Part shown: one piece after another, positions 1 through 64,000 of the stretch
Numbering within the stretch: position 1 is the first letter of the stretch
Layout: every line of letters starts with the position of its first letter
From: Takakia lepidozioides
Taxonomy: Eukaryota > Plantae > Bryophyta
DNA length: 64,000 nucleotides
Assembly: GCA_030704615.1 (NCBI GenBank)
Contig: CM060731.1
Coordinates: 7,812,001-7,876,000, forward strand
Direction of reading: 5' to 3'
Notes under the pieces: generated by a model
The model's database searches: none
What the model was told of the DNA's origin: nothing
What the model saw: the letters and a program-made list of their open reading frames with translations, nothing else
Position numbers and translations under genes: made by a program

Positions 1-1606
1 GCCCCGTGAGGGCGGAGGGCTGTAGAAAATTTCCTGAGAGACAGGAGGGAATGATTATGCTTTTATCTCTGATTTCAAATAGATTGTCTAGATGTAGAAT
101 TGGAGAGTGGCACTGGTGAGTCGTCTCCCGGTTTGTGCAAGTCAGGCTTGTAGTTAGTGATACAGCTGATCAATTGTCTGTATATTGATCCTGAGAATTT
201 GACTTGTACTCCAATGGTTGTACATACCGATTCTGTTTGTAAGTATTTGACAAAGTCGTGTTACTGTGGGATATGTTCCTTGACAGACTGAGAAGCTGTC
301 CAAGAGCAATTTGCCATATGTGGTGCTGGGAGCGCTCTATGTCTATCTCCTGATTTTCTGTTGGACCTCTGAAACTTTGCACTTGCTATTTGCTAGCAAA
401 TATTTCCTTCCGGCGGTAGGTACTTTGCTGTGCGCTAATGAGAGGGTGGGGATTGTACCGCACGTGAGAGAGATGTTCAAGCTTCCTAGGTGCAACTCGA
501 TGATCAATGCCTCATTCGTCAGAATGAAACCCAGCAAAGCCTGTCAGATGCTTTCAATTTTCATCTCCTGAAGAAAATGACCACTATCTAAGAAATTTCT
601 AGATGATATGTATGCGACTTCCGGGAATTGGGCTGGTGGATAGCAGCTGCGTGGAATTGCGCGCATGTTCAATAGCCCGATCTCAGTTGCCTCTGCTTGG
701 ATCCACTTGCTCGCTTCTGACTTGTTTTGTGGCAGGTAAAGCCCTGGTCCTTTTGCAACCGACTTTCAAACCATCCACAGGGATTATATGAGGGACTGGC
801 AGACAGACCGTGGTCGTGAATGTGTGCTTGCTGTGCGACAAATTTATGCCGCCCCGTTTACGTAGAACAGATGATAGATTTTAGGAAGGAGATATTTCGA
901 TAAACTATAGTCCCGACTTATTAGTATATCTGGACTGGGACTCGCACAGCTGCAGGAAAGTCTGTCTGCCGTTCCCCGAATAGATAAGTGTCAGTAAGCT
1001 GGGAGCGACCGAAGCAGTATGTAAATCGGGACTTGGGTTGGTCTCACATCGGGCATGTTTGGAGTTCATGGGACAGGCATGTGTTCCTGGATGGGCCGCA
1101 GCACAACGTGGAGACACGTCATTCACTGGTTCTGTGCCTGATGGTCTGCCCTGTTGGCATCTTCTCTCACTTGGTCACTAAGGTCTGTGTAAACTTGTAT
1201 TTGGTTTTTTTTCTTGTTTACGTGTGTGGGAGAGAGAGGGGGCGCTTTAGGAACAAAATGATATGAGATTCGGTGCACTGGCAGGCCATCACTCTTTCCT
1301 TGCGACGTGCCGCCCGGGGAATGACAACATATGTCCTCCCAGACAAACCCATCGGATCCGGATGCCTGAGATGACACTATTACTTCAGCTTTTATCATTT
1401 GCCGTCCTCCTGGCATATGTATATATATACTCTGGGTGCAAACAAGAGAAGTATTGCTCCAATGCGAAATGTAGAACTATAATGACAATCTATATCTCAA
1501 TTCATCGTTTCAATAACTCGTAATGTCCAGATCCCTTTCTGGCAAACGCCAAGAATCAGTTATGAGGCTATACCTAACACCCAGTTAGTTTTCCTGCTGG
1601 CATGTG

Positions 1607-1631
1607 GAGAGAGAGAGAGAGAGAGAGAGAG
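1607..1631. repeat. (GA)n microsatellite
   Basis: About 12 GA units read directly. Confidence 0.95.
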
Positions 1632-2199
1632 CTCACTACAGAATTCTTTGGAGGTACGATTTACTATTACCTAGAGATGATCATCAGAATGAGGTCTAAA
1701 GTCTAAAGCCACAACACTGCATCTCTTCCTCTCCATCTCCCAATTCACACATTGTACAATCATAACGATGAGGTTATGATTCCATTTCTCTTTATCATTT
1801 TACCCCTTCCATCTTGAAAACCTTCGAGTATTAAAAGTTATGACTTGCTCCATTATTTGGTCTCCCGCAGACGTCGAAAATATTGTTTTTTTCTATCTCC
1901 AGCTCCCACACAAACATGAAAGCTTTGGATCTTCTGTGTTTTCTCAGGTTAACATATTTAGTAGCAGGAGAGGAGGTTGCAGATTCGGCGAGCTTGGGGT
2001 CTCATAATTCGGATTGTGTTGAGGTTTCTAAGAGTGTATTGTGGATCTCAACCTTCCTCATCTGCTCATACGGTCTGCTTCACGACATGAAGCCTCGGAA
2101 AACTCCATTGGACAACACACCAGTCTGATTTGTTGCGAATCTGCGAGGGGTTTATCTCATCTCCACGACTAGCAGGGGAGGCTACATCTGCATTTCCTT

Positions 2200-5000
2200 C
2201 TGTGTTTTGTCCATTTTTGAGTATCTTGGCCACTGCTCGGAGGAATGGATCAAAATGAGAGCTTTCTACCTTGGACTATAGTCACATTCCAGTGCATCAT
2301 GTTCGGTGTCTTCCTCGAGCTTTTGATGGAAAAGTGATCCATGAACTCCCCCCCGTGGTCAAACTACGTACGGACCGTGGTTCACAGTCCCTCCAAGGCA
2401 TGGACCGCAAATTTGATGGTCATCCTTGGTGCAAGACCAATACCTACAATATGTCTGGTGTTCCAGATCATGTGAAATGTAGTAAGGTTCTTTGTGTTGG
2501 AAAGCTCATATGTCAAGCAGCACTTGCCCCTTCTTCAAGAAAGAAGGAGAACGGAATGACCGCTATTGGGAAGGCAATGCAGACAAGGTGTTCATTGTAG
2601 GAGCCCAAGTTCCATTCAACCAGTTCAAGTGTAGTTTCTGCAAGAAAGACCTTCTGTGAGGCGCATTGTGGGCAAGAATGTACTATGTCACAAGTTCCCT
2701 TCCAACATATACCGTGTTGCAGTTCACGTTGGGTTTCATAACCATCATGTGCCAAGGGCGAGAATAGAGAGGCTGCGGAAAATGCATCAAGCATGATTCA
2801 AGAGCACGTTAAGATGAAGCCATGAGTCGACCCGGGAGCTATTTCCTTGTCATGGCTCAAAAGCTCTTGATTGATCGAGTTCTTGTGGCTGATGGCACAG
2901 AGACAGTTCGCCTTGAGGGAGAGGCTTTGGAAGATATTCTTGAAGAGTTTGCCCATGTTTGTAGTCCCAATGTGAAAAATAAGGTCGCATCTGCACGTGT
3001 CAATTCCATCATGTCCATATTGGAGTTGAAGCGTCTGAGTACATACCATTTCATTCACAGCAATCTCCTTCCAGGCCAGCATACTTCTCATCTCCCCATG
3101 TTTTCAAGATGTCTGTTGCTGGTCCCGGGAGTGGTGTTGATCTTGTGCGTCGCATGAGTGAGGGGGATCTACGCACAAGTGGGTAGTATTTGACCATGTC
3201 AAACGCATCAAGGATTGGACAACTCTTGCGTGTCATGTCTATGAACCATATGTCAAGCGAATGATGACCATTGCCATTTGCGATATGAAAACAGAGGATG
3301 CAGATGCTCAGGTGTTATTTTGGGAGATGATCAATGAACAAGCAAACTTGCTGGCTTGAACAAACCAAATTTTGCTGGCTTCATGGCGGATGCAGTAGGA
3401 GCGAATTGGGCTGAAAGAACATGTTTATATCATTGGGCTGAGAGCCTCCGAAGACACACCAACGACTATATCTTGGAGGACTTCCGTGAAAGGCACACTC
3501 AGCTCTATTATGAATGGAAAGATAGTGCTACCTTGGAGGATGCTACAACCACATACATTGCAATTCGGGCTTGGTGGCTCTCTTCAGAGCATGCACAGAA
3601 AAGAGTCTGCCAAAACTGATTCATGGCTTGCATGGTGGCACTACAGATATCGAATGTGGGCCAATGGATAAGAGAGGACATGGATGTGGAGGCAGATGCA
3701 GATATGCCTACACTAATTTGTCTGAGGCAGTCCATTCTGCTTGGTGGAAGACCAGGCAATGGAAAAAAATGAAGGTGGATCTATATGAGGCCACCATGCA
3801 TGACATGTCACGAGCTCTTTTGCAGCAGGCAACATTTTACAGGCACACCACAGGAAAGACATGGGGGACGGGCCCGACAAAGAGGAGCTCATGTTGCGTC
3901 AAGCAGCTAGATCTAATAGCCCAGCAAAAATGGGTAAGGTTGTACGTGGCATAGTAGCTGGAACACCCATGCACACAAGGGGGGTTCAATTGGAGGGAGC
4001 AATTGCACTATTCCAGTCAAACGCAAGTTAGGCGATGAGCATGTGGGCCAAACGAATCTTGGAGGTGTGATATGAATGTAAAGACTGTTCCAGTGCGCGC
4101 CACTGGGATGCCCAGTCCACACCAGCCATCTAGGTTTGTCAGCTCCAAATCAAGTCATGACATTCCTGGTTCTTCGACTTTCTATGAGACAAATCCACAT
4201 GTTGCTATCCCTCCTCAGCCAATGCAATGGGGAAATCCAGTGAGAGAGACACAAGACTTTTCCGATGCATTGTTCAGGATTCAGCGGACAGGTCCTGCTT
4301 CCATGGTTCGTTGTTCTGCCTTTGTTGGAGTTTCCAAAGATAAATGCAAAGCGCTCATCAGGAAAGGTAAAGGAAGTCCTGCACCTTGCTTCACTGGCAA
4401 GTTACTAGCACCGAATGAAAGAACCAAACTGCAAGTTTTTTGGTTTTGCCCACAGATGTTTTGTCGTGTGTTGGAGGGACCGTGCCATCCTATTGCTTGG
4501 GAAAACCGGGTATACCTAATGTGTGGCCTGTGAAGGTTGGAACCAACCTTACACAAGAAGAGGTGGACAAATTGACCCTTGCAGGTTTTTGACTAGTCCA
4601 TCCTCCCAACGTTCCTGATCCGAACTTTCCTGTGGGACCACTTCCAGTGGAACAACATATTCATCAAGGTGTTGTCCTTCCTGTGGGTAGTATCCCACTA
4701 CACGCTATGGGGTGCGCATTCGGCGTCGGGATCCGACTCCTTGACATTGAGTCGCCAAGAGTCAGCGGAGACTCTTATTGCTGAGGTTCGTGGATTCAGA
4801 AACGTGCCTCAGCCAGGTTATGGGAATTTACCGCTACAAACAGAGGGATCTACCAGAGCAGATTGGTTTACAATGTATACATTGGTCAGTTTCCATCTTG
4901 TGATTGTCCCGACTTTGATGAGCTATCTGTCAAGAAGAAAAAACAAACATATCTACCTTGTAAGCACATGGACTTCATGTACAACGTGCATCTAGGATGC
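2200..5000 (+). pseudogene. Frameshifted MULE-type DDE transposase with C-terminal SWIM zinc finger
   Basis: Manual translation across frameshifts gives FDHVKRIKDWTTLACHVYEP...CDMKTED...PNFAGFMADAVGANW...ERTCLYHW (CxxH motif typical of Mutator transposases). CDCPDF...LPCKH (SWIM) lies at ~4899-4967. Boundaries are approximate. Confidence 0.65.
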
Positions 5001-5174
5001 GCCGGGCTTATGAGATCCACCAACCTTCCCTTAGCCAGTTAGAGGTTAGGGCTATGCTAAAGAAGGACCCTAGTTCAACTTCTTAGTGACACATGAAATG
5101 CACAAAAAAAGAACCTCCAACTTGTGCCGCTCATTTTCATGCATGTGACATGTAATTATCTTGTTACTACTTTA

Positions 5175-5400
5175 TTCCAAACATGACACATAGCATTTGT
5201 TAGTACAGAAGTTCCTATTTTGGTTAAAATGGAACTTGTGTACCTGTCATACAAGTTTTCAAATTATAGAACTGCTTGGCATTACAAACAGACATACAAT
5301 GTGGTGGTTCCAAACATGACACATATGCATTTGTTAGTACAAAAGTCCATATTTTGGTGAAAATGAAACTGTTTTCCTTGAATACAAGTTTGCAAACTAT
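5175..5400. repeat. Imperfect ~130-bp-period subterminal duplication in the MULE
   Basis: ttccaaacatgacacat..gcatttgttagtaca.aagt.c.attttggt.aaaatg occurs at ~5176 and ~5308. Confidence 0.75.
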
Positions 5401-5699
5401 TACTTTGGCCAGGGATCTTGTATTCTCTTCAGTTTAAGGTGGTGCATTAGTTGGAGTTAGTGGTCACATGCATCTTTCACCATTGACTACTGATTTTGTT
5501 AGCTAAGATTTTTATCTTATTTTTTTCTATATACATATGATGTAACATTTGCATATGCAATAAATACGTCGTATTCTATGTTATATAACTCCACTGCATA
5601 CAATCTACAATGTGTGCATACAAATTTGTCACATGCATATATAATAAGGGATTTTGTGCATGCATGCACGCAACCTGTGCATATGGAATAGCAACCCCC

Positions 5700-6997
5700 G
5701 TATTATGGGGTAACATATCCACTTTCTTCTGCAACTCTGGTCTTAGTCCACTCACAAACCAAGTCTTCTGTAAACCTGGTGCTGGTACAGCAACTAGCTT
5801 TTTCATCATCAATTCCATCTTTTCCATATACTCCTCAACAGTTTCATGCTTCATTTGCTTTAACTGTTGTAAACTTCCATACACTTCATCCTCAGTTTTA
5901 CTTGTCCTGAACCTATTTCGGAATGCTGTATTCAAGCCATTCCAGGTTAGGAAATGATTATCAGGGAATCTTGCATACCATTCACTTGCTCTCTTAATAA
6001 GTGAACAAGGAAACAATCTCATCTTGGCATCATCGCCATTCTCATTGTTCACTATACACATGTGCTCAAATTGGCTAATGTGTACATCGGGATCCCATTT
6101 TCCTGAATATATTGGAAAAGGTGGTTTTGCCCGTGTTGGTTGTAACGCCATCTGTGGCCCTACCTTCTGCCCACTGACAGGTGCTGGCACCCTTGCTGGT
6201 GTTGGTCCTTCAGGACCTGTTGTTGTTGTGGTGGATCTTCCACCAAGTGGTGGCCCTTGAGCAGTCCCTGCTACTGGCCCCACGATATTCACAGTATTCC
6301 CAGCTCCAGTTGCACTACTTCCCACACTCCCTGTCCCCCCAGAGCCTGATCCAGGTAGCCCGCCTGATCCCCCTGAGCCGACACCTTCGTTGGCCTGTGA
6401 TCCAAGTGCTCCACTTGATCCAGGTCCAACGGGTTGGGATGTCCTGGTTGTAGTCTCAACCTCAGCTGTTGGGTCTACTTCTTCATACTCTTCCTCTTCC
6501 AATTTCTTCTCTCTATTTTCATCCTCCAAGTTCTGCCCTTGGGTTTCTTCTTCACTCATGTAACTCAATTGCAATGGTGTTGGAGAGTCTGAACTCTCCG
6601 TTGGCTCTGCCACATCCTCTCCTCCTTCTTCACCTTCCGCTTAAGAAACTGGAGTTCCTGCTTTTGGAGTTCCTGCTTTTGGAGTTCCATGCCAACTCTT
6701 ATCAAAGATTTCTGTCAAATCTTTTATCCAGGGATGTACTTCAGATCTTTCACCTCGTGATTGATCTTCATCCCGTACCAATTCCCTTAATCTTTCTTGC
6801 AAAGAAAAAGAAGGAGTGGCATCCAACTCTAGTTCTTCCGGTATGGGTGATGTACTCTCCGATCTTAATGGTGTGAGAGGTCCAGATGATTCCCCTATGT
6901 CTATTCCTCTCTCCCAAAGATATGGATAATTAGCTTTCAGATAGCTGTCTCTTTTTGCGGAATATCTCTGGCGTCTAGCTTCTCTTTCATCACTCAT
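5700..6997 (-). pseudogene. Family A gag N-terminus with premature stop, truncated
   Basis: ORFs 6641-6997 and 5576-6613 are in one frame split by a TAA. Retrotransposon gag motif FPIYSGKWDPDVHISQFE...LFPCSL...ASEWY. Confidence 0.85.
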
Positions 6998-7018
6998 GTC
7001 CCCTGTCTTTCATTTCTT

Positions 7019-7714
7019 TTAATGTGGCAATAACCAAAACTCTCTTCTGTAATATCTCTCGTATATGCCTGGGTTTCTTTCAAGCTTCAATGCACCCTTG
7101 GCTATACTAGAAGTCTCCGTTACCATATAACCATATGGCAAACAAGTCTGGAAAGTTGTTCTTGGTGTGAGTTTGATCCACAAAATATCCTTTGGAATCC
7201 AATTCTTTACTAGTACAAGCTCTTCATGCATATGAGTAAAAACATTCACCTTTCTTTCCTCCCAGCCTTCAAACTCTACTCGCTTAATGGATAGCAATGC
7301 TATCACATAAACCAGTGTTGGTAACCAACGTGCTCTTCCTCTACAGGCCACCTGATAAATCTTTATCACTCCTTTCTCCAGACCCCATTCAGGGTCAGCA
7401 TCATGCACTCTCTTAAGAATGTTTTCTTTACAACCGTCTGGCAATTCCAAGAACCTCTGAAAGAATCGTTTGGACAATCTTTCCTTCTCAGTTTCACAAG
7501 GAATTTGATTCACATCAAATTCTTTAATTCTCCAACCACCATGATCCCACCAGATGCCTGTCACATCTGGTTGTTCATGACCCAGTTCCCCGGTATGGTC
7601 GCCAAATGTCACGCGGCTTTTACTCACCCATCCCTTCGCTATCCGAGGCGGGAACTCCAAGATAGAAGAGTTGGAAATCTCTAAGCACTCAGCCCGCTCA
7701 GAACAATCAGTCAT
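7019..7714 (-). CDS. Family A ORF0, 231 aa, unknown function
   Basis: Same length as and highly similar to 26696-27391. Confidence 0.7.
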   Translation of the reverse strand: MTDCSERAECLEISNSSILEFPPRIAKGWVSKSRVTFGDHTGELGHEQPDVTGIWWDHGGWRIKEFDVNQIPCETEKERLSKRFFQRFLELPDGCKENILKRVHDADPEWGLEKGVIKIYQVACRGRARWLPTLVYVIALLSIKRVEFEGWEERKVNVFTHMHEELVLVKNWIPKDILWIKLTPRTTFQTCLPYGYMVTETSSIAKGALKLERNPGIYERYYRREFWLLPH

Positions 7715-8599
7715 GACCTACAGCTAGTGTATCATGGGGGTGTTTCCTATTTGTTTTCCTTCCCGCATTCATGTTAGCTAGTTACCTTACTGTTGGTATT
7801 TAAGTATCAGATTGCTTCAGCAATCTATCGGATTCCATCAACTCATCCATTCATTCCACAGCTTCACTCAGATCTCTGTACACAGTGTGAGTATGAAGTA
7901 TGTATCAGATTAATATCTATCAAGTATCAGGCTGAAGCCATGGAGTCTCTAATCTGCTCTACATTACAACTCTATAGCTTGCATTCATCAAGCATCAACA
8001 GATCGTTCTCCTCCTTCTTTGTGCTCTCCCTCTTTCTGCTCAGAGATGCGCTCTCTGCTTCATTTCCCCCCAGTGATGTCCGAAGTCCCCCCAAGAAGTG
8101 ATCCTTTTCCAGTCCTCGCTCCTGGCTTTATCTTCCTACCCGTTGTTCTAACCGTTTCCCTCACTAATTGTCATCCGTGAACTAACATGTTCCATTCGCA
8201 GATGTTGTTCCCCACAGTCGTTCCCTGTCCTGCTATCCGTTCCCTATGGTCGTGATAGCTGTGTCAAGCTGTGACTGGTTGTGTGAAACTGTGACTGGCT
8301 GTGCGACTGTGTTAGGCTGTGTCGGGCTGTGTCGAGCTGTGACTGGCTGTGACGGCTGTGTCTGGCTGTGGCGGGCTGTGTCGGACTGTGACGGGCTGTG
8401 TTTGGCTGTGACGGCTGTGTCGGCTGTGTCGGACTGTGACGGGCTATGTTGGACTGTGACTGGCTGTGACGGCTGTGAATCTCCCCCTAAAGTGCGCTGC
8501 TGTCACCCCTAAGGCTCCTGTTGGTCTTAGTCTGTGCAAAAATTAAGGGTACCCCACAGATCCCGTAAAAGTGCCTAAGTCCCAGACAGTCCTCTAACA
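7607..8599 (-). repeat. Family A 5' LTR
   Basis: TG...CA ends, homology to the other family A LTRs, internal CACAGCC-type array at ~8258-8477. Confidence 0.92.
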
Positions 8600-10178
8600 G
8601 GAATTACCAGCCAGGGAATCAGGATTACATAAACGATTCCAGAACAGACCAAGGGCGAGGACCTAATGGGGAAGAACTGTGTTACTATTGTTATCAAGCA
8701 GGCCATCGCAAGGCAGCCTGTCCAATCTGGATCAGACACAAGAATGAGATGAGAGCTCCTGTGAATGAGGGGCCAGTGGTGGCAGCTCACATGGTTAGGC
8801 CATGTGTTGTACCAGAAGTAAGTACAATGATAGTAACGAGAAGCAAAGCCAAACTAATACCTCCAGTAGATGAGGAAGATGATAATAATGAAGATGGCAG
8901 TGATGTGCCTGAAGATGATGAGGCTTGGAGAGATGAGAAGGAACTGCACAAGGAAGTGGCAGATACCATAAGGGAAATGCAGAAGAGTACTGATATTCCT
9001 ATGGCAGATTCCTCTGATTCTGAAAGAGAAGAGGAAGTGAGTGAGGATGAAGGGAAGAAAGAAGTTGCAGACATGCAGAGTAATGAAGGGACTTTGGCTG
9101 AAGTAATATGCCAGTTCAAAGCGGAGATTACCATTGGACAGCTATTGGCTGTGGCACCTTATTGTAGACACAGGCTGTATCAAGTAATCAATCGAATTGC
9201 CCATGTGACAGGGAACACAGACCTGAACAACAAGGTGACCAGTTATAATGTGAAGCCGGAAGGGCGAGAAACAGTCATGGACTTTGATGATTCTATACAA
9301 GTAATCCAATTGAGAATTGGAAGCATAGAACTAACTGATGTACTGATAGATGGAGGCTCTGGAGTGAATATCATGACAGACCAATTAAGGCAGAAGTTTG
9401 GTCTAAGTATCATGAAACCAGCCCCGTTTACAGTAACAATGGCAGATCAAAGAAGTGTACAGCCATTGGGATTGATAAGAGGAGTTAAGATACAGATTCA
9501 AAAGATGATCTTTATGATCACAGTAACTGTATTGAAAATGGATGAAGTCATGGAAGCTTACTCCTTATTGTTGGGACGTCCATGGCTGAAACAGGTCAGG
9601 GTATTCCATGACTGGAATTCCCAGTTACTAACTGTGCATAATGGGATGCACAAGATACAAATTACCACTAAAATCTAGTAGATTACCTGCTACGAGAAGA
9701 CCTCGAGGGGTCAGGGAGTATGACTGGAGGGGAGGACTGGATGAGGAGCAGGAAGCTACCCTGTTCGCTGCACACCCAAAGTGGGAACAGGTTGCAGAGA
9801 TGCAGTTGGAAGGCCTAAGTTGTTTAAAAGGTATCTGTTGTGGTGTGGTGACAGCAACACCAATTGAAGGTGAAACAAGCAGTTACCCACCACATTTCTA
9901 TGAAGAAAGAGAAGGAGAAATGGAAATCCTAGAGGAACCAGCCACTGTGAGTTTATAGGATGAAGTGGTGACTGGTTGGACAATCACAGCTGATGAGCAG
10001 GTGAGAGAAGTGAATGTGGGAACTGAAGAGGAACCAAGGATGGTGAAGGTAGGGGCTGATTTGGAGCCAGAATTCTTTGAGGAAGCTAAGAGTTTGTTCA
10101 TCAAATACAGAGATGTATTTGCTTGGAGTTACGAGGATCTAAAAGGGATAGCACCTGAGATCTGTCAGCATAAGATTG
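8600..10178 (+). pseudogene. Family A internal fragment (gag C-terminus, aspartic protease, start of RT region)
   Basis: Homologous to ~29222-30803; protease motif VLIDGGSGVN. Bounded on both sides by family A LTR insertions. Confidence 0.88.
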
Positions 10179-10502
10179 TGTCGCACGGCTTGTACTCACC
10201 CATCCCTTCGCTATCCGAGGTGGGAACTCCAAGATAGAAGAGTTGGAAATCTCTAAGCACTCAGCCCGCTCAGAACAATCAGTCATGACCTACAACCAGT
10301 GTATCATGGGGGTGTTTCCTATTTGTATTCCTTCCCGTATTCATGTTAGCTAGTTACCTTACTGTTGGTATTTAAGTATCAGATTGCTTCAGCAATCTAT
10401 CGGATTCCATCAACTCATCCATTCATTCCACAGCTTCACTCAGATCTCTCTACACAGTGTGAGTATGAAGTATGAATCAGATTAATATCTATCAAGTATC
10501 AG

Positions 10503-11225
10503 TGTCGCGGCCCTTTGCCTTGAGGGCAGGGGGTCGGGACACATGAGGGGCTGCCCCTGTGGTGGGGGCAGCGGCAGCGATAGGTATGGGGGGCTGAAGC
10601 ACCCTTGAGTGCCCAAGGCACTCAAGGAGGCGGAGGCGCTCACTAGGTGGAGCCCCGCACACCGGGTTGCGGTGGAGGTGGCTCCACAAGGGGTGGTGGT
10701 AGCTTAGTGGGACTTAGTGGGGTGGCATAGGACTCACCATGGGGTGGAGACCTCGAGGTGGGAGTCGTGGGGAGTCTTGGGACTCATCACGGTCCATTGG
10801 GGCCGCGGTGAGTGGGCCAAGACTCACCGCGACTCACCACCGGGAGTCGAGGGTTTTCGTGGTGGTTCGCCATAAAATGGCATGGCTGGTTATGAAACCC
10901 CCGCGGACAGCTACAGAAGTATATATAGGGAGTAGTAACCCCGAGAACGGTGCAAGCCCGTTGGTGACCAAAAACTAGTGAGTAAGCGAGCGAGCCGGAA
11001 AGCGACCAAAGAGTGGGGAGCTGTTCCGGACTGCCATCTACCAAAGGGAATTCTCCTAGTCCCAAATAGGTGGAGGGTTTAGAGGGAAGCGGAAGGGGAC
11101 CGTTATGTCCCGGTGAGCAGCCGAAACTCCAAGTTGGCCCGGCGGCCAGGTTGGGAGTCAGGCGCGCGCATCAAAGCGAGTAACTATGACTTGAAGGGGA
11201 GTTTACCGAACTGAGGTGTGCGACA
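10503..11225 (+). repeat. Element B 5' LTR
   Basis: Direct repeat of 16746-17468 with no difference spotted by eye; TATATATA at ~10920. Confidence 0.97.
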
Positions 11226-11227
11226 CT

Positions 11228-11239
11228 TGGTATCAGAGC
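11228..11239 (+). promoter_or_regulatory. Primer-binding site, initiator tRNA-Met type
   Basis: TGGTATCAGAGC 2 nt after the LTR end. Confidence 0.95.
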
Positions 11240-11280
11240 TTAGAGTTCAGTACGCGATCGTCCTTGGGATTGGCCTCATC

Positions 11281-12357
11281 ATGGGGTCGGGCAAGCCGAA
11301 GCGAAAGCGGAACGGCCCAAAAGATGATGATCCCGGTGAGCCCGATGGGGGCGACGTGTCACCGAGGCGGCCGTTTGAGGAAGCGATTAATGTTTCCGAA
11401 AACGAGGCCGCTCAGGAGCGGGAGGAATCCGAGGAGTCGGAGCCCGAGGAATCTTTGAGAGCTCCGACAAACCAAGAGATGCCTCCCATGCCGGCAGCCT
11501 TTTGGGAAGGGTTGTTGGCGCAGTTTGGCGGGACGTTAAAAGACGTGTTGAAGGCGGCTAATGCCACTTCCACCAAGGCAAAGTTTAAGGTGAAGCCTAA
11601 GGAACCCGGCACCTTCGAGGGCGTTCGAAACCGGAAGGCACTCAACACCTGGCTCCTGGAGCTAGAGCAGTACTTCCGGGCGGCCAAGTTGAGTGACGAG
11701 GATCGGGTGGAAGTGGCTCCCACCTATTTGAGGGGCTATGCTCAACAATGGTGGCAGAAACGCCTTCACGACCGAGGCCCAAGCCCGGAAACCTTGAACT
11801 GGAGTGAGTTCAAGGAATTGATGAAGAGACAGTTTGTGCCCCTCAACGCATCCTGGCTTGCCCGGGACAAGATGAGGAATTTGAAGCAAACAGATGACAT
11901 TCGGGGGTATGTCCAGGCTTTCAATGTGCTGTTGCTCGAAGTCGCGGACATGGCAGAACCAGAAATGGTCTTCAACTTTGTGGCGGGACTGGCCCCATGG
12001 GCTAGGCGGAAGTTGGAGGAGAAGCCACCCAAGACTTTGAACGAGGCAATTGAGAGAGCTGAATGTTTCTCGGATGTCCCTAGGGGTGAGAGACAAGGCC
12101 GTACGGAGCTGAACCACAAGAAGACCCGGCGGGAAGGTGACTCCTCCCGACCGGAAAAGAAGTGGGATAGGCCACGCGGCGAAAATGGCACGTGGAAATC
12201 GAAGGGAGGTCCTTCACACGTCAAGGCGGCACCCGGTGCTTCGAAAGGAAAAGCGGAGCGACTTATGGCGGACAGAAGGCGACCTTTGATGGAGTGTGTT
12301 TCAATTGCGGGGAGCCCGGGCACATGGCCAAGAAGTGCACGAAGCCCCGGCAATTGA
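11281..12357 (+). CDS. gag: Element B Gag (capsid domain)
   Basis: [24 protein letters not shown]...[10 protein letters not shown]...[14 protein letters not shown]. First ATG at 11281. Confidence 0.88.
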
Positions 12358-15300
12358 ACATGACTCGGGCGACCACAGAGCTGTCGGAAGATACCATCAG
12401 TCGCTTGGTGGAAGCGGTGGTCGCCAGGACTTGCAAGGTAGGCAAATTTTCTTGTGAGTTGTATCAGGAAACTGGCGCCTTACGAAAAGGGAGTCAGTTA
12501 TTGTTCGTGGATGGGATAATATCCGGAACTAATGTGTCGTTGTTGGTGGACACAGGAGCGTCGCACTCCTTCATGACGCCGGCGGCGGCGCGAAAGTTGG
12601 GACTCCCGACAAGTGACGTGGGGGCCTCTATTGAGGTGCGCTCTGCCAAAGGAGAACCTCAGTTGGCGACAAGGTTGGCGTTTGATGTTCCTCTTCAACT
12701 GGGGAGTTGGGAGGGACGTGAGAACTTCACTATCTGCGAGATCGATGGAGTGGATCTCATTTTGGGAATGACCTTTTTGAGCAAATCCGGAGCGGTCATA
12801 GATGGCCGCAAGAGAGTAGTCACGCTGCCATGTGGGAATGGTGGCGAGGTTTTACGAGTGTCGGAAACGCCCAAATCCGTGGGAGGGCGAATAAACCTTC
12901 TATCAGCAAAGGAGTGGGCCGTGGAGGAGACACACGAGTCCCAGTTTTTGCTTTACATTAGAGAAGTGAAAGGAGAAGGCGATGGGGAGCCGAGCCCAGA
13001 TTGGATCAAGGGGATTTTGGAGAAATACCAGGATGTGATGCCGGAGGATTTACCAAGCGGCTTGCCACCGCGAAGAGGAGTTGACCACAAAATTGAGGTG
13101 ATACCGGGATCGGAACCGCCTGCCAAGGCGCCCTACCGGTTGAGCCACAAAGAGTTGGTCGAGCTGAAGACTCAGCTCAAAGATCTAATGTCAAAGGGGT
13201 ACATCCGGCCGAGTAAGTCACCTTACGGAGCCCCGGTGCTATTTGCAGACAAGAAGGATGGGACGCTGCGGATGTGTGTCGATTACAGGGCTCTGAATAA
13301 GGTGACTATCAAAAACCGGTACCCTTTGCCAAGGATCGACGACCTCTTCGATCGGTTGGCAGGAGCGAAGTATTTCAGCCGGATCGACTTGCGCTCCGGC
13401 TATCACCAAATTCGGGTGGCAGAAGGAGATGAGGAGAAGACCGCGTGCAGGACAAGGTATGGTTCATATGAGTTCTTGGTGATGCCTTTTGGGCTCACCA
13501 ATGCACCAGCGACATTTAGCACGCTGATGAACAGCCTTTTCCAGGAGTGGTTGGATGACTTTGTGATCGTGTACATCGACGACATCTTGGTGTACTCGAA
13601 AACAAAGGAGGAGCACCTGGAGCACCTCAAAAGGGTGTTCCAAAAATTGCGAGAAGGGAAGCTGTATGCCAAAGCTTCAAAGTGCGAATTCGGGGTCACA
13701 AAAGTGGAGTTCTTGGGGCACGTGATTACACAGGATGGAATCAAAATGGATGACAGAAAGGTGAGGGCGATCTTGGACTGGGAGCCTCCGACTTCGGTCC
13801 CGGGAGTGCGATCCTTCCTAGGACTCGCCTCCTATTACCGGAAGTATGTGAGAAATTTCGCCAAGATCGCGGGGCCGCTGTCGGACCTTCTGTGTAAATC
13901 CAAAGTCTGGGTATGGAACACATTTTGTGGCCAAGCTTTTGCTGAATTGAAGCAGCGGATGACGGAAGCTCCAGTCTTAAAAATCCCGGAGTTCGATCGT
14001 CCGTTTGAGATTCATACAGATGCATCGGACTTCGCAATTGGGGGTGTACTTATGCAAGATGGACGTCCAGTGGCTTACGAAAGTAAGAAACTGAATGAAG
14101 TGGAGCGACGGTGGCCGACGCACGAAAAAGAGATGAAGGCGGTGGTACATTGCCTTGAACTCTGGCGCCACTATGTTGGTTCCAACCCAGTGAAGGTGTT
14201 CACGGACAATGTCACGGTGAAGTATTTTGCCACGCAGCCCAAGTTGTCCCCAAAACAACTTAGGTGGCAAGATACTTTGGCAGTGTTCGACGTGGATATC
14301 CAGTACAAACCGGGACGGGACAATGTGGTGGCCGATGCTTTAAGTAGAAAGCAGCAGCTCTTGTTGGTGTACAAGGGCGAGACGGCGCTCCAAAGGAAGA
14401 TCCGGAAGGCTTGCCGAAAGGATGAGCTGGCAAAGTGCGTGATGCAGAACTTGAGAATGGGGGTTAAATCGCAGTTCCACTTGCAAAACGGACTGCTCCG
14501 GTATAAGCAAAAACGTCTCTATGTGCCAAAGGGAGGGATCAGGGATAGTCTCTTGAGAGAATGCCATGATAGCCCGCTTGCGGGCCACGGTGGAGCCAAG
14601 CGCACTGCGGCACTCTTGAAGAAAGAGTATTTCTGGCCCAAACTGAGGGAGGAGGCAGAGGAGTATGTTAAGACATGCACCACATGCCAACAAAACCGGA
14701 GCGAGTATAAAAAGCAAGCGGGGCTGTTACAACCCTTGCCGATTCCAGAGGGGACTTGGGAAAGCGTCTCGATGGATTTCATGACTGCTATGCCGCTGTC
14801 AAAAGGATTCGATGCAATCATGGTGGTGGTAGATAGGTTCAGTAAAATGGCCCATTTCATCCCCACCAAGGAGACGGCAACTGCGCAGGAGACAGGGCGA
14901 CTTTACTTCGCCCACGTCTTAAAGCATCATGGAGTCCCGAAGGATATTGTCTCGGACCGCGATCCAAAGTTTACGAGTAAATTCTGGAGAGCACTTTGGA
15001 AGAAGATGGGGACGAGGCTGAAGATGAGCACCGCCTTCCGACCTACGACGGACGGCCAAACGGAAAGAGTGAATTCCGTAGTGAAGCAATTCTTGCGGAA
15101 TTACGTGTCGGCAGACCAATCAGACTGGATGGAACACTTAGACGCGGCAGAGTTCTGTTATAATAACACAGAACACTCCGCGACGGGAGTTTCCCCTTTT
15201 GTGTTGGTCTATGGAAAAGCACCTCTGGTGCCGACAAGTTGGGCCGCCCAGGACGTTGAGGAACCGGCAGTAGCGGCGGTACTGGAAGAACGCGAGCGTT

Positions 15301-15839
15301 TGTTGAAGCTCGCAAAGTACAACATTGCCAAAGCTAGGAAACGGTATGAAAGGCAGGCGAATCGGAAGCGGAGGGAAGTGAAGTTTGAGGCAGGCACAGA
15401 GGTCTGGTTGAACATCAAGAATTTTCGACTACCTCCGGAAATGAGTCCGAAGTTCGTACCTCCGTATGCGGGTCCCTTTCGCATTCGGAGGGTTATGAAT
15501 GAGGATGTGTATGAATTGGAGCTGCCAGCAAACAGCAAGGTGCACCCAGTATTCCATGTCTCCCTTTTGAAGCCTTACTTCAAAGATGAAGCACGTCCGA
15601 ATCGGCAGCAAGTGTTGCGTCCGCCACCTATGCTGTTGGATCATGAAAATGAACCCGAGTACGAGGTGGAGGCAATACTTAAGTCGAGGAGGTTCAAGAA
15701 CCGAGAAACGGAGTATCTCGTCAAATGGAAGGGCTATCATCTTGTGGAGGCATCTTGGGTGCGTGCCTCAGAAATGGGAAACGCATCCGAGGCAGTTGCA
15801 GCGTTCGAAGGGCGACCTCAAAAGCGGAAGAAGCGTTGA
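12192..15839 (+). CDS. pol: Element B zinc knuckle + Pol (protease, RT, RNase H, integrase, chromodomain)
   Basis: [40 protein letters not shown]...SDRD...GQTE, YAGPF, and chromodomain EYEVEAIL...YLVKWKGY...ASW. Confidence 0.96.
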
Positions 15840-16745
15840 TGGGGACATCAACCTTGGAGCGTGGGGGAGGAAATGCATGCTTAGCCCGGTTTAGCTAGCT
15901 CAGGAATCCGATTGCAAAAACTTGTATTGTACAAAAATTTGTGATAAAGGAAATGGGTTCCAAATATTGTGCGTCCTATTGTGTTTGGAATGGTGATGCA
16001 TGGTGTGGTTGGCTGGTGTGTAGAATGCATGCTAGCTTACAAAAGTGGGAGAGGTAAATTGGGTTAATCGTGTGTTTGCGCAGTGCCGAAATCGGGTGAC
16101 TCCCATCCAAGGGGCAAGGAAACTTGCGCCTTATTTGGGAGTTCAAGTGCTAGTGCGCACCTGGCGCGTGCGCGTACTATAACTGCGCTACCGAGGGGGT
16201 TGCCTTGTAGTGCGGGCTAACGCGGAAGCTACGTGCTTCCGTTCACGTACTATAATCGTGTAGCCTCGGGACGAAGTCGTAGTGCGGCTTCGGCGTGTTC
16301 CCGTACCTCAGGCCAGCATTCCAAGGCGGACCCAATTGTAGTGATTGGGGCGCACGGTTGGTTCAAGGTTATCTTCCTAGTCAAAGAGGGTTCCAGGTGA
16401 ACCCTTGCTCAAGGTGATGCCAAAAGCGGCATCATGAGCGATCGCAAGCAATGTTGTTGCAGTAAGGCGATTCGATCCTCGGGGAGGATCGTTCCTTGGC
16501 CTTGAAGTAGGCCAAGAAGAGTGCACTGGGAGGAGCTGGAGAGGCTCCACCCTTGGCCGGGACTTGGAGGAAGTCGGCCGAACTAGCTAGTGGAGAGTGG
16601 AGTCAAGTGTGGGGTTTGGTTCTTTGCCATGGGACGCCATGGTACGGAAACAAACTCCTTGATGTGGGACGCCACAACTTGGATGTTCGTTTCTACAAAA
16701 TGGACAAGTCGATGAGGACATCGACTCCCTGTTGGTAGGGGTGTG

Positions 16746-17468
16746 TGTCGCGGCCCTTTGCCTTGAGGGCAGGGGGTCGGGACACATGAGGGGCTGCCCC
16801 TGTGGTGGGGGCAGCGGCAGCGATAGGTATGGGGGGCTGAAGCACCCTTGAGTGCCCAAGGCACTCAAGGAGGCGGAGGCGCTCACTAGGTGGAGCCCCG
16901 CACACCGGGTTGCGGTGGAGGTGGCTCCACAAGGGGTGGTGGTAGCTTAGTGGGACTTAGTGGGGTGGCATAGGACTCACCATGGGGTGGAGACCTCGAG
17001 GTGGGAGTCGTGGGGAGTCTTGGGACTCATCACGGTCCATTGGGGCCGCGGTGAGTGGGCCAAGACTCACCGCGACTCACCACCGGGAGTCGAGGGTTTT
17101 CGTGGTGGTTCGCCATAAAATGGCATGGCTGGTTATGAAACCCCCGCGGACAGCTACAGAAGTATATATAGGGAGTAGTAACCCCGAGAACGGTGCAAGC
17201 CCGTTGGTGACCAAAAACTAGTGAGTAAGCGAGCGAGCCGGAAAGCGACCAAAGAGTGGGGAGCTGTTCCGGACTGCCATCTACCAAAGGGAATTCTCCT
17301 AGTCCCAAATAGGTGGAGGGTTTAGAGGGAAGCGGAAGGGGACCGTTATGTCCCGGTGAGCAGCCGAAACTCCAAGTTGGCCCGGCGGCCAGGTTGGGAG
17401 TCAGGCGCGCGCATCAAAGCGAGTAACTATGACTTGAAGGGGAGTTTACCGAACTGAGGTGTGCGACA
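16746..17468 (+). repeat. Element B 3' LTR
   Basis: Direct repeat of 10503-11225, preceded by a G-rich tract. Confidence 0.97.
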
Positions 17469-17574
17469 ATCAGGCTGAAGCCATGAAGTCTCTAATCTGT
17501 TCTACATTACAACTCTACTGCTTGCATTCATCAAGCATCAACAGATCGTTCTCCTTCTACTCCGTGCTCTCCCT

Positions 17575-17860
17575 TGTCAAGTTAAATAAGCATAGTGTGA
17601 AAACAGGTAGAATAAAACTAGTTATTTGTATTTAACACTTGGATTTAGGTCAAGTGTTAAATCAGGTGTCAAGTTTAGTTTGACACCTGGTCCGTCTTAT
17701 CTTCACGAGAGCGGCAGTCGCGTAGCTCATCTCTCTCGAGTTGAGCCTGCGCGACCAAGCTCCTGCATGCGTTTAGATTTGAGTGTGCTTATGTAGGGGT
17801 ACAGGTTGTTGTGGGGTGGAGTCCCCATAGCTTGGGGTGCCCCTGGCTCGACTACTGTTT
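17575..17860 (+). repeat. Element D left terminal repeat (part alignable with the right copy)
   Basis: Colinear with 42248-42538; contains two adjacent inverted repeats (17629-17662 and 17663-17689). Confidence 0.85.
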
Positions 17861-19464
17861 TAAAGAGTGATGGTTTGGTTTTCATGTTTTGTGTCAACAG
17901 TGTGTTCGTTGGTTTTCTATCACTCGAGAGAGATGAGCTCTTACCTGTGAGTGCAAGGTAGGAGTTGAGGGTTAGCACTTGCAAGATTACCTGTGTGTAA
18001 GTAGTGCTTAGTTTGAAAAGCATATCATTGAATGTGACCACAAGATTCAGCGTGCCCTGAAACGCCTGGAGGATGACGATGCCGGAGCCGCCACTGTTAT
18101 TACAGTCGCTGAAGCTACCAAGTCACCAGAGGCTTTGGAGTACACAAGGAGAGACTTAAAAATGCAGCATGGAGCAGCACTGGCAAGCTGTGAACGCTGA
18201 TATCTGCACTACCACAACGTCCCTAGGATGAATACAAAGTGCCTGGAGTGAAATGGATAGCTGGAGAGCTGCTCAGGCCCATACATTTTGGGAGTTAAAA
18301 GTCACATCTGTATGTTGAAGGCCCAATTCGCCAATGTGCGGAAGAGTGTGGGCATCCGAGTTTTCTAGGAAAGGAGGCCAGTGCTTGGGAAAAGCTGGCT
18401 ACAAGTTTTGGAGCAGGTGACGGCCAGGCCTGCGGTACTTTGAAGACGATGATGTAGAGCTTGAAGAGGGTCTGGTTTCGTTGCTGGGGAAGTAGGTGGT
18501 ACGGGCATGGAATCTGGAGGACCCCGGCTTGTACGTGGGGAGTTTCGATGTGCTCTTCCCGATCTTGCTTTCAGATGCCTTAGTTGGGTTGTGCGTTTCT
18601 TGAAAGGCCAGCTTCCGGTATAAAGATGCGGGTGTGGACTCTTCAAAGTAGTGGAGAGAAATGCGGGGAGCAGAGGTGCAAAGGGTGATCAAACTGAATG
18701 GACGGAGGGGCAACATTCTTGAGCATAGGATTTGAAGAAATGATGTGTGATCGATGTGGAGGGAGAACACGTAAGCTTATTTTATTCAAACTTTGCCGAG
18801 GCCCCGTAGTAGAAGTTAGCTCAACAACGTGGTGATGAAGGTTTTGGTGGGCACTTCGGTGTTTGTAACAAGAGAGACGGACAGTGGCAACGTTCAGGCC
18901 ATGGAAGTTGCCGAGCTCACTCAGCGGGTGACATCACTTGAGAAGCGTTAAGCTCGGTACCGGCAAGTCTTGCAGCCAAGATCTCGAATTGAATCGCCAG
19001 GCTGGAGATTATGTGCGGTGAAAGTGGCAGAGAAGGTGGCCCGTCTAGAAATCTATGGCGCGCGACGTGCTGCCCTTTCTATTCCGAGTTGCTACTGTTA
19101 CCAACCTTCCCGCCCCTTTCCACACGCAGCGTGCACTCTACCTAGTTCCACCGATATTCAGTCAAGAAGTTTTGGAGTGAATGTTCTAGGTTTCCTGGCT
19201 TCTATTATCTAACAGGCTTTCGGAGAGCTGGGCAGAGCCAGGTGGTAAGATCACTCCGTTTCGGATCATCCTGGCAAGATGTAGAGTTTGCAGTCACAAA
19301 CACAAGAGAGACAGAAATGCTCGAGTTGTCAGCGATTTCGTCCCTGAAGCCGAATTCGTGAAGCTTCTTCCGAGCTCTCTCGCTTCTATCATTGCAACAG
19401 CAAACCACATAGTTTCGACTGGGTCACATTCTGGAGAAACGACTCCTTGATCAGTCCAGATCCT

Positions 19465-19738
<274 letters not shown>

Positions 19739-19945
19739 TGAGACAGCCGCCATAGCCCCTAAAGCCCATCCTTCAGCTCTATACGCCCGCAATCAGTACG
19801 TCCGCTCTTGCCGCCCTCTCCAATGCTGATAAGCATATGCAAATTCCACCCCCTGCAGGGAGAAAGCATGACCCAGGTGGAAAAGCATGTAAGGATAGGG
19901 GAAGTTTCCAAAGAGCTTCTCACCTTCCTTTGAATTTTTAAATTT

Positions 19946-19981
19946 GAAAAGAAAAAGAAAAAGAAAAAGAAAAAGAAAAAA
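19946..19981. repeat. (GAAAAA)n-type A-rich simple repeat
   Basis: Read directly. Confidence 0.85.
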
Positions 19982-20124
19982 GCCCTTTTGATCTAAGTTA
20001 AAGGATTTAGAGCCTAATTGGTCATATCTTTGGCAAATGAACTCCGTTTGACACAGTTTTTGAGGGGATAGCTGCAGAAAGGGGAAATCTGCCTGAGAGA
20101 CAAATTTGTGGATGTACTCCTTGC

Positions 20125-20874
20125 ATGGCTGGGGGAAATGAGGACGTAATTGAAGGGCAGGTCTCTTCTCTTAGCCTGTGCACACAAGGGGACAGGATTT
20201 ATGTTTCCCAAGGAACTCAGACTGATTTGAGTGGAGAACAGTTGGACGAGTTGATTGCATACTGGGAATCAGGCATTAGCAGTAGACAACAGACTGCTGT
20301 AGTTGGCATTGAGGGCCTCAATATCGCCTTGGACAGTCAGAACTCTGTTGGAGCCAGCAGTTCTGCAGCTGTAGGTCAAATACCAAAGTGGATGAAAGCT
20401 AGGCTTGGAACACAGCCAAAGACAGCCCCGGGGACCAAGGTGTTCAGCCACAAGGCCGTGGTGTACTGGAGCAAAGGAGCAGGAGCTACACAAGTTTGTG
20501 CAATCAGACATGGTTGCAGCCGGATACGCTCTGCACAGGGCAACCACGAGCGGGGGTTCATCAGCAATGACATGTTTGTTGTGCGTGAAGGAGATGCAGT
20601 CATTCGCAATGAGGACACCCGCAACCGTCTCAAAGCTTTCGAGTTGAGAGACTATCAGACCCTACCTTTGTTTTCTTTAGTATTCAGTGAGCGGGAGATA
20701 GGGGAGTATTGCTTTGTCTCTACCTGGCAGAAAGAGGAGGAGGGTTGGTTAGAGCGAGCTACTGTAGCTTGGGACAAGGTTAGTGGCAGGTTTCTGGACA
20801 TAGATATACCTCCTACACTTTACCATCATGCAGAGCGAGGCACTTTGAGAGAAGTCTGGCAGTTGATAGCATAG
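20125..20874 (+). CDS. 249-aa ORF of unknown function upstream of element D gag
   Basis: ATG-initiated, uninterrupted, globular-looking composition; no motif recognised. Confidence 0.45.
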   Translation: MAGGNEDVIEGQVSSLSLCTQGDRIYVSQGTQTDLSGEQLDELIAYWESGISSRQQTAVVGIEGLNIALDSQNSVGASSSAAVGQIPKWMKARLGTQPKTAPGTKVFSHKAVVYWSKGAGATQVCAIRHGCSRIRSAQGNHERGFISNDMFVVREGDAVIRNEDTRNRLKAFELRDYQTLPLFSLVFSEREIGEYCFVSTWQKEEEGWLERATVAWDKVSGRFLDIDIPPTLYHHAERGTLREVWQLIA

Positions 20875-21393
20875 ATCAGGATTAGATCTTGCTTGGTCGG
20901 GCTTCTATTCTTCCCCTCCATCTCTGTACTATTTTCATTACCTTGTACTTGTAGTTGCCAAAGCCTCTCTTGGTGGAGGCCAGTCAGTCCGGGGTTTTGG
21001 GCTGGGCTATTATGCAGGATCAGCATTGCAGCTGGATTTTGGTGTGGGGGTGTTGATGTTTTGATTTCTTGTGTTTGGATCCCCCCCAACACTTGCATGC
21101 TTGACTGTGCGCCATGTTGGTTTTGTGTGGGCGCTTGCTTTCATAGGGATTAGGCCGGATTTGATCACCGGTCAATCCTAGAGTATGTTGTCGGTGGTGA
21201 GGCTGGAGTGATGACCAGCAAGACCACCAGTGTTTCTTCTATGGTGAGGCTGGGTTGATGACCAGCCAACCATAGGAGTTCTTGCGGTGGATGCAGGTGC
21301 AGGTGCCCTGAGCCATTGGGATATGACCCTTAAACTGCAACAGGTGCCCACCCGTGTCACTATTAGATTAGTACTAGAGCCTTATAGTGTCAT

Positions 21394-24216
21394 GTGGAGG
21401 AGGTGCACATTGTGAGTGTCATTACGGAGTTACCCAAGGGTTTTGAGGGGAGTACGGCTACAGGCAGTAACAGTGAGAGTGGGTTCACAAGACGAGGTAT
21501 TCGGTTCAGACCACCTTCACCGCCACCCTCAATTACTGTAGAGTCAGACACAGACTCGGAGGCTTCATCAACAGGTGTGCACTTTCATTCGCCATTGTTG
21601 TGGGACGACATGGAGGAGATGTATGGAGCTACCAAGGGGCCTCGTAGGTACTCTGGAGCTATGGGCACAATTGAGTTGGATGACTTTATCCAGGAGTTCG
21701 ACAGCTGGTGTGATTTGCAGCAGATGCGCAATCCACAGCTATTCACCCCATTCATGGCGTGGAAGGGACTGTTCGAGCATTTGGAAGGCCCGCCTATGGA
21801 CGATTACCACGAGTTCAGGCGAGGACATGAAGCAGAGATTGAGGAGTGGAGGATGTATTGGTCACCTGACTACGTCTCCATTACTCGAGGCACGACACGA
21901 CCAGTAGCTGCATCAGTACCAATAGCTCCCACTGCCAGCACTAGTAGTGGAGCAAGTAGTGCTGGTACTTCTGCAGGTGGTACCAGTTCAAAAGGTGCTA
22001 CTACTCCTCCTGCCACGACTACAACACATGTGCCTAGATTCAACCCGGTGGTGGAGTTCTTCCAGGAGTTGCGGAGGAACTACCAAGGTGTACGGACAGA
22101 GAAGCTGCGAAGTTTGCAAGACTTCCAGCGCAAACCCAGTGAGAGCCTACGAGAGGCGTATACTCGTATGAGGCGCTTGATAAGTGTGACCCAAGGGGTT
22201 ACTGAAGCTCAGGCAATCCAGTTTTGGTATGGAATTCTGGACAAGGAGCTCAAGAGAAGGGTGCGAGATGCAACCCTGTTACAAGCAGCCCAACCCACAT
22301 TAGCAGATGTGTTTCTGCTGGCTGAGCGGATTGAGCTCAACATGGTGGAGGAGCGAGTTGTTACAATTGGATTTGGCAAGGACATGCCTGCACGGGGCAC
22401 AGCTATCAGCCCACAGGCACAAGGGACTGCCCAACAGCGTGGTCAGGGGGGCAAGGTTTCCCAACCCAAGTTCCATGGAGCTTACAGGGGACCTCAGGTG
22501 CAGAGGCCCGTGGCATCTTTTGCAGGCCAACAGCAACCACGAGTGATATGTTGGACATGTGGAGGACCCCATGTCAAGAGAGATTGCCCAGAGAGTGGCA
22601 AAAGGCCGGCACAAACACAGCCTGCACAGTTGCAGTGTGGGCATTGTGGCAAGTATGGGCATGGAGATGCCCAGTGTTATGACTTGCATCCTGAGTTGCG
22701 CCCAGGCCAGTTCCAAGGGAACAATGGTGGCTGGGGGCGAGGTGGACCAGCCCAGAGAGGACGAGGTGGTCGGGCACGAGGTGCAAGCCAAGGGCAAGCT
22801 CAACATGGCCACGGACGCGGAGGTCAGGGTGTTGATCAAGGCATGGCCAACCGGCTTCAGCAGCTAGAGCAGAGGCTCGCTGCAATGGCTATAGCTCAGG
22901 CGGTACCGGCTCCCAGGCGGGATGGTCCACCTCCTACTCCCAAGGGAGGAGATATGGGAGGTATGGGATTCATGTGCGGAGCAGCACTACCACTAGAGCA
23001 GGTGGAGTCTGCTGCAGCCGTGACTCGAGGAGCAGCACGAGTTCCTGAGCCACGAGGTGCAGAGGTGGAGTTGGATCCACAACGTGGGGAGGCAAGCCGT
23101 CAGGCGAGGCTGCCTCAGTCATTCACCTTGGCGGAGACAGTGTCAACGCCATCCATGGCACCTAGTTCTCGCCCGACTGTTACCGAGGCGGAGGTTACTA
23201 TGCCATTGGGGAGAGCTACATGTGCAGCACTGACACCTGCTACCAAGGCTAGTGCAGCCGGTGTGTTATTGGGGGCAGCCACCTCTGTGTGTCAAGCCCC
23301 ACTGTTCTCGGCAACCATGATTGCGACGCCGGGGGTGAGACCAGCTGCAGTGTTCAGACTAGCAGCAACTCTCTGTGAGAGTGGGGAGGTCACTTCATCT
23401 TCTGCGGAGTTAGTGGAAGGTATAGTGGCAGAGGGATCCTCGGATTTGAGGGTCAAGACTGCCACGGCTGCGCCATGGCAAGCTGCAGCTACTAGGTTGA
23501 CGGAGCTGCCAGCTAGGCCAGCCTTTGAGCGCGCCATGGTGACACCTGGAGTTGTCTTGTTAGACAACCAGGGAGGCATTTTCACTTTGAGTGGACCGGC
23601 AGGCAAGAAGTACCGGCCACTGCGGGTCTTGTTGGACTCAGGAGCTCAGCCACTGATGTTGGGCAGAGCTGCTATTGCAGGTTTGGGCCTCATGGAGGCG
23701 GATATGGAGCCTTGTCCTTTCCAGATACAGACATCTCTGGGAGGATCAGAGCAGGCTCGCGGCATGACACGGCATCAGTTGGCCATTAGACTGCAGCCGG
23801 ATCATCCTAGAGATGGCTCAGTGATGCGAGCCAAGGCCATTGTGACAGACGCAATCTCTTACGATGTCCTCGTTGGTGGTGCAGTGTTATATCCCATGGG
23901 CTTCACCCTGGACTTTTGGGAGGAGTCAGCATCCTACAGGCCTGGATGGCAGTCAGGCGATGGTCGCCGTGCACACCTCCCTGTGACATTCATTGGGGGT
24001 ATAGCGGCTGCCCAGCGGGGCAAGATGCCAACACTAGCCGCCTTTACAGCTACAATTAGTTGGCCTGGAGAGTTGCTGGAGGGCAATGCCCATGCAAAGG
24101 ATGTGCCACCTCCAGCAGAGCAGGATGACATGCATGGTATGGCGGAGTTGCCTGCCATGGTTGCTCACACTCCATTGTGGGGTACAAGCAAAGATTTGCA
24201 GCAGGTTGCTGATTGA
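21394..24216 (+). CDS. gag: Element D Gag-protease
   Basis: Capsid-like FQRKPSESLREAYTRM, two zinc knuckles (CWTCGGPHVKRDC, CGHCGKYGHGDAQC), protease LLDSGAQP...YDVLVGG. Confidence 0.88.
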   Translation: MEEVHIVSVITELPKGFEGSTATGSNSESGFTRRGIRFRPPSPPPSITVESDTDSEASSTGVHFHSPLLWDDMEEMYGATKGPRRYSGAMGTIELDDFIQEFDSWCDLQQMRNPQLFTPFMAWKGLFEHLEGPPMDDYHEFRRGHEAEIEEWRMYWSPDYVSITRGTTRPVAASVPIAPTASTSSGASSAGTSAGGTSSKGATTPPATTTTHVPRFNPVVEFFQELRRNYQGVRTEKLRSLQDFQRKPSESLREAYTRMRRLISVTQGVTEAQAIQFWYGILDKELKRRVRDATLLQAAQPTLADVFLLAERIELNMVEERVVTIGFGKDMPARGTAISPQAQGTAQQRGQGGKVSQPKFHGAYRGPQVQRPVASFAGQQQPRVICWTCGGPHVKRDCPESGKRPAQTQPAQLQCGHCGKYGHGDAQCYDLHPELRPGQFQGNNGGWGRGGPAQRGRGGRARGASQGQAQHGHGRGGQGVDQGMANRLQQLEQRLAAMAIAQAVPAPRRDGPPPTPKGGDMGGMGFMCGAALPLEQVESAAAVTRGAARVPEPRGAEVELDPQRGEASRQARLPQSFTLAETVSTPSMAPSSRPTVTEAEVTMPLGRATCAALTPATKASAAGVLLGAATSVCQAPLFSATMIATPGVRPAAVFRLAATLCESGEVTSSSAELVEGIVAEGSSDLRVKTATAAPWQAAATRLTELPARPAFERAMVTPGVVLLDNQGGIFTLSGPAGKKYRPLRVLLDSGAQPLMLGRAAIAGLGLMEADMEPCPFQIQTSLGGSEQARGMTRHQLAIRLQPDHPRDGSVMRAKAIVTDAISYDVLVGGAVLYPMGFTLDFWEESASYRPGWQSGDGRRAHLPVTFIGGIAAAQRGKMPTLAAFTATISWPGELLEGNAHAKDVPPPAEQDDMHGMAELPAMVAHTPLWGTSKDLQQVAD

Positions 24217-25596
24217 CGGGGGCAACAAGCCTGGGTAGAGGCTTTTGTACCGTCAGGAGAGGAGGAGAGTGCGGGTATTGCACCAGGATCACCTCAGTTG
24301 TCACCATTGGATACCACACCTATTGTGTGGCAGTATCCGGATGAAGGCATTTGCCTTCTGGACTTGTTTGGCGGGATCAGCACCGGATTGGCTGTTGTGC
24401 TACAGGCAGGTGTGCGGGTAAGGCGTTACCTGTATGTGGAGAGGGATGAGACTGCACGACGCGTCTCACTGCGCCATGTGGCTCAGTTGGTACAGCAGTA
24501 CCCTGACTTGTTGCCTGTGTCTACAATTCGTGGATACCAACAAGCCTTGCCAGCAGACATTTCCTTGTTGGGGGCGCAAGATTTGGAGCAGGTTGGCTCC
24601 ATTGATCTGATAGTGGCAGGTTGGCCCTGCCAAGGGCATTCATTAGCCGGGCATGGCAATGGATTGCGAGACTCGAGGACGGGTCTGTTTTGGGAGATGG
24701 TGCGGGTTTTGCGCCACTTGCAGCTTCATCAAGCTGTATCTCCAACATACATCTTGGAGAATGTGCCACTGATGGGTGATTCTCGGGCCAGGGTGATGGC
24801 CAGTGTGCATCAAGTCCGGTCGTGGCTTGGGTCAGCAGTGCTGCTGGATGCAGCTGCAGTGGGATCACGGGCTCATCGTCCACGGCTTTGGTGGACTAAC
24901 TTGATGCCACCCGCACTGCTCAAGCGTGCATATGATGGGGTGCAACGGCCAGCACACCTCACCGTGGATGGCATTTTGGACACAGGGAGGCAGTCTCAAC
25001 GTGTGAGACACGATGACCGTTCGCCTTTGGCAGTGGTCAACAGGGTCGGTCAACCACGAACAACATTACCTACACTGCTCAGCTTCCCAGGATCCCATGC
25101 TTTTCGGGATGGTGGACCTGGCCTCTTGTGGGATAGCCAGTTGCAACAGTTAGTGGAGCCTAATGCCGACGAGCGAGAGCGGACTATGGGATTTTCCACT
25201 GGGACCACGGCGGTGCCTTCTCTTTCTGAGGCATCACGTCGTCAGGTGTTGGGGCAAGCAATGGATCTCAATTGCTTGACCTGGATTATCAGCTTGGCTA
25301 TGGCTGAGCAACGTAAAGTGCGGAGTGCACTTCCCTTGATGGTCTCTCTGCCTACCGAGACTGTACAGGCAGCGAGTGGGGGCGAGCCGGTGAGGACCAC
25401 GGGGTGTAGACATCCATGGCACACGTGGGAGGTGCTCGAGGTTCAGAGGGAGTTGGCAGCCAAGGCAGCTGTGATGGATGAGGTTGGGGATTCTTCTCGG
25501 GATGAGGAGGTTTTCAATGATGAGATGATGGGGCAGGATGAGGCCTTGTCATTGACTGAGCAGGAAGGGAGTACTGCTCAAAAGGTTGCAGCATAG
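24217..25596 (+). CDS. C5 cytosine DNA methyltransferase domain (DNMT3-like motif order) inside the element D polyprotein frame
   Basis: Motif I DLFGGI (24361-24378), II YVERD, IV GWPCQ (24619-24633), VI ENV (24757-24765), VIII AHRPRLWWTNL, IX ERERTMGF, X RRQVLGQAM. Confidence 0.93.
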   Translation, partial: RGQQAWVEAFVPSGEEESAGIAPGSPQLSPLDTTPIVWQYPDEGICLLDLFGGISTGLAVVLQAGVRVRRYLYVERDETARRVSLRHVAQLVQQYPDLLPVSTIRGYQQALPADISLLGAQDLEQVGSIDLIVAGWPCQGHSLAGHGNGLRDSRTGLFWEMVRVLRHLQLHQAVSPTYILENVPLMGDSRARVMASVHQVRSWLGSAVLLDAAAVGSRAHRPRLWWTNLMPPALLKRAYDGVQRPAHLTVDGILDTGRQSQRVRHDDRSPLAVVNRVGQPRTTLPTLLSFPGSHAFRDGGPGLLWDSQLQQLVEPNADERERTMGFSTGTTAVPSLSEASRRQVLGQAMDLNCLTWIISLAMAEQRKVRSALPLMVSLPTETVQAASGGEPVRTTGCRHPWHTWEVLEVQRELAAKAAVMDEVGDSSRDEEVFNDEMMGQDEALSLTEQEGSTAQKVAA

Positions 25597-25834
25597 CAAC
25601 CACGGGACGCGTCCTCTACCTCTAAGCCCACTGAACTTAAGGTTGCAGTTACGGAGGACAATTGGGAGCCTGACATTGGACCCATTGTCATCGGAGGAGA
25701 GAGACGACGTATACGGCGGTTCCTGAGGGTTTACAGGAATTGCTTTGCCTTCAGTTTGAAGGACTTGGGAGCACTGAAGGGTCAAGAGATCCGTATTGAG
25801 TTGGCCACTGACACGCCAATATTTCGGAGACCCT
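25597..25834 (+). pseudogene. Element D pre-RT segment up to the A1 insertion
   Basis: In frame with the DNMT: ...YRNCFAFSLKDLGALKGQEIRIELATDTPIFRRP. Confidence 0.85.
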
Positions 25835-26803
25835 TGTTAGAGGACTGTCGGGGACTTAGACACTTATACGGGATCTGTAGGGTACCCTTAATTTTTGCAC
25901 AGACTAAGACCAATTGGAGCCTTAGGGGTGACAGCAGCGCACTGTAGAGGGGGGTTACACAGCCCGTCACAGTCGTCCCAGTCGTCACAGCCGACACAGC
26001 CAACACAGCCCGTCATAGTCGTCACAGCCGACACAGCCAACACAGCCCGTCACAGTCGTCACAGCAGACACAGCCAACACAGCCGACACAGCCCGACACA
26101 GCCAAACACAGTCGCACAGCCAGTCACAGCCCGTCACAGTTTCACACAGCCAGTCACAGCCAGTCACAGCTTGACACAGCTGTCACGATCATAGGGAACG
26201 AAGAGTAGGAACGACTGTGGGGAACAACACCTGCGAAGGGAACATGTTAGTTCACAGACACGGTTAGTGAGGGAAACGGTTAGAACCGCGGATATGAAGA
26301 TAAAGGGAGAAACGGGGAATTGAGGGACATGATTCGGAGGAGGACTTCTTGGTGATAGAGGAGAGGGGATCGGGCAGAGATGAAGAACGGAAGTGAAGAT
26401 AGAGAGATGAAGAGTAGATGCTTGATATATGCAAGGCTGTAATGATATTGTAGAGGAGATTAGAGACACAATGGCTTCGGCCTGATACCTGATAAATCAT
26501 AATCGGATACTTTTACGATACAATCACACTGTGTAGAGAGATCTGAGTGAAGCTGTGGAATGAATGGATGAGTTGATGGAATCCAATAGATTGATAAAGC
26601 AAACTGATACTTAATTATCAATGGTAAGATAGTTAACATGAATACCAAAAGGGAAACAAATAGGAAACACCCCCATGATACACTAGCTGTAGGTCATGAC
26701 TGATTGTTCTGCGCGGGCTGAGTACTTAGAGATTTCCAACTCTTCAATCTTGGAGTTTCCGCCTCGAATAGCGAAGGGATGGGTGAGTAAAAGCCGCGCG
26801 ACA
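25835..26803 (+). repeat. A1 5' LTR
   Basis: TGTTAG...CGACA; direct repeat of 38019-38933. Confidence 0.95.
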
Positions 26804-27391
26804 TTTGGCGACCATACTGGGGACCTGGGACATGAACAACCAGATGTGACAGGCATCTGGTGGGATCATGGTGGTTGGACCATTAAAGAATTTGAAGTGA
26901 ATCAAATTCCCTGTGGAACGAAGGAAGAAAGATTGTCCAAACAATTCTTTCAAAGGTTCTTGGAATTGCCAGACGATTGTAAAGAAAATATTCTTAAACG
27001 AGTGCATGATGCTGATCCAGAATGGGGTCTGGAGAAAGGAGTGATAAAGATTTATCAGGTAGCCTGTAGAGGAAGAGCACGTTGGTTACCAACATTGGTT
27101 TATGTGATAGCATTGCTATCCATTAAACGAGTAGAGTTTGAAGGCTGGGAAGAAAGAAAGGTGAATGTTTATACTCATATGCATGAAGAGCTTGTACTGG
27201 TAAAGAATTGGATTCCAAAGGATATTTTGTGGATCAAACTCACACCAAGAACAGTTTTTCAGACTTGTTTGCCATATGGTTATATGGTAACGGAGACTTC
27301 AAGTATAGCCAAGGGTGCATTGAAGCTTGAAAGAAACCCAGGCATATACGAGAGATATTACAGAAGAGAGTTTTGGTTATTGCCACACTAA
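26696..27391 (+). CDS. Family A ORF0, 231 aa, unknown function
   Basis: Open in all three copies; several inter-copy differences are synonymous. Confidence 0.7.
   Translation: MTDCSARAEYLEISNSSILEFPPRIAKGWVSKSRATFGDHTGDLGHEQPDVTGIWWDHGGWTIKEFEVNQIPCGTKEERLSKQFFQRFLELPDDCKENILKRVHDADPEWGLEKGVIKIYQVACRGRARWLPTLVYVIALLSIKRVEFEGWEERKVNVYTHMHEELVLVKNWIPKDILWIKLTPRTVFQTCLPYGYMVTETSSIAKGALKLERNPGIYERYYRREFWLLPH
26806..26823 (+). promoter_or_regulatory. Primer-binding site, probably tRNA-Arg type
   Basis: TGGCGACCATACTGGGGA 2 nt after the LTR. It resembles the complement of plant tRNA-Arg 3' ends (recalled, not searched). Confidence 0.7.
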
Positions 27392-27412
27392 AAGAAATGA
27401 AAGACATGGGAC

Positions 27413-30400
27413 ATGAGTGATGAAAGAGAAGCTAGACGACAGAGATATTCAGCAAAAAGAGAAAGCTATCTGAAAGCTAATTATCCATATCTTTGGGAGA
27501 GAGGAATAGACATAGGGGAATCATCTGGACCTCTCACACCATTAAGATCAAAGAGTGCATCACCTATACCGGAAGAACTAGAGTTGGATGCCACTCCTTC
27601 TGTTTCTTTGCAAGAAAGATTAAGGGAATTGGTACAGGAAGAAGATCAATCACGAGGTGAAAGATCTGAGGTACATCCTTGGATAAAAGACTTGACAGAA
27701 ATCTTTGATAAGAGTTGGCATGGAACACCAAAAGCAGGAACTCCAGTTTCTGAAGCAGAAGGTGAAGAAGGAGAAGAGGATGTGGCAGAGCCAACGGAGA
27801 GTTCAGACTCTCCAACACCATTACAGTTGAGTTACATGAGTGAAGAAGAAACCCAAGGGCAGAACTTGGAGGATGAAAACAGAGAGAAGAAATTAGAAGA
27901 GGAAGAATATGAAGAAGTAGACCCAACAGCTGAGGTTGAGACTACAACCAGGACATCCCAACCCGTTGGACCTGGATCAAGTGGAGCACTTGGATCACAG
28001 GCCAACGAAGGTGTCGGCTCAGGGGGATCAGGCGGGCTGCCTGGATCTGGCTCTGGGGGACAGGGAGTGTGGGAAGTAGTGCAACTGAAGCTGGGAATAC
28101 TGTGAATATCGTGGGGCCAGAAGCAGGGAGTGCTCAAGGGCCACCACTTGGTGGAAGATCCACCACAAAAACAACAGGTCCAGAAGGACCAGCACCAGCA
28201 AGGGTGCCAGCACCTGTCAGTGGGCAGAAGGTAGGGCCACAGATGGCGTTACAACCAACACGGGCAAAACCACCTTTCCTATTCAGGAAAAGGGGATCCC
28301 GATGTACACATTAGCCAATTTGAGCACATGTGTATAGTGAACAATGAGAATGGCGATGATGCCAAGATGAGATTGTTTCCTTGTTCACTTATCAAGAAAG
28401 CAAGTGAATGGTATGCAAGATTCCCTGATAATCATTTCCTAACCTGGAATGGCTTGAATACAGCATTTCGAAATAGGTTCAGGACAAGTAAAACTGAGGA
28501 TGAAGTGTATGGAAGTTTACAACAGCTGAAGCAGAAGAAGCATGAAACTGTTGAAGAGTATATGGAGAAGATGGAATTGATGATGAAAAAGCTGGCTGCA
28601 GTACCAGCGCCCGGTTTACAGAAGACTTGGTTTGTGAGTGGACTAAGACCAGAGTTGCAAAAGAAAGTGGATATGTTACCCCATAATACAGTGGAGGAGG
28701 CATTTGAAACTGCGAACAGAATTGAGCAATTGGGAATGCTCAGGAGAGAGAAAAAAGAAGATGAGGACTCTGAGGATGAGTCAGATGAAGAAGAAGAGCA
28801 AGAACTAAAAAGAAAGAGTAAGAGAAAGGAGAAGTTGAAGAGGGATAACTATGAAAAAAAATTGGAAGAAATCTTGAAGAAGTATGCCACAGAGGCTGCA
28901 ACACATTGGAGGAAGGGTGTATGGTGTGCAAAGTGCCAGAATGAAGGCCATACCACCACAGAATGCCACATGAAGGAGAAACACTGTACTATCTGTAAAA
29001 TGGATAACCATTCTACTGAGAATTGTTACTACAACAGAAGGACAGCTGCAAGAGAACCTAGGCAAGTAAGGGTGCATCAGGTGCAGCCCCAGCCAAGAAG
29101 AAACAATGATCAGGACCACTATGGTAGGTCTGGTGGTTATAACAATGGCATGGAAGGGAGAGGTAATTCAAGAGGGAATTACCAAGGAAATTCCAGAGGC
29201 AACTATCAGGGTAATCCAAGGGGGAATTACCAGCCCGGGAATCAGGATTATAGAAATAATCCAAGAACAGACCAAGGGCGAGGACCCAATGGTGAAGAGC
29301 TATGTTACTATTGTAATCAGCCAGGACATCGCAAGGCAGCCTGTTCATTCTGGATAAGACACCAGAATGAGATGAGAGCTCCTGTGAATGAGGGCCCAGT
29401 GGTGGCAGCTCACATGGTTAGGCCATGTGTTGTACCAGAAGTAAGTACAATGATAGTAACAAGAAGTAAAGCCAAACTAATACCTCCAGTAGAAGAGGAA
29501 GAAGATGAGACTGGAAGTGGCAATGATATGCCTGAAGATGAAGAGACTTGGAAAGATGAGAAGGAACTGCACAAGGAAGTGGCAGATACTATAAGGGAAA
29601 TGCAAAAGAGTACTGATATTCCTGTGGCAGATTCCTCTGATTCGGATGGAGAAAAAGAAGGGAGTGAGGAAGAAAGGAAAAAAGAAGATGCAGACATGCA
29701 AAGTAATGAAGAGACTTTGGCTGAAGTAATATGTCAGACCAAAGCAGAAATTACCATTGGACAGCTATTAGCTGTGGCACCTTATTGTAGGCACAGGCTG
29801 TATCAAGCAATCAATCGAATTGCCCAAGAGACAGGAAACACAGACCTGAACAGCAAGGTGACCAGTTATAATGTGAAGCCGGAAGGGCGAGAAACAGTCA
29901 TGGACTTTGATGATTCTATGCCAGTAATCCAATTGAGAATTGGAAGCACAGAACTAACTGATGTACTGATAGATGGTGGTTCTGGAGTAAATATCATGAC
30001 AGACCAATTAAGGAAGAAGCTTGGTCTAAGTAACATGAAACCAGCCCCATTTACAGTAACAATGGCAGATCAAAGAAGTGTACAGCCATTGGGATTAATA
30101 AGAGGAGTTAAGATACAGATACAGAAAATGATCTTTATGATCACAGTAACTGTATTAAAAATGGATGAAGTCATGGAGGCTTACTCCTTATTATTGGGAC
30201 GTCCGTGGCTGAAACAGGCCAGGGTATTCCATGACTGGAATTCTCAGTTACTAACCGTGCATAATGGGATACACGAGATACAAATTACCACAAAGAAATC
30301 TAGTAGATTACCTGCTACAAGAAGACCTCGAGGAGTCAGAGAGTATGACTGGAGAGGAGGACTGGATGAGGAGCAGGAAGCTACCCTATTTGCTGCACAC

Positions 30401-33400
30401 CCAGAGTGGGAGCAGGTTGCAGAGATGCGGCTGGAAAGCCTAAGTTGTTTGAGAGGTATCTGCTGTGGTGTAGTGACAGCAACACCAACTGAAGAGGAAA
30501 CCAGCATTTACCCATCACATTTCTATGAAGAAAGAGAAGGAGAAATAGAAATCCTAGAAGAACCAGCCACTGTGAGCTTACAGGATGAAGTGGTGACTGG
30601 TTGGACAATCACAGCTGATGAGCAGGTGAGAGAAGTAAATGTGGGAACTAAAGAGGAACCGAGGATGGTGAAAGTAGGAGCTGATTTGGAGCCGGAATTC
30701 TTCGAAGAAGCTAAAAGCTTGTTCATCAAATACAGAGATGTATTTGCTTGGAGCTATGAGGATCTAAAAGGGATACCACCTGAAGTCTGTCAGCATAAGA
30801 TTGAACTGGAACCAGGGTCAGTACCAATCAAGCAGGCGAGGTATAGAATGAATCCCAACTACGCACAGAAGGTTGGAGAAGAGATAAAGAAGTTGGCTGA
30901 GGCTAAGTTTATATACCCAATAGAGTATACAACTTGGTTGTCACCCATTGTTATAGTTCCCAAGAAGAATGGCAAACTAAGAGTATGTGTGAACTATAAG
31001 AAGCTGAATGCTTGTACGAAGAAAGATCCTTTCCCTTTGCCATTCACAGAAGCAGTATTAGACACTGTGGCAGGCCATGAGATGTACTCATTCATGGATG
31101 GCTTCAGTGGTTATAATCAAGTGCAAGTGGCAGAAGAAGACCAAGGGAAAACAGCTTTCATCACAGACTGGGGGGCTTATGCATACAAAGTCATGCCCTT
31201 TGGACTTTGTAATGCACCAGCGACCTTTCAGAGAGTGATAAGTGAATCTTTTCATGAGTATCTGGATGATTTCATGCAGGTATTCTTGGATGATTTCAGT
31301 GTGTACAGCTCTAAGAGTGAGCACTTGCATAAATTGGAGTTATGTTTGGCCAGATGCAGGATGAGAGGTCTGGGCCTGAATCCAGAGAAGTGTACTTTCT
31401 GTGTGAACTCAGGGGTGCTTCTGGGACACATTGTGTGTAAGAAGGGACTCTTGTGGATCCCAGAAAGACAGAGTCCATTAAAGCCTCTCCACCACCAGTG
31501 AATGTTAAAAGTCTACGGAGATTCCTTGGGCAAACCAGTTATTACAGGAGATTTGTCAAAAGGTATGCACAAATAGCAGCACCATTGAGCAAACTACTGA
31601 AGAAAGATGCAGTGTTTGCCTGGACAGCTGAATGTCAACAGGCATTTGAGGAACTTACACTGTCAGTAACAACTACACCTGTGCTGATTAACCCTCACTG
31701 GCATGTAGTATTCCATGTTCACTGCGATGCATCAGGAGAAGCGTTGGGAGCGGTGTTAGCCCAGAATGTTACAGGGAATATAGATTCACCTGTGTACTAT
31801 GCTAGCCGGTTGATGAACAGTGCTGAGAGGAACTATAGCACAACGGAAAGAGAAGCATTGGCAATGATCTATGCAGTGAAGAAATTCAGGCATTACCTGT
31901 TGGGCAAGAAGTTTATGTTCTATGTGGATCACCAGGCTCTGATATACCTGGTAAACAAACCTCTGATAAGTGGAAGAATAGCAAGATGGTTGATAATCTT
32001 GCACGAGTTTGAGTTCGAGGTTGTTTACAAGCCTGGAGACTGCATCTTGTGGCGGATCATTTGTCACGATTGTCAACAGGAGAACCAGCCACAGGAATAG
32101 ATGATCAATTACCAGATGCGAGTCTCTTTGCAGTGGAGGTGCAGGGAAGTGCAGATGACTGGTTAGATTGGCAGTGGCCAATCAGATACTACCTTGCTCA
32201 TGGTCAGTGCCCACCTAGTTATGGTAAGGAGCAGAGGAAGAGAATCGCTATCAAAGCTTTACCTTATACTATGGTAGGAAGCAGAATGTATAAGTTAGGA
32301 CCTGATGGAGTACTAAAACGATGCTTGTACCACCATGAAGTAAATAAAGTTTTGGCGGAAGTTCATAAAGGAGTGGCTGGAGGTCATTTTGGAGAAGAGA
32401 CTACCAGTAGAAAGATACTACTCGCAGGATACTGGTGGCCTACTTTGTTCAAAGATGTACACGAGTATTGTCAGAAGTGTGATGAATGTCAGAGGCTAGG
32501 ACCTTTGCAGAGATCTGGAAGGATGGCCTTGCATCCTACAATGCCTACGGAACCATTTCAGAAATGGGGACTAGACTTTGTTGGACCAATTAACCCACCA
32601 TCCAAGAATACACGAAACAGGTACATAATTACAGCCACTGATTATACTACAAAGTGGGTGGAAGCTAAAGCTTTGAGGGACAACACAGCCAAGTCCACAG
32701 CAAGGTTCCTGTACGAGAACATACTTACACGATTTGGCTGTCCCTTAGAATTTATCAGTGATCAAGGAAGTCACTTCATGAATGAGACCATTGAGTTGTT
32801 GACTAAAGAGTTTATGATTGTGCATAGAAAGAGTACAACATATTACCCACAGGGTAATGGGCAGGCAGAGGCTACCAACAAAATACTATGTACTATCTTG
32901 GCTAAGATAGTCAATGCAAACAGAACGGATTGGGATACAAAGCTGCTGACAGCTTTGTGGTCATACAGGACTTCATATAAAGTCACCACTAAGTATACAC
33001 CATTCCAATTAGTTTATGGTATGGAAGCCTTACTTCCAGTGGAATTCCTGTTACCTACCATGAGAACGGAGTGGGGAAAAGAATGGAATTGCAAGACTCC
33101 ATCAAGGTCAGGAAACATGAATTATACCATGTGGAAGAAGTACGTGCTGATGCAGCTGATAATATGACCAGAATTCAGATGAAGCGAAAGGAACAGTTTG
33201 ATGAAGGCAAGTTAAAGACTTTTAAGACGGGGGATTTGGTTCTATGGTTGCAGAAGAAAGGAAAGATTCAAGCTTCTAAGCTTAAATCACCATGGAAAGG
33301 ACCTTATGTCATACAAAAGATGTATGATAACAACACCGCCATGTTACAAACCATTAACAAAGAAATGCTGGGAAGAGTCAATGCAAATAAGTTGAAGGGG

Positions 33401-33838
33401 TACAGTGGTATCCATGACAAACCCTTGCAGCATGATTTGCATGTTGAACCGCAAGAGCAGTCACGGGCTGCACCAGTGTTACGAACGGAGTATGGAGCAC
33501 TTGTCGCTAGGCCCAGCATATATGACCAGGGTGGGCAAAACAAACGTGACACATCCTATCACAGCCCATCACAACGTGACACAGCCTATCACAGCCCAGC
33601 ACGGCGCAACACAGCCTATCACAGCCCATCACGACGTGACACAGCCTATCACAGCCCATCACAACGTGACACAGCCTATCACAGCCCAGCACGGCGCAAC
33701 ACAGCCTATCACAGCCCATCACAACGTGACACAGCTATCACAGCCCAGCACGGCGCAACACAGCCTATCACAACCTACCACAGCGTGTCACAGCCTATCA
33801 CAGCTTACCACAGTGCATCACAGCCTATCACAGCGTAA
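27413..33838 (+). pseudogene. gag-pol: A1 gag-pol with several frameshifts (Gag, CCHC knuckles, PR, RT, RNase H, integrase)
   Basis: ORFs 27413-28105, 28069-28314, 28328-31501, 31453-32100, 32049-33167 and 33071-33838. Motifs CYYCNQPGHRKAAC, IDGGS, FLDDF, CDAS, WGLDF, SDQG, WKGPY. Confidence 0.93.
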
Positions 33839-33876
33839 CACAGTATGACACAGCCTGTCACAGCTCAACACAGCCT
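33546..33876 (+). repeat. 30-bp tandem array (acacagcctatcacagccca...) after integrase
   Basis: Translates as a 10-aa repeat RDTAYHSPSQ/RNTAYHSPSR; shorter version at ~54922-55135. Confidence 0.9.
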
Positions 33877-34254
33877 ACTAAAGTTACACGATCCATAGAA
33901 TCAGTGACAAGTGGACGCATAATAACTTCAGGAAAATGGCTGACGGAAGAGGAAACGGAAATTACTTTAAAAATAGACACGTGGAGGTCAGGGCGCGACA
34001 CACAGCCGAGAAGGAAGTGCAAGAACAGGTGTCAAAAAGAAAGAGGACAAGAACGGCCGTCAAAAGGGATGAAAGGCGGGCCCATTAATGAATACGGAAA
34101 AAGGGAAACGGAACGAACGGCAAGTACAGAAAAGCGGAATTCTTGTCACATGTGTGATCCTAGTGGACTATCCAACAGGGAAAGTCCACTAAAGAAAATA
34201 AAATCTAAAATCCAGTCACAGCGGATACAGCCAATAGAAAACCAGAGAAAGGAT

Positions 34255-37200
34255 CAAGAAAATGGAGGGAAATTGAGCGCAAGAGGCGGCGTCGTTCTGA
34301 GTAACGGGCGTCTCGACAGGACAGACCATCAATGCTATAACTTGGAAACTATGGAGGAACTAACAGACTATACGCTCGCAATATTACTTACGCAGTGGCA
34401 TAGACACGAAAGGACAGAGCGGAGCTTTTCTCTTGAGCGATGCTTGCAAGCCCCGCAGGCTTACAAGAAATTACCCATAGCTTTCTGGCAACCATACGTT
34501 TATGCTTTGTGCACTACAGGCATTCCTGCAGTTGTTACAGCCAAAACAGTTCTGTGAGTCTAAAATGAAGAGAGTGAGAGGAATGGAGGAAATCAGGGTG
34601 AAGAGCACCACAATTCTGCAGAAACAAACGATTGCTACCCCACAGGCGATACAGATACTGGAGGAGCTGAGATTGCAAGGATTGCAAAGCCTAGATTGGA
34701 CACTACACCATAGACAGTACATGTTACAATTTTTGCAGAACTTTGAGCCAAGGACAGGAACAACAACGGTGAAGGGAGTTGAATTAATGATTACTCCCCT
34801 ATACCTCCAGCAATTGTTTCGATTGCCAGCAGGTCAGGTGCATGTGGAGGAACACAGGGCAAGACTGCAAATAGGGGACTTATTCCAAGAAGGGAGTTTC
34901 TTTAAAACTCAGGGTTATGCTTGTACCAAGGCTGTGTACCCAGGGTTAAAAGAGGTAGGCCAGGTATTGAACGTTCTGATTGCCATGAAACAGAACCAAC
35001 AGTATTTGAGCAGATCCTTCACGGAGGAAATACTCAAAGGCCTGAAGGGACAAGAGGTACAATGGGCGGACATAATGTACAACGCACTGGTAGAGGAGAT
35101 GAAAAGATTACAAGGTACTACCGCAAAGTCTCCTATAATAGTGTCTGGCCCAATCATTGCTCAAATAATCCTTGATTCTGGCATACTTAATGCGCAAGAA
35201 AGAAAGGAAATGGGAGTGTTTGAGCCAGAAACAACTGCAATGGAAGAGCAAGGCTCTTCACACAGTGAGGGTGGACTAGCAGGGCAACCTGAGACTAAGA
35301 GGCAGAGACGGGGAAAGACTGTGGTGGCGGATCCACTGGCTTCACGGATTCCGCATGATAATGTTTCCCAAGCTCATGGCCAGGAAGGGGCACAGCAGCA
35401 CAGAGAAATGCTATTACTGGAAGCAGGACCTTCAGAGAGGGAGGAGGAAGTTACTTCTGCATCACAACCATCACAGCCACCTGAACGACTTGTCACAAGG
35501 TCACAAGTTATCCATGCAGCTCAACCAGAAATAATTGATTTGGAAAGAGAAGGGTTAGATATTCCAACTACAGAACAGATAGTGGCAGAAATAGAGAAGG
35601 GGGACCTTCTCTATGAATATTCTGGTCTGGTCAAGGAGACAGAAATCCCAGAGGTGCAACAGTTGCCCAAGGGAAATCATGAGGTGCATATAATACAAAC
35701 ACCTGTGTCGGAGGTACCACAGGCGGAAGGTCATGACACTGTAGCACCGGTGATAGATGAAGTAGTTCAGGAAGAAAATTGGGGACTTATGTCAAATCCC
35801 ATGTTCCAATTACCCAATTGACAGCCTTGAGAGAGGAACTCAGGAAGGAGTTTGAGGCTCGACTAGCCACTGAGTGTGCAAACAAGGTCGATGAAGAGGT
35901 CACTCTCAAGATGCAGCAGGACTTGGGAAATACAGAAATGGCTTTGCAATTGGCCAAGGAACAATTGATTGAGGCAGGCCTCGCGCAAGACCAGTTGCAC
36001 GAAGCACATAAGCAACAGCTATACCAAATGCAGGTGCAGCATGAAAGCAAGTTGCAAGAACTGAATGCACTACATACGGAGTTGCAGACAGTGCATAACA
36101 GGATGGCGATACAATGTGCTACATTCACAACTATGCTTGACCAATCTACAAAAGAAATAAACAGTCAAGCGGAAAAATGTACGAAGGCAGAAGAAGAGAA
36201 TGTTGAGCAAATGAAGCTCATTGTCGATATGAAGAATACAATCTGTCGCAATGAAGATACTTTCAAGCAATACAGGCAGATTGAAGCTGATCAAGAGAAG
36301 CACATCGTGGAGTTGCAACAAACCATCATGGCCAATAGAAATGAAATCGCGGTCAATAACAAGGCTTGGAAGGAAGCCAATAATCTACTTGCTGCTTATG
36401 CGCAATTGGTTGAACCTCAGGCGAAGCGCATGGAGGCTTTACAACAGCAGTTGGAATTGTACAAGCTAAGAGAGGAGCAAACTCTCAGGGGAACCACAAG
36501 CAACTTGGTGGATAACAGCCTTATGCAGGTCTGGTTAGCACAAGGGCCAGTAGAGGGCAAAGCACCACGGAAGCTCACCCAAAGCGAGATGAATGAGCTC
36601 AGGCTGCAGGTGCAGAACATTGCCACAACTACTATAGACAATGTCTATAGTAGGATAGCAGAGTTACAAGAGGATGTAGACGGACTGCAGACTCAAGTGG
36701 AAGACCTCACTTCAAACATCGACCAAAGAGTCTATATCCCTCAGGAACAGCTAATGGCTTCTTATTTACAAGCCAGAACTTTGGCTTTTCAGTCTTCACA
36801 GGAGGGCAGGAGATGCCAATGATACAAGAGCCAGTACCACCACCACCACAACAAGTCACTGTACCAGTAGCTGAACCTGTGGTTACTACAACCACACCAC
36901 AGCCACCACAGCCGGAGGTATGGGGCAATGCCGCTTTTAACCCACCTAAAACTCCAGCTGCCAGGGAGTACAGTAGGGCTATGATTATGCCCTTCAACCA
37001 AATTCCCATCATGTTGGATTTGGCTTGGAAAGAATTTAGTCCTCCGCAGTCATTCGCACATTACTACCAAATCATGCGTATTTGGCTGCCAGTGGCAACT
37101 AGGACTAAAGTTCTTCCGAACAATCGACATATTGAAGATCATCACTTTGCACAATACTGGCACGAGGCAGGTACCATGTTGAGGGAATTGATTGCTTTCC

Positions 37201-37980
37201 AGGTTGTACATGGACTCATTTATACCAAGACCAAGGAGATAGCAAGTATTGTCATGGGGTGCGGGTTATACTACGCTGCTTGTTTTCTGGTACGTTACCA
37301 CATTGAGCAACAAAAGATGCAAACACGCTTTCTGAGTTATTCCAGTGGAGATCATTGGGTATTACCTTCGGTGCCACCTCATATGTACCTATATGACCCA
37401 AAAGTTATGATGCAAAAGGATTCTCAATTCGTTCATGGTTTCAAGCGGCTTGGAACCATTTGTCAACACAAAAATTCGGCATTGATGACATTTTCTATAA
37501 GGGACATGTGGCATGGAAATACTTGCACGCTGCACCAGTAATTGGTACCCACTCACCTGGACAGACAAGGAGCTCAGTGTCTACACCAATTTTGCTGTTC
37601 AGCGGTTACACCAAGTTGTAAAATACAAACTTCCAGACATGGTAGGACAGCATTGTATGCCCCAGATGATTCCACAAAAAGTTTGAAAATTAAAACACCT
37701 GAGAGGCGATGAGGATTCTGATACAACCGTTTCTTCATGGAATTCTTTTGACATGGGAGAAGACTATGCAATTCAGATGGCAGAGAAGAAGCAAAGGGGG
37801 TCTCCTATGCCGGAAAGGTTACCTCGATATCAGCCTCCAGAGGGCCTCACTTATCCAGGTAGTGATCAACCATCTCCGTCAACCAGAGACAGACCTCGGG
37901 CTCGTACACACAGTCCGCCACGAAACTCTCAACGTCAAGAAGGTGCTCACTCACAAAGGTTTGCTAGTCGAAATCAGTAA
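34255..37980 (+). pseudogene. A1 extra 3' ORF (frameshifted): N-terminal plant-transposon-protein-like domain, coiled coil, C-terminal globular domain
   Basis: ORFs 34502-35821, 35779-36822 and 36813-37541, homologous to 55326-59075 and 43039-44964. Start position approximate. Confidence 0.75.
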
Positions 37981-38018
37981 ACCGTGAGGACACGGCTTTT
38001 TGAGGGGGGAAGGGGTAA

Positions 38019-38933
38019 TGTTAGAGGACTGTCGGGGACTTAGACACTTATACGGGATCTGTAGGGTACCCTTAATTTTTGCACAGACTGAGACCAATTG
38101 GAGCCTTAGGGGTGACAGCAGCGCACTATAGAGGGGGGTTACACAGCCCGTCACAGTCGTCCCAGTCGTCACAGCCGACACAGCCAACACAGCCCGGCAC
38201 AGCCACACAGCCAGTCACAGCCCGACACAGCCAAACACAGTCGCACAGCCAGTCCACAGCCCGTCACAGTTCACACAGTTAGTCACAGCTTGACACAGCT
38301 GTCACGATCATAGGGAACGAAGAAGTAGGAACGACTGTGGGGAACAACACCTGCGAAGGGAACATGTTAGTTCACAGACACGGTTAGTGAGGGAAACGGT
38401 TAGAACCGCGGATAGGAAGATAAAGGGAGAGGAGAAACGGAATGAGACATGATTCGGAGGAGGACTTCTTGTGATAGAGGAGAGGGGATCGGGCAGAGAT
38501 GAAGAACGGAAGTGAAGATAGAGGATGAAGAGTGATGCTGATAAGATGCTTGATATATGCAATGGCTGTAATGATATTGATGAGGAGATTAGAGACACAA
38601 TGGCTTCGGCCTGATACCTGATAAATCATAATCGGATACTTTTACGATACAATCACACTGTGTAGAGAGATCTGAGTGAAGCTGTGGAATGAATGGATGA
38701 GTTGATGGAATCCAATAGATGATAAAGCAAACTGATACTTAATTATCAATGGTAAGATAGTAACATGAATACCAAAAGGGAAAACAAATAGGAAACACCC
38801 CCAGGATACACTAGCTGTAGGTCATGACTGATTGTTCTGCGCGGGCTGAGTACTTAGAGATTTCCAACTCTTCAATCTTGGAGTTTTTCGCGCCTCGATA
38901 GCGAAGGGATGGGTGAGTAAAAGCCGCGCGACA
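38019..38933 (+). repeat. A1 3' LTR
   Basis: Follows PPT gaggggggaagggg; differs from the 5' LTR mostly by small indels and array length. Confidence 0.95.
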
Positions 38934-41900
38934 AACCATAGATACAGTGACATGGAGAGGTCTTTGATTCAGATGAGGACTCAAGATCTCTGGAGGCAGG
39001 TTTGGTGGAGCTCTCTGGGAGAAATATGCTTCAGCCCAGTGATGAAGTGATGCCGGCCAAGAAGGATGTCTAGGCAATTGGACGGAGAGAGTATGTGCGG
39101 TGATTACGGCCTGTAAATGTCAGACCAAAGTCCGATAGGATATGCCATGCCGACACCAGAGGAGTTTTTTTGTGATCTTTGATGCCATTGGGCAGCCAAG
39201 GCCTTACTAGCACGTTGGATTTACGATCCGGATATACCAGTTGCGATCAGGAGGTGGATAAGCAAAAGACGGCATTATTAGGGATCAATGAGCACGGAAA
39301 GGAGGCCGTATACCAGTGGTGGGTTCTTACCATTTGGGCTTAAAAACGCCCCCCCGCTATGTTCAAAGAGTCATGGATAGGATTCTAGCAGGGGTGGAGT
39401 TTGCTCGGTGCTACATAGATGACATCATCTCTTTAGTGCTACGGTGGAGGAGCATGAGAGATGAGAGACACTTCAGGGGGTATTTGAGCGCTTGAGGGCG
39501 CACGGATTGAAGTTACATCCGGGAAGCATGCAAGTTTTTCCACAACCAGATTGAGTATCTGGGTCACATGATATATCCTGGGGATTGGGGGTACAGCAGA
39601 CTAAGGTAGAGTCCATATGCACAGGTTCCACGCCCACGGATGTGAGCCGAGTTCGAGCTTTCATGGGGTTAGCAAACATACAGACGGTTTGTTAAGGGAT
39701 TTAGTGGCCATTGCAAAAGGCTCTAACAAGCTGACCAAAGGTGGACCAGGAGAGTGGCGGCAGTGGAGGAGATGAGCAAGAACAAGCTTTTTCAAGAGAT
39801 CAAGGCTGAGGCGAGGTTGACCTCGGCGCACATTTGAGACGACCTATCAGGGGGCGTCTCTTTTCAGCTGCATACAGATTGGAGCATGGTGGGGCTTTGG
39901 AGGCGGTGCTCACACAGGTGGATGATGAGATAAGAAGAGAGTTCGTAGTGGCTTTATGCTAGCCGCTCGAACAACACTGCAGAGTCTAAGTATAGCTCAT
40001 ATGAGGGAGAGAATGCTTAGCTGTAGTGTGGGCCGTGGCACACTTCAGGTGCTATCTATACGGCAATCTCTTCACCCTTGTCACGGATCACCAACCACTC
40101 AAATGGTTGATAGAGTCAGACAAGCTTACGGGGAAGCTTGCACGGTGGGCACTCATCCTTCAAGAGTATGACTTTCAGGTGGTGCATCGACCGGGTTGGT
40201 CAATCGCAATGCAGATGGGTTGAGTCGCAATCCATGCACCAAGCCAACAGGATGACACTAGAGCTCGGTGGCATGGTTGAGACGGACGAGGAGATGGTAC
40301 CCGGATGGCATGCATCTGCATTTCTGTGTATCTTGGCAGCGGAAGGCCAGGTTGGACCTGCAACAGGGATGACTGTAGATCAAGTGTCTGAGGACCCTGA
40401 GGCCAGCAATGAGCAAGGTGGCGCCAAGATATACATGAGGATTCAATTGTGTTGGACTTACCTCCGCATTGGAGACACGGCAGCCACTGTGACTGCCAAG
40501 GAGAGGGATCGGATCCTACAACGAGCCAAGAGGTGTTCAAGGGTGGAGGGGGACACACCTGCTCCGAGTGTGGGAGGATGGTCGAGTGAGGAATTGTGCC
40601 TCACCCAACACCGCGGGCACGGTTAGTGCGGCATGCCCATGAGGAGTTGGGGCATTTTTGGGTGCGACGCACTCATAGTCTACTTGCAGGGGCAGTATTG
40701 GTGTGCGTGGTATGCACACAGAGGTTTGCAACAATTTGTGGCTAGGTGCATGGTGTGTGACAGGGTGCGTGCTTCATTCAACGCCCCTACTCCACAATTG
40801 CACCCTCTTCCGATCACGGGATTGGGCTACAGGTGGAGTCTTGACTTCGCAGGGCCGTTGCCACTGACCATGCGCCACAACAAGTACGTGTTGGTGATGG
40901 TGGAGCACTTCTCCAAGTGGATTGAATTGGTTCCATTGCCTGATAAGGCTAGTGAGGGAGCTGCATATGCATTCCTGGATTGTGTGCTTAGCCGATTCGG
41001 TGCTCCAGCTGAGGTATTCACGGACAAGGAGAGAGTAGAGGTCTGGGGGGGAGTTTCAGGCTTGTGTGACAAGGCCTTGATAGACCACCGCACCACTTCT
41101 CGGGATCATTCTGAGGCCGATGGCTTGGCGAGAGAGGTTGTTCAGACAGTAAAGAGGGGTTTGCGCAAGTATGGCTTGCAGAAGGGACACCTAGGAGATT
41201 GGGACCTTCAGTTACCCCTGGTTAGCCATGGGCTACAGGTTCAGCAACCAAGCATCACTTGACCCTTCTCACCATACTTCTTCTCTTTGGCCGAGAGCCG
41301 GATTTGCCTACATCCATTCGCAGAGAAGCTGCTACAGTTCTTAACCTTGACGATCCGGACATGTGGGCACGTGCATGTGAGCATCGTGCAGAGTTTTATT
41401 CAAGAGAGTCATGCCCATGGCTTTCGAGAAACCTTGCAATTGCACAACACCGTGATACGTTGAGGTATGCTACCATACGTGGGTGGGGGCTATCGTCCTG
41501 GGGTTCGGAGATTCAACCTGGTGACTATGTCTATCTGCAGCAGGACTGCTCCTATGACCCGGATGTGACGCAGGACGTGTTATTTGAGGGTTTGAGAGGT
41601 CTTGCCCTCAGGCGTCTTGGTCTTGGAGGGTCGGGATGGCATAACTTGAAAGGACCATGTGCGTAATTGTGCGCCATGTCACCTTCCGATGTCGATGGCA
41701 AAGATTGACCCCAAACCTGTCAGTGGTATCTGCAGGTTTGAGGTGCATGTTGTGTGGGTCTGCAAAGGGGCAGCCACCATGCTGGTGTGCGATTCGATGC
41801 TCTAGAGGTTGGCATATGGGATGCTTGACTCCACCTCTTGAGATGGTTCCATATGCGGATTGGTTATGTCCAATTGCATTGGATAGTGGTAGTTGGATAC
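38934..41900 (+). pseudogene. pol: Element D RT, RNase H, integrase and C-terminal PHD finger; many indels
   Basis: LPFGLKNAP, CYIDDI (~39409-39426), HTDWS, YSSYEGECL, VTDHQPLKWL, CMVC, WSLDFAGP, EHFSKW. PHD at 41744-41877. Confidence 0.88.
41744..41877 (+). other. PHD zinc finger at the integrase C-terminus
   Basis: CMLC...MLVCD(fs)RCSRGWHMGCLTPPLEMVPYADWLCP(fs)C, i.e. Cys4-His-Cys3 with the typical H-x-x-CL-x-PPL-x-x-VP-x-x-DW-x-CP tail. Confidence 0.85.
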
Positions 41901-42247
41901 AACCATGGAAGGCTAACAAGAAACGAAAGGCCCAGCTACTAGGAGACCTTGAACACCGAGATCCTGGCTCAAGTTCACAGATTGCAAGACGGCGACTAAC
42001 GATGGGGCACTCTGTACCCGGCCCCTTGGTCTATAGAGTTTGAGTACAATAGGGACCGTGATAGAGGACTTAGTACGGTTGTGGCTATTACATCTTGTAG
42101 CTATCTGGAGGTAGAGGGGACTATCCACCAGCTAGGGGGGACGGGCGGGGCGATTGTGACAAGACTACTTTATTGTGCCAATATGTGTGGTGTTGGTTTG
42201 GCCAGCGATGTAGTTGCTATTGTAGCGATATGTATGCGCACGACAGC

Positions 42248-42538
42248 TGTCAAGTGTAAATAAGCACAGTGTGAAAAACAGCTAGAAATTAGAACTAGTT
42301 ATTTGTATTTAACACTGGATTTAGGTCAAGTATTTTAAATCAGGTGTCAAGTTTAGTTTGACACCTGGTCCGTCTTATCTTCACGAGAGCGGCAGTCGCG
42401 CAGCTCATCTCTCTCGAGTTGCGCCTGCGCGACCAAGCCCTGCATGCGTTTAGATTTGAGTGTGCTATGTAGGGGTACAGGTTGTTGTGGGTGGAGTCCC
42501 AAACTAGCGTGGGGTGCCCCTGGCTCGACTACTGTTTT
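42248..42538 (+). repeat. Element D right terminal repeat, truncated by the assembly gap
   Basis: Colinear with 17575-17860. May begin earlier at 42155 (TGTGACA after a purine tract). Confidence 0.85.
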
Positions 42539-43038
42539 NNNNNNNNNNNNNNNNNNNNNNNNNNNNNNNNNNNNNNNNNNNNNNNNNNNNNNNNNNNNNN
42601 NNNNNNNNNNNNNNNNNNNNNNNNNNNNNNNNNNNNNNNNNNNNNNNNNNNNNNNNNNNNNNNNNNNNNNNNNNNNNNNNNNNNNNNNNNNNNNNNNNNN
42701 NNNNNNNNNNNNNNNNNNNNNNNNNNNNNNNNNNNNNNNNNNNNNNNNNNNNNNNNNNNNNNNNNNNNNNNNNNNNNNNNNNNNNNNNNNNNNNNNNNNN
42801 NNNNNNNNNNNNNNNNNNNNNNNNNNNNNNNNNNNNNNNNNNNNNNNNNNNNNNNNNNNNNNNNNNNNNNNNNNNNNNNNNNNNNNNNNNNNNNNNNNNN
42901 NNNNNNNNNNNNNNNNNNNNNNNNNNNNNNNNNNNNNNNNNNNNNNNNNNNNNNNNNNNNNNNNNNNNNNNNNNNNNNNNNNNNNNNNNNNNNNNNNNNN
43001 NNNNNNNNNNNNNNNNNNNNNNNNNNNNNNNNNNNNNN
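42539..43038. other. Assembly gap (500 N)
   Basis: Run of N. Confidence 1.
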
Positions 43039-45979
43039 TGAGAGCAAGAAGTAAATGCACTACATACGGAGTTGCAGACAGTGCATGACAGGATGGCCAT
43101 ACAATGTGCTTTACACTCACAACTACGCTTGAGCAAACTACAAAAGAAGTTAACAACCAAGCGGAAAGATGTATAAAGACACAGGCAGATAATGTCGAGC
43201 AGTCAAAACTCATTGTTGATATGAAGAATACAATCTGTCGCAATGAGAATACTTTCAAGCAATACAGGCGGGTTGAAGCTGACCAAGAGAGGTACATCCT
43301 GGAATTGCAACAAACAGTCATGACCAATAGAAATGAACTCTCTGTCGCTAACAAGGCTTGGAAGGAAGCCAATAATCTGGTTGCTGCCTATGCGAGTTTA
43401 ATTGAACCTCATGCGAAGCGCATGGAGGCTTTACAGCAGCGGTTAGATATGTACAAACTCAGAGAGGAGCAAACTCTCAGAGGTGCCACAACCAACTTGG
43501 TGGATAACCACCTTCTGCACAAGGACCGGTGGAAGGCAAAGCACCACGGAAGCTCACCCAAAGCGAGATGAATGAGCTCAGACTGCAGGTACAGAACATT
43601 GCCACAACTACTATAGACAATGTCTATAGTAGGATAGCGGAGCTACAAGAGGATGTAGACGGCCTGTAGACTCAGGTGGAGGACCTGACATCAAATATTG
43701 ACAAGAGAGTCTTTGTACCTGAGGAGCAGCTGATGGCTTCTTATTTACAAGCCAGAACTTTAACTTTTCAGTCTTCTTCGCAGGGGGTGCAGGAGATGCC
43801 AGTGGTACAAGAGCCAGTGCTACCAATACCACAACAAGTGACTGTGACAGTAGCTGACCCTGTTGTTACTACAGCCACACCACAGCCGCCACAGCCTGAG
43901 GTATGGGGGGATGCTGCTTTTAACCCACCTAAAACTCCTACTGCACGCGAGTACAGTCGGACTATGATTATGCCCTTCAACCAAATTCCCATTGTGTTGG
44001 ATATGGCTTGGAAGGAATTTAGTCCTCCGCAGTCGTTGGCACATTACTACCAGATCATGCGCATTTGGCTGCTAGTGGCAACTAGGACTAAGGTTCTTCC
44101 GAACAATCGACCCATTGAGGATCATCACTTTGCGAGGTACTGGCATGAAGCAAGTACCATGTTGAAGGAATTAATTGCCTTCCAAGTTGTACATGGATTC
44201 ATTTATACCAAGACCAAAGAGGTAGCAAGTATTGTCATGGGCTGCGGGTTATACTATGCTGCTTGTTTTCTGGCACGTTATCACATTGAGCAGCAGAAGA
44301 TGCAATCGCGCTTTCTGAGTTATTCTAGTGGGGATCATTGGGTCTTACCTTCAGTGCCACCTCATATGTACCTATATGAGCCAAAAGTTATGATGCAAAA
44401 GGATTCACAAATTCGTTCATGGTTTCATTCGGCCTGGAACAATTTGTCAACACAGAAATTTGGCCCTCACGATATTTTCTTTAAGGGACATGAGGCATGG
44501 AAATACTTGCACAATTCACAAGTCATTGGCACACCACTCACCTTTACGGACAAGGAGTTCAGGGTCTTCCCCAATTTTGCCATTCAGCGATTACAGCAAG
44601 TTTTGCAGTTTAAACTTCCAGACATGGTGGGACCACATTGTATGCCCCAGAGAATTCCAGTTAGTGTTCGACCGTTAAAACACCTCAGGGGGGATGAGGA
44701 TTATGATACTACTGTTTTTCAGCGGACTCTTTTGACATGGCAGAGGACTATGCAATTCAGATGGCAGAGAAGAAACGACGGGGATCTCCTATGCCTGAGA
44801 AGTTACCTCGATATCAGCCAAAGGAGGGACTGACATTTCCAGGTTGTGCTCAATCATATCCATCAAATAGTGACAGGACACGGGCTCGTACACGCAGTCC
44901 TTCACGAGACTCTCACCGTCAGAAGGGTGTTCGCTCACAAAAGTTTGCTAATCCCAAACAGTAAACCGTGAGGACACGGCTTTTTGAGAGGAGGAGGGGT
45001 AAATGTTAGAGGGCTGCTTGGGACTTGGATGCTTTTACGGGATCTGTGGGGTAGCCTTAATTTTTACACAGACTAAGACCAACAGGAGCCTTAGGGGTGA
45101 CAGCAACAGGCTTTAGGGGGGGAGATACACAGCCCGACACAGTCCATCACAGTCCAACAGAGCCGACACAGTCACCACAGCCGTCACCGCTTCGCACAAC
45201 CATCACAGCTTCGCACAGCCCACACAACCCGTCACAGTCCGACACAGCCGACACAGCCGATCACAGCTTCGCACAGCCAGTCACAGCCCAACACAGCCGC
45301 CACAGCTTCGCACACAGCCTGATACAGCCAGTCACAGCTCGGCACAGCTGGGGGACACTTATCATTGGCAAAGAACGACCATGGGGGAACGACATCTGAA
45401 AAAGGAACGTGTACTACAGGGATGACGGTTAGTTAGGAAAGCGATTAGAACAGCTTGTAGGTAGAAAAAGCGAAGAGCGGGGACGTCTGGAGATCACTTC
45501 TTGGGGGGGGACTTCTGGCATCATGGCTTGGAAATAGAGGGGAGAGCACATCACTGAGTGGAAAGATGAAGAGCACAGAGTAGGAGAAGTGACGATCTGT
45601 TGTTACTTGATGAATGCAAGCTGTAGAATTGTAATGTAAAGTAGATTAGAGATACCATGGTTTCAGCCTGATACTTGATAGATATTAATCTGATACATAC
45701 TTCATACTCACACTGTGTAGAGAGACCTGAGTGAAGCTGTGGAATGAATGGAACTTGATAGATTTCTGAAGCAAACTGATACTTAATTGCAGACAGTAAG
45801 GTAACTCGTTAACATGAATGTGGGAAGGAGTACAAATAGGAAACACCCCCATGATACACTAGCTGTAGGTCATGACTGATTGTTCTGAGCGGGCTGAGTG
45901 CTTAGAGATTTCCAACTCTTCTATCTTGGAGTTCCCACCTCGGATAGCAAAGGGATGGGTGAGTAAAAGCCGCTCGACA
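43039..45979 (+). mobile_element. Family A copy A3, 3' part (extra 3' ORF C-terminus, PPT, 3' LTR 45004-45979)
   Basis: Homology to 57440-59400; PPT gagaggaggagggg; LTR TGTTAG...CGACA followed by GATAC. Confidence 0.9.
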
Positions 45980-46014
45980 GATACGCACAGTTTATAAGGA
46001 GTGCACCCCCCGGG

Positions 46015-46900
46015 AGTGAAAGATTGTGGAAGCCTTGTCTGCCAACTTGCTTCCCCTCTTTGTGGATCAAAATCCACATCCGCTTCTCTTGGCTTAGGAG
46101 CACGCGTTGTTGCTCGAGTGACAGCAGCTGCAGAGTCCACATGCAATGGTCCTACAAGTGCGGCTCCATACATAAAGCCCATACCAATCTGGTCTTCCCT
46201 AGGGATAGGAGGTTGTGCAGGTGGGGCTTGAACCTCAGGCCTTGGAGCTGGAGCAACATGAGTAGTGGCAGTAGCAAGACGTTGCTCTAGTTGGGCAAAC
46301 CTATCCACCATGCCTTGGTCATGACCTTGACCCTGACCCTGTGCTCCTTGGTTTTGGTTATGACCTCCACCATGACCTCTGCCTCCTCTACCTCTCTGGA
46401 ATACATTGCCTCGTCCTCGGCCACCATTGTTCCCTTGGAACTAGCCTGGCCGTAGCTCAGGATGCAAGTCATAACAAATGGGTCTCTTCATGCCTATACT
46501 TGCCACAATGCCTACACTGTGGTTGTGTAGGTTGTGCCTGTGCCGACCCTTTGCCTCTCTCCGGGCAATCTCTCTTAACATGGGATCCTCCACAATCCCA
46601 ACATGTTACTCCCGACTGTTGTTGGCCTGAGAATGAAGGAAGTGACCTCTGCAATTGAGATCCTCTCTGTCCTTCCCTGGGCTTCGCCTAAGCCCTTTTG
46701 TTGCCTTGAGCACATTGGGGTAGTGGTTGTTGTTGGCTAGGAGCCCCACTTCATTGTGTCTCCTTACCAAACCCCACCATGACCACTCGCCAACCACTCG
46801 CTCTTCCACTATATTGAGCTCTATCTGCTCTGCCAGCAAAAACATGTTTAGGTTGGGCCACTTGTAGGAGAGTTGCATCTCGCACCATTCTCCTCAGCTC
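46015..46900 (-). pseudogene. Decayed gag fragment of a second, diverged element D-family copy
   Basis: FLLAEQIELNIVEERVV, CWDCGGSHVKRDCPE, QLEQRLA and DPQRGEASWQTRLPQSFT match the Gag of 21394-24216. Confidence 0.88.
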
Positions 46901-46901
46901 A

Positions 46902-47611
46902 TATCAGATTAATATCTATCAAGTATCAGGCTGAAACCATGGTGTCTCTAATCTACTCTACATTACAATTCTACAGCTTGCATTCATCAAGTAACAACAG
47001 ATCGTCACTTCTCCTACTCTATGCTCTTCATCTTTCCACTCAGTGATGTGCTCTCCCCTCTATTTCCAAGCCGTGATGCCAGAAGCCCCCCCCCAAGAAG
47101 TGATTTCCAAACGTCCCCGCTCTTCGCTTTTTCTACCTACAAGCTGTTCTAACCGCTTTCCTAACTAACCGTCATCCCTGTAGTACACGTTCATTTTTCA
47201 GATGTCGTTCCCCCACAGTCGTTCCCTGCCAATGATAACTGTCCCCTAGCTGTGCCGAGCTGTGACTGGCTGTATCAGGCTGTGGCGGGCTGTGTAAGGC
47301 TGTGCGAAGCTGTGGCGGCTGTGTCGGGCTGTGACTGGCTGTGTTGGGCTGTGTCGGCTGTGCGAAGCTGTGATCGGCTGTGTCGGCTGTGTCGGACTGT
47401 GACGGGCTGTGTTGGCTGTGCGAAGCTGTGACGGCTGTGGTGACTGTGTCGGCTGTGTTGGACTGTGATGGACTGTGTCGGGCTGTGTATCTCCCCCCCT
47501 AAAGCCTGTTGCTGTCACCCCTAAGGCTCCTGTTGGTCTCAGTCTGTGTAAAAATTAAGGGTACCCCACAGATCCCGTAAAAGCGTCCAAGTCCCAAGCA
47601 GCCCTCTAACA
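46902..47611 (-). repeat. Family A LTR, 5' ~710 bp, near-identical to 45004-45695 in inverted orientation
   Basis: Reverse-complement match; preceded on its own strand by GATAC. Confidence 0.9.
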
Positions 47612-49026
47612 GTATCACGTGCGTTCGTCGCCTAATAAAAAAACCCCTTGTATACGGGTCCTTGGATAATTTATACCCCCTCTGTACATACTTTTTGAAG
47701 ATTATAAAATCCCCTCCTGTAAATATACAAAAATTTATAATTTTTAGAAAGTACCCCCTTCTGTATGTATATTCTCATTTTCCATCATTAAAAATAACCC
47801 TCCAATATGTATATGTATGTTTTTATATTATATCGAATTTATTCATTTAAAACATAATAAAATCTAACAAATTAATTAAAAAAATTATTTGCCTTTGATA
47901 AAGTTGTCAAAGACTTTTCGGTCATTTGCATCAAGAACATATGTGTTTGACTTGACATTGTACTTTAAACATGCTAACGCGATAATGGAATCCAAATCAA
48001 CCATCATGTTATCCGTCAAATCGTACGTATAGACCCCTCCTCGAATTTTTTGGTACCATGCTAACCCAATCTCCATATGAGAAGGACGCTCCAATAAATC
48101 AATAGAATCCCTACATTCTACAAACCGTTTATTGATTTTCTTCCGCATTCTTTGAACCCTGCCCAAATACCAAGTGCCTTTGGTTGCTCCTCTGCAGGTT
48201 TTCCCTGGTCTACCTTTCCTGTTTGTAGTTTGGATCGCAGTCTCCTCATCAACAAAAAATACAGCACAATCCGAACCCAATCCCAAGCTCGTGGCTTTGT
48301 TGCTGGTAGTTGGATTGTTTTCTCGGCAAAACAACATTGATGCACTTCTTACTCATGTCAATCTATCCTTGGATAGAGTAGGGTTGCCATTGAGTTGGCT
48401 AACCAAAGTGCTTTTGAATATGGTCTTCCCGTCTACTTTGACAAATGGAACCACTGCCTTCGATCCATCTTTCTCTTGTTCAAACTCATCAATGACAGCA
48501 TCCAGAGTATGTCTCAATTCACTTTGAACAAGTACCTCTTCCGCATGATCATCCAAAGGTTGGCTCAAAACATCCTCCATTGAATTCGAAGGCCCGCACA
48601 CCAATTCATCTTCCACGACCTCATTTTGAATATGTGTGTCTGCATTAAGAGGACAAATAGAATCTATGGCATCGACATCATCACCCTCCTCTTCCATGCT
48701 TTTGAATAGCTCGGCCTCCATTTGTCTCTCAATTGTCCATGGCTCATTCCACCAATCCAAGTTTGTTGTTTTGTTTGGTTTCATCCCAAGTTTATGGCAT
48801 AAAAGTTGCGCTTCTAGAAATCCAGTTTTCAAAGCCTCCACAATGCAATCATCCGATTGGACAGTAGAAAAGTCGGACAAATCAGCAAGGGGGGCAACCA
48901 CATTGTTTTTGAATGCCCCCACAATATGTTCGTACCCTGATTCCCCTTCTCCCACTTGCACCACAAAATTTGAAATACATACATGGTTGTCTTGAAGCCC
49001 ACAAAACCCGAGAAGGGTGTCATCCC
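47612..49026 (-). mobile_element. Fragment of a probable DNA transposon (ORFs 47885-48337 and 48353-48964), superfamily unassigned; its terminal 35 bp lie at 45980-46014
   Basis: Protein-like ORFs cut by the A2 LTR, AT-rich 3' region, and a putative CCCGGGGGG terminus abutting the D-like gag. Confidence 0.45.
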
Positions 49027-49883
49027 TGTTAGAGGACTGCCAGGGACTTAGACATTTTTACGGGATCTGTAGGGTACCCTTAATTTTTGCACAGACTGAG
49101 ATCAACAGGAGCCTTAGGGGTGACAGCAGCACACTGTAAAAGGGGGTTACACAGTCCATCACAGCCAACACAGCCCGTCACAGCCGACACAGCCACACAG
49201 CCAGTCACAGCCCGACACAGCCAAACACAGTCGCACATCCAGTCACAGCCAGTCACAGTTTCACACAGCCAGTCACAGCTTGACACAGCTGTCACGACCA
49301 TAGGGAACGGAGAGCAGGACAGGGAACGACTGTGGGGAAACAACACCTGCAAATGGAACATGTTAGTTCACGGACGACGGTTAGTGAGGAAAACGGTTAG
49401 AGCCACGGGTAGGAAGATAAAGGGAGAAGCATGGAGAGCACGGGGGATCAATCTTGGAAGCATTGGAGGGGAAGAATTTTTGGTCATGGAGGAGAGGGGA
49501 TTGGGCGGAGAGCAAGAACAAAAGCAAGCATGGAGAGCACGGGGAAGGAGGAGAGATGATTAGTAAATGCTTGTTATATGCAAAGCTGTAGTGATATTGT
49601 AGAGGAGATTAGAGACACAATGGCTTCGGCCTGATACCTAATAAATCATAATCTGATACTGATACGATACAATCACACTGTGTAGAGAGATCTGAGTGAA
49701 GCTGTGGAATGAATGGATGAGTTGATGAGCAAACTGATACTCAGTTATCAATAGTAAGGTAGCTAGCTCACATGAATGCGGAAAGAAAAACAAATAGGAA
49801 ACACCCCCATGATACACTAGCTGTAGGTCCTGACTGATTGTTCTGAGCGGGCTGAGTACTTAGAGATTTCCAACTCTTCTATC

Positions 49884-50525
49884 TTGGAGTTTCCGCCTCG
49901 GATAGCGAAGGGATGGGTGAGTAAAAGCCCCGCGACATTTGGCGACCATACTGGGGAACTGGGTCATGAACAACCAGATGTGACAGGCATCTGGTGGGAT
50001 CATGGTGGTTGGAGAATTAAAGAATTTGATGTGAATCAAATTCCCTGTGAAACTGAGAAGGAAAGATTGTCTAAACGATTCTTTCAGAGGTTCTTGGAAT
50101 TGCCAGACGGTTGTAAAGAAAACATTCTTAAAAGAGTGCATGATGCTGACCCTGAGTGGGGTCTGGAGAAAGGAGTGATAAAGATTTATCAGGTGGCCTG
50201 TAGAGGAAGAGCACGTTGGTTACCAAGACTGGTTTATGTGATAGCATTGATATCCATTAAGCGAGTAGAGTTTGAAGGTTGGGAGGAAAGAAAGGTGAAT
50301 GTTTATACTCATATGCATGAAGAGCTTGTATTGGTAAAGAATTGGATTCCAAAGGATATTTTGTGGATCAAACTCACACCAAGAACAGCTTTCCAGACTT
50401 GTTTGCCATATGGTTATATGGTAACGGAGACTTCTAGTATAGCCAAGGGTGCATTGAAGCTTGAAAGAAACCCAGGCATATTCGAGAGATATTACAAAAG
50501 AGAGTTTTGGTTATTGCCACATTAA
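49884..50525 (+). CDS. Family A ORF0 copy (LTR ATG mutated to CTG)
   Basis: Homologous to 26696-27391; frame still open. Confidence 0.6.
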   Translation: MEFPPRIAKGWVSKSPATFGDHTGELGHEQPDVTGIWWDHGGWRIKEFDVNQIPCETEKERLSKRFFQRFLELPDGCKENILKRVHDADPEWGLEKGVIKIYQVACRGRARWLPRLVYVIALISIKRVEFEGWEERKVNVYTHMHEELVLVKNWIPKDILWIKLTPRTAFQTCLPYGYMVTETSSIAKGALKLERNPGIFERYYKREFWLLPH

Positions 50526-53500
50526 AAGAAATGAAAGACATGAGACATGAGTGATGAAAGAGAAGCTAGACTCCAGAGATATTCAGCAAAAAGAGAAAGC
50601 TATCTGAAAGCTAATTATCCATATCTTTGGGAGAGAAGAATAGACATAGGGGAATCATCTGGACCTCTCACACCATTAAGATCAGGGAGTACATCACCCA
50701 TACCGGAAGAACTAGAGTTGGATGCCACTCCTTCTTTTTCTTTGCAAGAAAGATTAAGGGAATTGGTACAAGAAGAAGATCAATCACGAGGTGAAAGATC
50801 TGAGGTACATCCCTGGATAAAAGATTTGACATAAATCTCTGATAAGAGTTGGCATGGAACACCAAAAGCAGGAACTCCAGTTTCTGAAGCGGAAGGTGAA
50901 GAAGGAGGAGAGGATGTGGCAGAGCCAACGGAGAGTTCAGACTCTCCAACACCATTGCAGTTGAGTTACATGAGTGAAGAAGAAACCCAAGGGCAGAACT
51001 TGGAGGATGAAAACAGAGAGAAGAAATTGGAAGAGGAAGAATATGAAGAAGTAGACCCAACAGCTGAGGTTGAGACTACAACCAGGACATCCCAACCCGT
51101 TGGACCTGGATCAAGTGGAGCACTTGGATCACAGGCCAACGAAGGTGTCGGCTCAGGGGGATCAGGTGGGCTGCTTGGATCTGGCTCTGGGGGGACAGGG
51201 AGTGTGGGAAGTAGTGCAACTGAAGCTGGGAATACTGTGAATATCGTGGGGCCGGAAGCAGGGAGTGCTCAAGGGCCACCACTTGGTGGAAGATCCACCA
51301 CAAAAACAACAGGTCCAGAAGGACCAGCACCAGCAAGGGTGCCAGCACCTGTCAGTGGGCAGAAGGTAGGGCCATAGATGGCGTTACAACCAACACGGGC
51401 AAAACCACCTTTTCCTATTCAGGAAAAGGGGATCCGGATGTACACATTAGCCAATTTGAGCACATGTGTATAGTGAACAATGAGAATGGCGATGATGCCA
51501 AGATGAGACTGTTTCCGTGTTCACTTATAAAGAAAGCAAGTGAATGGTATGCAAGATTCCCTGATAATCATTTCCTAACCTGGAATGGCTTGAATACAAC
51601 ATTTTGAAATAGGTTCAGGACAAGTAAAACTGAGGATGAAGTGTATGGAAATTTACAACAGTTAAAGCAAAAGAAGCATGAAACTGTTGAGGAGTATATG
51701 GAAAAGATGGAATTGATGATGAAAAAGCTGGATGCAGTACCAGCACCCGGTTTACAGAAGACTTGGTTTGTGAGTGGACTAAGGCTAGAGTTGCAAAAGA
51801 AAGTGGATATGTTACCCCATAATACAGTGGAGGAGGCATTTGAAACAACAAACAGAATTGAGCAATTGGGAATGCTCAGGAGAGAGAAAAGGGATGATGA
51901 AGACTCTGAGGAGGAGTCAGATGAAGAAGAAGAGCAAGAACTAAAAAGGAAGAGTAAGAGAAAGGAGAAGTTGAAGAGGGATAACTATGAAAAAAGATTG
52001 GAAGAAATCTTGAAGAAATATGCCACAGAGGCAGTAACACATTGGAGGAAGGGTGTATGGTGTGCAAAGTGCCAAAATGAAGACCATACCACCACTGAAT
52101 GCCACATGAAGGAGAAACACTGTACTATCTGTAAAATGGATAACCATTCTACTGAGAATTGTTACTACAACAGAAGGACAGCTGCAAGAGAACCTAGGCA
52201 AGTAAGGGTGCATCAGGTGCAGCCCCAGCCAAGAAGAAACAATGATCAGGACCACTATGTAGGTCTGGGGTGGTTATAACAATGGCATGGAAGGGAGAGG
52301 TAATTCAAGAGGGAATTACCAAGGAAATAATCCAAGAGCAGACCAAGGGCGAGGACCCAATGGTGAAGAACTATGTTACTATTGTAATCAGCCAGGACAT
52401 CGCAAGGCAGCTTGTTCATTCTGGATAAGACACCAGAATGAGATGAGAGCTCTGTGAGAGGGCCCAGTGGTGGCAGCTCACATGGTTAGGCCATGTGTTG
52501 TACCAGAAGTAAGTACAATGATAGTAACCAGAAGCAAAGCCAAATTAATACCTCCGGTAGTTAAGGAAGATGATGATAATGAAGGTGGCAGTGATATACC
52601 TGAAGATGATGGGGCTTGGAGAGAGGAGAAGGAACTGCACAAGGAAGTTACAGATACCATAAGGGAAATGCAGAAGAGTACTGATATTCCTGTGGCAGAT
52701 TCCTCTGATTCTGATGGAGAAGAAGAAGGGAGTGAAGATGAAAGGAAGACAGAAGATGCAGACATACAAAGTAATGAAGAAACTTTGGCTGAAGTAATAT
52801 GCCAGACCAAAGCAGAAATTACCATTGGACAGCTATTGGCTGTGGCACCTTATTGTAGGCACAGGCTGTATCAAACAATCAATCGAATTGCCCAGGAGAC
52901 CGGAAACACAGACCTGAACAGCAAGGTGACCAGTTATATTGTGAAGCCAGAAGGGCAAGAAACAGTCATGGACTTTGATGATTCTATGCCAGTAATCCAA
53001 TTGAGAATTGGAAGCATTAGAACTAACTGATGTTGTACTGATAGATGGAGGTTCTGAGTAAATATATGAAAGACCAATTGAGAAAGAAGCTTGGTCTAAG
53101 TAACATGAAACCAGCCCCATTTACAGTAACAATGGCAGATCAAAGAAGTGTACAGCCATTGGGATGAATAAGAGGAGTTAAGATACAGATACAGAAGATG
53201 ATGAACAGTGCTGAAAGGAACTATAGCACAACGGAAAGAGAAGCATTGGCAATGATCTATGCAGTGAAGAAATTCAGGCATTACCTGTTGGGCAAGAAGT
53301 TTATGTTCTATGTGGATCACCAGGCTCTGATATACCTGGTAAATAAACCTCTGAGAAGCGGAAGAATAGCAAGATGGTTGATAATCTTGCACGAGTTTGA
53401 GTTCGAGGTTGTTTACAAGCCTGGGAGACTGCATCTTGTGGCGGATCACTTGTCACGGTTATCAACAGGAGAACCAGCCACAGGAATAGATGATCAATTA

Positions 53501-55325
53501 CCAGATGCGAGTCTATTTGCAGTGGAGGTGGTGGGAAGTACAGATAACTGGTTAGATTGGCAGTGGCCAATCAGATACTACCTTGCTCATGGTCAGTGCC
53601 CACCTAGTTATGGTAAGGAGCAGAGGATGAGAATCGCTATCAAAGCTTTACCTTATTACTATGGTAGGAAGCAGAATGTATAAGCTAGGACCTGATGGAG
53701 TACTAAAACGATGCTTGTACCACCATGAAGTAAATAAAGTTTTGGAGGAAGTTCATAAAGGAGTGGAGGTCATTTTGGAGAGAAGAGACTACCAGTAGGA
53801 AGATACTACTTGCAGGTTACTGGTGGCCTACTTTGTTCAAAGATGTACACGAGTATTGTCAGAGTTGTGATGAATGTTAGAGGCTAGGACCTTTGCAGAG
53901 ATCTGGAAGGATGCGCCTTGCATCCTACAATGCCTACGGAACCATTTCAGAAATGGGGACTAGACTTTGTTGGACCAATCAACCCACCAGCCAAGAATAC
54001 ACAGAACAGGTACATAATTACAGCCACTGATTATACTACGAAGTGGGTGGAAGCTAAAGCTTTGAGGGACAACCACAACCAAGTCCACAGCAAGGTTCCT
54101 GTACGAGAACATACTTACACGATTTGGCTGTCCCTTAGAATTTATCAGTGATCAGGGAAGTCACTTCATTAATGAGACCATTGAGTTGTTGACTAAAGAG
54201 TTCATGATTGTGCATAGAAAAAATACAACATGTTACCCACAGGGTAATGGGCAGGCAGAGGCTACCAACAAAATACTATGTACTATCTTGGCTAAGATAG
54301 TCAATGCAAACAGAACGGATTGGGATACAAAGCTGCTGACAGCTTTGTGGTCATGCAGGACTTCATATAAAGTCACCACTAAGTATACACCATTCCAATT
54401 AGTTTATGGTATGGAAGCCTTACTTCCAGTGGAATTCCTGTTACCTACCATGAGAACGGAGTGGGGAAAGAGAATGGAATTGCAAGATTCCATTAAGGTC
54501 AGGAAACATGAATTATATCATGTGGAAGAAGTACGTGCTGATGCAGCTGATAATATGACCAGAATTCAGATGAAGAGAAAGGAACAGTTTGATGAAGGCA
54601 AGTTAAAGACTTTTAAGACGGGGGATTTGGTTCTATGGTTGCAGAAGAAAGGAAAGATTAAATCACCATGGAAAGGACCTTATGTCATACAAAAGATGTA
54701 TGATAACAACACCGCCATGTTACAAACCATTAACAAAGAAATGCTGGGAAGAGTCAATGCCAATAAGTTAAAGGGATACAGTGGTATCCATGAACAAACC
54801 CTTGCAGCATGACTTGCATGTTGAAACGCAAGAGCAGTCGCGGGCTGCACCAGTGTTACGAACGGAGTATGGAGCACTTGTCGCTAGGCCGAGCATATAT
54901 GACCAGGGCAGGCAAAACAAGCGTGACACAGCCTATCACAGCCCATCAAGGCAAAACACAGCCTATCACAGCCCATCACGACGTGACACAGCCTATCACA
55001 GCCCAGCACGGCGCAACACAGCCTATCACATCCTACCACAGCGTATCACAGCGTATCACAGCTTACCACAGTGCATCACAGCCTATCACAGCGTACCACA
55101 GTATGACACAGCCTGTCACAGCTCAACACAGCCTACTAGGATTACACGATCCATAGAATCAGTGACAGGTGGGCGCACAATAACTTCAGGAAAATGGCTG
55201 ACGGAAGAAAAGACGAAAACCAGTTTAAAAAATAGACACGTGGAAGTCAGGGCGCGACACAGCCGAGAAGGAAGTGCAAGAACAGGTGTCATAAAGAAAG
55301 AGGACAAGAACGGCCGTCAAAATGG

Positions 55326-58300
55326 ATGAAAGGCGGGCCCATTAATGAATACGGAAAAAAGGGAACAGAACAAACGGCAAGTACAGAAAAGCGAAATTCT
55401 TGCCACATGTGTGATCCTAGAGGACTATCCAGCAGGGAAAGTCCACTAAAGAAAATGAAATCTAAAATCAAGTCACAGTGGTTACAGCCAATAGAAAGCC
55501 AGAGAAAGGATCAAGAAATTGGAGGGAAATTAAGCGCAAGAGGCGGCGTCGTTCTGAGTAGCGGGCGTCTCGATAGGACAGACCATCAATGCTATAGCTT
55601 GAAAACTATGGAAGAACTAACAGACTATACGCTTGCAATACTACTTACGCAGTGGCATAGGGACGAAACAACAGAGCGGATCTTTTCTCTTGAGCGATGC
55701 TTGCAAGCCCCACAGGCTTACAAGAAATTACCCATAGCTTTTTGTGGCAACCATACGTTTATGCTTTGTGCACTACAGGCATTTCTTCAGTTGTTACAGC
55801 CAAAACATTTCTGTGAGTCTAGAATGAAGAGAGTGAGAGGAATGGAGGAAATCAGGGTGAAGAGCACCACAATTCTACAGAAACAAACGATTGCTACCCC
55901 ACAGGCGATACAGATACTGAAGGAGCTGAGATTGCAAGGATTGCAAAGCATAGATTGGACATTACACCATAGACAGTACATGTTACAATTTTTGCAGAAC
56001 TTTGAGCCAAGGACAGGAACAACAACGGTGAAGGGAGTTGAATTATTAATTACTCCCCTATACCTCCAGCAATTGTTTCGATTGCCAGCAGGTCAGGTGC
56101 ATGTGGAGGAACACAGGGCAAGACTGCAAATAGGGGACTTATTCCAAGAAGGGAGTTTCCTTAAAACTCAGGGTTATGCTTGTACAAAGGCTGTGTACCC
56201 AGGGCTAAAGGAGATAGGCCAGGTATTGAACGTTCTGATTGCCATGAAACAGAACCAACAGTATTTGAGCAGATCCTTCACGGAGGAAATACTCAAAGCC
56301 CTGAAAGGACAAGAGGTAGAATGGGCGGACATAATGTACAACGCACTGGTAGAGGAGATGAAAAGATTACAAGGTACTACCGCAAAGTCTCCTATCATAG
56401 TATCTGGCCCAATCATTGCTCAAATAATTCTTGATTCTGGCATACTTGATGCGCAAGAAAGAAAGGAGATGGGAGTGTTTGAGCCAGAAACCATTGCAAT
56501 GGAAGAGCAAGGCTCTTCACACAGTGAGGGTGGACTAGCAGGGCAACCCGAGACTAAGAGGCAGAAACGGGGAAAGACTATACTGGCGGATCCACTGGCT
56601 TCACGGATTCCGCATGATAATGTTTCCCAAGCTCATGTGCAGGAAGGGGCACAGCAGCACAGAGAACTGCTATTACTGGAAGCAGGACCTTCAGAAAGGG
56701 AGGAGGAAGTTACTTCAGTATCACAACCATCAGAGCCAGTTGATTGGCTTGTCACAAGGTTACAAGTTGTCCATGCAGCTCAACCAGAAATAATTGAATT
56801 GGAAAAAGAAGGGTTAGATATTCCAACTACAGAACAGATAGTGGCGGAAATTGAGAAGGGGGACCTTCTCTATGAATATTCTGGTCTGGTCAAGGAGACA
56901 GAGATTCCAGAGGTGCAACAGTCGCCCAAGGGAAATCCTGAGGTGCATATAATACACACACCTGTGGTGGAGGTACCACAGGTAGAATGTCAAGACACTG
57001 CAGCACCGGTGATGGATGATGTGGTTCAGGAAGAAAATCCAGTGGGACAATGTCCTGAATGGTTCGTGAGACATCACACGGTTGAGGATCAGGAGAAACA
57101 GCAGCAACCTCACCATGATGACCCTCAACAGGCAATGTTGATGAGTTCCATAGGTAGGACACTTAATTTGTTGGGGACTTGTGTCAAATCCCATGTTCCA
57201 ACTACCCAATTGACAGCCTTGAGAGAGGAACTCAGGAAGGAGTTTGAGGCTTGACTAGCCACTGAGTGTGCAAACAAGGTCGATGAGGAGGTCACTCTCA
57301 AGATGCAGCAGGACTTGGAAAATACAGAAGCGGCTCTGCAATTGGCCAAGGAACAATTGATTGAGGCAGGCCTCGCGCAAGACCAGTTGCACGAAGCACA
57401 TAAGCAACAGCTATACCAAATGCAGGTGAAGCATGAAAGCAAGTTGCAAGAAGTAAATGCACTACATACGGAGTTGCAGACAGTGCATGACAGGATGGCC
57501 ATCCAATGTGCTACACTCACAACTATGCTTGACCAATCTACAATAGAAATAAACAGTCAAGCGGAAAAAAATATGAAGGCAGAAGAAGAGAATGTTGAGC
57601 AAATGAAACTCATTGTCGACATGAAGAATACAATCTGTCGCAATGAGGATACTTTCAAGCAATACAGGCAGGTTGAAGCTGACCAAGAGAGGCACATCCT
57701 GGAGTTGCAACAAACGGTCATGGCCAATAGAAATGAACTCTCTGTGGCTAACAAAGCTTGGAAGGAAGCCAATAATCTGGCTGCTGCCTATGCAAATTTG
57801 GTTGAACCTCATGCGAAGCATATGGAGGCTTTACAACAGCAGTTAGATGTGTACAAACAAAGAGAGGAGCACACTCTCAGGGGAACCACAAGCAACTTGG
57901 TGGATAACCACCTTATGCAGGTCTGGTTAGCACAAGGGCCAGTGGAGGGCAAAGCACCACGAAAGCTCACCCAAAGCGAGATGAATGAGCTCAGGCTGCA
58001 AGTGCAGAACATTGCCACAACTACTATAGACAATGTCTATAGTAGGATAGCAGAGTTACAGGAGGATATAGATGGCCTGCAGACTCAAGTGGAGGACCTC
58101 ACTTCAAATATCGACAAGAGAGTCTGTGTACCTGATGAATTGCTAATGGCTTCTTATTTAAAAGCGAGAACTTTAGCTTTTCAGTCTTCTTCACAGGAGG
58201 TGCAGGAGATGCCAATGGTACAAGAGCCAGTGCCACCAACATCACAACAAGTCATTGTGCCAATAGCTGACCCTGTTGTTACTACAACTCCACCACAGTC

Positions 58301-59075
58301 TGAGGTATGGGGCAATGCTGCTTTTAACCCACCTAAAACTCCAGCTGCAAGGGAGTACAATAGGGCTATGATTCTGCCCTTCAACCAAATTCCCATCATG
58401 TTGGATTTGGCTTGGAAAGAATTTAGTCCTCCGCAGTCATTCGCACATTACTACCAAATCATGCGTATTTGGCTGCCAGTGGCAACTAGGACTAAAGTTC
58501 TTCCGATCAATCGACCAATTGAAGATCATCACTTTGCACAATACTGGCATGAGGCAGGTACAATGTTGAGGGAATTAATTGCCTTCCAAGTTGTACATGG
58601 ATTCATTTATACCAAGACCAAGGAGGTAGCGAGTATTGTCATGGGATGTGGATTATACTACGCTGCTTGTTTTCTGGTACGTTATCACATTGAGCAGCAA
58701 AAGATGCAAGCGCGCTTTCTGAGTTATTCCGGTGGGGATCATTGGGTCTTACCTTCAGTGCCACCTCATATGTACCTATATGAGCCAAAAGTTATGATGC
58801 AAAACGATTCTCAAATTCGTTCATGGTTTCAGGCAGCCTGGAACAATTTGTCAACACAGAAATTCGGCATTGATGATATTTTCTCTAAGGCACATGTGGC
58901 ATGGAAATACTTGAACAAGTCACAAGTCATTGGTACCCCACTCACCTGGACAGACAAGGAGCTCAGTGTCTTCACCAATTTTGCAGTTCAGCGTTTATAC
59001 CAAGTTTTAAAATATAAACTTCCAGACATGGTAGGACAACATTGTATGCCCCAGACGATTCCACCAAAAGTTTGA
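55326..59075 (+). pseudogene. A2 extra 3' ORF, one frame broken by a single TGA (CGA in A1)
   Basis: ORFs 55326-57254 and 57303-59075 are in frame; the C-terminus probably extends further through a frameshift. Confidence 0.8.
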
Positions 59076-60221
59076 CAACCAAAACACCTGAGAGGCGATG
59101 AGGATTCTGATACAACTGTTTCTTCGAGGGATTCTTTTGACATGGGAGAAGACTATGCAATTCAGATGGAAGAAAAGAAGCGACGGGGGTCTCCTATGCC
59201 TGAAAGATTACCTCGATATCAGCCTCCAGAGGGCCTTACATATCCAGGTAGTGTTCAATCATCTCTGTCAACCAGTGGCAGACCTCGGGCTCGCACACAA
59301 GTCCTTCACGAGACTCTCAACGTCGAAAGGGTGCTCACTCACAAAGGTTTGCTAATCCCAAACAGTAAAACCGTGAGGACACGGCTTTTTGAGAGGGGAA
59401 GGGGTAATGTTAGAGGACTGCCAGGGACTTAGACATTTTTACGGGATCTGTAGGGTACCCTTAATTTTTGCACAGACTGAGATCAACAGGAGCCTTAGGG
59501 GTGACAGCAGCACACTGTAAAAGGGGGTTACACAGTCCATCACAGCCAACACAGCCCGTCACAGTCGTCACAGCCGACACAGCCAACACAGCCCGTCACA
59601 GTCGTCACAGCCGACACAGCCATCACAGCCGACACAGCCAACACAGCCCGTCACAGTCGTCACAGCCGACACAGCCATCACAGCCGACACAGCCATCACA
59701 GCCACACAGTCCGTCACAGCCGACACAGCCCGTCACAGCCGACACAGCCACACAGCCAGTCACAGCCCGACACAGCCAAACACAGTCGCACAACCAGTCA
59801 CAGTTTCACACAGCTGTCACGACCATAGGGAACGGAGAGCAGGACAGGGAACGACTGTGGGGAAACAACACCTGCAAATGGAACATGTTAGTTCACGGAC
59901 GACGATTAGTGAGGAAAACGGTTAGAGCCACGGGTAGGAAGATAAAGGGAGAAGCATGGAGAGCACGGGGGATCAATCTTGGAAGGGAGGCTGCTATTTC
60001 ATGAGCGGCATGAGCATGAGCGGCATGAGCATGAGCGGGAAAAAAAAAAGCATGAGCAGACCATTGTGAGTCCACGGAAATAGGGTTAGGAGGCACGGAA
60101 ATAGGGTCATGTGAAGTTGGAATGTGGCACCAGTGGACTTGAAATGCAACATTTTATTGCAAATTTTGTGGCAAGCCACGTCTATACAAGTGTGTTCTAA
60201 CTGTCATAGCCGGAATGGGCA

Positions 60222-63200
60222 CTACTCTCCTACACCCTCCGAGGAACTTGCCCCACCTTCTTCCTCATCCCCCTCATCCCCCTCATCCTCCGAGCTCTGT
60301 GATGCATCAGTTCCACTATGCCTCTCAAAAATCCCGTCCTCTCCTTGGGGGACTGTCCACCTCACCTCCTGGGAATCTTCTGCGTCTTCTCCCCCACTTT
60401 CCTCAGCAGAATCCAACACAAATCTACGAGCCCGACGGGCTCTAATAGCTGCTGCCTCCTCCCTCATCTTCATTTTCTTGAGGCTTGCCTCGTCTAAAAT
60501 CTGCTGTACACGACTACGTTCGGAACACCTCCTAATGGACACCGAAGCAAGCCGGGCAGCATAAGTAGGAAGGATGTACTCCCTTTCTGGACTAGGCATG
60601 AAATCCCCCCTGGCAAAAAAAGGCACGTTCCTCCTACCCATGAACTCCGGTGTAGACGTCCCTCCGGCAGTACTTGGCATCCTACAGTAAGAACAAATCC
60701 ACTTGAAGAATGTCAATACCAGCACAACCAGAAAGGGTTTTCAATGAAATAAGAGAGCGGAGGGAGGTGCCTCACAAAATCTGGAGGCAACTTACAATGC
60801 CACCACTCACTCGTAAACCGGGGGCTCCTCGGCCTCGATCCCAACTTCCTCCCCCTGCTCCTTCTCGGATTTTTCCTCATCCTCCGAGGATGCCTCTTCC
60901 TCTTTCGGCAGACGTTCAGCCGCTGCAAGTTCCGAGTTGTGGAGGGCAGTATCTGGCTCGAAGGCGAACACATGCCTGTCGGACAACGTCCCTGCCCACA
61001 TTGAAGCACCTGAGGAACAAAGCGGGCGGTTAATAGCTTGCGGCATGCAATTGCAATGGGGCCAGGGGACAAACTGAGCACGTGAAGGCTTACCCGTGCC
61101 GCATGTGAGGTCCAGAATCCGCCCTTGGACATCCGAGCACGTCTCCATGAGGGTTTGGATGAAAGCAGGGCTCCGGGTCCAGCTGTACCGCCACGGTTTG
61201 CCTGTCTTTGTGTCCTTCGGCATACTAGAGTGGGGCACATAGTTGTAGAGGACATCGTAGGTTACAGGGTCCACAGCGGCATCAACAAGACGACCGTCGT
61301 TGTGGAATTTGAACGTAGACCCTCTCTTCACAAAGCAATATGCCTCAAACACCAATGTCTGCACATCCAACAAAGAAGGGATCAATTCCAGGGTCTACTT
61401 AACATACACCACAATATGAAGTGAATGCAATAGATTGATAACTTACACTTTGGCCCTCTGTTCGCAACCCCTGCGTACTGATGCAGAACCATTTTCTGAG
61501 GAGGACCGGGGTGACACTTTTCGGTGTCCACCTTGCCACCGCATTCTCTGTGGTCTTCCCTCTCGTGGCAAGGACAACCACACATCCACCGTCATCCAGA
61601 AGCATCCCCGCCAGCCCAAACCCGGCTTTCCAGTAGTCCTCAGTAAACCTGTTCCAGGTGGGCACACCATCCAGGCCCTCCAGCAGCTCCCCATCTGGAA
61701 TGTCGAGGAGAATCATGTCGCAAGCTCTCTCCACCTCAACCCCCCCCCGAGTGCTCTTGCAATTCGTGCTCACAGCCGTGAAGAATTCCATCATGGCTTC
61801 AAAACCAGGGGTGTCTTTAGGCTCTGTACCGGCAGCCCTCTTCTTGGCTTTCCCCTTCTGCTCCGCCAGAGACTTGTTGTGTGCCACCTTCTTCGCCCTG
61901 GCAGCGAGAGCGTCAAGGAAGCTCTCATTGACGCATTGGATGATGGTTGGAGGTTCTAGCTTTGGCCTGTGCGTAAACGTCACCGCCGAATACCGCCGTG
62001 TAGGCTCGCCCTCAAATGCCAACTTCTTGGCAGAGCCAGTCCCACTCCGAACTGACTTGGGAACCCGGACGACCGGTGACTGGGTAGGAGCAACAGCAAT
62101 CGCAGGACCTTGAACAAAATCGGCGTCGGAGTCACTCTCTTGGGTCCCCTCCTGCGCCTCCTCCGATGGCCCGATGGTTTTCTTCTTTTTGGGTGTTACT
62201 GCAGTCACCTGTTTCCTTGTCCTTTTCCTTTGACCTTTACTCTTCTCATGCAATTTCTCCTGAATTCCTGCCTGAGCAAGCTCTGCCGCTTTCCTGGAGT
62301 TCGCAAGCGCTTTTGCCTCTTTTGCACCCAACGGAGGCAGCGGAGCCCGGTTTCGTCGGAATTCAGCATCCAGCTTCAATTGAAACTCGGATGGGTCGAG
62401 CGAGCCGGACGGAAGGTCCACATACCAAGGGCAATCACGCAAATGTTCCAGATGCCACTCCTTCACAATATCGTCAGTGTACATGGAGTCAGCCCCAGGG
62501 TTCCTCCATGCCAGGAAGAATGGTGGCTCGAAAGACAGATGACCTTTCTCCAAAAGCGAGAACTTACAGTACCTGCATTCATGAAAAACACAATGAGGTC
62601 CGAAAAATGGCTAAGTCCCTGAACGGCAATAGGGCCTACAACTGGAATATGGCGCCGAATTTCCACTTCAGGGCCACCCAGTCTAGGGACTTAGCCCGAA
62701 AATGGCTAAGTCCCTGGACGGCAATAGGGCCTGGAACTGGAAAATGGCGCCGAATTTCCAGTTCCGGGCCAGCCACCCTAGGGACTTAGACCGAAAATGG
62801 CTAAGTCCCTGGACGGCAATAGGGCCTAGAACTGGAAAACGGCGCCGAATTTCCAGTTCCGGGCCAGCCACCCTAGGGACTTAGACCGAAAATGGCTAAG
62901 TCCCTGGACGGCAATAGGGCCTAGAACTGGAATATGGCGCCGAATTTCCACTTCAGGGCTAGCCAGTCTAGGGACTTAGCCCGAAAATGGCTAAGTCCCT
63001 GGACGGCAATAGGGCCTAGAACTGGAAAACGGCGCCGAATTTCCAGTTCCGGGCCAGCCACCCTAGGGACTTAGCCCGAAAATGGCTAAGTCCCTGGACG
63101 GCAATAGGGCCTAGAACTGGAAAACGGCGCCGAATTTCCAGTTCCGGGCTAGCCACACTAGGGACTTAGGCCGAAAATGGCTAAGTCCCTGAACGGCAAT

Positions 63201-64000
63201 AGGGCCTGGAACTGGAAAATGGCGCCGAATTTCCAGTTCCGGGCCAGCCAGTCTAGGGACTTTGCCATTTTCGGAGCCCTGACTGGAAATTCGGCGCCAT
63301 TTTCCCTAACACCACTTAGGCCTCTAACATCCTGAAATGCCAGGACTTGAAAGAAAGGCAGCGCGTATGTACCTGTGAAGAAGGCGCATTGCTGCTTTGT
63401 CCGCGTTCGGCTGGTCGGTGAACTCGTGGCTCCGGCGAGCATCTGCTATCTCCCGAAAGAATAGGTTGGTTTTGTAGAGCAGAAAGTACCTCGTCACATA
63501 GTCACGTAGGCTCTCTGCTGCAGGAGATATCTCCATCTTGAACTGATGTGCTTGTGTGTCCAGCTGCTCTTGCGCATTCGTCGTCACCTGTGGAGATTGT
63601 CCATCAGATCGCTTTCCTCAAAAAATACAATGAATCCACCCCCTACTAGAGTAGAAGCCCCAAACGAAGCGTGGGGAAGTACCTGAAACCACCATGTCAT
63701 GCGGTTCATCCACATGTCGAATGTGGGGTCAGAGAGTTTGTCCGGTTTGGGGAAGCTCCACATGTCCCTGGTACTTTGGGAACCATTCCAGATTTGGAGC
63801 CACCGGGTCTGTCCAACCACCCAGCATATTCGTAAGCGCCAAACACCACAAAAAGGAGTTGTTGCCACCACAATTTGGTTAAGAATGTATCACCTTTTCT
63901 GTTGCATCCACACAGGATGTGGCTAGACGATGGAGCTTCTCCAATGTCATCGTGGGCTTCAGAGCGCGAGAGTAGTGCTTCCCCACCTCCACCAGAAAGT
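60222..64000 (-). CDS. Spliced gene (5' end outside window) with a beta-class N4-cytosine/N6-adenine DNA methyltransferase-like domain
   Basis: GT-AG introns keep one frame: exons ~63682+, 63372-63587, 61447-62572, 61094-61358, 60811-61009 and 60222-60681. Motifs CDMILLDIPDG ... LDDGGCVVV ... RSPAFIQTLMETCSDVQGRILDLTCGTG/ASMWAGTLSDRHVFAFEPD. Confidence 0.72.
62600..63262. repeat. Seven tandem 95-bp palindromic monomers inside a predicted intron
   Basis: Units start at ~62600, 62696, 62791, 62886, 62981, 63076 and 63171; each is self-complementary. Confidence 0.93.

What the first reader, a model, noticed from the sequence alone, without database searches (positions are those of the whole stretch)
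41744..41877. PHD finger where chromoviruses place a chromodomain
Seen: a Cys4-His-Cys3 PHD pattern (with small indels) follows the element D integrase, whereas neighbouring element B has a chromodomain in this position. Known: PHD fingers read histone H3 tails, and animal DNMT3 uses a PHD-like ADD domain to sense H3K4. Inference: it may direct integration to a chromatin state or couple that state to the element's own DNMT.
Basis: partly seen in the sequence, partly recalled or inferred. Interest (0 to 1): 0.7.

Follow-up and report, generated by a model that had tools for sequence, protein, structure and literature searches.

The report
PHD-tipped integrase of methyltransferase-carrying retrotransposon
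A broken copy of a jumping gene ends its insertion enzyme with a real PHD zinc finger, a fusion kept across a large family in liverworts, peat mosses and green algae whose members mostly also carry a DNA methyltransferase; the finger likely reads unmethylated histone H3 tails and would steer new copies away from active promoters.

Summary
The PHD finger is real (first Cys 41744, last Cys codon 41875-41877, three frame breaks inside). It follows the SH3-like C-terminal domain of a Ty3/Gypsy integrase, the slot where neighbouring element B has its chromodomain. The breaks are private to this copy and probably assembly errors. The fusion is lineage-wide: 53 of 57 informative protein relatives and 52 of 52 informative DNA loci have it, 6 loci in one open frame; named relatives are liverworts, Sphagnum and Volvox. 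The finger lacks the H3K4me3 cage tryptophan and best matches readers of unmodified H3 (ATXR5, ORC1b, KDM5 PHD1). Best reading: it likely tethers the intasome to H3K4-unmethylated nucleosomes (0.6; binding and targeting untested). Coupling to the element's DNMT is less likely (0.15): it is not an ADD domain, and a conserved leaky stop separates gag-protease-DNMT from RT-integrase-PHD. The family works like chromoviruses but is not one. It resembles KnitGypsy-Dnmt3 (DNMT in Pol, split repeats), and a PHD in a Gypsy polyprotein is published for Chlamydomonas. The scan noted this kind twice before on other DNA. New variant of a known kind; interest 0.45.

The parts
17575..17861 (+). Element D 5' terminal repeat A1, begins TGTCA
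   Evidence: 93% match to 42248-42538; start shown
21388..24216 (+). gag and protease, open for 942 codons, then one premature stop
   Evidence: Retrotrans_gag E 0.0032; 59% identical with the DNMT part to Marchantia model P0084, which is continuous here
24217..25596 (+). C5 DNA methyltransferase domain with motifs FGG, YVE, PCQ, ENV, RxRxW
   Evidence: PF00145 E 5e-13; motifs; 57-68% identical to Marchantia models
25594..25602 (+). In-frame TAG followed by CAACCA (CARYYA leaky-stop context) between DNMT and RT
   Evidence: same single stop with CARYYA in L001, L002, L029
25597..25834 (+). Start of reverse transcriptase region, cut by insertion of element C
   Evidence: tblastn of P0011 residues 3-91 in the DNMT frame
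25835..38933 (+). Element C, an unrelated Ty3/Gypsy element inserted in D's RT
   Evidence: LTRs 25835-26803 and 38019-38933; gag, RT, RNase H, integrase
38934..41262 (+). Rest of RT, RNase H, integrase zinc finger and catalytic core, frame-broken
   Evidence: rve E 5.7e-8; 68% identity to P0011 through breaks
41470..41690 (+). Integrase C-terminal SH3-like domain (GGGYRP...GDYVYL...PCHLP block)
   Evidence: beta-barrel at model residues 263-327 of relative P0005, pLDDT mostly 62-89
41744..41877 (+). PHD finger, Cys4-His-Cys3, ATXR5/KDM5-PHD1 type, three frame breaks in this copy
   Evidence: relatives pass PF00628 cut-off; fold match 5vab Z 9.1, rmsd 1.7 over 52 residues
42134..42247 (+). Polypurine tract (42134-42150) and probable repeat B1
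   Evidence: sequence; same order PPT-B1-A2-B2 in relatives; the B2 partner is not seen in the window
42248..42538 (+). 3' repeat A2, cut off by the N gap 42539-43038

Best explanation
[quoted passage not shown] Shown: the domain order gag-protease-DNMT-RT-RNase H-integrase-SH3-PHD, the in-frame fusion in intact relatives, the fixed spacing, the lack of the H3K4me3 cage tryptophan, and a leaky-stop context between DNMT and RT. Inferred: (1) RT-integrase-PHD is made by stop read-through and the PHD stays on mature integrase; (2) the finger binds H3 Ala1/Arg2/unmethylated Lys4 as the ATXR5 finger does; (3) this tethers the intasome to non-promoter nucleosomes, the job that chromodomains do in chromoviruses. 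This copy is dead (insertion of C in RT, a stop before the DNMT).
For: PHD in 53 of 57 relatives that reach its site, always 15-20 residues after the SH3-like block; 52 of 52 informative loci, 8 families, 6 loci open from integrase core to PHD end; 142 of the best 150 representatives at 50% identity, a count biased upward because the profile held the PHD. Zinc ligands kept in 48-50 of 50 aligned fingers; pN/pS 0.41 in family 5, like the integrase core at 0.40. Trp two before the His in 0 of 52 and 1 of 137 fingers; that Trp is invariant in H3K4me3 readers (PMC3241642, passages). Best sequence and fold matches are KDM5 PHD1, PHF21A, CHD4, ATXR5, ORC1b, DPF, UHRF1, BAZ2. ATXR5's H3 contacts L37, L39, D41, V59, P60, G62 (PMC5499861, passages; alignment) have like residues in 37-49 of 50 fingers. 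Gypsy-7a_cRei, with a PHD in Gag-Pol, inserts between genes 2.6 times more often than chance (PMC9940879, passages).
Against: No binding or insertion data exist for this family here. The acidic residues typical of unmodified-K4 readers are absent in D's own clade: 0 of 8 have an acid before the first Cys and 0 of 8 the acidic wall (criteria from PMC3241642 and PMC5415848, passages); the ATXR5 D44 contact is D or E in only 17 of 137. Constraint on the finger is weaker in family 2, the nearest to D in PHD sequence (pN/pS 0.64 against 0.40 for the core, 11 sequences), and between families (0.65 against 0.41). Two relatives, P0069 and P0076, have no PHD. The Gypsy-7a bias may come from selection after insertion, as its authors say, and its kinship with this family was not tested.
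Confidence: 0.6

Rival explanations
1. Reader-writer coupling: the PHD senses unmethylated H3K4 and recruits or activates the element's own DNMT, as ADD does for DNMT3, so that new copies or their flanks are methylated.
For: DNMT and PHD travel together: 28 of 29 loci informative for both; DNMT in 81 of 83 informative representatives. In one large clade the DNMT lies directly before integrase. ATXR5's PHD binds its own SET domain and aids cofactor binding (PMC5499861, passages).
Against: The finger is Cys4-His-Cys3 and matches no DNMT3 ADD among the best 60 PDB hits. In D, L001, L002, L029 and most of family 2 a stop separates DNMT from RT-integrase-PHD, so most DNMT would be made without a PHD. 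The DNMT changed position once on the RT tree while the PHD never left integrase. P0202 and P0223 keep the PHD without a detectable DNMT. Co-occurrence is also what shared descent gives. KnitGypsy's DNMT showed no activity in yeast, called inconclusive by the authors (PMC5890265, section 3 part 3).
Confidence: 0.15
2. The finger is a non-histone module in this sublineage: it binds a host protein, nucleic acid or the intasome itself, or only stabilises integrase, having lost most histone reading.
For: D's clade lacks the acidic residues and has neutral to basic fingers, mean net charge +0.9; weaker constraint in family 2; some PHD fingers bind non-histone partners (PMC3241642, passages).
Against: ATXR5's finger also lacks these acids and still binds H3 with K4 read by backbone carbonyls; the Arg2-binding Asp and the Ala1 pocket Pro-x-Gly are kept in 47, 49 and 41 of 50.
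Confidence: 0.15
3. The finger reads H3 tails but acts after or apart from site choice, for example in nuclear retention of the intasome, nucleosome assembly on the cDNA or shielding the new copy from silencing.
For: Unmethylated H3K4 covers most of a genome, so it is a weak address (inference); Kapitonov and Jurka's chromatin-remodelling role for TE PHDs is cited in PMC9940879.
Against: The strict position at the integrase C-terminus matches known tethers (element B chromodomain; chromoviruses as summarised in PMC6673714, passages).
Confidence: 0.1

Closest known systems
KnitGypsy-Dnmt3 / streptophyte 'Gypsy-DNMT3' (de Mendoza et al. 2018, PMC5890265; name in bioRxiv 10.64898/2026.05.21.726589)
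   Same: Gypsy domain set with an intron-less DNMT in the polyprotein; DIRS-like repeat structure (Fig. 4 legend), seen here as A1...B1-A2-B2 in 6 of 39 loci with long 3' flanks.
   Different: 'PHD' does not occur in the main text or three readable supplements; Fig. 4c and the main supplement could not be seen, so a PHD may be drawn there. Reported for Klebsormidium only; here in liverworts, Sphagnum and chlorophytes, with two DNMT positions and a leaky stop. No Klebsormidium protein was among the named hits.
Chromoviruses (Ty3/Gypsy with a chromodomain at the integrase C-terminus; element B here)
   Same: A histone-reader fold just after the integrase SH3-like domain.
   Different: PHD instead of chromodomain; predicted to read unmodified H3 N-terminus rather than a methyl-lysine; integrase of relative P0011 is only 27% identical to B's and 29% to C's.
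Gypsy-7a_cRei of Chlamydomonas (PMC9940879, passages) and REM1 (Perez-Alegre 2005; not held, known from citation and recall)
   Same: Gypsy polyprotein with a PHD finger; targeting already proposed; subdivided LTRs in the figure legend.
   Different: No DNMT listed in the legend; PHD position not stated in text (legend lists it before INT); kinship not tested. REM1's PHD and chromodomain lie in a separate antisense ORF (recalled).
ATXR5/6, ORC1b and KDM5 PHD1 fingers
   Same: Closest folds and sequences: 5vab Z 9.1 rmsd 1.7 over 52, 5hh7 Z 8.7 rmsd 1.6 over 52; Gly two before the His as in ATXR5.
   Different: Host enzymes, not integrases; D44-equivalent acid mostly lost; donor of the finger not established.
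Other TE-borne PHD fingers (Ginger1-9_HM; cnidarian retrotransposon-PYGO fusions; CR1 LINEs) and EpiLTRs
   Same: PHD or chromo readers on integrase-like proteins or together with methyltransferases (PMC2836005; bioRxiv 2021.11.30.470311; PMC6673714; bioRxiv 2026.05.21.726589; passages).
   Different: Other element classes or hosts; PYGO-type fingers read methylated K4; EpiLTRs use a chromodomain and a DNMT4-sister enzyme.

Membership tests
PHD finger (PF00628) | Cys4-His-Cys3 ligands with PHD spacing | tested here: met
   Seven ligands in the X read-through, eighth codon out of frame; ligands 48-50 of 50 in relatives; relatives pass the Pfam cut-off, the window's single frame does not
PHD finger (PF00628) | PHD fold | tested here: met
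   Model of relative P0005, pLDDT 80-89 over the finger; Z 9.1, rmsd 1.7, 52 aligned to 5vab
H3K4me3-reading PHD (ING, BPTF, TAF3) | Invariant cage Trp two residues before the His | tested here: not met
   0 of 52 and 1 of 137; the window has Gly
Unmodified-H3K4 PHD readers | No aromatic cage; hydrophobic residue before third Cys; Arg2-binding Asp | tested here: met
   L/I/V/M/F in 132 of 137, Asp in 127 of 137
Unmodified-H3K4 PHD readers | Acidic residues before the first Cys or acidic wall | tested here: inconclusive
   0 of 8 in D's clade, 106 of 137 and 44 of 137 more widely; ATXR5 binds H3 without them
Unmodified-H3K4 PHD readers | Measured binding to H3K4me0, lost on methylation | not testable with these tools
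   needs peptide binding assay
DNMT3 ADD domain | All-cysteine PHD-like finger preceded by a GATA-like finger (recalled) | tested here: not met
   His at ligand 5 in 50 of 50; only 15-20 residues between SH3 block and finger
Chromovirus | Chromodomain at the integrase C-terminus | tested here: not met
   No Chromo in D's ORFs; 1 of 83 relatives (P0059) has PHD plus Chromo
Chromovirus | Placement in the chromovirus clade by RT-RH-IN tree | not tested
   No reference set at hand; B and C served only as outgroup
Ty3/Gypsy | Order protease-RT-RNase H-integrase; TG...CA ends; short target duplication | tested here: met
   Order in D and loci; TGTCA...ACA ends; exact 4-bp duplication in 2 of 6 complete loci, 3 of 4 bases in 2 more
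KnitGypsy-Dnmt3 / Gypsy-DNMT3 | DNMT domain inside a Gypsy polyprotein | tested here: met
KnitGypsy-Dnmt3 / Gypsy-DNMT3 | DIRS-like (split) repeat structure | tested here: met
   A1...B1-A2-B2 complete in 6 of 39 loci, B1/B2 in 16 of 39; the window shows A1, probable B1 and A2, then a gap
KnitGypsy-Dnmt3 / Gypsy-DNMT3 | DNMT groups with the Klebsormidium element Dnmt3 clade | not tested
   No Klebsormidium sequence retrieved

The most novel reading that the evidence does not exclude
A green-lineage-wide, largely unclassified clade of 'PHD-viruses': Gypsy elements that pair an ATXR5-type reader on integrase with a DNMT made at Gag level in front of a leaky stop, so that the particle methylates its own cDNA while the PHD places it in H3K4-unmethylated chromatin. 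That would be a self-targeting, self-marking retroelement, and a third integrase tether type beside chromodomain and MBD, testable in Marchantia.
Probability: 0.3. Interest if true: 0.7.

Novelty: new variant of a known kind. Interest (0 to 1): 0.45.

Why it matters
Where retrotransposons land shapes plant genomes, and the known plant tether is the chromodomain. A PHD tether conserved from chlorophytes to liverworts and peat mosses would be a second, widespread solution with a different read-out (absence of an active mark). Copies exist in Marchantia polymorpha, which has chromatin maps (recalled), so the long-proposed but untested idea that TE-borne PHD fingers guide insertion can be tested directly. 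It also matters for annotation: several Marchantia 'PHD-type' and 'methyltransferase' gene models are pieces of this element.

Tried and rejected
Chance Cys pattern or host gene caught by nesting: rejected, the finger continues the integrase alignment at 71-73% identity. Conserved break between integrase and PHD: rejected. No genome of the window is held, so insertion sites and sister copies could not be counted. Complex prediction of the P0005 finger with an H3(1-30) tail: no verdict, score 0.31 against a mark of 0.34, no controls run; no evidence either way. Expression: no RNA holder listed; run X9 is only guessed to be RNA, so its contig across integrase and PHD says nothing on transcription. 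No relatives in viral contigs. A search for the host donor of the finger returned only element pieces, 14 hits among 35 candidates. Fold searches are dominated by the integrase core; the SH3-like part was not folded alone. REM1 paper not held. Paper searches for this combination in print found no paper that describes integrase-PHD in DNMT-carrying Gypsy elements; the library lacks most subscription papers and theses, 'PHD' is absent from the main text of the plant LTR classification PMC6317226, and unseen material (Fig. 4c and the large supplement of PMC5890265, the cut supplement of PMC9940879, supplements of the two preprints) may show it. One search was a script error, repeated.

Full report
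Setting. The window is a nest of Ty3/Gypsy elements. No genome is held. The host is not identified; named relatives of the element are from Calypogeia, Riccia, Marchantia, Sphagnum, Tetrabaena and Volvox. Element D runs from a repeat at 17575 through gag-protease (21388-24216), a C5 methyltransferase (PF00145, E 5e-13), the start of RT, the 13-kb insertion of element C (25835-38933), the rest of RT, RNase H and integrase, to the finger, a polypurine tract and a repeat at 42248 that is cut by an N gap. Element B nearby is a chromovirus-like element with identical LTRs and SH3 then Chromo at its integrase end.

The observation. A frameshift-aware alignment with X at breaks against three intact relatives places seven zinc ligands at 41744-41867 and shows 71-73% identity over the integrase C-terminus and finger; the eighth Cys codon is out of frame at 41875-41877. 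The single open frame scores PF00628 at E 0.0013 (below the curated cut-off) and KDM5B PHD1 at E 6e-7.

The breaks are private. Contigs of four public runs (at most three samples) differ from the window by an indel at or beside each break in the finger (41762-41763, 41793, 41872) and at 41688-41709, and 98% or more of the depth has another letter in the stop at 41648-41650. In X1 and X2 only part of the depth shows each indel, probably because short contigs end there. D's 3' half has 38 frame breaks in 2.9 kb against 2 in 3.9 kb of its 5' half, and the two LTRs of C differ by 7 substitutions but 24 gaps. Both halves of D have one age, so local assembly error next to the gap is the likely cause (inference; decay is not excluded). 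The copy is dead anyway: C sits in RT and a stop precedes the DNMT.

The fusion is lineage-wide. The integrase ORF found 83 longer proteins among 1144 candidates. With profiles built from them, 53 carry the PHD, 26 end before its site and 4 have a long tail without a hit; of those 4, one has a degenerate finger and one looks frameshifted by eye, and P0069 and P0076 truly lack it. The gap between SH3-like block and finger is 15-20 residues in 53 of 53. Of 80 metagenome loci, 52 reach the site and 52 have the finger (42 distinct at 98%, 8 families at 85%); 6 are open in one frame from integrase core to finger. Of the best 150 representatives at 50% identity, 142 have it (biased, since the profile held the PHD). 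pN/pS of the finger is 0.41 in family 5 (core 0.40), 0.64 in family 2 (core 0.40, only 11 fingers) and 0.65 between families (core 0.41, synonymous sites saturated): kept by selection, less tightly than the core. A model of relative P0005 (mean pLDDT 77.5, pTM 0.55) has three modules: catalytic core, a beta barrel at 263-327, and the PHD. On the integrase tree D joins three Calypogeia proteins (SH-aLRT 98, quick tree, long branch from its broken ends).

What kind of finger. H3K4me3 readers need an invariant cage Trp; unmodified-K4 readers lack the cage, have a hydrophobic residue before the third Cys and usually acids before the first Cys (PMC3241642, passages) or an acidic wall (PMC5415848, passages). 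The cage position is Trp in 0 of 52 and 1 of 137 fingers, mostly Gly. The best PDB matches by sequence are KDM5 PHD1, PHF21A, CHD4, ATXR5, DPF, UHRF1 and BAZ2, with no ING, BPTF or TAF3 in the best 60 shown; by fold, ATXR5-H3 (Z 9.1, rmsd 1.7, 52 residues) and ORC1b-H3 (Z 8.7, rmsd 1.6, 52), tied with DPF2. Against a strong K4me0 reader, D's clade has no acids at either place (0 of 8). ATXR5 also lacks them and reads K4 with backbone carbonyls (PMC5499861, passages). Its contacts L37, L39, D41, V59, P60 and G62 have like residues in 37-49 of 50 fingers; D44 does not. So the finger is predicted to read the unmodified H3 N-terminus, perhaps weakly. Binding is not shown.

Relation to the DNMT. 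DNMT lies upstream of RT in 42 of 47 loci with enough flank, and 28 of 29 loci informative for both have both domains. Among the 150 representatives 81 have a DNMT, 2 with long N-termini have none, 67 cannot be judged. The DNMT sits before RT or between RNase H and integrase; the second type is one clade (SH-aLRT 100, one change of state; root weak). In D the DNMT frame ends in TAG CAACCA and RT goes on in the same frame. L001, L002 and L029, three other families, have one such stop with CAATCA, CAGTTA and CAACTA; 13 of 16 family-2 loci have TAG or TAA with CAACCC or CAACCT; family 5 has no conserved stop and 4 loci are open; L052 has a stop without the motif (44 loci examined). Four Marchantia-type gag-protease-DNMT models end at the same place. 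CARYYA is a known read-through context (PMC3441728, passages). So in D's sublineage the DNMT would be made at Gag level and integrase-PHD at a lower level (inference). This, the moving DNMT and the two DNMT-less members argue that the finger serves integrase, not the DNMT; the tight co-occurrence keeps coupling open.

Ends. Relatives have split repeats A1...PPT-B1-A2-B2 (complete in 6 of 39 loci with long 3' flanks), TGTCA...ACA ends and a 4-bp duplication (exact in 2 of 6). [quoted passage not shown]

What is known. Gypsy elements with a DNMT in Pol are published for Klebsormidium (PMC5890265; passages, one section part, three supplements searched; no 'PHD'; figure and main supplement unseen) and cited as streptophyte Gypsy-DNMT3 (bioRxiv 2026.05.21.726589, passages; PMC12344493, passages). 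A PHD in a Gypsy Gag-Pol with intergenic bias is published for Chlamydomonas (PMC9940879, passages). PHD fingers in retrotransposons are called widespread (PMC6673714, passages; bioRxiv 2021.11.30.470311, passages; PMC2836005, passages). The plant classification PMC6317226 has no 'PHD' or 'methyltransferase' in its main text. The scan itself noted this kind twice on other DNA, and K4me3-type analogues in animals; these are unchecked AI notes and count as leads only.

Verdict. The feature is real and belongs to a large family. It works like a chromovirus tether by position and fold class, fails the chromovirus test on the domain, and meets two of three features of Gypsy-DNMT3 (third untested). 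Both ingredients are in print; the lineage-wide integrase-PHD plus DNMT pairing, the ATXR5-type read-out and the leaky stop were not found in the searches made. New variant of a known kind, interest 0.45.

Noticed in passing
window 25594-25602; L001, L002, L029: Conserved in-frame TAG with CARYYA context between DNMT and RT, so the read-through point lies after protease and DNMT, not after gag; some families have no stop.
   Followed up: yes
window 17575-17861, 42134-42538; L041, L046, L050, L065, L071, L075: Split terminal repeats A1...B1-A2-B2 on an integrase-using element with 4-bp target duplication; how reverse transcription rebuilds such ends is unexplained.
   Followed up: partly
window about 38170-42538: Indel-rich stretch next to the N gap, probably assembly error: LTRs of C differ by 7 substitutions and 24 gaps.
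   Followed up: yes
window 10502-17468: Element B: chromodomain element with two identical 724-bp LTRs and open gag and pol frames, a very young insertion.
   Followed up: partly
window 32993-37541, 43670-44833, 55236-59075: Element C family carries long extra ORFs after integrase with no Pfam match, and CACAGC-type tandem repeats in LTRs and interior; several copies at 80-96% identity.
   Followed up: no
proteins P0084-P0098, P0106-P0109, P0111, P0116: Marchantia gene models named hypothetical, PHD-type or DNA methyltransferase are fragments of this retrotransposon family.
   Followed up: partly
proteins P0059, P0047, P0140, P0126, P0142, P0232: Further add-ons in relatives: Chromo after the PHD (P0059), weak Tudor-like match after the PHD (P0047, P0140), G-patch before integrase (P0126, P0142), CCCH fingers in gag (P0232); 112 of 142 representatives have 100 or more unassigned residues after the PHD.
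   Followed up: partly
window 46016-46900 (minus): Relic 68% identical to D's gag (22246-23126), between inverted C-family LTR pieces.
   Followed up: no
window 20041-20874: Open frame of 277 codons in D's 3.5-kb leader with no Pfam match.
   Followed up: partly
window 62509-63363: Tandem array with a 95-bp unit.
   Followed up: no
L081-L111: 31 IMG/VR contigs hold a canonical histone H3 N-terminus; L090 and L101 encode an H3 with an insertion after residue 28.
   Followed up: no
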